DNA of 64,000 nt from Phyllobates terribilis (Eukaryota), in the NCBI RefSeq assembly GCF_046119375.1, contig NW_027362762.1, forward strand, positions 380,184,001 to 380,248,000. The letters run 5' to 3'. The position numbers and the translations under genes are program-made. The first letter of the stretch is position 1; the number at the start of each line of letters is the position of its first letter. The notes under the pieces are model-generated. The model did not search any database. It saw only the letters and a program-made list of their open reading frames with translations, and was not told the DNA's origin. Positions 1-64,000 of this stretch are shown one piece after another.

Positions 1-530
1 ATACCCTGTGAAATTTTCCATATTTTTTCGCATTACACCCACAAACGTTATTTTACTTTTTTGTGAAATTCTAACACAAAGTAGAAAGTACTGTATTTGT
101 GAAATGTAAAGGAAATAATACATGGTTTTCTAATTATTTTAAAAATAGAAATCTGACAATTGTGATGTGCATTTGTACTCAGCCCCCTGAGGCAACACTT
201 TGCAGAGCCACTGGGGATTTTGGGGTATGTCTCTACCAGCTTTGCACATCTAGAGGCTGAAATTTTTGCAAATTCTTCCTTGCAGACTAGCTCTAGCTCA
301 GTGATATTGGATTGTGAACGCCTGTGAACAACAATTTTCATGTCTTGCAACAGATTCTCTATGGGATTTAGGTCTGGACTTTGACTGGGCCATTCACACA
401 CATAAATATGCTTTCATCTAAACTATTTCAGTGTAAATCTGGCATGTGTTGGTACGTATATCACATAAAATCTAAACCAAAAACATTTACGTTTATGCGT
501 GTAACTTGAAAAAATGTGGAAAAGTTCACC
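1..530 (-). mobile_element. Tc1/mariner remnant (transposase C-terminus plus terminal region)
   Basis: ORF 48..401 begins EWPSQSPDLNPIENL, the Tc1 catalytic-E motif. The tail resembles the Tc1 remnant near 26280-26481. Confidence 0.8.
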
Positions 531-862
531 AGATACTGTATGTTTATGTAGTATAATGTCAGTATATTAACATATTCACCTATCACCATCTTCTCAGGTA
601 TCCAGTGACGTTCTGCTCCTCTACTGAGTCATGTGACAGCAATTCAGATTATCCAGATCACTCTATGCTCTATGTCTGAGCCTGAGGTCTCTTTTACCAT
701 GTAAGCCTATGGAGCCTTGTTGTGATGACCATAGGTCTATACTGTAAAAGGAAATTCTGGGTCACACGGAGAGGGAAAAGTTACATTTGGTGGATGTTTA
801 GATCCCATTTTTTATTCATGTCAGCGTTTTTAGCAAAATTATGAGTGGACCCATCATGGATG

Positions 863-1833
863 TGTGGCACCCCAGGGGTCTGGTTTTCCACAGTAATGTA
901 ATGTTATGTCTGAGAGCAGGTGGGAGGTCCTTTGGTCAGGGATCCTGTGCATGCCACACCTCCTGCCCAGTTTTGGGAGGGGAAGAACTTCCCCTGTATA
1001 AACCCTGGGCTGAGGCAGGGTTAGTGAGTCAAGGAGAGTAGAAACAGCAGAAGCTCAGTGGGAGCAATATTACTACGAGTCAGGGGCTGGCAGCTGCAGA
1101 GCTCGCCCTGACTGAGAAGCTTTCTTACCGGACCCGGCGTCCGAGGCTGTGGGGACTAACTCTTACCCAGCAGCAGAAGCCGACCGGCAGGGGATTTCAG
1201 GTCCTCAGGCCCAGAAACCCGAAGGCACGGTCACACGCGTGGGACCAGCACCGCCATCATGAAGCGGAAGCCATTAGAAGGCCCCGAGTCACCGGCCATA
1301 CGGGTGAGCACCACACGGTACACTCAGGGACGTGGGCTACTTATATCCGCTTCTAGCAAGGTAGCCAGAAGAGTACAGTCAGTTTGGGAGGCCTACAACT
1401 CCGCCTGGCCAGGGGAGATCCCATCTGCTCAAGGACTGACCAGGCCCCGTTCACTAGCAAGTACTCCGGGAGGGTCTATCGTTGTTACCAGTAAAGACCC
1501 TGAATTACACCGCACCGTCTCTGAGTGGTTCCTGCTACCCCCATCATCCACATCTGCTGCCCTGAGGCCATACCCCTCCCGTTGGGGGTTATACCATCTA
1601 CGCTGCACCATCCATCCACCGGCCTCAGCGGACTGTCCTGCAGCGGCAGCTCCATAGCTGCATTCAACGGGTGGCGTAGTCGTCCTGCATCTACCGCTGT
1701 TACATCGCCGCTCAGTTTGACTCCCTGGGCACGGACCGGGTCACCGCCACGAGACTACAACCCTCAAGAGATCTGGCTCCGGGTAAGCTCCCGCGTGCGC
1801 AACGCAGCGCGACACAGGCCCAGGGGCGCGTCA
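863..1833 (+). repeat. 5' LTR of Gypsy element 1
   Basis: TGTGGCACCC...GGCGCGTCA; about 5 substitutions versus 7723-8693; TATA-like TATAAA near 997; AGTAAA near 1490. Confidence 0.97.
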
Positions 1834-1837
1834 ACTT

Positions 1838-1856
1838 TGGCGTAGTCGGCAGGATT
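1838..1856 (+). other. Primer-binding site complementary to tRNA-Ser (AGA/TGA-type 3' end)
   Basis: TGGCGTAGTCGGCAGGATT is the reverse complement of ...AATCCTGCCGACTACG+CCA and lies 4 nt after the LTR. Confidence 0.9.
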
Positions 1857-2273
1857 TCGTGCCCGCAACCACCGGGTACTGCGTGCCTGAAAAAGAGACT
1901 TTTCAAACTTACCTGTGGTGAAGATTCCCGCCATCCGGCGCCATCTTCAGCCTTCTTCCCGCCATCGGTGAAGTTTCCCGCCATCCGGCGCCATCTTCTG
2001 CCTTCTTCCCGCCATCCGTGGAGTTTTCCCGCCATTGGACGCCATCTTGAGGACGCCGCGCGGGAAGAAGAGGGGCGTGGACTCCGAAAGCGCGCGAGAA
2101 CTGAAGCCCCGCCTCACGTCCGGACGTTGCGTAAGGTCCTGGAAGGAGCCCAGCAGACGCCGACGTCACAAGAGCGCGACGGAAGGTCCTCAACCCTGAC
2201 GATCCACTGCGGAGCCGCGGCCTACGGAACAGGATCATCGCAAGGTAGGCCACGGTCCACTAGGGGGAGGAAG

Positions 2274-3254
2274 ATGTCGGATACGGAGGAGAGCTTCACT
2301 GCCTCAACCCCCGCCAGCGCTACCGCTGCTGCAGTTATGCCCTTCACCATGCCCTATATCCCGGGAGCAGCTTGGCTACCCCAGTACTCAGGGGAGTCAC
2401 ATACCCTGCATGACTTTAGAGAAAAGCTGGATAGCCTCTTCCAGGTGTACCCCCTCACAGAAGAGCAAAAAGTGAGCATCCTGGTGGCCCAACTAACCGG
2501 GGCAGCCAAAAGGGAAGTAAAATCCTGGCCACCTGGGAGGAAGACTGTCGCAGGGATACTAACCCGGCTGAAGGACACCTTTGATACCCGCACCTCAGCC
2601 GAGATTAAGCTTAGATTCTACGGGTGCAAGCAGCGAGCGCATGAGAGTATAAGGGACTATGCACTAAACCTACAAGAGGCCCTGAGGGCCATTAAGCAGA
2701 CCGACCCTGATGGAGTGGGAAACGAGGACAGGCTGTTGACCGAACAGTTTATAGAGGGACTGTATTGTAATACCCACCGAACCCAGTTGCGGGCAATGGC
2801 CTTACAGGATCCCCATCTGGGCTTTGCACAGTTCAAGGACAGAGCCATCCGGGTGCTCCGAGAACCGGCACCGGGTGGCGTTGTGACCCACAGGCGCCCA
2901 GCTAGCACTTACCACCAGGAGGCGGCGCCCTTCTCGGCAGGGCCTGTGGGAGCTGATGCGCAGGCTTTGGACAATGACCCGGCTCCAGACCTACACCATC
3001 AGGTCCAAGAGCTAGCTAAGAGCGTTGCTGCGCTAACCCGAACTGTGCAGTCTTTACAGGTTTCCACCCCAGGAAAGATCCAGCTGGCATCCGGACCGGA
3101 GGACATCCCGTGGCGTCGACCAAGGAGGACCCCACCGGCCAGAGGAAGACCCAGTGACCGATACAGCGAGGACGGACGACCCATCTGCCGCCGCTGCAAT
3201 CAACCTGGACATATGGCAAGGTACTGTTCTTTAAACGGGCACAACCTGGGGTAG
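2274..3254 (+). CDS. gag: Gag (PNMA-like capsid with CCHC zinc knuckle); ORF is open from 1968, likely ATG at 2274
   Basis: CRRCNQPGHMARYC is a CX2CX4HX4C knuckle; position directly after PBS and leader. Confidence 0.9.
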   Translation: MSDTEESFTASTPASATAAAVMPFTMPYIPGAAWLPQYSGESHTLHDFREKLDSLFQVYPLTEEQKVSILVAQLTGAAKREVKSWPPGRKTVAGILTRLKDTFDTRTSAEIKLRFYGCKQRAHESIRDYALNLQEALRAIKQTDPDGVGNEDRLLTEQFIEGLYCNTHRTQLRAMALQDPHLGFAQFKDRAIRVLREPAPGGVVTHRRPASTYHQEAAPFSAGPVGADAQALDNDPAPDLHHQVQELAKSVAALTRTVQSLQVSTPGKIQLASGPEDIPWRRPRRTPPARGRPSDRYSEDGRPICRRCNQPGHMARYCSLNGHNLG

Positions 3255-3288
3255 AGGGCCAACCCCCAGGAAAAAGATCACCAGGCCC
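3230..3288 (+). promoter_or_regulatory. -1 programmed ribosomal frameshift signal (slippery T TTA AAC plus H-type pseudoknot)
   Basis: Heptamer 3230-3236 is in gag phase; 8-nt spacer; stem 1 CCTGGGG/CCCCAGG (3245-51/3264-70); stem 2 GGGCC/GGCCC (3256-60/3284-88); pol is in the -1 frame. Confidence 0.85.
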
Positions 3289-6200
3289 ATCGAACTGGCG
3301 CGACAGATATGTGGGAGGACGTCCAGTCTTGCCTGTGGTACTGGATGGCATTCCCATGAGTGCCCTACTGGACACCGGGTCACAGGTCACCACCATCCCG
3401 TACGTGCTCTTTAAGCAGTACTGGAATGACTCGGATATTACCCGCTACCCTGACGACGACTTGAGTATCATCGCCAGCAATGGCCAGCCCGTGCCACAGA
3501 TCGGATTTAAAGAGGTGACCATCAAAATCGGTAGAGTCGAACTGGCAGCACAGGGACTGATCATTGTAGATATTGACAAGCATGAGAGTCACCCAAAAAT
3601 AACTCTAGGAACTAATGTAATTGAAAATTGTCTTGCAGAGGTGATTTTCCTTTTACAGCAGGTTGCCAAGAACGCCAGCTCCGGCGAGCAGCGGGTGCTC
3701 CAGAAAGAGATCCGGGCACTGATGCGACGGCAACAGGTGGAACTCTCCGGCGGTGAGATTGGTAGCGTAAGAATGTGTGACCCTTTTCCTATTGCCATGC
3801 CCCCAAAAAGTGAAATGATGATTTGGTGCCGGGCAGCTATTGGTCTGAGAGGTAGAGATTACCAGGCAATGGTAGAACCAGTTTACTCGGACAGTAGGCC
3901 CACCATTTTGACAGCACGGGGGGTGGTTGATGTACGCCATGGGAGGGTGCCCGTTCGCATAATAAATATCGGGGAGAGGGAAGTGTACCTGCCCCGGTAT
4001 GCCACGCTAGCCAAATTATATACCATTAACCAAAATTCTATACAATCTGTGGAACCCTTGCCTCCATCTCACCCGGAGGAAGGTAACGGCTCTAAGAAAA
4101 ACATGGAGGACTGGTGTCAGCAACTACATCTGGGTACTGACTCCACTCCCGCACACCAGAAACAAGGAGTCTATCGGGTGGTTCAGGAGTACGAGAGAGT
4201 GTTCAGTAAACACCCGTTAGACTTCGGGCGAGTCAAGGGGGTAGAACACCACATCCCCACGGGAGACCATCCTCCTATAAAAGAGAGGTATCGACCCGTA
4301 CCCCCTGCCCACTACCAACACGCCAAGGGGATGCTTAGAGACATGAAGGAGGCTGGGGTGATCAGGGATAGCTGTAGCCCCTGGGCAGCTCCACTAGTCT
4401 TAGTCCGAAAGAAAGACAACACCATGAGGATGTGTGCAGATTACCGGAAAATCAATCGTATCACACACAAGGATGCGTACCCCTTACCAAGGATAGAGGA
4501 GTCATTGGCTGCTTTAAGATCTGCTAACTTCTTCTCTACCTTGGATCTCACTAGCGGGTACTGGCAGCTTCCTGTAGCAGAGGCGGACCGGGAGAAGACC
4601 GCATTCACCACCCCGATGGGACTTAGCGAGTTCACCTGCATGCCGTTCGGACTCTGCAACGCACCAGGAACCTTCCAACGACTAATGGAGTGTTGTCTGG
4701 GCCACAGAAACTTCGAGACGGTCCTGTTGTACCTGGACGATGTCATCGTATATTCCAAGACGTATGAGGACCACCTGAAACACCTGGCGGAAGTGTTCGA
4801 GGCTCTGGCGAGTTACGGCCTAAAGGTGAAACCCTCCAAGTGTCACCTCCTGAAACCAAAGGTGCAGTACCTGGGACACGTGGTGAGCGCTGACGGAGTG
4901 GCTCCCGACCCTGATAAGATCACCGCAATTAAGGAATGGCCAAGCCCCTCCAGCGTAAAAGAAGTGCGGCAGTTCCTCGGGTTGGTAGGCTACTACCGAA
5001 GGTTTATTCCCGGTTTCACCAAAAAGGCAGCACCTATGCAGGACCTCCTGATAGGCCAGTCCCGGAAGGCCAAGAACCAGAAGCCGCCCTTCAAATGGGA
5101 GGAGCTGGAAGAAGAGTCCTTCCGCCAGTTGAAGATGGCCCTCACGGGGGACGAAATCCTGGCGTACCCGGATTATAGCCAGCCCTTTATCCTCTACACC
5201 GACGCCAGTAACATCGGGCTAGGAGCCGTACTGTCCCAGATCCAGCAGGGGAAGGAACGAGTAATCGCCTACGCCAGCCGAAAACTGCGACCCACCGAAA
5301 GGAACCCCGAGAATTACAGCTCATTTAAGTTAGAGTTCCTGGCCGTAGTATGGGCAGTCACCGAGCGCTTTAAGCATTACCTCGCTTCTTCCCGGTTCAC
5401 CGTGTACACGGATAACAACCCGTTGACACACCTGGACACGGCAAGACTCGGTGCCCTGGAGCAGAGGTGGATGGCCCGTCTGTCCAACTACGAGTTCACA
5501 ATCAAATACCGGGCAGGACGCTCCAATACCAACGCGGACGCCCTGTCCAGGATGCCCAACCTGCCGGACGGAGGAGAAGATCCGGAGGGACTGGAAGAAG
5601 TTGAACTCCCTGCGTTCCACCGTCATGGGACTATCCAGTATTCCCACCGGGTAAGGAGTAAGCAGGCTGCTACGTTGAACCCCTTACCCCACTACAACTG
5701 GGCGGAAATGCAAGACAGCGACCCTGCCGTCCGACTGGTGAAGGAGATGCTGACTCGGCCGGAGGCTCGCCTTGAACCAGACGCTCCGGAGGAAGCCAAA
5801 CAACTATGGGCAGAGAAGAGTCGACTGTTCCTTTACAAAGGGAAGTTGTGCCGCAGAATGGTTAACTCCCGGACGCATGAATTACTCTGGCAAGTAGTGG
5901 TGCCACGAAGAGACGCAGCCATGGTGATGGAGGCATACCACGACGGAGCTGGACACTTCGGGTGGAAGAAGCTGGAGTTCCTGCTGCGCGAGCGGTTCCA
6001 CTGGGTAGGCATGAGGGGAACCATCGAGAAGTGGTGCAGAGACTGTGGCCCGTGCAACCTGAGGAGGAAGGACCGTGCCAGCCAGAAGACTCCCCTGCAG
6101 TCCATCGTCACCCGGCAACCGTTGGAACTGGTAGCCTTGGATCATGTAAAACTGACCCCAAGCAGAAGTGGCTACGTCTACGCGTTAACCATCGTGGATC

Positions 6201-7366
6201 ATTACTCCCGGTTTCTGGTTGTCGTCCCCGTCAAGGACTTAACGGCTCAAACAGCAGCTAGAGCCTTCCAGCAGCACTTTTGCCGTCCACACGGGTACCC
6301 GGACCAAGTGCTGACGGACCAGGGACCTGCCTTTGAAGCGGAGGTCTTCCAGGAATTCTGCAATCTGTATGGCTGCCGGAAGATAAGGACGACACCCTAC
6401 CATCCGCAAACTAATGGACTTTGTGATAAAATGAACCAGGTGGTAATGGATCTTCTAAAAACGTTGCCCCTGGAAGAACGCAGTCTGTGGCCTGAGAAGT
6501 TGCCCGATCTGGTGGACCTATACAACCACATCCCGGTAGGTTCCACCAACTGTACCCCGGCTTACCTAATGAGGGCAAGACCTGGTAAGTTACCTGTTGA
6601 CCTGGAAATGGGAGTCCTGACACCCGAGGACACTTCACCAGAAACAGACTGGGACACAGAGAGGCAGCAGCAGTACCGGAGAGTACAGGAGAGCGTGGAG
6701 CGAAGTCTCTGTCAGGCTAGGGAAAGACAAGAGAAAACTTACAACCAGCATGCTCCCGCTGTTCCCCTGGTACCCGGAGAGCAGGTCTTGAAGAGGAAGA
6801 GACGGCTCCACAAGTTGGATGACCAGTGGGAGAAGGACCCGTACACCGTACTGCCCTCAAGCCACGAGAACCCGAAGGTTTGTACCATCAGTAAAGACGG
6901 AGGGGAAACCACAGCCATTGTATCCCGGGACCACCTGAAGAAGTGTCCCGAACAACTGAGGAACCCTGAAGAGGAACAAGAAGACCATCGACCCGTAGAG
7001 GAAAGGGAAGATATGGTTAGTACTGTGCTTGGGGACTTCCCTCGGTCTTGGACTCAGGTCAATGGTGCAGTTGTGGTACCCGTACTCACCTTCCTCCAAC
7101 CAGCATCCCAAGCACCTACGGAGCAACAGGTAGAGCTGGAAGAACAGCCGGTCCAGGAGGCAGAAGACTCCACACAAGCAGAACAGGAGGATCAACCCTC
7201 TGCTTATAGTGAGCCTGCCGTACCCCTAGTGAGACAAAGAGCCGGTAGACAGCTGCCCAGTTTACCCTTGACAGCTCCTACACCCTGTAGTTCAGGGCTA
7301 GACAGTCAGCTCCGTAGGTCCACTAGGGCCACTAGAGGCCAGTTACCCGCACGCTGGAGGATTTGA
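3230..7366 (+). CDS. pol: Pol polyprotein (protease, RT, RNase H, integrase) expressed by -1 frameshift
   Basis: LLDTGS (PR), YLDD (RT), LYTDAS (RH), HDGAGH...CRDCGPC zinc finger plus DDE core (IN); no stops over more than 1350 codons. Confidence 0.96.
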   Translation, partial: FKRAQPGVEGQPPGKRSPGPSNWRDRYVGGRPVLPVVLDGIPMSALLDTGSQVTTIPYVLFKQYWNDSDITRYPDDDLSIIASNGQPVPQIGFKEVTIKIGRVELAAQGLIIVDIDKHESHPKITLGTNVIENCLAEVIFLLQQVAKNASSGEQRVLQKEIRALMRRQQVELSGGEIGSVRMCDPFPIAMPPKSEMMIWCRAAIGLRGRDYQAMVEPVYSDSRPTILTARGVVDVRHGRVPVRIINIGEREVYLPRYATLAKLYTINQNSIQSVEPLPPSHPEEGNGSKKNMEDWCQQLHLGTDSTPAHQKQGVYRVVQEYERVFSKHPLDFGRVKGVEHHIPTGDHPPIKERYRPVPPAHYQHAKGMLRDMKEAGVIRDSCSPWAAPLVLVRKKDNTMRMCADYRKINRITHKDAYPLPRIEESLAALRSANFFSTLDLTSGYWQLPVAEADREKTAFTTPMGLSEFTCMPFGLCNAPGTFQRLMECCLGHRNFETVLLYLDDVIVYSKTYEDHLKHLAEVFEALASYGLKVKPSKCHLLKPKVQYLGHVVSADGVAPDPDKITAIKEWPSPSSVKEVRQFLGLVGYYRRFIPGFTKKAAPMQDLLIGQSRKAKNQKPPFKWEELEEESFRQLKMALTGDEILAYPDYSQPFILYTDASNIGLGAVLSQIQQGKERVIAYASRKLRPTERNPENYSSFKLEFLAVVWAVTERFKHYLASSRFTVYTDNNPLTHLDTARLGALEQRWMARLSNYEFTIKYRAGRSNTNADALSRMPNLPDGGEDPEGLEEVELPAFHRHGTIQYSHRVRSKQAATLNPLPHYNWAEMQDSDPAVRLVKEMLTRPEARLEPDAPEEAKQLWAEKSRLFLYKGKLCRRMVNSRTHELLWQVVVPRRDAAMVMEAYHDGAGHFGWKKLEFLLRERFHWVGMRGTIEKWCRDCGPCNLRRKDRASQKTPLQSIVTRQPLELVALDHVKLTPSRSGYVYALTIVDHYSRFLVVVPVKDLTAQTAARAFQQHFCRPHGYPDQVLTDQGPAFEAEVFQEFCNLYGCRKIRTTPYHPQTNGLCDKMNQVVMDLLKTLPLEERSLWPEKLPDLVDLYNHIPVGSTNCTPAYLMRARPGKLPVDLEMGVLTPEDTSPETDWDTERQQQYRRVQESVERSLCQARERQEKTYNQHAPAVPLVPGEQVLKRKRRLHKLDDQWEKDPYTVLPSSHENPKVCTISKDGGETTAIVSRDHLKKCPEQLRNPEEEQEDHRPVEEREDMVSTVLGDFPRSWTQVNGAVVVPVLTFLQPASQAPTEQQVELEEQPVQEAEDSTQAEQEDQPSAYSEPAVPLVRQRAGRQLPSLPLTAPTPCSSGLDSQLRRSTRATRGQLPARWRI

Positions 7367-7713
7367 AGTGTATAAATTGTTTTATTTATGTTTATCTGTG
7401 TATTGTTGCTTGTGTATAATTTTGTGTTTCCAGTTATTTTTAGGAATCCTTGGTGGATTTACCGGGAATCCTTGTACATAGTTGGAGCGTAACCCAGGAT
7501 GGACTAGAGACTGTTAAGGACTCGGGGTAGGACAGACCCCTACCTGGTTACGTCTCCCTGTTTTGGTGAAATGGACACCTTGCTTTCTTCAAAGACTGCA
7601 CCCGGTTACGGACACGCCGTGACCAGCTTTATGTGTTTCCTTATTGTAATGTTATTGTTTATACTTTGTTATGTTACAAAAATATGTTTAGTCCCGGAGT
7701 ACTAAATTTCACT

Positions 7714-7722
7714 AGGGGGGAA
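7714..7722 (+). other. Polypurine tract
   Basis: AGGGGGGAA directly before the 3' LTR. Confidence 0.9.
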
Positions 7723-8693
7723 TGTGGCACCCCAGGGGTCTGGTTTTCCACAGTAATGTAATGTTATGTCTGAGAGCAGGTGGGAGGTCCTTTGGTCAGG
7801 GATCCTGTGCATGCCACACCTCCTGCCCAGTCTTGGGAGGGGAAGAACTTCCCCTGTATAAACCCTGGGCTGAGGCAGGGTTAGTGAGTCAAGGAGAGTA
7901 GAAACAGCAGAAGCTCAGTGGGAGCAATATTACTACGAGTCAGGGGCTGGCAGCTGCAGAGCTCGCCCTGACTGAGAAGCTTTCTTACCGGACCCGGCGT
8001 CCGAGGCTGTGGGGACTAACTCTTACCCAGCAGCAGAAGCCGACCGGCAGGGGATTTCAGGTCCTCAGGCCCAGAAACCCGAAGGCACGGTCACACGCGT
8101 GGGACCAGCACCGCCATCGTGGAGCGGAAGCCATTAGAAGGCCCCGAGTCACCGGCCATACGGGTGAGCACCACACGGTACACTCAGGGACGTGGGCTAC
8201 TTATATCCGCTTCTAGCAAGGTAGCCAGAAGAGTACAGTCAGTTTGGGAGGCCTACAACTCCGCCTGGCCAGGGGAGATCCCATCTGCTCAAGGACTGAC
8301 CAGGCCCCGTTCACTAGCAAGTACTCCGGGAGGGTCTATCGTTGTTACCAGTAAAGACCCTGAATTACACCGCACCGTCTCTGAGTGGTTCCTGCTACCC
8401 CCATCATCCACATCTGCTGCCCTGAGGCCATACCCCTCCCGTTGGGGGTTATACCATCTACGCTGCACCATCCATCCACCGGCCTCAGCGGACTGTCCTG
8501 CAGCGGCAGCTCCATAGCTGCATTCAGCGGGTGGCGTAGTCGTCCTGCATCTACCGCTGTTACATCGCCGCTCAGTTTGACTCCCTGGGCACGGACCGGG
8601 TCACCGCCACGAGACTACAACCCTCAAGAGATCCGGCTCCGGGTAAGCTCCCGCGTGCGCAACGCAGCGCGACACAGGCCCAGGGGCGCGTCA
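7723..8693 (+). repeat. 3' LTR of Gypsy element 1
   Basis: Direct repeat of 863-1833, followed by TSD GATG. Confidence 0.97.
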
Positions 8694-8729
8694 GATGAAA
8701 AGTAACCCATGAATGGTCTCATGTTTTAC

Positions 8730-9190
8730 TGTTAGCATGAATCATGGTAGCGCTCACCTTTTCTTCTCCGGACAATCATTCTTCCAGATATCCTCCCAAA
8801 CAGTCTGAAGCCGGCTTCTTCAGACAAAACAACTTTATCCCAGTCCTCTGCCATCCGATTCCTGTGCATCATACAACATCTGTGCATCATACATTTTCTA
8901 TGATGACGCCCATGGCTACGAATCTCCCCAGATCTCAATTCCATTGAGAATCGGTGCTCAATGCTCAAAAAGTGGGAAGACAAAGACAGACAAATAATGA
9001 TAAACTCCAACCTCTGATTAAACAAGAATGTATTGCCATGTGTCTGGATTTGGACCAAGATCTGACATCCAGCATGGCAGCAAGAATGACATAAGTTCTC
9101 AGAAATAAGAAACAACACTTAAAAATGTTAAGTCTCTGTATAAACTTGATGCAATTGTCAATAAAAGTATAAAACATCTGACTAAGGCCG
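8730..9190 (-). mobile_element. Tc1-like transposase fragment
   Basis: WDKVVLSEEAGFRLFG...RRRKGERY resembles the Tc1 W..V.FSDE region; SPDLN-like remnant near 8925-8950. Confidence 0.6.
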
Positions 9191-9387
9191 ACTAACACTT
9201 TCGGTATTTGCTATCACGTTGCAAAGTGAAAGGAGGAGTTGGGAAGGCAATGGGAGTCGGTACATGTGGCATTGGCTGTATCAGGACAATAGGCGTATAG
9301 GCTACAGTGAATTTCCCTAAAATGAATATTGCTTATCAACATAAAAACGTTGCATATTCTGTTATCCTTTTATATGTTGCTTTACAG

Positions 9388-9539
9388 GCTATCTATCAAA
9401 GGAGATCAAACTTATATTAACATTACGCTTCATATAAATTGTGTTGTCCCAGAAATCTACAACATTCCTATTACATGTACAGTAGACAGCCCATGGGGGA
9501 CAGACAATTCAACACTTTATCTGAGAGCCTTCAATACAG
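9388..9539 (+). CDS. IL1R2: Internal exon of an IL-1 receptor family gene (C-terminal half of Ig domain 3), IL1R2-like
   Basis: Pyrimidine tract plus tttacag acceptor and GT donor; encodes LSIKGDQTYINITLHINCVVPEIYNIPITCTVDSPWGTDNSTLYLRAFNT with an Ig F-strand TCTV..S..G pattern; phase 2/1 joins in frame to the TM exon at 23990. Confidence 0.72.
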
Positions 9540-10189
9540 GTCTGTATACCTTTATTAGATGTACATAGAGTATCCTGTAATACCTAATTAGGGAAGTCAT
9601 GCCAAATGTGTTATTGTAATAATATACATATTAATAATAGTAAAACTGTACGTATTGCCTGATATCTATTATTCTCAAAAGTACAAAGATTCTATATCTG
9701 AATCACATTTTGCAATTCCTACCCAAAGTATTACCTGCTAACAATATCATGGTATAAGTTTTCATTTTTTTGCTTTATTGTCGTTAATTTCTATAGGAAA
9801 GGTGATAACTTTCTGATCGGTGTGGTGTGGAACACTAGGACCCCCACCAGGGGCTTACATAGAAATCATGCGCCTAATAGCAGAAGTTTTAATTGGGGCC
9901 CCCTAAAAAAAAAAAATTATATTCGGCGGAGTCAAACAGGAGCATGCAATCATGGCCAAAAGTGTTGGCACCCTTGAAATTGTTCCAGAAATTTAAGTAT
10001 TTCTCCCAGAAAATTATTGCAATTATACATGTTTTGTTATATACATGTTTATTTCTTTTGTGTATATTGGATCAACACAAAAAGAGGAACACAAGGCAAA
10101 TTGGGCATAGTTTCACACAAAACCCCCAAAATGGGCCAGACAAAATTGTTGGCACCTTTCCAAAAATATGGGTAAACTACTTTGTTTCA

Positions 10190-10625
10190 AGCACCATTCC
10201 AGTGTTTTTTTTTTGAACGAGAGTGGCGCTTTAAATTTAAGCTCCCTGCTCCTGGTCATATACTCACCCTTCGGCGTCTTCACCGTTTTTCGGCGCTGTC
10301 CAGTCCTACGGCACCATCTTGTGACTGCAGCTTCTGATTGGCCAGAAGTCAGAAGCTACGTCACAGGCTCTCATTGCAACTCTATGAGAGCCAGAGACGA
10401 GGTTCTCATAGACTTGTATTGACAAGTGACCTCCGTACAACTCCATGAAACATTGGAGCTGCCAGTAGGTCACTTTTCTCTGGAGACCGATGTTAGCGGC
10501 GCTGGAAAACGATGAAGACTGTAAGACGGTGGCAGGTGAGTATAAGACAGGGGGCAGGGGACTAACATTTAAAATATCACTACAGCGGTGCAATAAAAAA
10601 AAAAAAGCTGGAGTGGTTTTCAAGC
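10190..10625. mobile_element. Palindromic MITE nested in Tc1 (T2/Kolobok-like)
   Basis: Inverted ends CACCATTCCAG/CTGGAGTGGT; inner IRs TATACTCACC/GGTGAGTATA; interrupts the Tc1 left arm. Confidence 0.5.
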
Positions 10626-11091
10626 ATGTGATGCTCGTTCAAACTCATCTGTGGCAAGTAAGAAGTGTGGGCAATATGAAAATCACACCTGAAACCAGAT
10701 ATAAAGGGGAGAAGTTGACTCAATCTTTGCATTGTGTGTGTGTGTGTGTGCCACACTAAGCATGGAGAACAAAACGAAGAGAAAAGAACTGTCTGAGGAC
10801 TTAAGAACCAAAATTGTTGAAAAATATCAACAATTTCAAGGTTACAAGTCCATCACCAGAGATCTTGATGTTCCTTTGTCCACGGTGTGTAACATAATCA
10901 ACCCATGGCACTGTAGCTAATCTCCCTGTACGTGGATGATAGAGAAAAATTGATGAAAGGTTGCAACGCAGGATAGTACGGACGGCAGATAAGCAGCCCC
11001 AATCAAGTTTCAAAGAAATTCAAGTTGTCTTGCTACACAGAGACGTAAAAAAGAGAGACTGCAGTCTGATCAGTGTGGTGTGGAACACTAG

Positions 11092-11370
<279 letters not shown>

Positions 11371-11993
11371 TAGTGCCCGGTGTCAGAAAGCTGGGTTTGC
11401 TTCCTTGGTCATGGGTTTTCCAGCAGGACAATGACCCCAAACATACTTCAAGAAGCACCCAGAAATGGATGTAAACAAAGTACTGCAGAGTTCTGAAGTG
11501 GCCAGCAATGAGTCCCAAATCCCTAAATCCCATTGAACACCTGTGGAGAGATCTTAAATTTGCTGTTGGGATAAGGCACCCTTCAAATGAGAGACCTGGG
11601 CAGTTTGCAAAAGTAGAGTGGACCAAAATTCCAGTTGAGAGGTGTACGAAGCTTGCTGATGGTTATAGGAAGCGATTGCTTGCAGTTATTTATTCCAAAG
11701 AGTGTGCAACCAAATATTAAGTTGAGGGTGCCAACAATTTTGTCCAGCCCACTTTTGGGGTTTTGTGTGAAATTATGTCCAATTTGCCTTCCTCTGTTTT
11801 AATGTGTTGTTCCAATATACACAAATAAATAAGCAAGTGTATAACAAATTGCTGTTGGGAGAAGGCACCTTTCAAATATAAGAGACCTGGATCAGTTTGC
11901 AAAAGAAGAGTGGTCCAAAATTCCAGTTGAGAGGTGTAAGAAGCTTGTTGATGGTTATAGGAAGCGCTTGATTGCAGTTATTTATTCCAAAGG

Positions 11994-12823
11994 TGTCATG
12001 CATGCTGGTGGTGCATGTGGTTCATGGACCCACTGTGCCATAGGGCCAGGCTTACCTAGGAGGTGCGTAACTAAGTGGCTACCTGGTTTTCACCGGAGCT
12101 CCTGATAGTGAAGTCAGGCTTGAGTTGAAGTTAGCCGCTCCTAGGCAATCCCCGACATGGACTAGACTCAAAGTCATAGACAGGGCTGGATACAGAACCT
12201 GTTCAGACAGCACGATTTGGACTCATTGGACAGTTACAACTTTAGGGTACACACACCAACAGGGTGGCTTCAGATTTTAGGTACTGCCGGTGTGGCTTAA
12301 GGGTTCAGGTACCGCCGGTGCAGGTAAGGTACCGCCAGAGCGGCTTCGGGTACCTCCGGAGTAGCATCAGGGTTCAGAAACAGCTGGAGCGGCTTCAGGG
12401 TTCAGGTACCACCAGTACGGCTTCAGGGTAACGTAAACACTATGCAGAAATACGGGAACTGGTTATGGCTAATGAAATAACTTCAAGATTGGGAGGGGGA
12501 TCTGGAAACATACAGTTGCACACACAAGAGTTGTAGGGAATCTATAGGGGTTGCTCAGGCACCTCCTAACTGGGTAGGGTGCCTTTTATACTAGATGCCT
12601 CCCAGCTATTGGCTGGGGGCATTTTCAAAGTGCGCTTGCTGCCCCTTTAAGAACAGGGGTGCGCGCGCACACACTAGGCGCGCTGCCTAGAAGCTTGTGC
12701 GGCGTGCACAGGAAGCAAAGCAGAAGACTGGAAGCTCGACGCACAGCCGGGGCAGTGAGTATAATGTCGTCCCTGCATGGAGGGGAAGAGGGACCATGCA
12801 GGGGTTCCGGCATTAGTGTTACA
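11994..12823 (-). mobile_element. Solo LTR (830 bp) inserted in Tc1
   Basis: TG...CA ends with a 5-bp TSD AAAGG (11989-93 and 12824-28); TATA-like motif on the minus strand near 12585; internal short tandem repeats at 12230-12440. Confidence 0.8.
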
Positions 12824-13109
12824 AAAGGGTGTGCAATCAAATATTAAGTTTTAGTGTGCCAAATATTTTGACTGGCCCATATTTGGGATTTTGTGTGAAA
12901 TTAGGTCCAATTTGCCTTTTTTTCCTCTGTTTTTTTGTGCTATTCCAATAAACACAAAGAAAATAAACATGTGTATAACAAAACATGTATAATTGCAATA
13001 ATTTTTGGGGAAATTACTTCATTTTCCGGAACAATTTGAAGGGTGCCAAAACTTTAGGCCATCACAACTTTGCAGCTTTTACAAGGTAATTATCCTCCTA
13101 TACACAGTA

Positions 13110-13965
13110 TGATGACCCTACTGTATCCCCCCACCCAACCCCTCGACTCAGTATGGTGAACCCAATAAAGTATGATGCCCTAACTTTGATCCTCACACAG
13201 CCCTCCATTAAGTATTATGGGCCTCTATACATTATAATGGCCCCCACATCCCTCCACACAGTATGATAACCCCAACAAAACCCTCCATACTGTATTACGG
13301 CCCTTATAAGCCCTTCAAAGAGTATCTTGGCCCCCACACAGCCCTTTAAACAGCATAATGCCCCCCCACAGTATGATGGACCCCACACAAACCTTCACAC
13401 TGTATAATTGATCGCATACAGTATAATGATACCCACATAGCCCCCCAAATAGTATAATGGCCCCTCCAAAGCCTTGAAAACAGTATAATAGTCCCCTACA
13501 TAGACCTGCAAACAGTATAATGGCCCCCACATGGCCTTGCAAACAGAATAATGGCTCCCACATAGCCCTCCAAACAGTAACAATGCCTCACATAGCCCTC
13601 TATAGTGTATAAAGGCTCCCAAATAGCCCTCCATATTGAATAATGGCCCCCATATAGCCCTCCAAATAGTATAAAGGACCCCATAGCCCTTCAAATTATT
13701 TAATTGCCCCCACATAGCCCTCCAAATAGCATCATAGCCACACATAGCCCAACAAATAGTATAATGGTCCCCACATAGTCCTCCATACAGTCTAATGGGC
13801 CCCACATTGCCTTACATACAGTATAATAGGCCCCACATAGTCATCCATAGAGTAGAATGACTCCCAGATTGCCTTCTATACAGTATAATGGACCCCACAT
13901 AGTCCTCCATACAGTAGAATGGGCCCCACATAGTCCTCCCTACAGTATAATGGGCCCACATAGTT
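13110..13965. repeat. Minisatellite array 1 (~29-31 bp unit, CAGTATAATGGCCCCCACATAGCCCTCCA type)
   Basis: Visible degenerate tandem periodicity. Confidence 0.9.
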
Positions 13966-14110
13966 CTCTGTCAGGGAGATATTAAGAAAATATGAACCAT
14001 TTCTCCCAAACCCCTCCCTTAGCTACCATCTACTCTATCACAAGAGAAGAGCTGACAGTCCAGCATCTGTCTCTCTTCAAATTATCACCTACAGCAGAAG
14101 TGACTTGTAA

Positions 14111-15086
14111 GGCCATGTGCCCACGTAGCGTTTTTGAAACGTTTTTGCGGCATTTTTATGGCCGTGAAAACGCCGCGAAAACGCTTGTAAAACCATCTGC
14201 CATGCAAAGCAATGTGAATTTGGATGTGCTGTGCACATGATGCGCTAATTAGCGCGCCAAATTCGCATTGCGTTGCAAAACGCAGCATGACCATTTCTAC
14301 CGCGATTACGCTGCAAATTGCCATTGAGGAACATTGAAACGCAGCAAACCCGCAGGTATATATGGATTTGTTGCGTTTCAATTAAATTCAATGGCCGCGA
14401 ATTTGCAGCGTAATCGTTGTGCGTGTGGTACCCAGGATGAAGAGGAGACTACAACTCCTCTTCATCCCAGCTACCACGCAGTGAAAAAAAGAAATTAAAA
14501 AGTTAAAAATAGAAAAAAACCTGTATACTCACCTCTCCGGCGGCCCCCGGTCTGCTCCTGGCCACGTCCTCCATCCTTGGCGTGTACTTGCAGGACCTAC
14601 GGTGACGTCATTTAGTCAGCTGATGGTCACGCGACCACTGACATCAGCGGCCAGGTGATGGTCGTGTGACCATCAGCTGACTAAATGACGTCACCGCAGG
14701 TCCTGCAAGTACACTGCGGGACGCCGAGGAGAGAGGATCGCCGCCGGGAGGAGACTGGAGAGGTGTGTATACAGGTTTTTTTTATTTTTAACTTTTTAAT
14801 TCTTTTTTTTTTTTTACTATAGATGCAGCATTTAAAACATCTAAGTTGGTCACACAATATAAATCCATGCCGGTTGCATGGATTTATATTGTGTGACCAA
14901 CTTGTCAAGCACTTTTCCAAGTGATGCTCAAAATCGCTTGGAAAAGTGCTTGAAAAAGTGCGTGTAAAAACGCTGAAAAAACGCTTCTCTCTGGCAGAAA
15001 AAACGCATGTAAATCTGCATGCGTTTTTTTCTGTCAGAGAGAGGCAAAAACGCTCTGCATCAAATCTGCTACGTGGGTACATAGCC
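14111..15086. mobile_element. PIF/Harbinger-like MITE (976 bp) with nested inverted repeats
   Basis: TIR GGCCATGTGCCCACGTAGC / GCTACGTGGGTACATAGCC, TAA TSD; central hairpin 14583-14712 with ~55-bp arms. Confidence 0.8.
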
Positions 15087-15539
15087 TAAAGCTGTAACAT
15101 AATTAAAATGTGAGGGTCTTTCTCTGTGGCAGCAGCAGGGGATGATTAGGCACCAGTTTTCAATCAATTTACATGTAGCTGTTCAAGCTTGCTTCCCAGA
15201 ATGAAAAATGGAATTTAATAGAGGGTCCCAGGACGCCCGGCACCAATATGAAATATGGAATAGCTCAAGTTCCATAATTCTGATAATAATGGGACCCATA
15301 TTTTTAGTGACAGGGTCAGTCAACGAACAAGATGCTTATTTTTTTGTAGCCGTAAGCCCCTCCGGGGAGATGTAGTGCACCAGAATAACGGATCGCAGCT
15401 ATGCCATGTTTGGTCTCTAAATGAAGGTAAAATCATAATAGAAAATATGGTATCACTTTTGAGCTTCTGGGATCAACCAGTGATCAGTTATCCCAAAAAC
15501 CAGATCTCTTAATAAAAATGTGCAGGCTGGAGACCAGCC

Positions 15540-16203
15540 TCGTGATGTCAGCACAGGGGTTGTGTGGGCAGATCTTCCCTCAGGCATAAAAGAGTCCACG
15601 GAGGATAGATGAGCATTCTTTGCCAGGAGGTATAGATACTATAAGCAATGGATTGCGTTCGATAACGCTCAAATCAAATCCGGGAGCCCCTCCTCCAGCT
15701 ATACTGATTCGTCCCTGCGAACTCTATAGTAAGTTTCTTCTGTAATCCCGTTTATTTTATGTAACTGTCTATTCTGTACTGTAAATCCCCTTTTGTAAAA
15801 TCTTGTATATGTTTTCTAAACACTGCCTCCCTTTTGGATTAAATATAAAATTTAATAGTTCTTTTTCTTTTGCTCTGTAATCGTTCCCTTCCCCGAAGCC
15901 ATACTCTACCAGAACCTAGGCATCCAGCAAGGCCTGTATTATATTTCAAACGCAGCCTGTGGTAGCAGCGATTGGGCTATCGTGAAGCCGGCAGTAACCG
16001 TACGGGGCGTGTACACATATTCCATGCGTTGGAATCCGGAGGTGTGATGCCATATGCTTTCTGCTCGCTTGCCGATAGCTGCGCCGTGAGTAGTCTGGAT
16101 CGTGTACTCGCGAATCCCTGACAAAATCCTGACAGAGTGATGGCAGCAGCGAGATATTGTGTGATCTCCCCGGTGTCGCCCCTGTCGCTGTGAAACCTTG
16201 ACA
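15540..16203 (+). mobile_element. LTR-like fragment (probable truncated solo LTR)
   Basis: TATA-like CATAAAA, ATTAAA signal, CpG-rich U5-like part ending TGACA against the minisatellite; the 5' end was not identified. Confidence 0.45.
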
Positions 16204-17707
16204 TCCTCCATATAGTATAATGGCTCCTCATAGTCCTCCATACAGTCTAATGGGCCCCACATAGTGCTCCATACAGTATAATTGGACACAAATAGTCCTC
16301 CATACAGTATAATGGGCCCCACATAGTTATCCATATAGTATAATGGCTCCACATCGTCCTCCATACAGTATAAATGGACCCACATTGCCTTTCATACAGT
16401 ATAATGGGCCCCACATACTTCTCCATATAGTATAAGAGGCCCCCCATTGCCTTCCATATAGTATAATGAGCTCCACATAGTCCTCCATATAGTATAATGA
16501 CCCCCACATTGACTTCCATACAGTATAATGGGCCCCACATAGTCTACCATATAGAATGATGGGCCCCACATAGTCCATACATACATATGGTATACTGACC
16601 CCACATAATCCTCCATACAGTATAATAAGCCCCACATAGTCATCCATACAGTAGAATGACCTCCACATTGCCTTCCATATAGTATAATGGGCCCACATAG
16701 TCCTCCCTACAGTATAATTGGCCCACATAGTCCTTAATGCAGTATAAGGGACCCGCATAGTCCTCCATATAGTATAATGGCTCCACATAGTCCTCCATAC
16801 AGTAGAATGACCTCCACATTGCCTTCCATATAGTATAATGGGCCCACATAGTCCTCCATACAGTATAATTGGCCCACATAGTCCTTAATGCAGTATAAGG
16901 GACCCGCATAGTCCTCCATATAGTATATTGGGCTTCACATTAGCCTTCCATACATTACAATGGGCCCCACATAGTCCTCCATACAGTATAATGGGCCCGC
17001 ATAGTCCTTAATGCAATATAATGGACCCGCATAGTCCTCCATATAGTATAATGGGTCCACATAGTCCTCCATACAGTAGAATGACCTCCACATTGCCTTC
17101 CATGCAATATAATGGGCCCACATAGTCCTCCATAAAGTATAACGGGCCCTAAATAGTCCTTCATACAGTATATTGAGTCCCACATTGCCTTCCATAAAGT
17201 ATAATGGACGCCACATTGCCTTCCATACAGTATAATGGGCCCAACATTGCCATCCATACAGTATAATGGGCCCCACTTAGTTCTCCATACAGTATAATGA
17301 GCCCCGCATTGCCTTCCATATTGTATAATGGGCCCAACATAGTCATCCATATAGAATGATGGGCCCCACATAGTCCTCCATATAGAATAATGGGTCTCAC
17401 ATAGTCCTTTATACAGTATAATGGGCCCACATGGTCCTCCATACAGTATAATAGGCCCCACATATTCCTCCATACAGTATAATGGACCCACATAGTCCTT
17501 AATGCAATATAATGGACCCGCATAGTACTCCATATAATATAATGGCTCCACATAGTCCTCCATACAGTATAGTGGGCCTCAAATTGCCTTCCATACATTA
17601 TAATGAACCCCACATAGTCTTCCTTAAAGTATAATGGGCCCCAAATAGTTCTTCATACAGTATATTTGGTCCCATATTGCCTTCCATACAGTATAATGGG
17701 CCCCATA
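16204..17707. repeat. Minisatellite array 2 (~30 bp unit) with 151-bp higher-order repeats
   Basis: ATACAGTATAATGGGCCCCACATAGTCCTCC units; the block at 16651 recurs at 16802. Confidence 0.92.
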
Positions 17708-17709
17708 TA

Positions 17710-18680
17710 CACTGTGTGCAGAATTATTAGGCAAATTAGTATTTTGATCACATGATACTTTTTATACATGTTGTCCTACTCCAAGCTGCATAGGCTTGAG
17801 AGCCAACTACCAATTAAGTAAATCTGGTGATGTGCATCTCTGTAATGAGGAGGGGTGTTGACTAATGACATCAACACCCTCTGTGGCTGGTATCATCAAA
17901 GATGAACTTGTGGGACCTTTTCGGGTTGAGGATGGAGTGAAGCTCAACTCCCAGACCTACTGCCAGTTTCTGGAAGACAACTTCTTCAAGCAGTGGTGCA
18001 AGAAGAAGTCGGTATCGTTCAAGAAAAACATGATTTTCATGCAGGACAATGCTCCATCACATGCATCCAACTACTCCACGGCGTGGCTGGCCAGTAAAGG
18101 TCTAAAAGAAGAAAAAATAATGACATGGCCCCCTTGTTCACCTGATCTGAACCCCATAGAGAACCTGTGGTCCATCATAAAGTGTGAGATCTAGAGGGAG
18201 GGAAAACAGTACACCTCTCGGAACAGTGTCTGGGAGGCTGTGGTGGCTGCTGCACGCAATGTTGATCGAAAACAGATCAAGCAACTGACAGAATCTATGG
18301 ATGGAAGGCTGTTGAGTGTCATCATAAAGAAAGGTGGCTATATTGATCACAAATTTTTTGGTATTTGTTTTTGCATGTCAGAAATGTTTATTTCTAAATT
18401 TTGTGCACTGATATTGGTTTTCCTGGTGAAAATAAACAAGTGAGATGGGATTATATTTGTTTTTTATTAAGTTGCCTAATAATTCGGGACAGTAATAGTT
18501 ACCTGCACAAACAGATATCCTCCTAAGATAGCCAAATCTAAAAAAAAAACCACTCCAACTTCCAAAAATATTAAGCTTGGATATTTATGAGTCTTTTGGG
18601 TTGATTGAGAACATAGTTGTTGATCAATAATAAAAATAATCCTCTAAAATACAACTTGCCTAATAATTCTGTACACACTG
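17710..18680 (+). mobile_element. Internally deleted DD37E (TRT-type) Tc1 element
   Basis: TA flanks; TIR CACTGTGTGCAGAATTATTAGGCAA; QDNAPSH...SPDLNPIE has 37 residues between D and E; N-terminal half missing. Confidence 0.85.
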
Positions 18681-18959
18681 TATATATAGTGTCAATGTAC
18701 AGGTAATAAAGTGATCGCCAGTGACAATAAAGCATATACAGAGCTCCTGTGTATATATAGTATACAGTAATAATGTCCCCATCCTGGACCCCTTCCAGTA
18801 ATAATATCCCCATCCTGGGTCCCTTTCAGTAATAATGTCCCCATCCTAGGCCACTATGTCAGCCCATATGTCACTACCCTGCCAATTACTGAGGGAAAAA
18901 AAAAAAGATTCTTCTCACCTTCCTGCTCTCCCCCGGCATCCTCTTGTGACTTAATATTC

Positions 18960-19200
18960 GGCGTGGTCATTAAAATGGCCGCTGACTACAGCTGTGACAG
19001 GTTGCTCTGCTCTGTGACAGGCCACTCGCTGACGTCACATAGCAGTAACATTGAAAGGCCACCGGCCTATCAAAGGCTGCAGGCGTTAATGTTGGCCTCT
19101 GATAGGCAGGCGGACATTTAATGTAACTGCTGTGTGACGTCACAGAGCAGAGCATCCTGTCACAGCTGCAGCCGGTATTCATCTTCAGGTTTTTGTGGGC
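18960..19200. repeat. Palindromic MITE-like core
   Basis: CAGCTGTGACAGGTTGCTCTGCTCTGTGAC / GTCACAGAGCAGAGCATCCTGTCACAGCTG inverted arms. Confidence 0.6.
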
Positions 19201-19721
19201 CCCGGGCGAAAGAGTCTCAGTGGGCCCCTTTAACACATACCACGATTCATGATGTACAGATACCGCAGAGAAATATATATATAGTACAATACCAAAGATT
19301 TCACTTCTTACATTACATGAATGATATCTATTGTAAATTCTACAAAAGCTCAGAAACCGGTGAATCCTCACAGAGCACAGTGTGTGTCCTGGGGGATTCA
19401 AAAGTCTGCAGACACAGAGTGACTGCAGATTTATCATTTTAGATTGGACAGTATAGTCCGCCATGCAGTATTATGGGCACCACATAGTCCTCCATACAGA
19501 ATTATGGGCACCATATATTGCTCCATACAGTACTATGGGTCCCACATATTTCTCCGTACAGTATTATGGGCCCCATATCTTGCTCCATACAGTATAATGG
19601 GCACCATATATTACTCCTTACAATATAATGGGCCCCATATATTACTCAATACAATATAATGTCCCCCATATATTACTCCATATATTATAACGGGCCCCAT
19701 ACATTACTCCATACAGTATGA

Positions 19722-19890
19722 TTTATTTATTTATTTATTTATTTTACTTACTTATATAGCGCCATTAATTCCATAACACTTTACAGACATTATGGGCATT
19801 GTCCCCATTGGGGCTCACAATCTAAATTCCCTATCAGTATGTCTTTGGAGTGTGGGAGGAAACCGGAGAACCCGGAGGAAATCCATGCAA
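19722..19890 (-). mobile_element. 5'-truncated V-SINE-like element
   Basis: Same body and tail as 57888-58137 (GGTTTCCTCCCACACTCCAAAGACATAC) with an (AAAT)n tail. Confidence 0.75.
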
Positions 19891-20064
19891 ATAATGGGCC
19901 CTATCTACAGTATTACTCCATACAGTATAATGGACCCCACATAGTGCTCAATACAGTATAATGGTCCCACCCAGTGCTCACTGCAGTATAGTGCTCTCAT
20001 ATATTGCCATACAGTATAATGGGCACCATATATTACTCCATACAGTATAATGAGCTCCATATAA

Positions 20065-20216
20065 TAAAAATAATAATAATTTTTATTTATATAGCGCCAA
20101 CATATTCCCCAGCACTTTACAATTAAGTAGGGACATGTACAGACAATACAAACAATACAATGTATCACATTTCAACAGTTACAGGAGGAGTGAGGGCCCT
20201 GCTCGCAAGCTTACAA
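20065..20216 (-). mobile_element. L2-type 3' tail fragment
   Basis: GGCGCTATATAAATAAAAA(TTA)n terminus on the minus strand. Confidence 0.55.
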
Positions 20217-20865
20217 TATATATAATGCTCCATACGTATAATGGGCCCTGTATATTGCGCCACACAGTATAATGGCCCCATGTAATGCTCCATACAGTAT
20301 AATGGGCTCCATATATTGCGCCATACAGTATAATGGCCCCATATAATGCTCCATACAGTATAATGGGCTCCATATATTGTGCCATACAGTATAATGCCCC
20401 CACATATTGCTCCATACAGTATAATGGCCCCATATATTGTGCCATACAGTATAATGGCCCCATATATTGCGCCATACAGTATAATGGGCCCATATATTGC
20501 CCCATACTGTATATAATGGCCTCCATATAATGCTCCATACAGTATATTGGCCCCATATATTGCTCCATACAGTATATAATGGGCTCCATATATTGCTCCA
20601 TACAGTATATAATGAGCCCCATATAAAGCTCCATACAGTAAAATGGCCCCATATATTGCTTTAAACAGTATATAATGGTCGCATATATTGCGCCATACAG
20701 TATATAATGGACCCCATATATTGCTCCGTACAGAATAATGGCCTCATATAGTCTATAAGTGTCCCATAAATTGCTCCATACAGTATAATGGGCCCCATAT
20801 ATTACTCCATACAATATAATGTGCCCCATATATTACTCCGTACAATATAATGTCCCCCATACATA

Positions 20866-22515
20866 CAGTTGTATGAAAAAGTTTGGGCACCCCTATTAAT
20901 CTTAAGCTTAATGTTTTATAAAAATTGGTGTTTTTGCAACAGCTATTTCAGTTTGATATATGTAATAACTGTTGGACACAGTAATGTTTCTGCCTTGAAA
21001 TGAGGTTTATTGTACTAACAGAAAATGTGCAATCTGCATTCAAACAAAATTTGACAGTTGCATAAGTATGGGCACCTCACCAGAAAAGTGACATTAATAT
21101 TTAGTAGATCCTCCTTTTGCAAAAATAACAGCCTCTAGTCGCTTCCTGTAGCTTTTAATGATTTCCTGGATCCTGGATGAAGGTATTTTTGACCATTCCT
21201 CTTTACAAAACAATTCCAGTTCAGTTAAGTTTGATGGTCGCCGAGCATGGACAGCCCTCTTCAAATGATCCCACAGATGTTCAATGATATTCAGGTCTGG
21301 GGACTGGGATGGCCATTCCAGAACATTGTAATTGTTCCTCTGCATGAATGCCTGAGTAGATTTGGAGCGGTGTTTTGGATCATTGTCTTGCTCAAAGATC
21401 CATCCCCTGCGTAACTTCAACTTTGTCACTGATTCTTGAACATTATTGTCAAGAATCTGCTGATACTGAGTGGAATCCATGCGTCCCTCAACTTTAACAA
21501 GATTCCCGGTGCCGGCATTGGCCGCGCAGCCCCAAAGCATGATGGAACCTCCACCAAATTTTACTGTGGGTAGCAAGTGTTTTTCTTGGAATGCTGTGTT
21601 TTTTTGCCGCCATGCATAACGCCTTTTTGTATGACCAAACAACTCAATCTTGGTTTCATCAGTCCACAGGACCTTCTTCCAAAAACAAATTGGCTTCTCC
21701 AAATGTGCTTTTGCATACCTCAGCCGACTCTGTTTGTGGCGTGCTTGCAGAAACTGATTTTTTCGCATCACTCTCCCATACAGCTTCTCCTTGTGCAAAG
21801 TGCGTTGTATAGTTGACCGATGCACAGTGACACCATCTGCAGCAAGTTGATGCTGCAACTCTCTGGAGGTGGTCTGAGGATTGTCCTTGACTGATCTCAC
21901 CATTCTTCTTCTCTGCTTTTCTGATGTTTTTCTTGGCCTGCCACTTCTGGCCTTAACAAGAACTGTCCCTGTGTTCTTCCATTTCCTTACTATGTTCTTC
22001 ACAGTGGAAACTGACAGGTTAAATCTCTGAGACAGCTTTTTGTATCCTTCCCCTGAACAACTATGTTGAATAATCTTTGTTTTCAGATCATTTAACAGTT
22101 GTTTTGAGGAGCCCATGATGCCACTCTTCAGAGGAGATTCAAACAGGAGAACAACTTGCAAGTGGCCACTTTAAGTAGCTTTTCTCATGATTGCATACAC
22201 CTGGCTATGAAGTTCAAAGCTGAATGAGGTTACAAAACAAAAAAAAGTGCATTAGTAAGTCAGTAAAAAGTAGGTAGGAGTATTTAAAACAAGAAAATGA
22301 TAAGGGTGCCCATACTTATGCACCTGTCAAATTTTGTTTGAATGCAGATTGCACATTTTCTGTTAGTACAATAAACCTCATTTCAAGGCAGAAACATTAC
22401 TGTGTCCAACAGTTATTACATATATCAAACTGAAATAGCTGTTGCAAAAACACCAATTTTTATAAAACATTAAGTTTAAGATTAATAGGGGTGCCCAAAC
22501 TTTTTCATATAACTG
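20866..22515 (-). mobile_element. Complete Tc1 element (1650 bp, IR/DR type)
   Basis: TA TSD on both sides; 211-bp TIRs (20866-21076 and 22305-22515) with 3 mismatches; each TIR has an outer and an inner ...GGGCACC direct repeat. Confidence 0.95.
21094..22116 (-). CDS. Intact DD34E Tc1 transposase (340 aa from MGSSKQ)
   Basis: Paired-like HTH with SGRPRK; WTDETK, QDNDPKH and SPDLNIIE with D-34-E spacing; no stops. Confidence 0.93.
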   Translation of the reverse strand: MGSSKQLLNDLKTKIIQHSCSGEGYKKLSQRFNLSVSTVKNIVRKWKNTGTVLVKARSGRPRKTSEKQRRRMVRSVKDNPQTTSRELQHQLAADGVTVHRSTIQRTLHKEKLYGRVMRKNQFLQARHKQSRLRYAKAHLEKPICFWKKVLWTDETKIELFGHTKRRYAWRQKNTAFQEKHLLPTVKFGGGSIMLWGCAANAGTGNLVKVEGRMDSTQYQQILDNNVQESVTKLKLRRGWIFEQDNDPKHRSKSTQAFMQRNNYNVLEWPSQSPDLNIIEHLWDHLKRAVHARRPSNLTELELFCKEEWSKIPSSRIQEIIKSYRKRLEAVIFAKGGSTKY

Positions 22516-22517
22516 TA

Positions 22518-23460
22518 ACTCCATACAGTATAATGGGCCCTATATATTACTCCATACAGTATAATGGGCCCCACATAGTGCTCCATACAGTATAATGGTC
22601 CTACACAGTGCTCCATGCAGTATAGTGGGCTCATATATTGCTCTGTACAGAATAAAGGCCCCATACATTGCTCCATACAGCATAATGGGTACCGTATAAT
22701 GCACCATATAGTATAATGGGCACCAAATATTGCTCCATACAGTATAATGGCTCCATATAATGCTCCATACAGTATAATGGCCCCATATATTGCTTCATAC
22801 AGTATAATGGCCCCATATATTGCTCCATACAGTATAATGGACCCATATATTGCTCCATACAGTATATAATGGCCCCCATATAATGCTCCATACAGTATAA
22901 TGGCCCATATATTGCTCCATGCAATATATAATGGGCCCCATATAATGCTTCATACAGTATAATGGCTCGATATATTGCCCCATACAGTATATAATGGGCC
23001 CCATATATTGCTTCATACAGTATATAATGGGCCCCATATAATGCTCCATACAGTATATTGGCCCTATACATTACTCAATACAGTATATAATGGGCCCCAT
23101 ATATTGCACCATACAGTATATAATGGGCCCCATATAATGCTCCATGCAGTATATTGGCCCCATATGTTGCTCCATACAGTATATAATGGGCTCCATATAT
23201 TGCTCCATACAGTATTTAATGGACCCCATATAATGCTCCATACAGTATAATGGCCACATATATTGCTCCATAGAGTAAAATGGCCCGATGTATTGCTCCA
23301 CACAGTATATAATGGTCTCATATATTGTGCCATACAGCATATAATGGGCCCCATATATTGCTCCATACAGTATAATGGCACCATATAGTATATAATGGGC
23401 CCCATATATTGGAGATATATGGAGATACAGTATAATGGCCCGATATAATGCTGCATACAG
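22518..23460. repeat. Minisatellite array 4 (continuation of array 3)
   Basis: Same unit variant as 19450-20863; ends in an A-run plus TACTCACCTCTCC. Confidence 0.9.
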
Positions 23461-23989
23461 TAAAAAAAAATCAAATACTCACCTCTCCTGTTCCCCGCAG
23501 GTCTAGTATGCTCAGCGCATCTTCAAACTCTGCGGTGCTCAAGACAAAGAGAGCCAAAATCAGGAGAGGAACAATCAGAGGACAAGTATAATAGAAACTC
23601 GTCACCACTTTGGTATTATTCACCCACTCCTGGTTTTGGCTTACAAATACTGATGTAAAATACTGACCAAATACTGAACGTGTGAACGTGGCCTTAGGTT
23701 CATCTTCAGGGGAAAGTCTAAAGCCAATCTATTTTTTTAAAATTTCTGAGTATTGGAAATCATAACAAAGGCTTTAAAAGTTCTCCCATCTAAACAGTTT
23801 AGGAGCTGAGCCCGCGATAAAACTCCCAAAACATTTCACCTCCCTTATGCATATGATCTTGTACCTCCATCTGATCTAACCAGCCTGCATTTATAGTTTT
23901 GCTTACATAATGTACAAATGTATAAATTCTGTCTCATAGATTTTGTGCTTCATTTAATTTTTATTATTCTTTTGTCGTTTTTATTTTAG

Positions 23990-24111
23990 GATCTTTCAAA
24001 TGGGCGATTATTATCCTTCCTCTGTGTCTTGTTATTTTGGGTTTACTGGTGGCATCTGCATATAAACATTTCATTGACAAAAAAGAATTGTTTCCTTTCA
24101 CAACTCTTTAA
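23990..24111 (+). CDS. IL1R2: Terminal coding exon: transmembrane helix and short tail, no TIR domain (IL1R2-like decoy receptor)
   Basis: Long pyrimidine tract plus ttttag acceptor; encodes GSFKWAIIILPLCLVILGLLVASAYKHFIDKKELFPFTTL*, resembling the IL1R2 TM (STFSWGIVLAPLSLAFLVL, recalled); AATAAA near 24575 and 24665. Confidence 0.72.
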
Positions 24112-25554
24112 TCAGACTAGTTCTAAAAGAAAGTTTAGAAGGTGTTCAAACTTCTGGGACTCCCACTGTTTGTCAAGAACGAGGGCCAAGGGACATGACA
24201 AGTTTGCACTGTCAATTTCCACAGAGATGGATGGACGTATGTAAAATAGCTGAGTGCATTTTAATCAGGTTTGTCTCCAGTTAGATTCTCCCATAATGTG
24301 TCCTGATCCTGCTCTTTCCCTGGACCTATGTTCTTTTTTTTTTTTTTTTGGTGTGACTTATGTTCATTATTATGAAGGGAGATTAATAGTAGAGATCAGA
24401 AGAGCTCATAAAGATAGTGAGTTTGCTGTATCACATTGACCATTTTCTCTGGAGGACTGCTAGTTGATTGACATTGGTAGGTACTGATAAATGCTTCAAT
24501 TCTATCTGAAAGACACAACCTAGAAGGATTTCTGACATCACAACCAACTAATCATCGGAGATACCCGCAATGGTAATAAAGGAGGTGAAAAAGGATTGAC
24601 CAAAACCATAATGACTTAAGGTATATTGTAATTAGCTTTTATTATGTTTTAATGAATCATGAAAAATAAAGGTAATTGCCTGAAGCCACAGTGCTAAACT
24701 ACACTTAAATACCTTTCCAAACATATTCTGGTGAAAAAAGGAAGGTTTAGATCAGGGGTGCAACACATTTTTGGCCCAAGGGCCACATTGTCATACAGAA
24801 CCAATCCGAAATTTAAATGGGTACTTACATGAATACACCACCAGCACCACCGTCAGTACATTAATACATCATCAGAACTAAGTTTCTGAGAGTTTCTGCC
24901 CAGTTTCTGCTCAAAAAGAGGAGTGTGAACACACATTGAGTTTTTGGAGCAGAAACTCAACCAAATCCTACTCATAATCTCAAAACTAACTTTTGAGGCT
25001 CTTTCAGTTTTAACATGAAGCACATTATTAACTGCTACATAATTAGAATCACCGTCAGTATATGAATGCCTCACCAGAACCACAATCAGTACATGAATGA
25101 AGCTCCAGAACCATCACAAGTACATGAATACATCACCAAGCTTAGTACAGTGATCAATTACAGTTTCAATTCAGCCCCATATACATGTGTATCACTTGAA
25201 CCTGCAACTCTTAGTAGGTCCTGAACAATGGTAAGGAGATACTGGGAGTTGTTGTCACTAGTCATCATCAGACTGCGGATCATGCATGAACCATATTACT
25301 GATGACACGTAGTCAGTATCACAAATAAACATTTACATCCAGGTATTGGATTTACATCTAGTTATTGTTCGAACATATGTCCTGTGGTTCTGCTTAATTT
25401 GACACAAGTGATTATTGGGTACCCGATCAATTACATAACGATCCTAATAATTGGAAATCAAATTAAGGAGTCCTGTATGCACATTAATTTTTTAACATAG
25501 AGCGCGCTTTGCTTCCTCCCGGCCCGTCTCTCCGTGCACTGCGCCGCAGGAATC

Positions 25555-25605
25555 TATTGCGCAGGCGCCGGGAAGTGACAGTGACTTCCCGGCGCCTGCG
25601 CAATG
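25555..25605. repeat. GC-rich hairpin (MITE core remnant)
   Basis: TTGCGCAGGCGCCGGGAAGT / ACTTCCCGGCGCCTGCGCAA, a 20-bp perfect inverted repeat. Confidence 0.7.
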
Positions 25606-25659
25606 GGTCAGGAATAAAGCTGTGTAGAAGGGTAAAGCAGGGTTAGGTTATAAAAAATA

Positions 25660-26481
25660 GTCCAAACTGTGAACATCCCATGGAGCACTGGTCAATCTAT
25701 CATCCAAAAATGGATTGAGTATCGCACAACTGCAAACCTACCAAGACATGGCCGTCCTCCTATACTGTCATCCCAAGCAAGGAGCACACTAATTAGAGAA
25801 GCAGCCAAGAGGCCCATGGTCATTCTGGAGGAGCATCAGAGATCCACAGCTCAGGTGGGAGAATCTGTCCACAGGACAACTATTAGTCGTATACTCCACA
25901 AATTTGGCCTTTATAGAAGAGTGGCAAGAAGAAAGCCATGTTTGGATGCAAGCTATAAGAAGTCCTGGTTGGAGTTTGCTAAAAGCCATGTAGTGGACAC
26001 AGCTAGCATGTAGAAGAAGGTGTTCTCGTCAGATGAGACCAAAGTAGAAATTTTTGGGCTAAATGCAAAATGCTATTTGTAGTAGAATACTAACATTGCA
26101 CATCACCCTGAAAACACCATCACCACCGTCAAAGATGGTGGTGGCAGCATCATGTGGTGGAGGTGCTTTTCTTCAGCAGGAACAGACACTTTCCATACAA
26201 TTTCACTGAGCTAAAGCTAGTTTGTAAAGAAAAAGGGACAAAAATTTAAGCATTTAAATGTGACTCAGGGGAGATGAATAGAAATGCACATCACAAATTT
26301 CAGATTTTTATTTTTAAAATAATTAGAAAACCATGTATCATATCCTTTACACTTCACAAATACTTGTTACTTGGTGTTGGTATATCACATAAAATCCAAT
26401 TAAAATACATTTATGTTTGTGGGTGTAATGTGAAAAAAATTGAAAAAGTTCATTGGGTATGAATACTTTTTGATGGCACTG
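25660..26481 (+). mobile_element. Tc1 remnant
   Basis: LPRHGRPP...VARRKP, SDETK and GGGSIM remnants; ends ...GGCACTG|TA. Confidence 0.8.
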
Positions 26482-26865
26482 TATGTGACAGGAATTCAGT
26501 AACAGTATATAAATAGTGTTTGGTATGTACAAAGTATTAAATAGTATACAAAATTGATATTATAACATACTTAACATAAATTGCCTAAAGCAAGACACAG
26601 GTGAAATATAATAAAACAAGCGGTTCCCAATTCCGCGGTTCCCAATAAAACAAGCAGTTCCCAATACACGAGAACAGCGGGATCAAGGACATATATACAA
26701 ACAAAAACACAGAGAGAAAAGTGCATGTCCATGTGTGCACACAAGAGGTGTTAGTGTGCTAGTGTCATATAGAGGGTATCAGAGACCCTGGAATTCTGAA
26801 ATACTCATTGAAGCTGAACAGATGCCATAATATACTTGATAATTTATTTTATTATGGAACAACTA

Positions 26866-28323
26866 CAGTGCTGTCAGTTAATGCAAACGTTAATAGACCT
26901 GAAATCTAAATGTTTAAGAAAGTAAGTGAGGTTTTGTCTTTCTTAGGAGAATATCTATGTGTGCATACTTATTGGGCAACTATTAGTGTGCAGAATAATT
27001 TTGCAGCTAAATTAAAAATGTAAATTTTCCCATCTCCAATTGCTTATTTTCATCTCTTACATTGAGGATAATAAGGAAACAACTCAAAATGTACACAAAT
27101 ACATTTCTGACATTTCCAAAAAAATATCAGTGACCAATATAGCCACCTTTCTTTTCAAAAATAATTATAAGCCTTCCATCCATGGAGTCTGTCAGTTTCT
27201 TATTCTGTTGACGATCAACTTTTTTGGGCAGCTCCAACCACAGCCTCTCAGATTCTGTTCAGAAAGGTGTACTATTTTACTTCACTATAAAGTTCTCATT
27301 TTAGATGGCCCCACAAGTTCTCAATAGGGTTTAGATGAGAAGAGGAAGGGGCTATGTCATTATTCTTTCATCTATAAGTCCTTTACTGACTAGACAAGCA
27401 GTGGAGGACTTCAATGTATGTGATGGTGCATTGTCCTGCATATAAATCATGGATTTCTTCAATGATGTAGACTTTTTCCTGTACCACTGCTTGAAGAAAA
27501 TGTCTTCTAATAACTGGCAGTAGATTTGGGAGTTGATTTTGAGTCTGTCTTCAGCACGAAAAGGTCTAACCAGCTCATCTTAAATAATACCAGCCCAGAG
27601 CAGTTCCCCACCTCCACCTTGCTGGTGTCTGAGTCAAAAATGAGGTCTGTTCCCATTTCTGATCCAGCCATGGACCCATCCATCTGACTCATCAAGAGTC
27701 AATCTCATTTCATCAATCCATAAAACCTTTGAAAAATCTGTCTTCAGATATTTCTTGGCCCAGTCTTGACATTTCAACTTCTGTGTCCTGTTCTTTGGTG
27801 GTCAGGTTTCAGCATTCCTTAGCTTGGCCATGTCTCTAACCACTGAACACCTTGTACTTCTGGGCACTCCAGGGGAGGCTGCAGTTTTGGAACATGACAG
27901 CACTGGAGGAAAATTGGTTTCCAGCTGCTTCACGTTTTATTCTTCTCAAATCTTTGGCAGTTAATGTGCATCTTTTTCGCAAAACATTTTGTGTGGCCCT
28001 GTTGACTATTTGCAACAAAACTTTTGATGGTTGTATGATCACACCCCAATATCTTAGCAATTTCAAGATGCTGCATCCCATAAATCTGGTCCAATGTTCT
28101 GGACCATTTTGCCTGAAGAAAACAAACTGCCTAATAATTCTGCACACCTTAGTAATGGGTGTTGATATTCTTAGGCCACACTTTACCTCATTATGCAAAT
28201 ACACATCACTTGATCGGCTTCATCCAATAAGCATTCAAGTTTATACAGATTGAAGTTGGAAATATGGATAAAAATGATCATATGATCAAAATATTCACTT
28301 GCCCAAAAATTGTGCACACAGTG
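26866..28323 (-). mobile_element. Degenerate near-full-length TRT (DD37E) Tc1
   Basis: Same family as 17710-18680 (QDNAPSH; terminus ...GCACACAGTG|TA); multiple stops and frameshifts. Confidence 0.75.
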
Positions 28324-29520
28324 TAGATTGGGGCAAAAACATGTTGAATAATTACAGCGATACCCACAAATATAAAATGAGTATGAAGTATTACATTGGG
28401 AAACAATTTTGAACATAATTTTTGTTGAGTTTGATTTTATTGCTAATTTAGACTAAAATAGTCATGTTCATTTCAAAACTGTTAGTTTTCTTCTATCCTG
28501 TCAGTTATTTTCTTAGCAGCTTATCTTAATACAATTACTCTAGGTTGCATCTAGTGGTCTATTGGCCGAGAGCAAACCGCCTTTGAGTGGTAAGGGGTGG
28601 AGGATGACCTTGGCGACCAGAAACAAGTTGTCATTTGTTTAAGCTATTCAGTTTACATGTGAGACAAGGTGGTGAGAGTTTTGTGCGGCTCTATTTAGTG
28701 AAACATATTCCGTAAGTCTGTATACAAGAGGTTAGCAGAACTTATTTTTTTATTTACACACTTTTTTCCCTTCTTTCACATCATGTCTGTCTGTTTCTTA
28801 TCGTAAGTACCTAAGCAGCCCTGATTCTTTTTGTTATATCTGTGGCAGTTTCACAATTCCCAGTCAATGGAAAAACATCAGCACATTTATCAAGTCAGCC
28901 TATTTTGAATATTTCAGAGTAAAACTTGGTGAGCAAGATAAGTCTTGAACCCTCACAAGGTGTGCAAGCAGTTGTCAAAAGTTTACGGATGTGGACGAAG
29001 GGAACACGTGATAAGACGCCATTTGATATACCTATGGTTTGGCGACAGCCAAGAGATCATTCCAGTGACGGTTACTTTTGAAAAGTTAAAATTTCAGGAT
29101 ATAACAAGAAAAATAAATATAAAATAGAGTATCCTAGTCTACCATCAGCTATGCATCCAGTGCCTCATTCAGCGGAAATTGCAGTGCCAGTTTTCCTTGA
29201 AATCCCCCTTTTCAAAAACAGCATTATGGTGAAGAACAAAGCGACAGCAAGAAGATTTTGAAATTGAAGATGTCTCAAGATAAAGATTGAAGATGTTTAT
29301 AAGGGATTTGAAAAGCATTAGTTGAACGATTTGGCATAAGATTTGGGACCATCAAAAAAGGCTTCAGAACTCCTACCATCAAGACCTTGCTTGAAAAAGG
29401 AGCAAAGATATCCTACTTTCGATGGAGAAAAAGTGCATTTCTGCAATACTTTAGAAGTGACAGTGGCTTTGTGAATTGCCATAACTTACATGGTTTAATT
29501 GAGGAATTAGGAATTCCAAT

Positions 29521-29591
29521 TAGTGTTGATCGAGTATGCCACCCGAGTGTGCTCGCCGAAAGGGTTAATGAGGCATATTCGATCATCACTA
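29521..29591. mobile_element. 71-bp hAT-type miniature element
   Basis: TIR TAGTG(T/A)TGATCGA; 8-bp TSD ATTCCAAT (29513-20 and 29592-99). Confidence 0.85.
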
Positions 29592-29652
29592 ATTCCAATC
29601 TGTAACTCAAATGAAAGGTGAATGTTCATTGATAGCTCAAATCGAAGCTTAA

Positions 29653-30935
29653 CCCCTTTCCAACCCATGACGTCTTAGTACGCACATTTGCGTACCCCCC
29701 GTTCAGTGAGGGCTGCTGCGCTGAGCCCTCACTGAACCGAGCACATGTCAGCTGAGTCTTACAGCTGACATGTGCCCGCAACAGCCGCGGGTGGAATCGC
29801 GATCCACCTGCGGCTGTTAACATGTTAAATGCCACTGTCAATCTCCGACAGCGGCATTTAACGCGCGCTTCCGGGTTGCGCGTCATAAGCCCCGCCCATC
29901 GGCGACCCCGTCACGTGATCGCGGGTCACCGATGGGTGGGCATGACAACCCAGGGTCTGCAGCAGACGCCTGTGGTTGTCATGATCTGGTCGCTATGAGC
30001 GCCACCTAGTGGTCGGCGCTCATAGCACAGGACCATTTCGGCTGCATGCAGGGGATCTGCTCGTCCCCTGTATGTAGCAGAGACGATCAGACAACTGCTG
30101 CTTCTAGTCTCCTATGGAGACTATTGAAGCATGCAGTAAGTGAAAAAAAAAAGTTTTTAAAAATATAAAAAAAATTAAAAAAATATAAAAGTTTAAATCA
30201 CCCCCCTTTCACCCCATTCAAAATAAAATATATATATAAAAAAAAAACCTACATAGACATATTTGGTATCGCTGTGTTCAGAATCGCCCCATCTATCAAT
30301 ATAAAAAAAGAATTAATCCGATCGGTAAACGGTGTAACGAGAAAAAAATTCTAAACGCCAGAATTACGTTTTTTGGTCACCCCAAAATTGCAATAAAATG
30401 CAATAACGGGCGATCAAAACATCGGATCTACCCCAAAATGTTATCAATAAAAACATCAGCCCGGCGCGCAAAAAATAAGCCCTCACCCAGCCCCAGATCA
30501 CGAAAAATGGAGACGCTACAGGTCTCGGAAAATGGTGCTATTTTTATTTTTTTTTACCAAATTTTGGAATTTTTTTTCACCACTTAAATATAAAAGAACC
30601 TATACATGTTTGGTGTCTACGAACTCATAATGACCTGGAGAATAAGAATGGCAGGTCAGTTTTAGCATTCAGTGAACGTGGTAAAAAAAAATAAATAAAA
30701 AACAACTGTTGTATTGCACTTTTTTTGCAATTTTACCGCACTTGGAATTTTTTCCCCGTTTTACCGTACACAATATGGTAAAACTAGTAATGGCATTGAA
30801 AAGTACAACTCGTCCCGCAAAAAATAAGCTCTCACACGGCCATATTGACCAAAAAATAAAAACGCTATGGCTCTGGGAACAAGGGGAGCAAAAAACGAAA
30901 AAGCAAAAACGACAAAGCCCAAGGTTGCGAAAGGG
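29653..30935. mobile_element. Non-autonomous piggyBac-like element (1283 bp)
   Basis: TTAA TSD on both sides; ends CCCTTTC...GAAAGGG; internal palindromes; no transposase. Confidence 0.88.
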
Positions 30936-31155
30936 TTAAAGTGTGTCCTCCTTCACAATGGCAATTTATTTGGTGCAGTACCAATTGACTATTCAGTTTC
31001 TCTTTGTGAAAAATATGCACACATAAAGAAAGTCATTGAGTTGTTGTAATATCACAAACACAATTGGATCATCTGTGTTGATCTTAAAATGGTATGCTTA
31101 CTTCTTGGTAAGCAATGCAGATACACCAAGTATCAATATCTGAAAAAAACATATA

Positions 31156-31900
31156 CAGTGGGAAAAATAAGTATTTAATACACTGCTGATTTTGCAAGTT
31201 TTCCCACCTACAAAGAATGGAGAGGTCTGTAATTTTTATTGTAGGTATACTTCAACTGTGAGAGACCGAATCTAAAAATAAAAAATAAAATCACATTGTA
31301 TCATTTTTAAATAATTAGATTGCATTTTATTGCACAAAGTAAGTATTTGATCACCTACCAAACAGCAAGAATTCTGGCTCTCACAGACCTGTTAGTTTTT
31401 CTTTAAGAAGCACTCCTACTCTGCACTCATTACCTATATTAATTTCACCTGTTTGAACTTGTTACCTGAATAAAAGACACCTGTCCACATAATTAATGAC
31501 ACAAAAAAAGAGCTGCCTAAGGACATCAGGGACAAAATTGTAGACCTGCACAAGGCTGGGATGGGCTACAGGACAATTGGTAAGCAGCTTGGTGAGAAGG
31601 CAACAACTGTTGGCACAATTATTAGAAAATGGAAGAAACACAAGATGACTGTCAATCTTACTCGATCTGGGGCTCCATGCAACATCTCGCCTCGTGGGAT
31701 AAGGATGATTCTGAGAAAGGTCAGGAATCAGCCCAGAACTACACGGGAGGACCTGGTCAATGACCTGACGAAAGCTGGTACGACAGTCTCAAACATCATG
31801 GATTAAAATCTTGCAGGGAACACAAGGTCCCCCTGCTCACGCCAGCACATGTCCACGCTCGTTTGAAGTTCACCAATGACCACCTGGATTTAAAACTGTG
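31156..31900 (+). mobile_element. Tc1 5' fragment
   Basis: TA|CAGTGGG...; [28 protein letters not shown]...RSGAPCNIS. Confidence 0.8.
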
Positions 31901-32129
31901 TTTTCTCAGTCACATGGATCACATATATGTTTTCAGAAAATACTGCCATTTCTGACCTCCATTAAAAAAAAATTCAGTTTGTCAGTGAAGCAATTGACAC
32001 CAGTTTGCTGTTCAAAATAGTTACCTACAGGCCAGGTATTTAAAACTATGCTTTGTCCATCACACAGATCACATATAAGTTTGCTCCAAATTCAGTCATT
32101 TGTAGTGAGCGTGGAAGATATTGTCCTCC

Positions 32130-33400
32130 ATTTAAAATGAGCAAGGCACGTGGCAAGGGACGGGGAACTGGACGTGATGGTGATGATGGTGCATGCAGAG
32201 GCCGAGGCTGTGGGGAAGCTAAAATTGTGCCACAACAAACACCCACATGTTCTCGCTCAACCTTCCTGTCCCAATTAATAGGGGACCGCAGAACACTACT
32301 ATTGAACACAGAGCAGTGTGAAAAGGTTATTGGTTTGATAGCAGATAATGCTTCCAGTCACTTAGCCACCACCACCACCTTGTCTTCCACATGGTCAAGT
32401 CTCAGGAGCTGTGAGTCTGGACCGCATATTCCTCACCCTGAACCTCCTTCCTCCCACGATGCCGAGTGAGCAGAGACAACTGATCCCACACTTGGACACT
32501 CCGGAGAGCTGTTTACTTTTCCATTTAGAGATTCCGGCCTCTCGTCCAGTCCACTTGAAGATGGCAAGAGGAGATTGCATGGAGTAATGCCCAAATATTT
32601 GAGCAGCCACGGTCACACAAAGGCGACAGTGGGAAAGTGTCACAAGAGGTGGACGAGGATGAGACACAATTACCAGAAAGTCAGGAGGAGGACCAGAGTG
32701 CGGAAGTGGAAGACGAGGTGATGGATGATATAGTAAGTGACCCAACCTGGCAGGAGGACATGCAAAGCGAGGACAGCAGCACACAGGGGGAAGGAGGCAG
32801 AGCACTCCAACAGGCAGGAAGAAGCAGTGTGGTGGCCGCAGAAAGAAGGCAGGCAGCCGCTCCCCGTAACACCAACATGAAGGAAGTTGCAAGTACAACT
32901 GTTAGGTCTTCCTGAGTCTGGTTGTTTTTTAAAGACTCTGCCAATGTTTGGCTGGCTGCATACTGGTGCTTGCATTTCAAGTAACAGAAAACTAAGCAGA
33001 TGGTGGCCTCTATCATCATCATGGCCTCACCTCGGCACTATGAACTATCCTGAAGGAGAAGTCAGGGCACACCGGAGGAATCTCCAGTTTTCTGGTGGGT
33101 CCGTCCAACCCTGCCGAGAAGCAGCCCTGGCTAAGAAAAGTGTGGGGGAAGGTTCCCAGACACTCTATGGCTGTTTTTTTTTTATGTGGCTTGGACGTGC
33201 TTATGCATGTTATTTCTCAAACCGCATTGCAGATCAGGCCATTGCCCAACTCTGTAGTCATGAAATTAAATGCGCAAAGAAAGATGTTTGCGTGTCAAAG
33301 CACCACCGACAAGTGCGAGTTGATGTTGGACGGGCGGCCATTGCTTCTGTAACAAGCTGCATTAGAAGACTTCCTGGGAGAAATGACACCCAAAGTTCAT
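32130..33400 (+). pseudogene. Degenerate hAT/ZBED-type transposase 5' region
   Basis: RG-rich start, acidic low-complexity stretch, then decayed BED-finger-like VRSS*VWLFF...RKLSR...HLGT. Confidence 0.5.
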
Positions 33401-33589
33401 TTTAATAATTGGCTGCGTCTGACCATGTACAGAACATACCACAGCTCCTGGGTAGGGGAGGAAGCAAAAGACAATACAGACATTACAGCAGGGGATCACA
33501 GAGGCTTCATTTTGTGAGGTAAAACAGTTCACTGCCTGTTTTTAAACAATATTTTACCTTACAAAATGAATTATCTTCGATCCCCTGCT

Positions 33590-34106
33590 GTAATGTCTGA
33601 CGAAATGCTGCTGGGTTAATGATGGCGGTTATTTTATAGGGACCAATAAACCTAGGTCCCAGCTTCCAAGAAGGAACTTTCAATCTTATATTCCTAGTAG
33701 ACAACCATACAAAGTCATTCATATTCAGGTCCGGACCTGGCAAGCGTTTTCTGTCAGCCATACGTTTATACCTGTCTCCTATAACCTTTAAATTACTCAG
33801 AACACCCTGCCATACCGAGGAGAGCGACGAAGCAAATCGTTCCTCCTCAGGAACTCCCAAAGCTCCTCCCCCACTAAAGGTACCAAACTGTGGGTGATAA
33901 CCGTATGCACCGAAGAACGGTGACCTGCCAGTGGATTCTTGACGATGATTATTAATGGCAAATTCTGCCAGCGGTAAGAAGGATGCCGAATCTTCCTGAT
34001 TTTCGGAGATGAAACACCTGAGGTAGGTCTACAAATTCTGATTGACACACTTTGTCTGTCCATTTGACTGAGGGTGGAAGGTAGAGGAAAAGGACAGCTG
34101 CACCCC
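33590..34106 (-). mobile_element. Integrase C-terminal fragment of a Tf1/sushi-type Gypsy (copy A, distal piece)
   Basis: FHPQSNGQT, LPLAEFAINN, FFGAYGYHP, VWLSTRNIRLKVPSWKLGPRFIGPYKI. Confidence 0.85.
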
Positions 34107-35409
34107 TGTCATGGATGTGTCAGAGGTGACAGTCGCCCTGCAGTTGGTTGCAGGAGATCTCTACGTTTGGCATTACAGACATCTTCTTAGAGGCTGGCTG
34201 TCTCTAGGACTCAGCGGCTACCTCCCTCTGGCTAATTATCTCCCTGGCCTGGGCGTATAAATACCTGGTGTGTCTGAGAGGGAGGTGCCGGTGATATTCA
34301 TTACTACTTGTGAGGCTTTAGCAAGAGCAGTACTTTGTCCTCTCTGGAGCTTGAGGCCGTGTGCACATTTGTTTGGAGTCGTCTAAAGCTAAGCAATTCC
34401 CCCCTGTTTGTCTACCCTTGTTGTATATAAAGTTTAGTGGAGATCAACTAGTGCTTATCTCCTTCCTTCCCTAACCTTAGCCATATGCCAGGGAAAGTCA
34501 GGGCGAGGCACACGTGCGGCGATTGGTGAAAAGCCAATATAGGAACGGTAGTTGAGACAGGGTGACACTAGATCATACTAAGAGGTCTCCACTCCCCTCT
34601 TAGCCTAGTGTCTGGGCTCCCTTTCCGTCTTCCCTCTGTGTTGCACACCTTGTGTGACATTATCGCCGGCCGAGCACGTTTTGAAGAGGAAAAAAAACTG
34701 ATATTTTTTTTCTCTGTGTTTTTGGGCGTGGACCTTTTTATTTTTTTCCTTTCTCCTTTGGTATGGCTTCAGTTGCAGAGCTTGCAGAGGGGCTCCACAG
34801 GCTGTTTCTGTAGGTGAATGACCTCCACGGTGAGGTACAGCAGCAGCATCAGCGCCTACAGGTCGCCAATACAGGGGTCTCTGCAGGTAGGCTTGCCCAA
34901 CCTGAACCCAAGGTTGCCCTCTCGGACAGGTTTTCCGGAGGTAGGGGCGAGTTTTTTGTATTCAAGGAGGCCTGCAAATTGTATTTTAAACTTCGTCCCT
35001 ATTCCTCCGGAAATGAGGAGCCACAGGTTGGAATTGTGATCTCTCCACTGCAGGGAGATCCTCAGTCGTGAGCGGTTGGGGGGTGTCTCTGCATCATACA
35101 TTTCCCCGGAGATTGGCTAGAAAAAAGGATAATGTTTTTTTTCTGGGAAAAAGGGACATTTTGTTGGGACCCGTCCTTCAATTACTAAACAAAAGGAGAC
35201 TCGATTAACTCTTGGTAGTCTGGAGTTGGATAAACAAGGGGTGCATTTGTGGCCACACTGCAGTTCCCACTTTGTCCTGACAGCAGAGGTGGTGCTAGAG
35301 AGCAAAACGAGAAAAATTCTGTGTTTGTTGACAGTGGAGCCGGAGTTAGCATGGTTGATGCTGAGTTTGTGAAAACTCATGGTCTTGCTTGCTGTACTTT
35401 AGCTAAACC
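34107..35409 (+). mobile_element. Tf1/sushi-type copy B: LTR (34107-34639), gag and protease fragments
   Basis: TGTCA...TGACA LTR with TATAAATA at 34256; gag-like PDRFSGGR..FF.FKEACKLYF; protease VFVDSGAG; truncated at the Tc1. Confidence 0.85.
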
Positions 35410-35411
35410 TA

Positions 35412-36332
35412 CAGTACAGACCAAAAGTTTGGACACACCTTCTCATTTAAAGATTTTTCTGTATTTTCATGACTATGAAAATTGTACATTCACACTAAAG
35501 GCATCAAAACTATGAATTAACACGTGGAATTATATACTTAACAAAAAAGTGTGAAACAATTGAAAATATGTCTTATATTCTAGGTTCTTCAAAGTAGACA
35601 CCTTTTGCTTTGATGACTGCTTTGCACACTCTTGGAATTCTCTTGATGAGCTTCAAGAGGTAGTCACCAGAAATGGTCTTCCAACAATCTTGAAGGAGTT
35701 CCCAGAGATGCTTAGCACTTGTTGGCCCTTTTGCCTTCACTCTGCGGTCCAGCTCACCCCAAACCATCTCGATTGGGTTCAGGTCTGGTGACTGTGAAGG
35801 CCAGGTCATCTGGTGTAGCACCCCATCACTCACCTTTTTGGTCAAATAGCCCTTACAGAGACTGGAGGTGTGTTTGGGGTCATTGTCCTGTTTAAAAATA
35901 AATGATGGTCCAACTAAACGCAAACCGGATGGAATAGCATGCCGCTGCAAGATGCTGTGGTAGCCATGCTGGTTCAATATGCATTCAATTTTGAATAAAT
36001 CTCCAACCGTGTCACCAGCAAAGCACCCCCACACCATCACACCTCCGCCTCCATGCTTCACGGTGGGAATCAGGCATGTAGAGTCCATTCGTTCACCTTT
36101 TCTGCGTCGCCCAATGACACGGTGTTTGGAACCAAAGATCTCAAATTTGGACTCATCAGACCAAAGCACAGATTTACACTGGTCTATTGTCCATTCATTG
36201 TGTTCTTTAGACCAAACAAGTGTCTTCTGCTTGTTGCCTGTCCTTAGCAGTGGTTTCCTAGCAGCTATTTTACCATGAAGGCCTGCTGCACAAAGTCTCC
36301 TCTTAACAGTTGTTGTAGAGATGTGTCTGCTG
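35412..36332 (-). mobile_element. 5'-truncated Tc1 (same family as 56219-57837)
   Basis: TA|CAGTACAGACCAAAAG TIR; ORF 35573..36343 with SDE, QDNDPKH and SPDLNPIE; fused to a Gypsy LTR stub. Confidence 0.9.
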
Positions 36333-39300
36333 GGGTGCCACATTCCCCCCTAGTTAAATTCAGTACTGAGGGCTGAGGACACCTTTTAGAGTTAAACAAT
36401 TAACAGCAATAACAATTCACATTATCAAAAATCAAGAATTTACAAAGTCTCAAACAGGCAAAAATCACAAAAACCCAACAAAAATTAGTAGCAGTCATTG
36501 CGACGCTTAGTCTTTATGCTGCTATCCGGGAATTGTCTTTTTCCGGGCACTTGAAGGTTGGTTGGTGGGAACCAACTCAACCCACTTCGTGTATCGTCCC
36601 TGGGCGTGGCTTCAGGGCACTCTGTCGGTGGGCCTGGTTTTCGGCCACGTCTGTGCTTTATTTTCAAGGCCAACAATTAACTTTATTCAACATTGTCCAG
36701 ACCACATCTAGTCATGTGGTCCATTTGTCCATAAATATAGTAACTATATACACTCACGATTGCTTAAAAGTTCTTACAGGAAGTCTCTGTAGGCTCTCAT
36801 ACTTAACAGTTGCAACTATAGACTATACACTATTATCTTATTACACCTTAGTCTCTATAATTGGCAGGGAGCTGACCTCTGGTACTACGGGTCGATCTAC
36901 GCAGTACAGTTGTTGCCAATGACCTACCCGGTTCTCTAGTGTCTACCGCTGGTGTGGTGGGCTCAGTGTGGACTACACTACGGTTAGTCTGAGGTAACAC
37001 CGGTAGGCTTGGTAGTCTTCTACGACTTCTTTGACTCACCATGGGTATGACAGATTCACCCCTATCAGGGGGTAGATTCTCCTGATCCGCTGCTGATGAC
37101 GCATCTGTTTCTGGGGCCGACTGGTCTCTCTGCTGTTCTAGAGTCTCTGCGGCTTCCGGTGAGGCTACTTGGGGAAAGGTCAGGACAGATACCACGATTG
37201 CTTGGTTCACCTGCGTCCAAGACCGGGGAAATTCTCCAAGGATGGTCTGAACAGTCCCTTCCACCCTTTCTGGGGGCTGTTTTGGTCTTCCTCTTTGTGT
37301 CTCAATTGATCAGGGCATATCTTCAGGTGGTCTCTTGAGACTGCCGCTGAAGTCTCTCCTCCATCTTTACTGATGAGGAATACCTTGGTGTTGTCGAAAT
37401 TTGAAGGTTAGACGGTGTATGGCTCAACCTCCCACTGATCATCTAATTTGTGAACTCGTCTCTTCCTTTTGAGTACCTGTTCTCCAGGTGATAAGGGAAC
37501 TGCAGGTGCGTGCTGATTATAAGTTCTCTCCTGCCTCTGTCTCGCCTGGGACAAACTTCTCTCTACACATTCTTGCACCTTGCAGCTCCGTATCCCAATC
37601 TGCACCTGGTGATGTCATCTCAGGTGTTAAAACTCCCATGTCTAAGTCAATGGGTAACTTGCCAGGTCTTGCCCTCATCAGGTAGGCAGGTGTACAGTTG
37701 GTGGAGTTCACCGGGATGTGGTTATATAGGTCCACCAAATACAGTAATTTCTCTGGACACAGGCTACGTTCTTCAAGGGGCAACGTCTTCAACAGGTCTA
37801 TTACCACCAGGTTCATTTATTCGCACAACCCGTTGGTCTGGGGATGATACGACGTCGTTCTTATTTTCTTGCAGCTGTACAAGTTACAGAATTCTTGAAA
37901 CACTTCTGCTTCAAAGGCTGGGCCTTGGTCGGTAAGCACTCATTCAGGGTGACCGTGCGGGCGACAAAAGTGTTGCTGAAACGCTTTGGCTGCCGTCTTA
38001 GCCGTCTGATCCTTCACTGGCACTACTACCAGGAATCGGGAGTAGTGGTCTACTATGGTGAGAGCGTAGACATTGCCTGACCGTCTTGGGGCTAGCTTCA
38101 CATGGTCCAAGGCTACCAGTTCAAGTGGTTGTTTGGTGATTATGGGCTGCAGGGGAGCCCTCTGGCTATCACGGTCTTTCCGTCTCAGGTCGCATGGACC
38201 ATATTCTCGACACCATCTCTCGATAGCTTTCCTCATGCCAACCCAGTAGAATCGCTCACGTAGCATGACTTCCAACTTCTTCCACCCAAAGTGTCATGCT
38301 CCATCGTGGTACGCCTCTAAGACTATTGGCGCATCCCGCTTCAGGACTATCACCTGCCAGACCAGTTCGTGTGTCCGGGAGTTGATGCTTCTCCGACACA
38401 GCTTTCCCTCATAGATGAACAGCTTGCCCTTCTCCTTCCACAACTGTTGGGTCTCCTGTGGAGCATCTGGACCAGGGTGCGAGTCAGCTTATGTCAGCAA
38501 CTCCTTTACTAGGTGGACAGCCGGGTCGCTATTCCGCGTTTCTGCCCATCCATGGTGGGGCAATGGGTTAAACGTGGCCTCTCTGTTGGCAGAGCGCTTG
38601 TCCCTCATACAGTGGGAGCACTGGGTCACCCCGTGATGATGGAAAGCCGGTAGCTCTATCTCCTCCAGCTCTTCCGGGTCTTCTCCCCCATCTGGCAAGT
38701 TGGGCATCCTGGACAGCGCATCAGCATTAGTGTTTCTATGCCCCGCCTGATACTTGATGGTAAACTCGTAGCTGGACAGCTGGGTCATTCATCGCTGCTC
38801 CAGCGCACCTAGCTTCGCCGTTTCAAGGTGGGTCAGCGGATTATTGTCTGCGAAAATTGTAAATTTCGCTGAAGCCAGGTAGTGTTTGAAGCGCTCTGTT
38901 ACAGCCCAGACTATGGCTAAAAACTCCAACTTAAAGGAACTATAGTTGTCGGGGTTCCTTTCCGTGGGATGGAGCTTCCAGCTGGCATAGGCAATTACTC
39001 TCTCTCTGCCCTGCTGTACCTGGGACAGCACCGCTCCCAATCCCACGTTGCTGGCATCCATATAGAGTATAAAGGGTTGGCCATAGTCGGGGTAGGCCAG
39101 GACTTCGTCTCCCATAAGAGCCACTTTCAGTCAAGTGAAGGATTCTTCTTCTTTTTTACCCCACTCGAACTGAGGATTCGGGTTCTTGGCCTTCTTGGAC
39201 TGGCCCACTAAGAGGTCCTGCATGGGTGCCGCTATCTTTGTGAAACCCTTGATGAATCTCCTGTAGTAGCCTACCAGCCCAAGGAACTGCTGCACTTCCT

Positions 39301-42300
39301 TGAGAGTGGAGGGTCTTGGCCAAACCTTGATCACGGTGACTTTTTCAGGGACTGGTGCTACACCTTAGGCGCTTACCACATGACCTGGGTACTGCACCTT
39401 GGGCTTCAACAGGTGGCACTTGAACGGCTTTACTTTCAGGCCAAAACCAGATAGGGCTTCGAACACCTCGGCCAGGTGCTCCAGGTGGTCTTCGCATGTC
39501 TTTGAGTAGATGATTACGTTGTCTAGGTACAGCAAAACGGTTTCGAAGTTTTTGTGTCCTAGGCAACACTCCATTAACCCCTGGAATGTTCCCAGGGCGT
39601 TGCAGAGCCCGAATGGCATGCAGTTGAACTCACAGAGGCCCATTGGTGTCGTAAACGCGGTCTTCTCTCTGTCCGACTCTGCCACGGGAGCCTGCCAATA
39701 CCCAATGGTGAGATCCAAAGTGGAGAAATAGCGGATCTTAGTGCAGCTAATGATTCCTCAATTCTGGGTAATGGGTAGGCGTCCTTATGTGTAATGCGGT
39801 TAATCTGCCTATAATCAACACACATCCTCATTGTACCGTCTTTCTTTCTAACAAGCTGGGGGTACGGGCCGGTACTGCTCTTTAATGGGTGGATGATCTC
39901 TTGTGGGGATATGATGTTGGACCCCTTTTACCTGCCTAAAGTCTAGTGGGTGTTTGCTAAAGACTCGCTCATATTCTTGGACCACCCGGTACACCCTATG
40001 CTTTTGGTGCAAAGGGGTGGAGTCGGTGCCTACTTGTAGCTTCTGACACCAATCCTCCACCTGCCCCTTGGGGCCATTGTCTTCCGCCTGTTCGGACGGA
40101 GGCAAGAGTTCCACTGCCTTTATTGCGTTGTTACTGACAGTGAACAGCTTAGCAAGGGTGGCATACCGGGGTAAATGGACCTCTTTCTCCCCACAATTCA
40201 GGATGCGTATCGGTACTCTCCCCTTGAGGACATCGACCACCCCACTGGCCGTCAATATGGTGGGCCTACAATCAAAGTACACGGGTTCTACCAGGGCCTG
40301 ATAATATTGACCCCTGAGACCTATTGCTGCTCGACACCATATTAAAATTTCACTCCTAGGGGGCACTGCAATGGGGAATGGATCACTCACTCTGACACTG
40401 CCAACTTCTCCACCAGACAGCTCTACCTGTTGTCTCTGCATCAGGGCTTTGATCTCCTTCTGCAGAACGCGCTGCTGACTAGAACTGGCAGTCTCTGCGA
40501 CCTTTTGCAACAAAACAATAATTTCCCAAAGACAATCCTCTATCACATTGGTGCCTAAGGTTATCATAGGATGACTTTCTCGGAGATCAATATCTACAAT
40601 AATCAACCCTTGTGATAGCAATTCTACTCGGCCAACCTTTATGGTCACCTCTTTATACCCCACCTGAGGCAAGGGCTGACCATTGCTGGCAAAGATGTTA
40701 ATATGTTCATCTGGACTGCGGGTAATGTCTGAATCAGTCCAGTATTGTTTAAAAAGGATACATGGCATCTTTGTCACCTGGGAACCAGTGTCCAGTAATG
40801 CGTTCATCAGGATGCCATCATGCACGACAGGTAGAACCGGTCGTCCTCCCACGTACTTGTCTCGTCAGCTTTGTGGGCCTGGTCGTCTTACTTCTGGGGG
40901 TTGGCCCTCTGCCCCAGGGGTTGCTTGTTAAAATCGCAGAATCTTGCGAGGTGCCCTGCCTTTTGACAGCGGCGGCAGATGGGTTGTCCATTCTGGTCGT
41001 AGCGATCGCTGTTTCTCCCTCTGGTCGGTGGAATTCTTCTCTGCCGTCGCCACGGGACGTCATCTGGACTGGAAGCCACTGAATTCTTTCCTTTGGAGAC
41101 ATTTGCATGGCCTGCACGGTTTTGGCTAGTGTAGCCACACTTTTGGTCAAATCCTGGACCTGAAGGTGTAGGTCTGCAGAGGGGTCATTATCTAGGGCCT
41201 GCGGGTCAGCCTCCACAAGTGCCAGGGAAAAGGACGCCGCCTCCTGATGGTATGTGATAGCTGGGCGCCGGAGGGGTGCAGTGCCACTTGGGGTTGATTC
41301 TCGCAGCACCCGGATGGCCCGGTCTTTAAATTGCGCAAAGTCTAGATCAGGGTTTTGCAGAGCCATAATGTGTAGCTGTGTCCGGTGAGCGTTAGACAGG
41401 AGCCCCTCGATAAACTGTTCGGTTAGCAATCTGTCCTCGTCTCGCACACTGTCGGGGTCTACCTGTTTAATGGCCCGCAGCGCCTCCTGCAGGTTTAGAG
41501 CATAGTCCCTTACACTGTCCTGCACCCTTTGTTTGCTCCCGTAGAACTTCATTTTAATCTCTGCTGCTGTGCAAGTGTCAAAGGTATCTTTCAACCTGGC
41601 CAGAATTTGCTTAACAGTGCTTTTGTTCCTGCCCGGCCAGGACTTCCCTCTGGGCTTCACCGATTAGCTGGCCTATGAGGATGCTGACTTTTTGCTCCTC
41701 AGACAGGGGGTACACTTGGAACAAACTGCGCAGTCTCTCCTCAAATTCGCTCAGGGTGTGCGACTCCCCTGAGTACTGGGGCAACCATGCCGTCCCTGGA
41801 ATATACGACATGGATAAAGGCATTACAGTGGCGGCGGCCGCGCCGCAGCTGGATGCTCTTTCAGGTTGGGCATCTTCCTCCCCCCCAGTGAACCTCAGCC
41901 AGGTCCTGGGTTTCTGCTGGCGTACCAGTATGCTGTTCTGCAGGCGAGAGGGATCGCTTACCCGGTGGTTCCGGATCGGGGCCTCCTGCTTCCCCTACGC
42001 TAATGTCAAATCACAAGATTATACAGCTCAGTAAAGTCTATGGCACACAGTACCCAGTTATACCGGGCTTCGAATCCTGTTCGTGATGCCAAGTTGACGC
42101 GCCTCCTGGCGCCGTGGGGTACTCGGTAGCCCGGCCGGTTCTTTTCTGGGGTAGTCACGGTGGCAGTGACCCGGTCCGTGGCCCTGTGCGGTCAAATGAA
42201 GAAAAAGTAAAAGTGAATTTTGGGGAATGTATTCGTGACGCCACCCGTGGAATGCGGCTATATGGGGCCGCCGCTGCGGTGCAGATCCACTGGAGCTGAT

Positions 42301-42775
42301 GGTGATGCAGCAGAGTTGGTTCAGCTCTCCATAGGCAGAGCTAAGCTCCAGGGCAGTATATGATGACTTGTGGAGGTAGATGTTGTTGGTGGGGTGTAGA
42401 CGTTGATAATGACCAGACAACAAATTAATGGCTGTTTCCTCTATCTTTACTTGAGGTTTGTCAGAGCAGACCAGGGCACTGGTACTACCTGGTGGTGGAG
42501 GTCCGGGCAGCCTAGAAGCAATTTGGGAATCCACCTCACCAGGTGGAGTTCTAGGCCTTCCCTCTGCGCTATTCTCTTTGGCCCTGATGCTTAAAGCTAT
42601 GCCCGCCTCCAGATTCCAGTTTGAAGGGGAGGAGCTCCCCTTTCTGGTCTGGAGCCAGGAAAGTGTTGGATGCTGGTATACCTGATTAGGGGACCCCTCC
42701 TTGCTTCTAGGTATGGCATCACCCCCTGTGAGGGAGGCAATGCCACTGTGGTAACCAGACCCCTGGGGTGCCACA
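36331..42775 (-). mobile_element. Decayed Gypsy element 2, related to element 1; 681-bp 5' LTR (42095-42775), 3' LTR reduced to ~12 bp
   Basis: Frameshifted gag/PR/RT/RH/IN fragments homologous to 2274-7366; PPT at 36343-36353; the same LTR termini. Confidence 0.93.
42069..42091 (-). other. PBS complementary to a tRNA-Ser(CGA)-type 3' end
   Basis: Plus strand TTCGAATCCTGTTCGTGATGCCA versus recalled tRNA 3' end TTCGAATCCTGTTCGTGACG+CCA (one C>T at a CpG). Confidence 0.8.
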
Positions 42776-45658
42776 TTATGATATTCCTTAATTACTTTGC
42801 AGCGCTGATTAGATGGTACAAATAACCTTTATGAAGGGCAGGAGGCAGGGGCGTCACCCTGAGCCTCGAACACCTAACCCTCCAGTTCAGGATAAAGTGC
42901 CAAAATGACTACCCCTTTCTGTAATATCGGGGTAGGGTTCTCATGATCACCACCACCAGGGAAGCTCTGGGACAAAGTATCAGCCTTGACATTTTTGACC
43001 CCTGGACGAAAAGCGACAACAAAATTGAACCTAGTAAAAAACAGGGATCATCTGGCTTGCCTACGGTTGAGACGTTTAACTGACTGGAGATATGACAGGT
43101 TCTTATGGTCAGTAATAACAGTAATAGGATGAACAGCCCCCTCCAACCAATGTCGCTATTCTTCGAACGCTAATTTGATCCCCAAAAGTTTCCTATTAAC
43201 CACGTCATAATTTCTCTCAGCCAAAGACAATTTTTTAGAAAAGAAGGCGCGTGGACGCCATTTACCAGGGGACGAACCGAGACAACACAGCCCCAACCGC
43301 GACATCCGATGCATCAACCTCCACAATAAAGGGTTGGGAAACATCGGGTTGACTGAGTATAGGTGCAGTGGCAAAATGATTCTATAAGGAAGAAAAAGCC
43401 TGGAGGGAGGCATCCGACCATTTGGAAAAATCAGACTGTTCTTAGTCATGTCAGTAAGGGGTTTCAAAATTACAGAGTAATTTTGGATGAATATGCGGTA
43501 AAAATTAGTAAAGCCCAGAAAACATTGTAGAGCCTTCAGGTTCTCGGGACAGTCCCAATCAAGGACTGCACGGATCTTCTCCAGATCCATCTGAAAACCT
43601 GAAGATGACAAGTACCCTAAAAACTGTACCTCCTGAACAGCGAAAACACATTTTCCAGTTTGGCATAAAGTTTGTTATCCCATAATATCTAGAGCACCGA
43701 CTTAACGTGCTTCTGATGAGTCTCAAAATCAGGTGAGTAAACCAAAATATCGTTCAGACAGACCACCACAAACCTCCCCACCAAATGATGGAAAATATAA
43801 TTTATGAAATGCTGGAATACCGCAGGTGCATTGGTCAAACCGAAAGGCATAACTAGACTCTCGAAATGCCCTTCAGGGGTATTGAACGCTGTTTTCCATT
43901 CGTCCCCTTCTCTGATTCTAAGCAGATTGTAGGCTCCTCTTAAATCCAACTTGGAGAATACCTTAGCTCCTATAACCTGGCTGAACCAATCAGGAATCAG
44001 AGGAAGAGGGTATGGATCACGGATGGTTATTTGATTTAATTCCTGGAAATCTAAACAGGGACGTAGACCGCCATCTTTTTTCTTCACAAAAAAGAACCCT
44101 GCAATCTCCCCCTGTACTGATTCACCCCCAGACCGCTCCCCTGGCAGAGGTACACATCCCCGACAAGAAGGCCCTGGAGAAGGTGGTCTCACCCGTCTAT
44201 CCCAAAGGTGTCTATCAAGACGTATGGCCATTGACATGGCAGCCTCCAAGGACTGAGGGGTTTCATATACTGCCAAGGCATCTTTCAACTTTCAGAAAGA
44301 CCCTCACAAAATTGGCTTCTAAGGGCTGTGTCATTCCATTTAGAATCCATTGCCCATCTACGGAATTCAGAACTGTACGTCTCCACTGATCGATTCCCCT
44401 GCTGAAGGCGACATAGCCTAGACTTAGCTAAGGCAACTCAGTCAGGGTCATCATAGATGAGGGCCAGAACCCAAAAAAACCCTTCACAGACTGGAGACAA
44501 ACCGAATTCTGCGGTAAAGAAAATGCCCACGATTGAGGATCTCCCTGCAGTAGGGAGATCACAATTCCAACCCGTTGCTCCTCATTTCCAGAGGAGTAAG
44601 GACGAAGTTTAAAATACAGTTTGCAGGACTCCTTGAATACAAAAAACTTGTCCCTACCTCCTGAAAACCAGTCCAGGAGGGCAACCTTGGGTTCAAGCTG
44701 GGCAGGCCTTCCTGCAGAGACCCAACATTAGTGATCTGTAGCCGCTGATGCTGTTGCTGAACCTCACAGCGAAGGTCATTCACCTCCAGAGACAGACTGC
44801 GCAGCCACTCTGCGAGCTCTGTAACTGAGCTCATACCAAGGGAGAAAAGAAAAAAAAAGTCCACACCCAAAAACACACACACAAAAAAAAAACCAAAGTG
44901 TCAGGTTTTTTTTCTTTTCAAAATGTGCACGGCCGGCGATAATGTCAATTAAGGTGTGAGAAAGACTTAGTGCAACACAAAGGAAGAAGGAAAGGGAGCA
45001 CAGACTCTAGGAAAAGGGGGGGTGGAGACCTCCTAGGCTGATCTAATATCACCCTTTCTCCACTAACATCCCTATATTGGTAATGTCACGCAAGGTGTGG
45101 GAAAGACTTAGTGCAACACAAAGGGAAGAGGGAAAGGAAGCCCAGACTCTAGGGAAAGGGGGGAGTGGAGACCTCCTAGGCTGATCTAATATAACCCTGT
45201 CTCCACTAACGTCCTGAAATTGGTTCTTCACCAATCGCTGCATGCGAACCTCGCCCTGTCTTTCCCTGGCGCTTGGCCCTGGCTAGGGAAGGGAGGGGAA
45301 TGAGTGCTAGTCAATCCCCACTGACAACTAAAGACAACAAGAGGGAACAAACAAGGGAAGATAGCTTAGCTTTAGTTGACTTCAGAGAGATGAACACCAA
45401 ACCTCATAACTCCAGAGAGGAAGAAGTAATGCACTTGCTCCGAGCCTTCACAAGGGGTAATGTGAGTATCGCCGCCACCCCCCTCTAGCAGACAGCAAGT
45501 ATTTATACACCCAGGCAAGGGTGTTAATTAGCAAGAGGAAGGTAACCGCTGGGTCCTAGAGAGACAGCCTCTAAGAAGGTGTCTGTAATGCCAAACGAAG
45601 AGATCTCCTGCAGCCAAGTGCAGGGCAACTGTCTGTCACTTCTGACACACACTTGACA
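42776..45658 (-). mobile_element. Tf1/sushi-type copy A: LTR (44943-45658, with ~140-bp U5 duplication), deleted gag, RT, RNase H
   Basis: [47 protein letters not shown]; LTR homologous to 34107-34639. Confidence 0.88.
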
Positions 45659-46619
45659 CAAACATACAAAAAGAATAAGATATCAAGAAGGGGCAAACAC
45701 TTTTTCACACCACTGTATGTATCGAAGTAGGGAGTAGTGGGCATGGAGGCACATAATAAGAACAGGGTCTGTCAAACCTGCTGCATGAGATTGATCTGAT
45801 TAGCAGAATGCTCAGGTGCTGGCCCTTTCACACTGCCAACATCAGTATTCCAAATAAGTAGGTATATTCTGATATCAGTCCAACTGAAGGAAGGTAAATA
45901 GATTAGGGGAAAGCAGAGGTTAGAAAGCCATATAAAAATGTTCTTAATGGATTGAAGACAAATCCCCTAATAATGCAATTTGCAAAGTTTTATAACTTTG
46001 CATGATGGACAAATATATTAAAAACATGAAAGTTTAGTTACTCTTTAAGTGACAACTCATATTTAAAAAAATGGGGCTGGATCAAAAAGGCAAATACTGG
46101 CTGTGATGGGAATGGGATAATAACTTTGCTTGTTTAATTGAAATATTAATTGAAATCACAGTAAATATAACTATAAATGATGCTGACTGCTGAGTACTGC
46201 ACATTGCATAACTAGCCAGAAGTAAAGGGGAAAAGGAAATTAAATTTTCAAGTTTGACAAACCTAATTGATAGTGCTGTTTTTGTTAGGGCTTATTCTAG
46301 TGAACTTTATCAAAAAATAAAGCTAAGCAAAGCAGTTGTAAAACCACAAGAGAAAATGTGCAAAAATGTATGTCACTGTTCTTGATCAAAGTCCATATAA
46401 AGACATCCTCTGATATAATCAAACATCATACTATATTTGTCATATGATTAAACGAAAAACAAACCAGACAGAAAAGCAAAAAACAAGTACATATTAGGTG
46501 AATACAAAGAAATGTAAGACTAAGTGGTTTTAAAAGAGACTAAAGATCTGTATTAAATTATTTATCGTATGAGTTACTTCAGTATTTCTTGTAGGTATAA
46601 GTGAGAAGGACAATCTTGG

Positions 46620-48290
46620 CTAGTAATGTGTTTCTTTAAAGATGCAGACTTTTTCCTGTGCCACTGCTTGAAGAAAGTGTCTAAAAACTGTCAGTAGGTT
46701 TGGGAGCTTACACTTAGTCCATTTTCAACATGAAAATCCAGTCCAACTAGCTCATTATTATTATTATTATTTATTATTATAGTGCCATTTATTCCATCGC
46801 GCTTTACATGTGAAAAGGGGCATACATAATAAAAACAAGTATAATAATCATAAACAATACAAGTCACTGGTATTTGGGAGTTCAGTGACATGAGAAAAGA
46901 TGATGAATTCTGTTTTGTTCATGTTAAGTATTAGAAATCAAGCAGAGAAGAAAGATTAAATAGTGGACAAACATTGTGGAATTCTGGTTAGTAAGAAGGC
47001 GATATCGGTTCCAGAGAGGTAGATCTGTGTGTCATCAGCATAGAGATGATACTGAAAGCAGTGGGACTTTATGAGCTGTCCCATGTCAAAGGTGTAGATG
47101 GAGAAGAGAAGGGGTCCTAGAGCTGAACCTTGGGGTCACCGACAGATAGGGGTGGTGTGTCAGTGGGAGATGCTGAATGTCCGGTCTGTAAGGTATAAAG
47201 AGATAAAAGAAAGCACCAAGACTGTGATGCTAAGAGATGAGATAATCTGTAGAAGGAGGGAATGGTCTACTGTGTTGAAGGCAGAGGACAGGTCCGAAAG
47301 GAGAAAGACAGAGTAGTGTTACTTGGCTTTGGAAGTTAGTAGATCATTGGTGACTTTAGTTAGGGCAGTTTTGGTTGAATGATGGGGTTAGAAGCCAGTT
47401 TGTAACCGGTCGAAGAGGGAGCAGGAGGAGAGGTTGATGGACAGTTCAAGATGAACAGTATGCCAGTAGTTTTGAGGCATAGGGGAGAAGTGATATGGAG
47501 CAATAGCTAGACACAAAGGATGTGTCAAAGAAGGACTTTTTGAGGATGGGTGTGATCGAGGAATGTTTAAAGCATGAGGGGAAGGCACCAGTTGTTAGTG
47601 ATAGGTTGAAGAGATGGGTTAGGGTTCTTATGAGGACTGTGGTAAGGTTTGGGATGAGGTGGGACAGGATTGGGTCAAATGCAGAGGTGGTGAGATGTGA
47701 TCTGGAGAGGTTAGAGGAAAGTTTATCTTCCGTTATGGCGGAGAAGCTGGTTTTGGAGGAAGAGGGCTGAGTAGTTATGAAGAGGGGATGTGAGGACTGT
47801 AGACCAAAGCTCATCTTTAAGACTATCAGCCCATAGCAGTATCCCACCTCCTTGATGGCATCTGAGTCGAAGTGGAGGTTTGTGCCATTACTGATCCAGC
47901 CATATGCCCATCCATCTAGTCTGTCACGAGTCACTCTCATATCATCAGTCCATAAAACCTTTGAAAAATCTGTCTTCAGATATTTCTTGGCCCAGTCTTG
48001 ACATTTCAACTTCTGTGTCTTGTTCAGTGGGGATTGGATTTCAGTCATCAATACACTGACCATGTCTCTGAGTACTAAACATCTTGAATTTCTGGGCACT
48101 ACAGGGAGGTTGCAGCTCTAGAATTTGACAGCACTAGAGGATAATGGCAGTTAATGTGTGTCTTTTTCTTATTTTCAAAATGTCTATTGTGACCCTGTTA
48201 ACTATTTGCAACAAAACTTTTGATGGTTCCGTGATCAAGCCCCAATATCTTAGCAATTTCAAGAGTGCTGCATCCTTCTGTAAGACTCTT
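46620..48290 (-). mobile_element. TRT-type Tc1 fragments interrupted by L2
   Basis: QDWAKKYLKTDFSKVLWTD matches the 27700-27800 copy. Confidence 0.7.
46960..47775 (-). mobile_element. L2-type LINE RT fragment
   Basis: HLFNLSLTTGAFPSCFKHSSITPILKK...LLPYASKLL; ETAL.KVTNDL; LDLSSAF; VPQGSAL. Confidence 0.85.
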
Positions 48291-49437
48291 AAAAAAAAAA
48301 TATTTTTCGGATAACCCTAACCCTAATGTATTCTTCATATTTGCAAAATCTCTGTTCCTCTGGACCAGAAAATAATCTAATTTTGGATTTACATCTGTAG
48401 ATTAGGCAAAAGACATGTCCTTTTCCATCATTGTTGGATTTAAGAATTGTGTCCAGCTATGATCCAAATAACCTGTCCTGTTTAATAGATACGTATTTAA
48501 ATTATTTTTTAAGTTAGGGTAGCCTTGACAAGACTTAAGACAAATTGCTCTACTAGCCAAGTTTCAAACTTCTAAATTTCTAGGTGAATTTTTTAGCACA
48601 TTCAACAAATAATCGTACTCACACGAATATTCTGCTGGCAACTTTAAAGTAGAGACATGGTCCTCTAGACATTTATTCCTTCACTCACCATCCAGAATAT
48701 GTCTCTCCAACTGATTAAGCATAGCTCTCAAGGCTTTTACACAGCAACAACAGCTGCAAAAGGTGCTTTGCAAAGAGAAGCAGAGCCAATATAGACTTTC
48801 TAAAGAAAGCAATCTTCTTTGCAAGCCATGCAATCTTTAAAGGAAATCTGTCATCATGATTCCCCTCCCAGTGCCACCTCCTCATCTTTTACCTGAAATT
48901 GCACAGCATAGAGGCTGTCAGTCAAGCAGGAGCAGGTGGCGCTAGGCAGGAAATAGAACTGGAGTGACAGAGGCTATTCAACAGCTCTTCAATCTCATTT
49001 GCATATCAATTTAAATGCAGATTTCTGTTTCAAATACTGTTTCAAGGTGTTTGCCCCTTTACAAGACAAAGCTGAAGCTCTGATTTGGCTAGGTGAAAGG
49101 GGGTCAAAAAAGGGACGTTTCTCCTTGTGGAGAGTTCCAGCATAAGTTGACTTATAGGCCATGTAATGCTACTCTGAGAATGTGGCAAGGCACAAACACA
49201 TATCTGCAAATGGAGTTTCTATTTTCGCTTCTTATCTTAAGTTATGTGTCAAGGCTCATTAAAGGGTCAAAATTGACTTTTATAATTGCTACATTCAATT
49301 AGTGGTGCTCAAGCTCAAGTCCTCTTTCCCTCTGAAGAGGCTATTTGCATATTTAGATTCCCAGAGGAGCATTGCATGGCCTTTAAGTCTCCTTATAACA
49401 GTATGGCATTCCCTACAAGGAGAAACATTCACCCTTA

Positions 49438-49651
49438 GGCCACGGCCCCACTATCAGTATTTGGTCAGTATTCGGTCAGTATTTTTTCTCAGGAGTGGGA
49501 GCTAAAACCAGGTGTGGGTGATAAATACAGAATTGGTGACTTGTTTCTATTATACCTTTGCTCTGATTGTTACTCACCTGGTTTTGGCTCCCACTCCTGC
49601 GAAAAAATACTGACCGAATACTGACCAAATACTGATAGTGGGGCAGTGGCC
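49438..49651. mobile_element. Harbinger-like MITE (214 bp)
   Basis: ~75-bp TIRs starting GGCCAC; TTA TSD on both sides. Confidence 0.85.
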
Positions 49652-50701
49652 TTAGACTCCCTATCAGAGGTATCTCATCTAGCCAAATTAGGTCTCTGCT
49701 TTGCACTGAAGAGGGGTCAACTACCTGAAATACATGTCTGCAAATAGAGTTTTTGTTTTGACTTCTTGACCTAACACATGTGGCAATATTTGTTAATGGG
49801 TAAATATTGTTTTTTAGGATTGCTACTTTGAATATGTAGTGCTAGAAAGGGATGGAAACAGACAGAAAGGGGGCCCTTGTGCCAGAACAGTATATGAGCC
49901 CTTGGCAATCCAAATTCTTCATAATGCACAATTTCACCTGCTTTGAAGGTGTAAGTGGACTCCCTTACCTCTTGAGCCCCTCTGTGGTTGTACAGGTTAC
50001 ACTAATGATATATCCACCCCTTGCACTAAATTCAATGGAAGAAGAGGGGCCCCAATTATCCACCATTGAATCACATGAAGTGCATATGGTTTCTATTTGA
50101 TGTGCATTTAGAACAAAACTTGCAAAGCTTTTTTTTCAATGTAAAAATAAACAACAGGCAGAATCCAAACAGACCCCAAATAATTCAGAGGCCCCTCTGC
50201 TCCTATTTGATATATGAAGGCTCTGGAAACTGATTCTGTTAATTTTTTCCTTTCATCTAAGCAGATCAGACCAACTGAAAAGATAAATGGACATGTGAAA
50301 AGAACCTTATTTTTAGAAAGTGCATACTTAGACTAGACAGTCTTAAACTGCGCCAAATTAACCACAGTTGCCCATGAGAATGTCCAGTTAAAATTTACAC
50401 GACATATCATTTAGCTTACTTTGTGCCAGAAATTTACTCCAAAAGTTTGACATATGGTGCTTCACATTAGGCCACAACCGTTTTCCACACAGGCCACTAC
50501 CCTTTTCAACAAAGTTCCACATCTTATAGGATAGGTGTTGGCAGCGGATCATTCAGGATACTCTCAGAGCGTGTTGACAACGAACAAAGCTTTAATTAGC
50601 TATAACCAGGTACAGATATGATCGGCTTTGTGGAATCAGGAATATACATATCTTAAGTGTCTCTGTGCAGCATCAGCAGGCTGCTTCTCCTCTCATGCAC
50701 A

Positions 50702-51921
50702 TGACGCGCCCCCTGGGCCATATTCTTTAGGGGAATATCCGGAGCCGGATCAGATGGGAGTTGTAGTCTTCCGAGTGGCTGTGACCCGGTCCGTGCCCAG
50801 GGTGTCAAACTCAGTTGTATGTGGCAGTCCTACAGATGTTATTAAGTTCTTAATGTCGACTACGCCACCCGTTGTATTACGGTCACTACGGCCGCCGCTG
50901 CAGCAGGGTCCGCTGAGGCTGATGGTGTTGGTGCAGCTTTTGATAGTATAACCCCCAACGGGTGGGGTATAGCCTCAGGGGGTCAGGTGCAGAGGATGGG
51001 GGTTGTGGTGGTGCAGCATAGATGTTAAATGAAGACAGAGTCGGGTTGTGCAGTTTAGGGTATTTACTCACTGCTGATGTTCCGGTCACTCCAGCTTCAA
51101 GTGACCACCCGAGCCGTGCTGCGTCCACCAGGTCCTGGACTCAGCCAACCCCCAAACAAGTCCGGAGCGTGACCCTGAGCTCTCCTTCTGTCCTTTCCTC
51201 TGGCCGTCCCCACTAGTGATCCACCTAGGTCCAGCTCCCTCGGGCCTTCTGTTGGGACACCCTTGGCCTTGGGTTCCCTGACCCTCCACGTGGTATGCCT
51301 TCGGGGTGGATGTGGTGGGTGGCCGTGGCAGACGCTGCCCACGGCCTCCGGTCTCTGGCTAGGGTGTGCTTTTGCCCCCACCAGCTTGGGATCCGGTACC
51401 CTATTGCCGACTCTTCACCCGGGGATTGAATTTGGGTTCTCAGAGTCCTCTCTTTGTCTCCTCTGGGTCTTTCCTTCTCTGCTCCACTCTCTCTCTCTCT
51501 GGGGCTTCTCTGCTCCTCTTCCTTCTCTGACTTCTCTCTGCAAAAGGCTGGCAGACTGACTGCTCTGCAAAGACTGACCCTGATCTTAGATGGTGCCCAC
51601 CTTATATACTCCCTCTATGTGTGAGCTCAGGCGACCAGCACCCAATGAGCTCCTATCTTTACCCAGGCTGCTCCCCCTATCTGCCCCTACACTACTTGGG
51701 ATGTTCCACCCCCCTCCCACTCCAGCCAGGAACAGACTCGGTCGTACCTGCACATTTCTAAGTGGGAGTACCGTCGGCCTGCTCCTCGGAAATGGGATGT
51801 GTGTAGTGCATGCAGCCTACCGAGCTCAGATCCACACTCCATCCTTACCCGGGAGTGGAATATCACACCTCTGGGTTGAGGTGCAATACCCCTGTAGCAG
51901 CCGAATCCTCAGGGTGCTACA
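50702..51921 (-). mobile_element. Solo LTR (1220 bp) of the same Gypsy lineage as elements 1 and 2
   Basis: Minus strand TGTAGCACCC...GGGGCGCGTCA; 4-bp TSD CACA; U5 homologous to LTR1. Confidence 0.88.
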
Positions 51922-53309
51922 CACAGACACAGGAAACTGAACACAGTCACATGGTCTTTTCTGTGTGTGAGCCTCTGGGAGTTTTTTTTTTTTAACTTTA
52001 TAGACAATACACAAACCTAGCAATAGAACATTTACATACACCGGAATGGAGTTGTTGCACTAAACATATTCCAACAATAGGGCACAGAAATATTGTGCAA
52101 GTCATAAAAAGCAGCTATTGATACAAATCACTCCAGTATTCAGCCATATTTAGCTAGATGAATATCTCCCACTGTGTGATTATATTGTGTGAATGATATC
52201 TAATTCTTGTTCCATGTCGGATATATAGCTTATGCTGATCTTGTGGGTATTGCCCCTGTACCTGTGATATCAGCAGAGCGGTGTCATTATACCCTGTGGT
52301 TCAGGAGACTAGTGCCCCCCTCTGCTGATATAGTGACACTGCGCTGTTGCTGGCTTATTATTATTCCTAAAACAGAGCAGGGACAGCGCTGTGAACAGGG
52401 GAGACACCGCCAGGACAGCACAGCCCTTAAAATGAGCGTCACTGATGACACTCATTTCAGGGTGGGGTCAGAGGCTGTGGCCGGCAGTGACCGGAGCCTT
52501 TGCCCCATGATGACACTTTATTTGAGTATCCCAGCATGCACTGGGATACTCAAACGAATCGTCTTCAGACAGGAAATAGAAAAAATACATTAGCTGTTAG
52601 ACAGTGTAGTTAGGGAACGGTAGGGAATTTTTAAAACAAGTATTTTAGAAAATAGCTTAGATTATGGGGCTAAATAAATAGGGAGTTAGTAGCAAAATGA
52701 ATTTGCCTTCAGTCCACCCCTTTAAGGTCATGGAGCTCTTTTTTCATTTTTAATCACAGTATATCAAAAGCCTTTGCTTTTTTTCTCCATCAGCATTAGC
52801 TGTTTGAAGGAATGTCTTTTGCAGGACAATTCTTTTGCAGGGCATATAATATATTAAAAAATTATACTGTTTTTTCAGGAAATAATGGAAAAAAAGCAAT
52901 TCTGCAATTGTTTTGGAGGTTTCGTTTTTACAGAATTCACAGTGGAATTAAAACGGCATTTTAACTACATTCTACAGGACAGTGCTTTTACAGCAATACC
53001 AAATTTATATACCGGTAGTCTATATGTCTTACATAGGCTTATGCAACATTTAAAAACAAAATAATAACGAACTTGCCTGGCCAAAGACAAAGATCAAAAA
53101 AACATAGCATTTTAATTCTTACTAAGTCAGCAAGTTTGTATGCAGAATTGTATTTTATGAGATAAGATGTAGTTTTTATTAATATAATTTCACTGTATAT
53201 GCAACTTTTGTTCACTTTTTATTCTGTCGTTTTGGAAGAAATATGATTAAAAAAAACAAATATAGCATTTTGGGTAATCATGGCAACCTAATTTTACATA
53301 GGGAAAATA

Positions 53310-53790
53310 ATGTGTGGTTAGGTTAGCATCTTGCTATGTGGTAAGAAACAGAGGATGGTCATTAATTGTTTACACTCAGGTTGGGTCACAGTTAACAGTG
53401 GGGTACCAAAGGGGTCAGTATTGTGCCCTCCTCTTTTTAACACATTTATTAATGACCTTGTATAGGACATACAGAGTAACATTTCAATATTTGAAAATGC
53501 TACTAAACTCTGCAAGGTAATTAACACAGAGGAGAATTATTTCAAATACACATATATTTAGGCAAGCTGGAGACATGGACTGAAAATGGGAAATTAAGTA
53601 TAATGTAGATAAATGTAAAGTCATGCACTTGGTCTGAGGAAATAAAAATTTCAATTATGTGCTAAATGGTAAAACTAAATGGTAAAACATTGGTTAAAAC
53701 TGGTAATGAAAAAGACTTGCTTGTAATTGGTGCAACCGGCATGGATTTTATATAGTGTGACCAAGTTAGCTAAAAAAAGGCAATGGTAAA
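53310..53790 (+). mobile_element. CR1 LINE RT fragment
   Basis: V.SGVP.GSVL..LLFN.FINDL motif region. Confidence 0.8.
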
Positions 53791-53794
53791 AAAT

Positions 53795-54444
53795 AAAAAA
53801 AAACATTATACTCATCTTCCGATGGCCCCCGGTCTCCTTCTCCGGTCTCCCCCGTGGCCCGTGGTGTAAAAGGACCATCCATGATGTCAATTAGTCATGT
53901 GACAGGTCAAGTGACCACCGACGTCAGCGGTTGCATGACCTGTCACATAACTGAATGACGTCATGGAAGGTCCTTTTACACCATCGTGAGCCACTGGAGA
54001 GCCAAGACGTACTGGATAGAAGACCGCGGGCCATCAGAAGGTGAGGGGTTTTTTTTGTCTTTTTTTTATTTTACTATTTTTTTTTTTTTACAGGTACTAT
54101 GGTACCTGGGTCTAGAGGAGAGTCTCCTCTTCTCCAGACCCGGGTACCATCCGCACATTGAACCGCATGATATCCGCATGTGCATATGTAGTCATGTGGA
54201 TATTAAGCGATTCAATGCAAGTTAATGGCGGCAAAAATACCACGCTTACACAAAATAATTGGTAGTGCTGCATATTTTTCCGCAATTATAATCCGCAGCG
54301 GAAATTTCCGCAGCATGTGCACAGCACATGCAGATTATCATTGGGGAACATTGCAGACCTTTTACCAAGCGTTTTTTAAGCGTTTCTGCGGCAGAATTGC
54401 CGCTGCGGAAATGCTTAAAAAGCGCATAGTGGGCACACAGCCTT
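53795..54444. mobile_element. Partial Harbinger-like MITE with palindromic core, similar architecture to 14111-15086
   Basis: Core IR TGTAAAAGGACC...GGTCCTTTTACA; end ...GTGGGCACACAGCC|TTA. Confidence 0.6.
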
Positions 54445-55156
54445 AAACCATGGATGTTGTCTATCTGGACTTTTCAAAGGTGTTTGATACAGTGCCACAC
54501 AAAAGTTTTGTACATAAAATGAGAGTAATGGGACCAGGGGAATATATGTGTAACTCGGTTAACAATTGGCTCAGAGATAGGAAATAGAGGGGGGTTATTA
54601 ATGGAACACATTTCAGTTGGGTCAAACTTAACAGCGGGGTACCACAGGAGTAAGTAGTGGGCCCTCTTCTTTTTAACTTATTTATTAATGATCTTGTAGA
54701 GGGCATAAACTTTGCAAGGTAATCAACACAGAGGATGATAATTGAATATTACTGAGGGATTTATGCAAGCTTGAAGCTTGCGGTGAGAAAACACTGGGTA
54801 TAACTGTCACTGGCAAACTAAACTTTAGTATGGATGGATGGCAAACTAAACTGGTCACTAAACTTTAGTGACCAGTGCCAAGCAGCTGCTGCCAAAGCAA
54901 ATAAATTAATTTGACGTTTTAAAAAAGGCACAGATGCTCATGACAAGAACATAAATTCTGTGATGGGACATTGATTCAAGAAACTAGTGTGATTGCTGTA
55001 TGAGTGTATGTGGAGTTGGGAGAGAATTTTCCCTTAATATGGGGAAATTTAGCATTCACCTCGTGGGAATTTTGCCTTCTTCTAGATCAACAGGATATAA
55101 GTTGAACTTGATGGACTTGATGTCTACTTTCAACCGTAAAAACTATGATACTGTGA
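54445..55156 (+). mobile_element. CR1 LINE 3' fragment
   Basis: MDVVYLDFSKVFDTVPHK...; ends in a CTATGATACTGTG-type 3' tail. Confidence 0.8.
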
Positions 55157-56218
55157 CGGTTTTTCTGCAATATATCTATTCTTTCCAATTCCAATGAAAA
55201 GCAGCATAGACGGTTTGATGTGGAAGTGACAAAACACATGATTCGTGGCCATGGCTTATTACAAAAGAAAAACAGAAAACCACAGAATCAGATGCTCATT
55301 ATTGGAGAAATGCAGGAGAGGATTATGAGAAAATGGAAGTAATGGTTGCAGGAATTATTCTATCAGACACACATCAGAAAAAGAACATGTCGCTGAGTAC
55401 AGAAATTGCATCTGCTAAAGAGAGTGTCAGTGTCGCAAGAGTTTAAGGTGGCAATGAACAGAAAAGCTTAATGTATGATAAATGGCTACTGGCCGTGATC
55501 GGGCATTTGGACCCGTTGGAATATATGTCATGAAGGGTGATTCCATCTAATCAGGTTTGTTGATTTGCAGAGCAATAAGTGTTCACACACAGAGAATTCA
55601 CATAAGCTGCACCAACAGCCATTTCATGATCCAAACATTAGGGCTTTAGTATGGTTTGGTATGATTTTATTCCATGATGGAAATGTGAACACAGCCTGTT
55701 TGGAGTTCTTGCGGCATCCACAAAAGAACTTGCCGTGAGCCTCTGTGGATACCAGACGTAACCCCGTGTTACTTTTTTTCTGTGGTTTACATTAAGGCTG
55801 GGATTTCTGAAACTAATAACCAGACAATGCCTGAACTAAAACAGTAAACTGAGTTTTATGTCTAGAATATCAAACATGTGGTCTTGCAGGAGGTCCTGAT
55901 GGTCACACATTTGTATAACTGAAACCAATTCCAGCATGTCCTCTAACAAGCAAAAATATTCCTGTGCTAATTACACAGGGAAATATATCACAGGAAGGAG
56001 ACAATGGACATACACCCACCAATAATGACACAAATATAAAAAATGTATATACTTTATTAAATATCAAGAGCAGGATAAAAAACATGGGTCGCAAAATGGC
56101 ATGAAACACGGCAGGGGAGGACAGAGTAAAATAGAATACATATAAATGGATCATTAAAATATAAATGACAAGGAGACCAGTACAATAGGTCAGAGAGGCC
56201 GACATATATAAAAATATT

Positions 56219-57837
56219 CAGTACAGACCAAAAGTTTGGACACACCTTCTCATTTAACGATTTTTCTGTATTTTCATGACTATGAAAATTGTACATTCAC
56301 ACTGAAGGCATCAAAACTATGAATTAACACATGTGGAATTATATACTTAACAAAAAGGTGTGAAACAACTGAAAATATGTCTTATGTTCTAGGTTCTTCA
56401 AAGTAGCCACCTTATGCTTTGATGACTGCTTTGCACACTCTTGGCATTCTCTTGATGAGCTTCAAGAGGTAGTCACCGGAAATGGTTTTCACTTCACAGG
56501 TGTGCCCTGTCAGGTTTAATAAGTGGGATTTCTTGCCTTATAAATGGAGTTGGGACCATCAGTTGTGTTGTGTAGAAGTCTGGGGGATACACAGCTGATA
56601 GTCCTACTGAATAGACTGTTAGAATTTGTATTATGGCAAGAAAAAAGCAGCTAAGTAAAGAAAAACGAGTGGCCATCATTACTTTAAGAAATAAAGGTCA
56701 GTCAGTGCGAAAAATTGGGAAAACTTTGAAAGTGTCCCCAAGTGCAGTTGCAAAAGCCAACAAGCGCTACAAAGAAACTGGCTCACATGAGGACCGCCCC
56801 AGGAAAGGAAGACCAAGAGTCACCTCTGCTTCTGAGGATAAGTTTATCCGAGTCACTAGCCTCAGAAATCGCAGGTTAACTGCAGCTCAGATTAGAGACC
56901 ACGTCAATGCCACACAGAGTTCTAGCAGCAGACACATCTCTTCAACAACTGTTAAGAGGAGACTTTGTGCAGCAGGCCTTCATGGTAAAATAGCTGCTAG
57001 GAAACCACTGCTAAGGATAGGCAACAAGCAGAAGACACTTGTTTGGGCTAAAGAACACAAGGAATGGACATTAGACCAGTGGAAATCTGTGCTTTGGTCT
57101 GATGAGTCCAAATTTGAGATCTTTGGTTCCAACCACTGTGTCTTTGTGCGACGCAGAAAAGGTGAAGGGATGGACTCTACATGCCTGGTTCCCACCATGA
57201 AGCATGGAGGAGGAGGTGTGATGGTGTGGGGGTGCTTTGCTGGTGACACTGTTGGGGATTTATTCAAAATTGAAGGCATACTGAACCAGCATGGCTGCCA
57301 CAGCATCTTGCAGCAGCATGCTATTCCATCCGGTTTGCGTTTAGTTGGACCATCATTTATTTTTCAACAGGACAATGACCCCAAACACACCTCCAGGCTG
57401 TGTAAGGGCTATTTGACCAAGAAGGAGAGTGATGGGGTGCTATGCCAGATAACCTGGCCTCCACAGTCACCAGACCTGAACCCAATGGGGTGAGCTGGAC
57501 CACAGAGTGAAGGCAAAAGGGCCAACAAGTGCTAAGCATCTCTGGGAACTCCTTCAAGATTGTTGGAAGACCATTTCCGGTGACTACCTCTTGAAGCTGA
57601 TCAAGAGAATGCCAAGAGTGTGCAAAGCAGTCATCAAAGCAAAAGGTGGCTACTTTGAAGAACCTAGAATATAAGACATATTTTCAGTTGTTTCACACTT
57701 TTTTGTTAAGTATATAATTCCACATGTGTTAATTCATAGTTTTGATGCCTTCAGTGTGAATGTACAATTTTCATAGTCATGAAAATACAGAAAAATCTTT
57801 AAATGAGAAGGTGTGTCCAAACTTTTGGTCTGTACTG
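56219..57837 (+). mobile_element. Full-length Tc1 (1619 bp) with a truncated transposase (ORF 56633-57493)
   Basis: Long TIRs CAGTACAGACCAAAAG; right TA flank, left TT; an 11-bp deletion after 57486 removes the catalytic E. Confidence 0.92.
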
Positions 57838-57887
57838 TATGCAATAAATTCATATAAGAATGTCTGAGAACACATTTTTAATAATTT

Positions 57888-58137
57888 TTTTATTATTATG
57901 CATTGCTTATATAGCACCATCATATTCCATAGCACTTTACAGACATTATCATCACTGTCCCCAATGGGGCTCACAATCCAAATTCCCTATCAGTATGTCT
58001 TTGGAGTGTGGGAGGAAACCCACGCAAACACAGGGAGAACATACAAACTCATTGCAGATATTATCCTTGATGGGATTTGAACCCAGGACCCCAGTGCTGT
58101 AAGGCTGTGGTGCTAACCACTGAGCCACCATGCTGCA
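57888..58137 (-). mobile_element. tRNA-derived V-SINE-like element with an L2-type tail
   Basis: A box TGGCTCAGTGG, B box GGTTCAAATCC, TGTATGTTCTCCCTGTGTTTGCGTGGGTTTCC core, (TAA)n tail. Confidence 0.85.
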
Positions 58138-58159
58138 CACTGAATGTAAACAGCTATAA

Positions 58160-59480
58160 ACCCCTTAGTGACCAAGCCAATTTTTGAAATCTGAACAATG
58201 TCACTCTGGAATGCTTCAACATATTCCAGTCATTTACGTAGTGCCCGAAGTCTTGAGCCTGTGCAGTGGAATTGGAGAGCTGTGCAGGCGTGCCTCACTG
58301 TGCCCTATTAAACAGCCAGTGATTCCACTGCGCAGGTGCAAGACTTCCAGGACTACGTGAATGTTGAAGAGACGTCATCCCTTTATATGCAGTTAGGAGT
58401 GGCAGCATTTGAAGGGTCCGAGGCGGTGCTGATCACAATATGGAAACACCCATAAAACCGGACCACGCAATTTACATGCAGCGGGGACAAGTATAAAACA
58501 CTCTTTATGAGGTATGCAGGGGCACGTCTGAGGATATCAGTATTCTCATTCTTATGACCTTAAAGGTGATGGGCATAGTTTGTAAGCTAAAAAACTGGTG
58601 TCAGTTTCCCTTTAATTTCTGGAATACAAATTTGGACACTATTGCATTTGCAGAACCCCTCAGATGCCAAAGAAGCAGAAGCAGCCTCGAGTGACTCCAT
58701 TTGGCAAACATAACCCCATAATGAATTCATCTACTGCTGTGGCAAGCAATTTTAAACCACAAACTACATCACAGAATGTTATAAGATTGGGCCATGAAAA
58801 CAAAGAATTTTTTTGTTCTGGTTTTTCTGCTAAAATTTTACTTTAGCCTCATTGTTTTAATTCATACAAGGGGTAATAAGAGAAAATGGACAGGACAATT
58901 TGTTATGCAATTTTTTCCAAACGTGGGAGTACCCTACATGTTGTTGTATACTACTGTTTTAGCACATGGCAGGGATCAGAGGGGAAGGAGCGCTACAGAT
59001 TCAGTTTAAATAGATTGTGGGCTCCATTAGCTGAGCCCCTGAGGTGCCAGAGCAGCAAACAACCCCACAAGTGACTCCTTATTGGAAACTTTACTCCATA
59101 AGGATTAGGGGTGTAGTGAGTATTGTGAACCCACAGGTGCTTCATAGAATTTTATAACATTGGAACATGAAAACATAGCATTTTAATGGTAAAAGTGTAA
59201 TTCTTATATTAGATGCAGATTTGTCAGTTACACAAGGGTTAAAAGGTGAAACCCAACCCCACAATTTATTGCACAATTTCTCCCGAACGCGGTGATGCCC
59301 CATATGTCGTCAGAAATTACTGTTAGGCCACACGTCAGGGCTGAGAAGGAAGGAGCGCTTGCTAGAATAGTTTGCGGGCAACATTTGCGGAGCCCCTAAA
59401 GTGCCGGAACAGCAGAAAAAAACCAAAGTGACCCCATTGTAGAAATTAAACCTCTTAATGAATTCATCTACGACTACAGT
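58160..59480. mobile_element. Decayed non-autonomous piggyBac-like sequence
   Basis: Starts TAAACCCCTTAGTGACC; internal sub-repeats (ACCCCACAAGTGAC, AGCCCC) resemble frog TTAA elements; right end not defined. Confidence 0.4.
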
Positions 59481-59561
59481 GACTATTTTGTAACATCCAA
59501 GTCACACTTTATTCTGGAGAATCGCAAATATGCCAGTTTAGTGCCTGTACATTGTGCCCCC

Positions 59562-60356
59562 TGTAAGGCAGCGCTAGTCATCATGCTGGGGAACACTCGC
59601 TGCACCGTGTCAATTAAAGCACACCAGCCACGTTTTCCAGTATTTCCCAATCCAGCAGTTTATTACACTTCATAACTGCTTATAACATAGTCCGTCTCAG
59701 TGGCTCACCGGCATGTTTACACACATAACATCCAAGAGCCTTTCAAGTGGCAGACAGGCCCACTTGGCTCCAGTTACAGCCTTCAGCAAAGTAACTATAT
59801 CAATGTCCATATAACGCACCGCTTTTACCTTTTGCCGGGTCTAGCGGTTTCCATCAGATTTGTTCTGCCACAGCTGTGGCTTTACGGCTTCCCAGATGGG
59901 GGTCTCCAGCCCTCGTACCTTCCAAGGCTGCTGGCATCTCTTACACACACAGAGATCCAGCCTCTTCCTTTCAGGACTCTTGTCTTCCAAGCCTCTTGCC
60001 CTCCAAGGCTACTGGCATCTCTTACACACAAGGATCCAGCCTCTGCCTTTCAGGCGTCACCAGGCTTCCCCAGGCCTCTCTAGGCCTCACTAAGCCTCTC
60101 CAGGCTAACGGTGTCCCACACACAGGGAACAGGCCTCACGCCTTTCACACACTGTTTCAAAAGCACCAGGATTTATATATCCTTCAGTGCACACAGGACC
60201 TGTAACGATGTCACAGTCATGTGATCAGTCCTTCAGTGCACACAGGACCTGTAATGATGTCACAGTCATATGATCAGTCCTTCTGAGGGAGAGGTACATG
60301 GTCAGCCAGAACACACCCTGGACCATTACAGTAATGCCGCAAGCCGCTGAATTACA
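59562..60356 (-). repeat. 3' LTR (795 bp)
   Basis: Minus strand begins TGTAAT after GAGGGGGGGATA and ends CCTTACA; minus-strand AATAAA near 59660. Confidence 0.9.
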
Positions 60357-60536
60357 TATCCCCCCCTCTGTTCAAACTTGTGGGGTTGAACACATAATAT
60401 ACCCGATCACATTATAACCCACAGTTCACACAGAGACCATGTACTTGATAATTGCGCTGCTCAGCCCCTGGAACCTTAGTCATCGACATTAGCCCGTTCC
60501 TTAGGGACCTACCATCTGTCATTGTCATTGACTTCG

Positions 60537-61497
60537 TCAAGTCACATTTCCGGGTCGTAACCTTGTCAGACCTTCCCCGCTCCCAGCGTCAGCCGTAACC
60601 TTGTCAGACCTCCCCCGCTCCCAGCGGTCAGTCGTAACCTTGTCAGACCTCCCCTGCTCCCAGCGGTCAATACAGCAGTGTGACTCACATGCCCTGGTAT
60701 CTAAGGTCCGGTTCGACTCCGTACTGTCCCATACTCTATTGGGTCGTTTGTATGGGCCACTCAGACCTGAGTTACTGGAGGTCTCACTACCTCTAAACCC
60801 ACGCCTACTATCCTCAGGACATCTTGGAAAGTCTCTAACTTCTACTGTAGCCGTTCTATTATTTGAAGGGCCCTTTCTCTGTCTGGTCTCACAATTTCTA
60901 GACGGCTGCCATCTTCTGCTGCTCAGGCGATTCTGTCTTTCCACTCGCAGTCTAGTGAGAGTCAACTGTTCTACCTCTCGCAGGTAGGTCACTCGGTACT
61001 CCATGAGCATGCGTATATATGCAAGACTTTCTTCCGTTCCTACAGCGGAGAATGACACCATGCCGTCTTCATCTGATATCCAGTCCTGTCGATCACGTGG
61101 ACTCCTTACTTTCACCACACCAGACTTCTTTACCATCATCTGCATGGCTCGGCCATTTCTCCCAATGAGCTTTCTTACCAGAGCATGAGGCACCCGGATG
61201 ACCTCTTCACGCAGACTTTGAGCTTTTCTCATAAGCTCCAGTTGTCTAATGGCTTGTTCCGTCTTCAACCGGACAAACCGCTTTGTGCGAATACATCGTC
61301 AGTGCATGTCACTTAGGATAGCCACCCTCTTCACTGTGACTTCAGTTGTGGACAGGACCAACAGCTGTTTAGCTTCTGAGGTTGAGTACACCTTACAGGC
61401 TCCCATGGCCTTCTTAAACTCTTCATGCACGGACTCACTGGTGCATTCTCCTCTCAAATCCTCGGGTACATCTATGAGGCACTTGTACCGACATGTT
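60537..61497 (-). pseudogene. FXR1: Retro-captured FXR1-derived coding segment (KH0, KH2, NES, part of the C-terminus; KH1 absent)
   Basis: YKCLIDVPEDLRGEC...HEEFKKAMGAC...QLLVLSTTEVTVKRVAILSDMH*RCIRTK and VPHALVRKLIGRNGRAMQMMVKKSGVVKVR...EDGMVSF..VGTEES..YLREVEQL...DSTESNRTLDTRACESH align by eye to FXR1; stops at 61299-61301 and 61497-61499. Confidence 0.9.
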
Positions 61498-61688
61498 TAT
61501 GTCTCACCAGTGGTTTCCAGACGATCAACCGGCTCAGGTTTCAGGGACAACTGACTTTCAGCTTCTTCACCCTGTATGCTTCCCCTGAGCTGACTCACAG
61601 CTACAAATTCAAGAATTCTGTCTTGACCATTTCTATTTCATACTTATCTTCTGTTAACACTCTCTTAGCTCTCCTCAGGTCCACCTTC

Positions 61689-63470
61689 TCATGGTATAAA
61701 GGAGTAAGTGCAACTTGTTTGCCCTTTTCCTTCTCCAAGGAGGCCTCGCTCAGCTACTCGCCTCTCAGCAGCCCATCTCTGAAGCTCTTCCTGCTTCAAC
61801 TGCTCCTTTAACAGCAGAATTCTCTCAGACCTCTCTGTCTCCAATGCGCCCACTTGGCTCTCAACAGCCAGTCTCTCAAGCTTCTCTTGCTTCAAATGGG
61901 CTTGTAGCGTCTCCTTGAGCTCCTTGATCTTGGCTCTTACATCCATCGAATCATCCGAGCTCGCATTATTCGAGTAGGTATTTGTTTCATACCTCCCATC
62001 TCCAGTGGCCAACTCCTGACCCTGGTCTGTGGCTTCTCCGATAGACTCCTCCATCTTTTTCCGCTCAGCTTCCATCTTGCTGATTCTTTCCTTAAGGCAC
62101 GTCTCTGCCCTCTGGAGATTATCACAGAACGTCTGCAGCTCCTTCACTTGAGCTTCCAGTCCCGGGATCTTTCTGCGGAGATCATCATTCTCATCATGGG
62201 TGTCCTGCAGAGTGGTCTCAATCACTTGGCGCATGTGCTCTGCATCCGCCTTATCATCCTCTAGTTTTTCTTTAACCATGAGGAGATCCTCATAGTCTCT
62301 CTTAATTTGTTGCAGTTCCCCACTGAGTTCACCATACTCCTTCTTGGATTCACACCGCTCTTTCTTCACTTGGTACAGCTCTAACTGTACCAGGGTGAGA
62401 CGATCTTTCACCTCGCACAACTCATCTTCACACTCCGCTTTGTCAATCTCCAATTGAAAAACCTCCTCCTTGGTTTTGCGGCGGTCCTCCTTAATTTCCT
62501 GGAACATTTCCTTCCATTGGTTAACTTCCTCGTTGCTTCCCTCCAGTTCTCGCTGTAAGTTCCTCACAACCTGGTATATTTTCTGCCGTTCAGACTCCAG
62601 GCTCCGCTGGTCTGAGGACACGTTCTCCAGGTTTTCCCATAGTTGCTGCACGTCACTCTGACACTGCTGCCTGATAGGCTCCAGCTCTTGGTCATGACTG
62701 GCCAACTCCTCTTTCAGGGCTGTCAGATCCTTCTGTCTCAGTACGGTACCGGAGGTTGCTACTGGCAACGTCACCTCCTCTTCTGCCTCTAAAGGAGGAT
62801 CCACACTTGGAACAGAGGCACACAGCATTACATTTTCTTTATTTTCACTTTCAGCAAAGACTACAGGAGCAACTTTTTTGTGGCCCTTGCGCCATCGACG
62901 ACGAGAGGGGGACTTTCTCACCTCATCTAGCTCGTCCTGACTGAACTCTCTTTCTACTTTCATAGTGTCACCGTCAGTTGTGGGGTCTGTGTCACTCCCC
63001 ATGGTGTCGTGGACCAACAAGTCACCTCCCACCTTGACGTCAACCCCTTCTACTGGAGCTACCCCGTTATCAATGGTCAAATTGTCATTTTTAGGCCGTA
63101 CCAACCCACAACCAGTAACAAATTTTGGTTTTCTATACTCCATGCTCTTTTGAAAATCCGCCCCCTTTTTAGACTCCGCCCCCTTTCGGACAACCACACC
63201 TATAGGAGGATTTTTACAAAAAAAATCAGTAATAGTCTTAGGACCCAGTTCACAACATCTCTTACCACCTCCCCGGGCACTCTGGGACAATACTGGCGCC
63301 CCCGGAGAGTTGACAGAATGGTCCACTGCCGCCATTCTATACGGTGCCAACCGCTCCTGCCGTTCCTGCACCATGTCCTGTAGACGTTTCTCAAATACCT
63401 GCTGCGGTTTTAACCGGCACTTTAATCGCTCAATAGCTCCAGTCTCATTTGCTGCTCCGTTCACAGCCAT
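61689..63470 (-). CDS. 593-aa ORF with a long E/K/Q/L-rich coiled coil; probably frameshifted near 61740 and originally running on toward the FXR1 segment
   Basis: Open frame in the gag position after the PBS; heptad-rich region from about residue 255; no CCHC or capsid motif recognised; an alternative frame continues LEKEKGKQVALTPLYHEKVDLRRAKR. Confidence 0.7.
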   Translation of the reverse strand: MAVNGAANETGAIERLKCRLKPQQVFEKRLQDMVQERQERLAPYRMAAVDHSVNSPGAPVLSQSARGGGKRCCELGPKTITDFFCKNPPIGVVVRKGAESKKGADFQKSMEYRKPKFVTGCGLVRPKNDNLTIDNGVAPVEGVDVKVGGDLLVHDTMGSDTDPTTDGDTMKVEREFSQDELDEVRKSPSRRRWRKGHKKVAPVVFAESENKENVMLCASVPSVDPPLEAEEEVTLPVATSGTVLRQKDLTALKEELASHDQELEPIRQQCQSDVQQLWENLENVSSDQRSLESERQKIYQVVRNLQRELEGSNEEVNQWKEMFQEIKEDRRKTKEEVFQLEIDKAECEDELCEVKDRLTLVQLELYQVKKERCESKKEYGELSGELQQIKRDYEDLLMVKEKLEDDKADAEHMRQVIETTLQDTHDENDDLRRKIPGLEAQVKELQTFCDNLQRAETCLKERISKMEAERKKMEESIGEATDQGQELATGDGRYETNTYSNNASSDDSMDVRAKIKELKETLQAHLKQEKLERLAVESQVGALETERSERILLLKEQLKQEELQRWAAERRVAERGLLGEGKGQTSCTYSFIP

Positions 63471-63667
63471 CGCGGTACACTGTTCACACTAGACACTTCA
63501 CACCGCTCTCCCCGGAAATTTTCGTAGCCTCGCCAAGCCACAGCAAACCAGGTTTGAGTGCGAGGACAATTTTTGTAACCCCGCCGAGTTACAGCCAGAT
63601 GCTTTAATCTTCGTGACCCCGCCGAGCCACACCAAGATGCTTGCATCCACACTCATCATCCTATGCC

Positions 63668-63746
63668 GTTACCCCTAGCAACCAGGCTGCAGTTGCCCCT
63701 AGCAACCAGGCTGCAGTTGCCCCTAGCAACCAGGCTGCAGTTGCCC
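63668..63746. promoter_or_regulatory. Three tandem 24-bp repeats, each containing an RFX X-box-like motif
   Basis: GTT(A/G)CCCCTAGCAAC at 63668, 63692 and 63716. Confidence 0.6.
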
Positions 63747-63760
63747 GCATTCTCCAACCA
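63742..63760 (-). other. PBS complementary to tRNA-Ala(AGC), with one extra base
   Basis: Plus strand TGCCCGCATTCTCCA-A-CCA versus recalled tRNA-Ala 3' end ...TGCCCGCATTCTCCA+CCA; 2 nt from the LTR. Confidence 0.8.
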
Positions 63761-63762
63761 CA

Positions 63763-64000
63763 TGTAAGGCAGCGCTAGTCATCATGCTGGGGAACACTCG
63801 CTGCACCGGGTCAATTAAAGCACACCAGCCACGTTTTCCAGTATTTCCCAATCCAGCAGTTTATTACACTTCATAACTGCTTATAACATAGTCCGTCTCA
63901 GTGGCTCACCGGCATGTTTACACACATAACTTCCAAGAGCCTTTCAAGTGGCAGACAGGCCCACTTGGCTCCAGTTACAGCCTTCAGCAAAGTAACTATA
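63763..64000 (-). repeat. 5' LTR (partial, window edge)
   Basis: Direct repeat of 59562-59799. Confidence 0.93.

What the first reader, a model, noticed from the sequence alone, without database searches (positions are those of the whole stretch)
59562..64000. LTR retroelement that replaced pol with a captured FXR1 RNA-binding module
Seen: two LTRs, a PPT and a PBS, but no RT, RNase H or integrase. After a coiled-coil ORF the interior carries ~270 codons that align with FXR1, from KH0 (DVPEDLR..C, FKKA.GAC, KRV.ILSDMH) through KH2 (GxxG loop kept as IGRNG), the NES-like LREVEQL..RL and the DxTES..T.DT.A.ESH motif, which I recall from FXR1 rather than FMR1. Established: this region spans several exons in host FXR1, and FMR1/FXR proteins control mRNA translation and granules and have been linked to small-RNA and germline functions. 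Inference: a spliced FXR1 mRNA was captured into a mobile LTR family that may encode a mimic or dominant-negative of FXR proteins, or a chaperone for its own RNA.
Basis: partly seen in the sequence, partly recalled or inferred. Interest (0 to 1): 0.95.

Follow-up and report, generated by a model that had tools for sequence, protein, structure and literature searches.

The report
Poison-frog LTR element carrying captured FXR1
This is a dead copy of an abundant poison-frog jumping gene that has no replication enzymes of its own and whose single gene is stitched together from pieces of three host genes, mainly the RNA-binding part of FXR1, which the family has carried for tens of millions of years.

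Summary
On the minus strand lie a 795-bp LTR (59562-60356), a second copy cut by the window end (63763-64000; 2 mismatches in 238 nt), a PBS matching tRNA-Ala (17/18), a PPT, and no RT, RNase H or integrase. The interior is colinear with an intact, intronless 998-aa Phyllobates terribilis protein (P0001).

That gene is a mosaic:
- a backbone N-terminus
- a cingulin rod fragment
- a 43-aa LONP1 piece
- FXR1 from KH0 to its C-terminal tail, without KH1

The window copy is broken by two stops, at least two frameshifts and a deletion.

The FXR modules of Phyllobates, Ranitomeya, Dendrobates and Anomaloglossus form one clade inside vertebrate FXR1, sister to frog FXR1. This indicates one old capture that was then inherited vertically. 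Anomaloglossus still has KH1. Cingulin and LONP1 are later additions seen only in Phyllobates.

A DNA run laid 17,855 contigs on the stretch, so the family is highly repeated, FXR part included. The KH0 and KH2 folds and the KH2 GxxG loop are kept.

I read it as a non-autonomous LTR family whose host-derived protein (coiled coil plus KH domains) serves its own RNA. That function is inferred, not shown.

The scan had already noted another copy (s1-193825).

The parts
59562..60356 (-). 3' LTR, 795 bp, TG...CA. Candidate TATA at 60174-60179 and AATAAA at 59659-59664 on the minus strand.
   Evidence: Direct repeat with 63763-64000. 2 mismatches in 238 nt, termini and motifs.
60359..60369 (-). Polypurine tract AGAGGGGGGGA. 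The stretch read as VQPHKFEQRGG is conserved at the C-ends of the Ranitomeya and Dendrobates proteins.
   Evidence: Sequence read. C-termini of P0039, P0041, P0044 and P0188.
60460..60588 (-). Element-specific C-terminal tail of the family ORF. It is in another frame here than the FXR part.
   Evidence: tblastn of P0001 residues 956-998, 86% identity, frame -2.
60550..60665 (-). Three tandem 39-nt units (DRWE.GRSDKVT). They derive from the FXR1 tail region. One extra unit shifts the frame.
   Evidence: the repeat finder family D3. The Anomaloglossus tail aligns to FXR1 422-569.
60678..61523 (-). FXR1-derived module, intronless: KH0 (61245-61487), linker helix, KH2 (61005-61205, GxxG = IGRNGR), C-core (60750-60989) and the DSTES..ESH motif. 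KH1 is missing.
   Evidence: Pfam KH_9 6e-13. PDB 2qnd 3.5e-16. PDB 4qvz 2.9e-21 for P0001. Alignment A3. Tree.
61497..61499 (-). In-frame stop (GET*). It is private to this copy: every laid contig reads the Glu codon's base.
   Evidence: read laying place 61499 A>C, 13336 of 13336 depth.
61299..61301 (-). In-frame stop TGA where P0001 has Trp (SDMH*RC against SDMHWRC).
61566..61693 (-). LONP1-derived fragment, equivalent to human LONP1 475-517. It has an internal frameshift in this copy.
   Evidence: P0007 piece against PDB Lon protease, E=1.1e-12. P0001, 2e-3. Frames.
61694..62006 (-). Backbone coiled coil (..AAERRVAE..) shared with the Ranitomeya and Dendrobates proteins. A deletion and frameshift at about 61750 ends the 593-aa ORF at 61689.
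   Evidence: Loose ends and joint at 61748-61752.
62007..62750 (-). Cingulin rod-derived coiled coil, equivalent to Bufo CGN about 568-946 with internal deletions.
   Evidence: (E=4e-39).
62751..63470 (-). N-terminal backbone region of the ORF (ATG at 63470). No outside homologues. It shares motifs (DTD..D.D, SSRRRR) with the Ranitomeya and Dendrobates proteins.
   Evidence: Alignment A1.
63471..63762 (-). 292-nt leader with PBS (63743-63760) and three 24-nt tandem units (63664-63746).
   Evidence: tRNA-Ala 3' end from PMC10878346.
63763..64000 (-). 5' LTR. Only its last 238 bp are present, because the window ends here.

Best explanation
What it is. The stretch is a decayed copy of a non-autonomous LTR retroelement family restricted to dendrobatoid (poison) frogs. 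The family has LTRs, a tRNA-Ala-type PBS and a PPT, but no reverse transcriptase, RNase H or integrase. It must therefore be copied by the enzymes of an autonomous element.

Its one gene. The single long, intronless ORF is a chimera of:
- a backbone N-terminus, which in sister genera still carries a protease-like remnant
- coiled coils
- a processed FXR1 fragment running from the end of the Agenet region to the C-terminal tail

History.
- The FXR1 piece was captured once, before Aromobatidae and Dendrobatidae split.
- KH1 first lost its GxxG loop and was then deleted in Dendrobatidae.
- The Phyllobates lineage later added a cingulin rod fragment and a 43-aa LONP1 piece.

How it most likely works (inferred). 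The fusion protein multimerises through its coiled coils and binds RNA through KH0/KH2 and the basic tail. In this way it stands in for Gag/nucleocapsid, or acts like LINE-1 ORF1p, for the element's own transcript. The retained KH0-KH2 linker helix might also let it associate with host FXR/FMRP granules.

What is shown and what is inferred. The anatomy, the origin of each piece, the abundance and the age are shown. Trans-mobilisation and the protein's role are inferred.
For: Anatomy.

Origin in FXR1 and a single capture. The element clade has support 100/98. It lies inside FXR1 (98/95) and is sister to Ranitomeya host FXR1 (99/96). Its branching order matches the host genera.

KH1 history.

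Cingulin. Some Phyllobates subfamilies keep a cingulin segment as close to Bufo CGN (69-71%) as Eleutherodactylus CGN is (70%). The Ranitomeya and Dendrobates proteins lack it.

LONP1.

Intronless intact ORFs of 700-999 aa in four species of three dendrobatid genera (shorter FXR1-like models in Anomaloglossus).

Same position just upstream of the PPT across genera.

Abundance: in DNA run X1, 17,855 contigs at 90% identity or more, with summed depth 2e4-1.4e5. The flank at 58500-58867 has 130-275, from contigs of depth 3-4.

Constraint on the protein:
- Columns invariant in host FXR proteins are more conserved among the element modules (0.78 against 0.63, p=4e-7).
- The KH2 GxxG loop is kept in nearly all copies.
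- The AlphaFold model of the module has mean pLDDT 83. It matches FMRP KH0 at 1.4 A rmsd and FMRP KH1-KH2 at E=5e-9.

Presence in RNA-labelled libraries, where the single-copy flank is absent.
Against: - Selection on the ORF therefore rests on intactness and on the pattern of conservation.
- This copy has 99.2% identical LTRs yet two stops, several frame breaks and a deletion. That is more damage than about 0.4% divergence predicts. It suggests that broken copies are mobilised in trans and that the protein is not needed in cis.
- The RNA evidence cannot exclude DNA carry-over or read-through, given the copy number.
- The protease remnant is not significant by Pfam, by PDB profile or by fold search. 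Only a 21-residue active-site match supports it.
- No autonomous partner was identified. The intact Ty3/gypsy element in the same window shares no nucleotide similarity with this one.
- Whether the Anomaloglossus genes lie between LTRs is unknown.
Confidence: 0.6

Rival explanations
1. Passenger cargo. The host-derived ORF has no role for the element or the host. It simply rides in a pol-less LTR element that is packaged and copied entirely in trans. Intact ORFs only reflect recent bursts.
For: The window copy has nearly identical LTRs but a badly broken ORF. Gene models are ascertained for being open. No dN/dS is available.
Against: Intact ORFs of 700-999 aa persist in three dendrobatid genera, although the FXR modules have diverged to 40-47% identity. 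Conservation follows the structural core of host FXR proteins. The KH folds and the GxxG loop are kept.
Confidence: 0.2
2. FXR mimic or antagonist. The module, which lacks the Tudor/Agenet domains and KH1, joins or poisons host FXR1/FXR2/FMRP complexes through the retained linker helix. This would relieve translational repression or granule sequestration of element RNA. It would then be a counter-defence rather than a structural protein.
For: The region between KH0 and KH2, which in FMR1/FXR proteins mediates their mutual binding (my recollection of Siomi et al. 1996, not tested here), is kept and predicted as a confident long helix. FXR1 and FXR2 are found with LINE-1 ORF1p in germ-cell RNA granules (PMC10289378).
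Against: There are no interaction data. The module is only about 45% identical to host FXR1, so heteromerisation is uncertain.
Confidence: 0.15
3. Domesticated host gene(s). One or a few intact loci are now host genes, for example for germline RNA control or TE restriction, and the many LTR-flanked copies are dead by-products.
For: NCBI annotates intact single-exon genes in several species.
Against: Many loci per genome lie on many chromosomes or contigs. Copy number is very high. The ORF reads into the PPT and LTR in several models. No orthologous, syntenic locus has been shown.
Confidence: 0.04
4. One-off FXR1 retrocopy that happened to land inside an LTR element at this locus.
For: None remains.
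Against: The same junctions occur in P0001 and P0007 and in other genera. The FXR part is the most deeply covered part of the family.
Confidence: 0.01

Closest known systems
Acutely transforming retroviruses (gag-onc fusions; replication-defective, helper-dependent)
   Same: A spliced host mRNA is taken into an LTR element and fused to remnants of the element's own polyprotein. pol is lost, so a helper must supply the enzymes.
   Different: This is a germline, endogenous, very high-copy family that has lasted across a frog superfamily. Its cargo is an RNA-binding module rather than a growth-signalling gene, and it is a serial mosaic of three host genes.
Crocodilian ERVs that captured KIT-ligand and nectin3 mRNAs (PMC4299795)
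   Same: A vertebrate endogenous LTR element carrying a captured host mRNA. The ORFs are intact, there is evidence of constraint, and the capture predates speciation.
   Different: Those lineages have only a few copies (six nectin3 insertions) and carry a whole ligand or receptor. Here a domain-level fragment is fused into the element's only ORF, the family is massively amplified, and further fragments were added later.
Maize Bs1 and other plant LTR retrotransposons with captured gene fragments (my recollection; review PMC13317346 listed, not read)
   Same: A pol-less LTR element whose ORF is a chimera of fragments of several host genes.
   Different: Those are plant elements of low copy number, with no RNA-binding cargo. 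Nothing comparable in vertebrates turned up in my searches.
LARD/TRIM-type non-autonomous LTR elements
   Same: LTRs, PBS and PPT without RT/IN; mobilised in trans.
   Different: Those are usually non-coding inside. This family keeps one long ORF.
LINE-1 ORF1p (functional analogue only)
   Same: The same architecture: coiled coil, then an RNA-binding domain, then a basic tail, encoded by a retroelement for its own RNA.
   Different: There is no homology. The role of the frog protein is inferred, not shown.
Host FXR1
   Same: KH0, linker helix, KH2 with GxxG, C-core and tail motifs. Phylogenetically it lies inside FXR1.
   Different: It has no Tudor/Agenet domains and no KH1. Its identity to frog FXR1 is about 45%, on a branch roughly a hundred times longer (path about 1.2 against 0.01 changes per column). 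It is intronless and sits between LTRs.

Membership tests
LTR retroelement | Two direct LTRs with TG...CA ends | tested here: met
   59562-60356 and 63763-64000, 99.2% over 238 nt; TGTAA...TTACA termini.
LTR retroelement | PBS complementary to a tRNA 3' end, next to the 5' LTR | tested here: met
   63743-63760 (-). Its reverse complement GCCCGCATTCTCCAACCA compares with the mammalian tRNA-Ala-AGC 3' fragment GCCCGCATTCTCCACCA (PMC10878346), with one extra base. No frog tRNA-Ala gene was available in the window.
LTR retroelement | Polypurine tract next to the 3' LTR | tested here: met
   AGAGGGGGGGA at 60359-60369 (-).
LTR retroelement | Target-site duplication | not testable with these tools
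   The outer end of the 5' LTR lies beyond the window.
Non-autonomous (pol-less) LTR element | No RT, RNase H or integrase in the interior | tested here: met
   Pfam scans. The interior is fully accounted for by colinearity with P0001.
Non-autonomous (pol-less) LTR element | Many dispersed copies | tested here: met
   17,855 contigs and a depth excess in DNA run X1. Loci on at least five P. terribilis chromosomes.
Non-autonomous (pol-less) LTR element | Mobilised by an identified autonomous partner | not tested
   No partner was found. The Ty3/gypsy element at 1968-7366 shares no nucleotide similarity.
FMR1/FXR protein family (FXR1) | Tandem Tudor/Agenet domains | tested here: not met
   Absent from the window copy and from P0001.
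FMR1/FXR protein family (FXR1) | KH0 domain | tested here: met
   PF17904: 6e-13 (window), 1.1e-25 (P0001). Fold rmsd 1.4 A to 4ova/4qvz.
FMR1/FXR protein family (FXR1) | KH1 domain | tested here: not met
   A 60-column gap in all Dendrobatidae element copies. Present but without GxxG in Anomaloglossus.
FMR1/FXR protein family (FXR1) | KH2 domain with GxxG loop | tested here: met
   2qnd E=3.5e-16. IGRNGR; G123 invariant and G126 nearly invariant.
FMR1/FXR protein family (FXR1) | Groups with FXR1 rather than FXR2 or FMR1 | tested here: met
   Tree supports 98/95 and 99/96. Only one FMR1 and two FXR2 sequences were included.
Captured processed mRNA (retroviral-type transduction) | Host-derived segment contiguous, without introns, inside the element | tested here: met
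   The alignment has no intron-sized gaps. Gene ranges equal the ORF lengths in P0001, P0044 and P0188. That the source region is multi-exonic rests on general knowledge of FXR1.
Ty3/gypsy backbone | Retropepsin domain (D-T/S-G ... I-I-G-x-D) | tested here: inconclusive
   Motifs are visible in P0040 and P0210. Pfam and PDB profile searches were negative. The AlphaFold model has pLDDT 47.6, with M-PMV protease hits at E 0.14-1. A 21-aa active-site match to the window's gypsy pol has hhalign probability 9%.
Cingulin | Rod-domain homology | tested here: met
   P0001 242-476 against Bufo CGN, E=4e-39. It is a fragment only, with no head or tail.

The most novel reading that the evidence does not exclude
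A retroelement lineage has rebuilt its structural/RNA-packaging protein from host parts: coiled coils from its backbone and from cingulin, KH domains and tail from FXR1. It has kept that protein under selection for tens of millions of years while amplifying to thousands of copies in giant poison-frog genomes. Unchecked scan notes report a second pol-less LTR family in the same genome carrying a cold-shock-domain protein. If that holds, these frogs would show a general route by which non-autonomous LTR elements recruit RNA-granule proteins (FXR1, Y-box) as Gag or ORF1p substitutes, or as decoys against host RNA-granule control.
Probability: 0.25. Interest if true: 0.9.

Novelty: new variant of a known kind. 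Interest (0 to 1): 0.74.

Why it matters
Host-gene capture by LTR elements is known from oncogenic retroviruses, from a few ERVs and from plants. In all of those the captures are rare, low-copy or short-lived.

This family differs in four ways:
- It is vertebrate and very abundant.
- It has kept a host-derived RNA-binding module as its only gene across a whole frog superfamily.
- It went on adding host fragments.
- It sits in genomes whose gigantism is unexplained.

It offers a natural experiment on three questions: what a pol-less element needs to encode, how KH domains evolve once freed from host function, and whether retroelements exploit or disarm FXR/FMRP RNA granules.

My library searches found no description of it.

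Tried and rejected
- Other copies or related LTRs inside the window: none by blastn.
So there is no dN/dS, no LTR check at those loci and no consensus.
- Origin of the N-terminal 235 aa: no homologue by word search, Atlas or Pfam. Only motif-level similarity to the Ranitomeya and Dendrobates backbone.
- Protease remnant: Pfam at E up to 10, a PDB profile search and a fold search of a low-confidence model were all non-significant.
- tRNA genes in the window, to test the PBS directly: none.
- The bacterial promoter/terminator scan is irrelevant for a frog LTR.
- Gag of the window's gypsy element against the backbone N-terminus: no similarity.
- The one-off retrocopy reading is rejected (see rivals).
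- FXR2 or FMR1 as the source is rejected by the tree.
- KH1 loss as an alternative splice form of the source mRNA is rejected, because Anomaloglossus copies keep KH1.

Full report
**Anatomy**

The feature lies on the minus strand. A direct repeat starts at 59562 and again at 63763. Over the 238 bases available before the window ends, the two copies differ at two positions, 99.2% identity.

Read on the minus strand, the complete LTR is 795 bp (60356 down to 59562). It begins TGTAATTCAGCG and ends CGCTGCCTTACA, so it has TG...CA ends and imperfect inverted termini. A TATATA lies at 60174-60179 and an AATAAA at 59659-59664.

Three bases upstream of the 3' LTR is the purine run AGAGGGGGGGA (60359-60369). 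Two bases downstream of the 5' LTR is TGGTTGGAGAATGCGGGC (63743-63760), unique in the window. Its reverse complement, GCCCGCATTCTCCAACCA, equals the 3' fragment of tRNA-Ala-AGC printed in PMC10878346 (GCCCGCATTCTCCACCA) except for one extra A. A minority of family contigs lack one base at 63756. That is in the right place to remove the extra base, but I could not check the resulting sequence.

A target-site duplication cannot be checked because the outer LTR end is outside the window.

**The interior is one broken gene**

The 3,406-nt interior holds a 593-aa ORF (63470-61689) and then FXR-like sequence in the same direction. A word search with the 593-aa ORF found a 998-aa 'uncharacterized protein' of Phyllobates terribilis (P0001). 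It has an FMRP KH0 domain and is encoded by a 2,997-nt, hence intronless, gene on a 932-Mb chromosome.

tblastn of P0001 against the window gives one colinear alignment from 63470 to 60582, plus the tail at 60588-60460 in another frame. So the whole interior is one gene, and there is no room for pol. Pfam finds no RT, RNase H or integrase.

Against P0001 the window copy has these defects:
- a deletion and frameshift at about 61750, where other copies carry extra sequence (loose ends and joints at 61748-61752)
- a frameshift inside 61566-61693
- stops at 61497-61499 and 61299-61301
- an extra 39-nt repeat unit that shifts the frame near 60588

The first stop is private to this copy, because every contig laid there reads the Glu codon's base. 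This copy is therefore dead. The genome is Phyllobates, most likely P. terribilis, judging by the nearest proteins.

**Where each piece of the gene comes from**

1. FXR1.
   - KH0 is significant in the window (PF17904, 6e-13) and in P0001 (1.1e-25; 2.9e-21 to FMRP structure 4qvz).
   - KH2 matches the FMR1 KH1-KH2 crystal structure at 3.5e-16, aligned to its KH2 half.
   - KH1 is missing: a 60-column gap in alignment A3.
   - The tail motif DSTESNRTLDT aligns to FXR1 DNTESDQTADT (E=0.001). In the less diverged Anomaloglossus relative the tail aligns to FXR1 residues 422-569 at 5e-14.
   - So the captured piece ran from about residue 120 to at least about 570 of FXR1.
2. Cingulin. P0001 242-476 (window 62007-62750) aligns to the rod of Bufo cingulin at 4e-39, with internal deletions.
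3. LONP1. A 43-residue stretch equals human LONP1 475-517 (E=1.1e-12 for the better-preserved copy P0007; 2e-3 for P0001). In the window it lies at 61566-61693 and is frameshifted.
4. N-terminus. The first 235 residues have no outside homologue.

**A family across poison frogs**

An exhaustive profile-free search with the FXR part of P0001 found 227 proteins. The ten best are all from dendrobatoid frogs. One of them (P0037) proved to be the Ranitomeya host FXR1. The other nine are element-type proteins from Ranitomeya imitator, R. variabilis, Dendrobates tinctorius and Anomaloglossus baeobatrachus.

- The Ranitomeya and Dendrobates element proteins are 367-999 aa. The FXR part sits at or near the C-terminal end and matches in a single stretch, so they too lack KH1. 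The longer models (700-999 aa) also carry the backbone N-terminus.
- D. tinctorius alone has at least 14 annotated loci on different contigs. The three gene ranges I could see equal their ORF lengths.
- Several of these proteins end ...VQPHKFEQRGG.... That is the translation of the window's PPT region. The FXR module therefore sits just upstream of the PPT in all these genera.
- Their N-terminal parts share motifs with P0001 and the coiled coil ..AE(R/H)RVDELEKEVSELRGHL... They lack the cingulin and LONP1 pieces, so these look like later additions in the Phyllobates lineage.
- In keeping with a later capture, some Phyllobates subfamilies (P0004-P0006) have a cingulin part 69-71% identical to Bufo cingulin. 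Eleutherodactylus host cingulin is equally close (70%). The P0001/window subfamily has drifted to 40%.

**Protease-like remnant (weak)**

Upstream of the FXR part, P0040 and P0210 show retropepsin-like motifs (LVDSGG / LLDPGS ... VIIGRD). The statistical support is weak:
- Pfam and a PDB profile search are negative.
- The AlphaFold model is poor (pLDDT 47.6), with M-PMV protease among non-significant hits.
- hhalign finds only a 21-residue active-site match to the pol of the Ty3/gypsy element in this same window.

'FXR1 replaced pol downstream of protease' is therefore a reasonable reading, not a demonstrated one.

**Phylogeny**

A careful IQ-TREE analysis (26 rows, 237 columns) gives these groupings:
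- All element modules form one clade (100/98).
- That clade lies inside vertebrate FXR1 (98/95).
- It is sister to the dendrobatid host FXR1 (P0037; 99/96), apart from FXR2 and FMR1.

Within the clade the order is Anomaloglossus, then Phyllobates against (Ranitomeya + Dendrobates). This matches the host relationships as I recall them. The window copy pairs with P0001 (100/100).

I read this as one capture from a frog FXR1 before Aromobatidae and Dendrobatidae split, followed by vertical descent. By published timetrees as I recall them that is tens of millions of years; I did not test the date here.

The Anomaloglossus proteins keep KH1, but its GxxG loop is lost (IGTHG becomes VRSLR or LRALR). 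Dendrobatidae have deleted KH1. The loss therefore happened after the capture and is not a splice form of the source mRNA. Element branches are about a hundred times longer than the host FXR1 branch.

**Abundance and expression**

In DNA run X1, 17,855 contigs at 90% identity or more lay on the 5.5-kb stretch. Of these, 3,866 were at 99% or more.

| Region | Summed word depth in X1 |
|---|---|
| Element | 2e4 to 1.4e5 |
| KH0 region, 61260-61443 (the maximum) | 137,844 |
| Flank, 58500-58867 (individual contigs of depth 3-4) | 130-275 |

The tool warns that this is not a copy number. I take it only as 'thousands-fold repeated'.

Runs labelled as two other organisms also hold near-identical words. 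RNA-labelled run X13 has 709 contigs on the element and none on the single-copy flank. With such a copy number, DNA carry-over or read-through cannot be excluded, so transcription is likely but unproven.

**Is the protein constrained?**

I could not obtain DNA of other copies, so there is no dN/dS. The indirect evidence is:
- Long open, intronless ORFs exist in three dendrobatid genera, although the FXR modules have diverged to 40-47% identity.
- Columns invariant among host FXR1/FXR2/FMR1 are more conserved among the element modules (0.78 against 0.63, Mann-Whitney p=4e-7). The element majority keeps the host residue at 74 of 95 such columns.
- The KH2 GxxG glycines are invariant or nearly so.
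- AlphaFold models the module with mean pLDDT 83, above 90 for most of residues 11-210. Foldseek matches FMRP KH0 at 1.4 A and FMRP KH1-KH2 at 5e-9.

Against a strict cis requirement stands this copy itself. Its LTRs are 99.2% identical, yet its ORF is broken in five places. That suggests defective RNAs can still be copied in trans. Alternatively, the LTR identity overstates its youth: only 238 nt could be compared, and LTR gene conversion is possible.

**Mechanism (inferred)**

The element needs RT and integrase from a helper that has not been identified. Its own product combines a long coiled coil with KH domains and a basic tail. That is the layout of LINE-1 ORF1p, and functionally of Gag-NC. 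The most economical reading is that it coats or escorts the element's RNA.

A second possibility comes from the retained KH0-KH2 linker helix, which in FMR1/FXR proteins mediates their mutual binding (my recollection, not tested). The protein might enter or perturb host FXR granules. FXR1, FXR2 and the cold-shock protein YBX1 are found with L1 ORF1p in mouse germ-cell granules (PMC10289378). Unchecked scan notes also report a cold-shock-domain LTR family in this same genome.

**Comparison with what is known**

The process is that of retroviral transduction. Its closest vertebrate precedent is the capture of KIT-ligand and nectin3 by crocodilian ERVs (PMC4299795). The closest structural precedent is maize Bs1 (my recollection).

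What is different here:
- the domain-level fusion into the element's only ORF
- the serial mosaic of three host genes
- the persistence across a superfamily
- the very high copy number

Library searches found no description of it.

**Verdict**

The core interpretation is supported. I rate it a new variant of a known kind, of high interest. The function of the protein is still inferred.

Noticed in passing
window 1968-7366 (+): An apparently intact autonomous Ty3/gypsy element. A 428-aa gag has a PNMA-like capsid and a CCHC knuckle. A 1,351-aa pol follows with RT, RNase H, integrase zinc-binding and integrase core domains. Its pol starts with the protease motif LLDTGS. It shares no nucleotide similarity with the FXR element.
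   Followed up: partly
window 21094-22161 (-), 35573-36343 (-), 56633-57493 (+): Three Tc1/mariner (Sleeping-Beauty-like) transposase ORFs. The first looks complete (HTH plus DDE_3).
   Followed up: partly
window 39848-40852 and 40818-41660 (-): Two adjacent long ORFs (334 and 280 aa) with no Pfam match.
   Followed up: no
window 58645-59561: The DNA next to the 3' LTR is itself repetitive. A roughly 90-nt unit recurs three times at 66-71% identity, and depth in DNA run X1 rises from about 200 to 3,000-17,000. The element seems to be nested in another repeat.
   Followed up: no
window 62005-62237 (run X13): A 2,243-nt contig of an RNA-labelled run matches only this cingulin-derived stretch (15 mismatches in 233) and continues as unlike sequence on one side. 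It could be host cingulin mRNA or another subfamily.
   Followed up: no
window 62364-62915 (runs X9, X10): In small libraries of two other organisms, the cingulin-derived part is 10- to 100-fold deeper than the rest of the element (up to 46,000). The reason is unknown. It may be host cingulin transcripts or a separately amplified fragment.
   Followed up: no
window 63756: A minority of family contigs (5 in run X1) lack one base here. That is in the right place to remove the extra A and make the PBS a perfect match to the tRNA-Ala 3' end. I could not check the resulting sequence.
   Followed up: no
P0002 (Phyllobates terribilis 'cingulin-like'), C-terminal about 65 aa: After the cingulin-derived part this gene model runs into ...NIKADALSH..., which looks like the RNase H end of a Ty3/gypsy pol. 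It could be a nested insertion or a family member joined to pol sequence. This was judged by eye only.
   Followed up: no
same genome, other windows (scan notes s1-198872, s1-198873, s1-198874, s1-196763, s1-198998): First-reader notes describe a second pol-less LTR family whose only gene encodes a coiled-coil plus cold-shock-domain protein. If real, it parallels the FXR1 family. I did not check it.
   Followed up: no
P0210 / P0120 (Dendrobates tinctorius): These relatives carry two tandem protease-like segments and runs of a QKGVESQKGAVTQIG repeat at the N-terminus. The repeat has a faint echo in P0001 (KKGAESKKGADF).
   Followed up: partly
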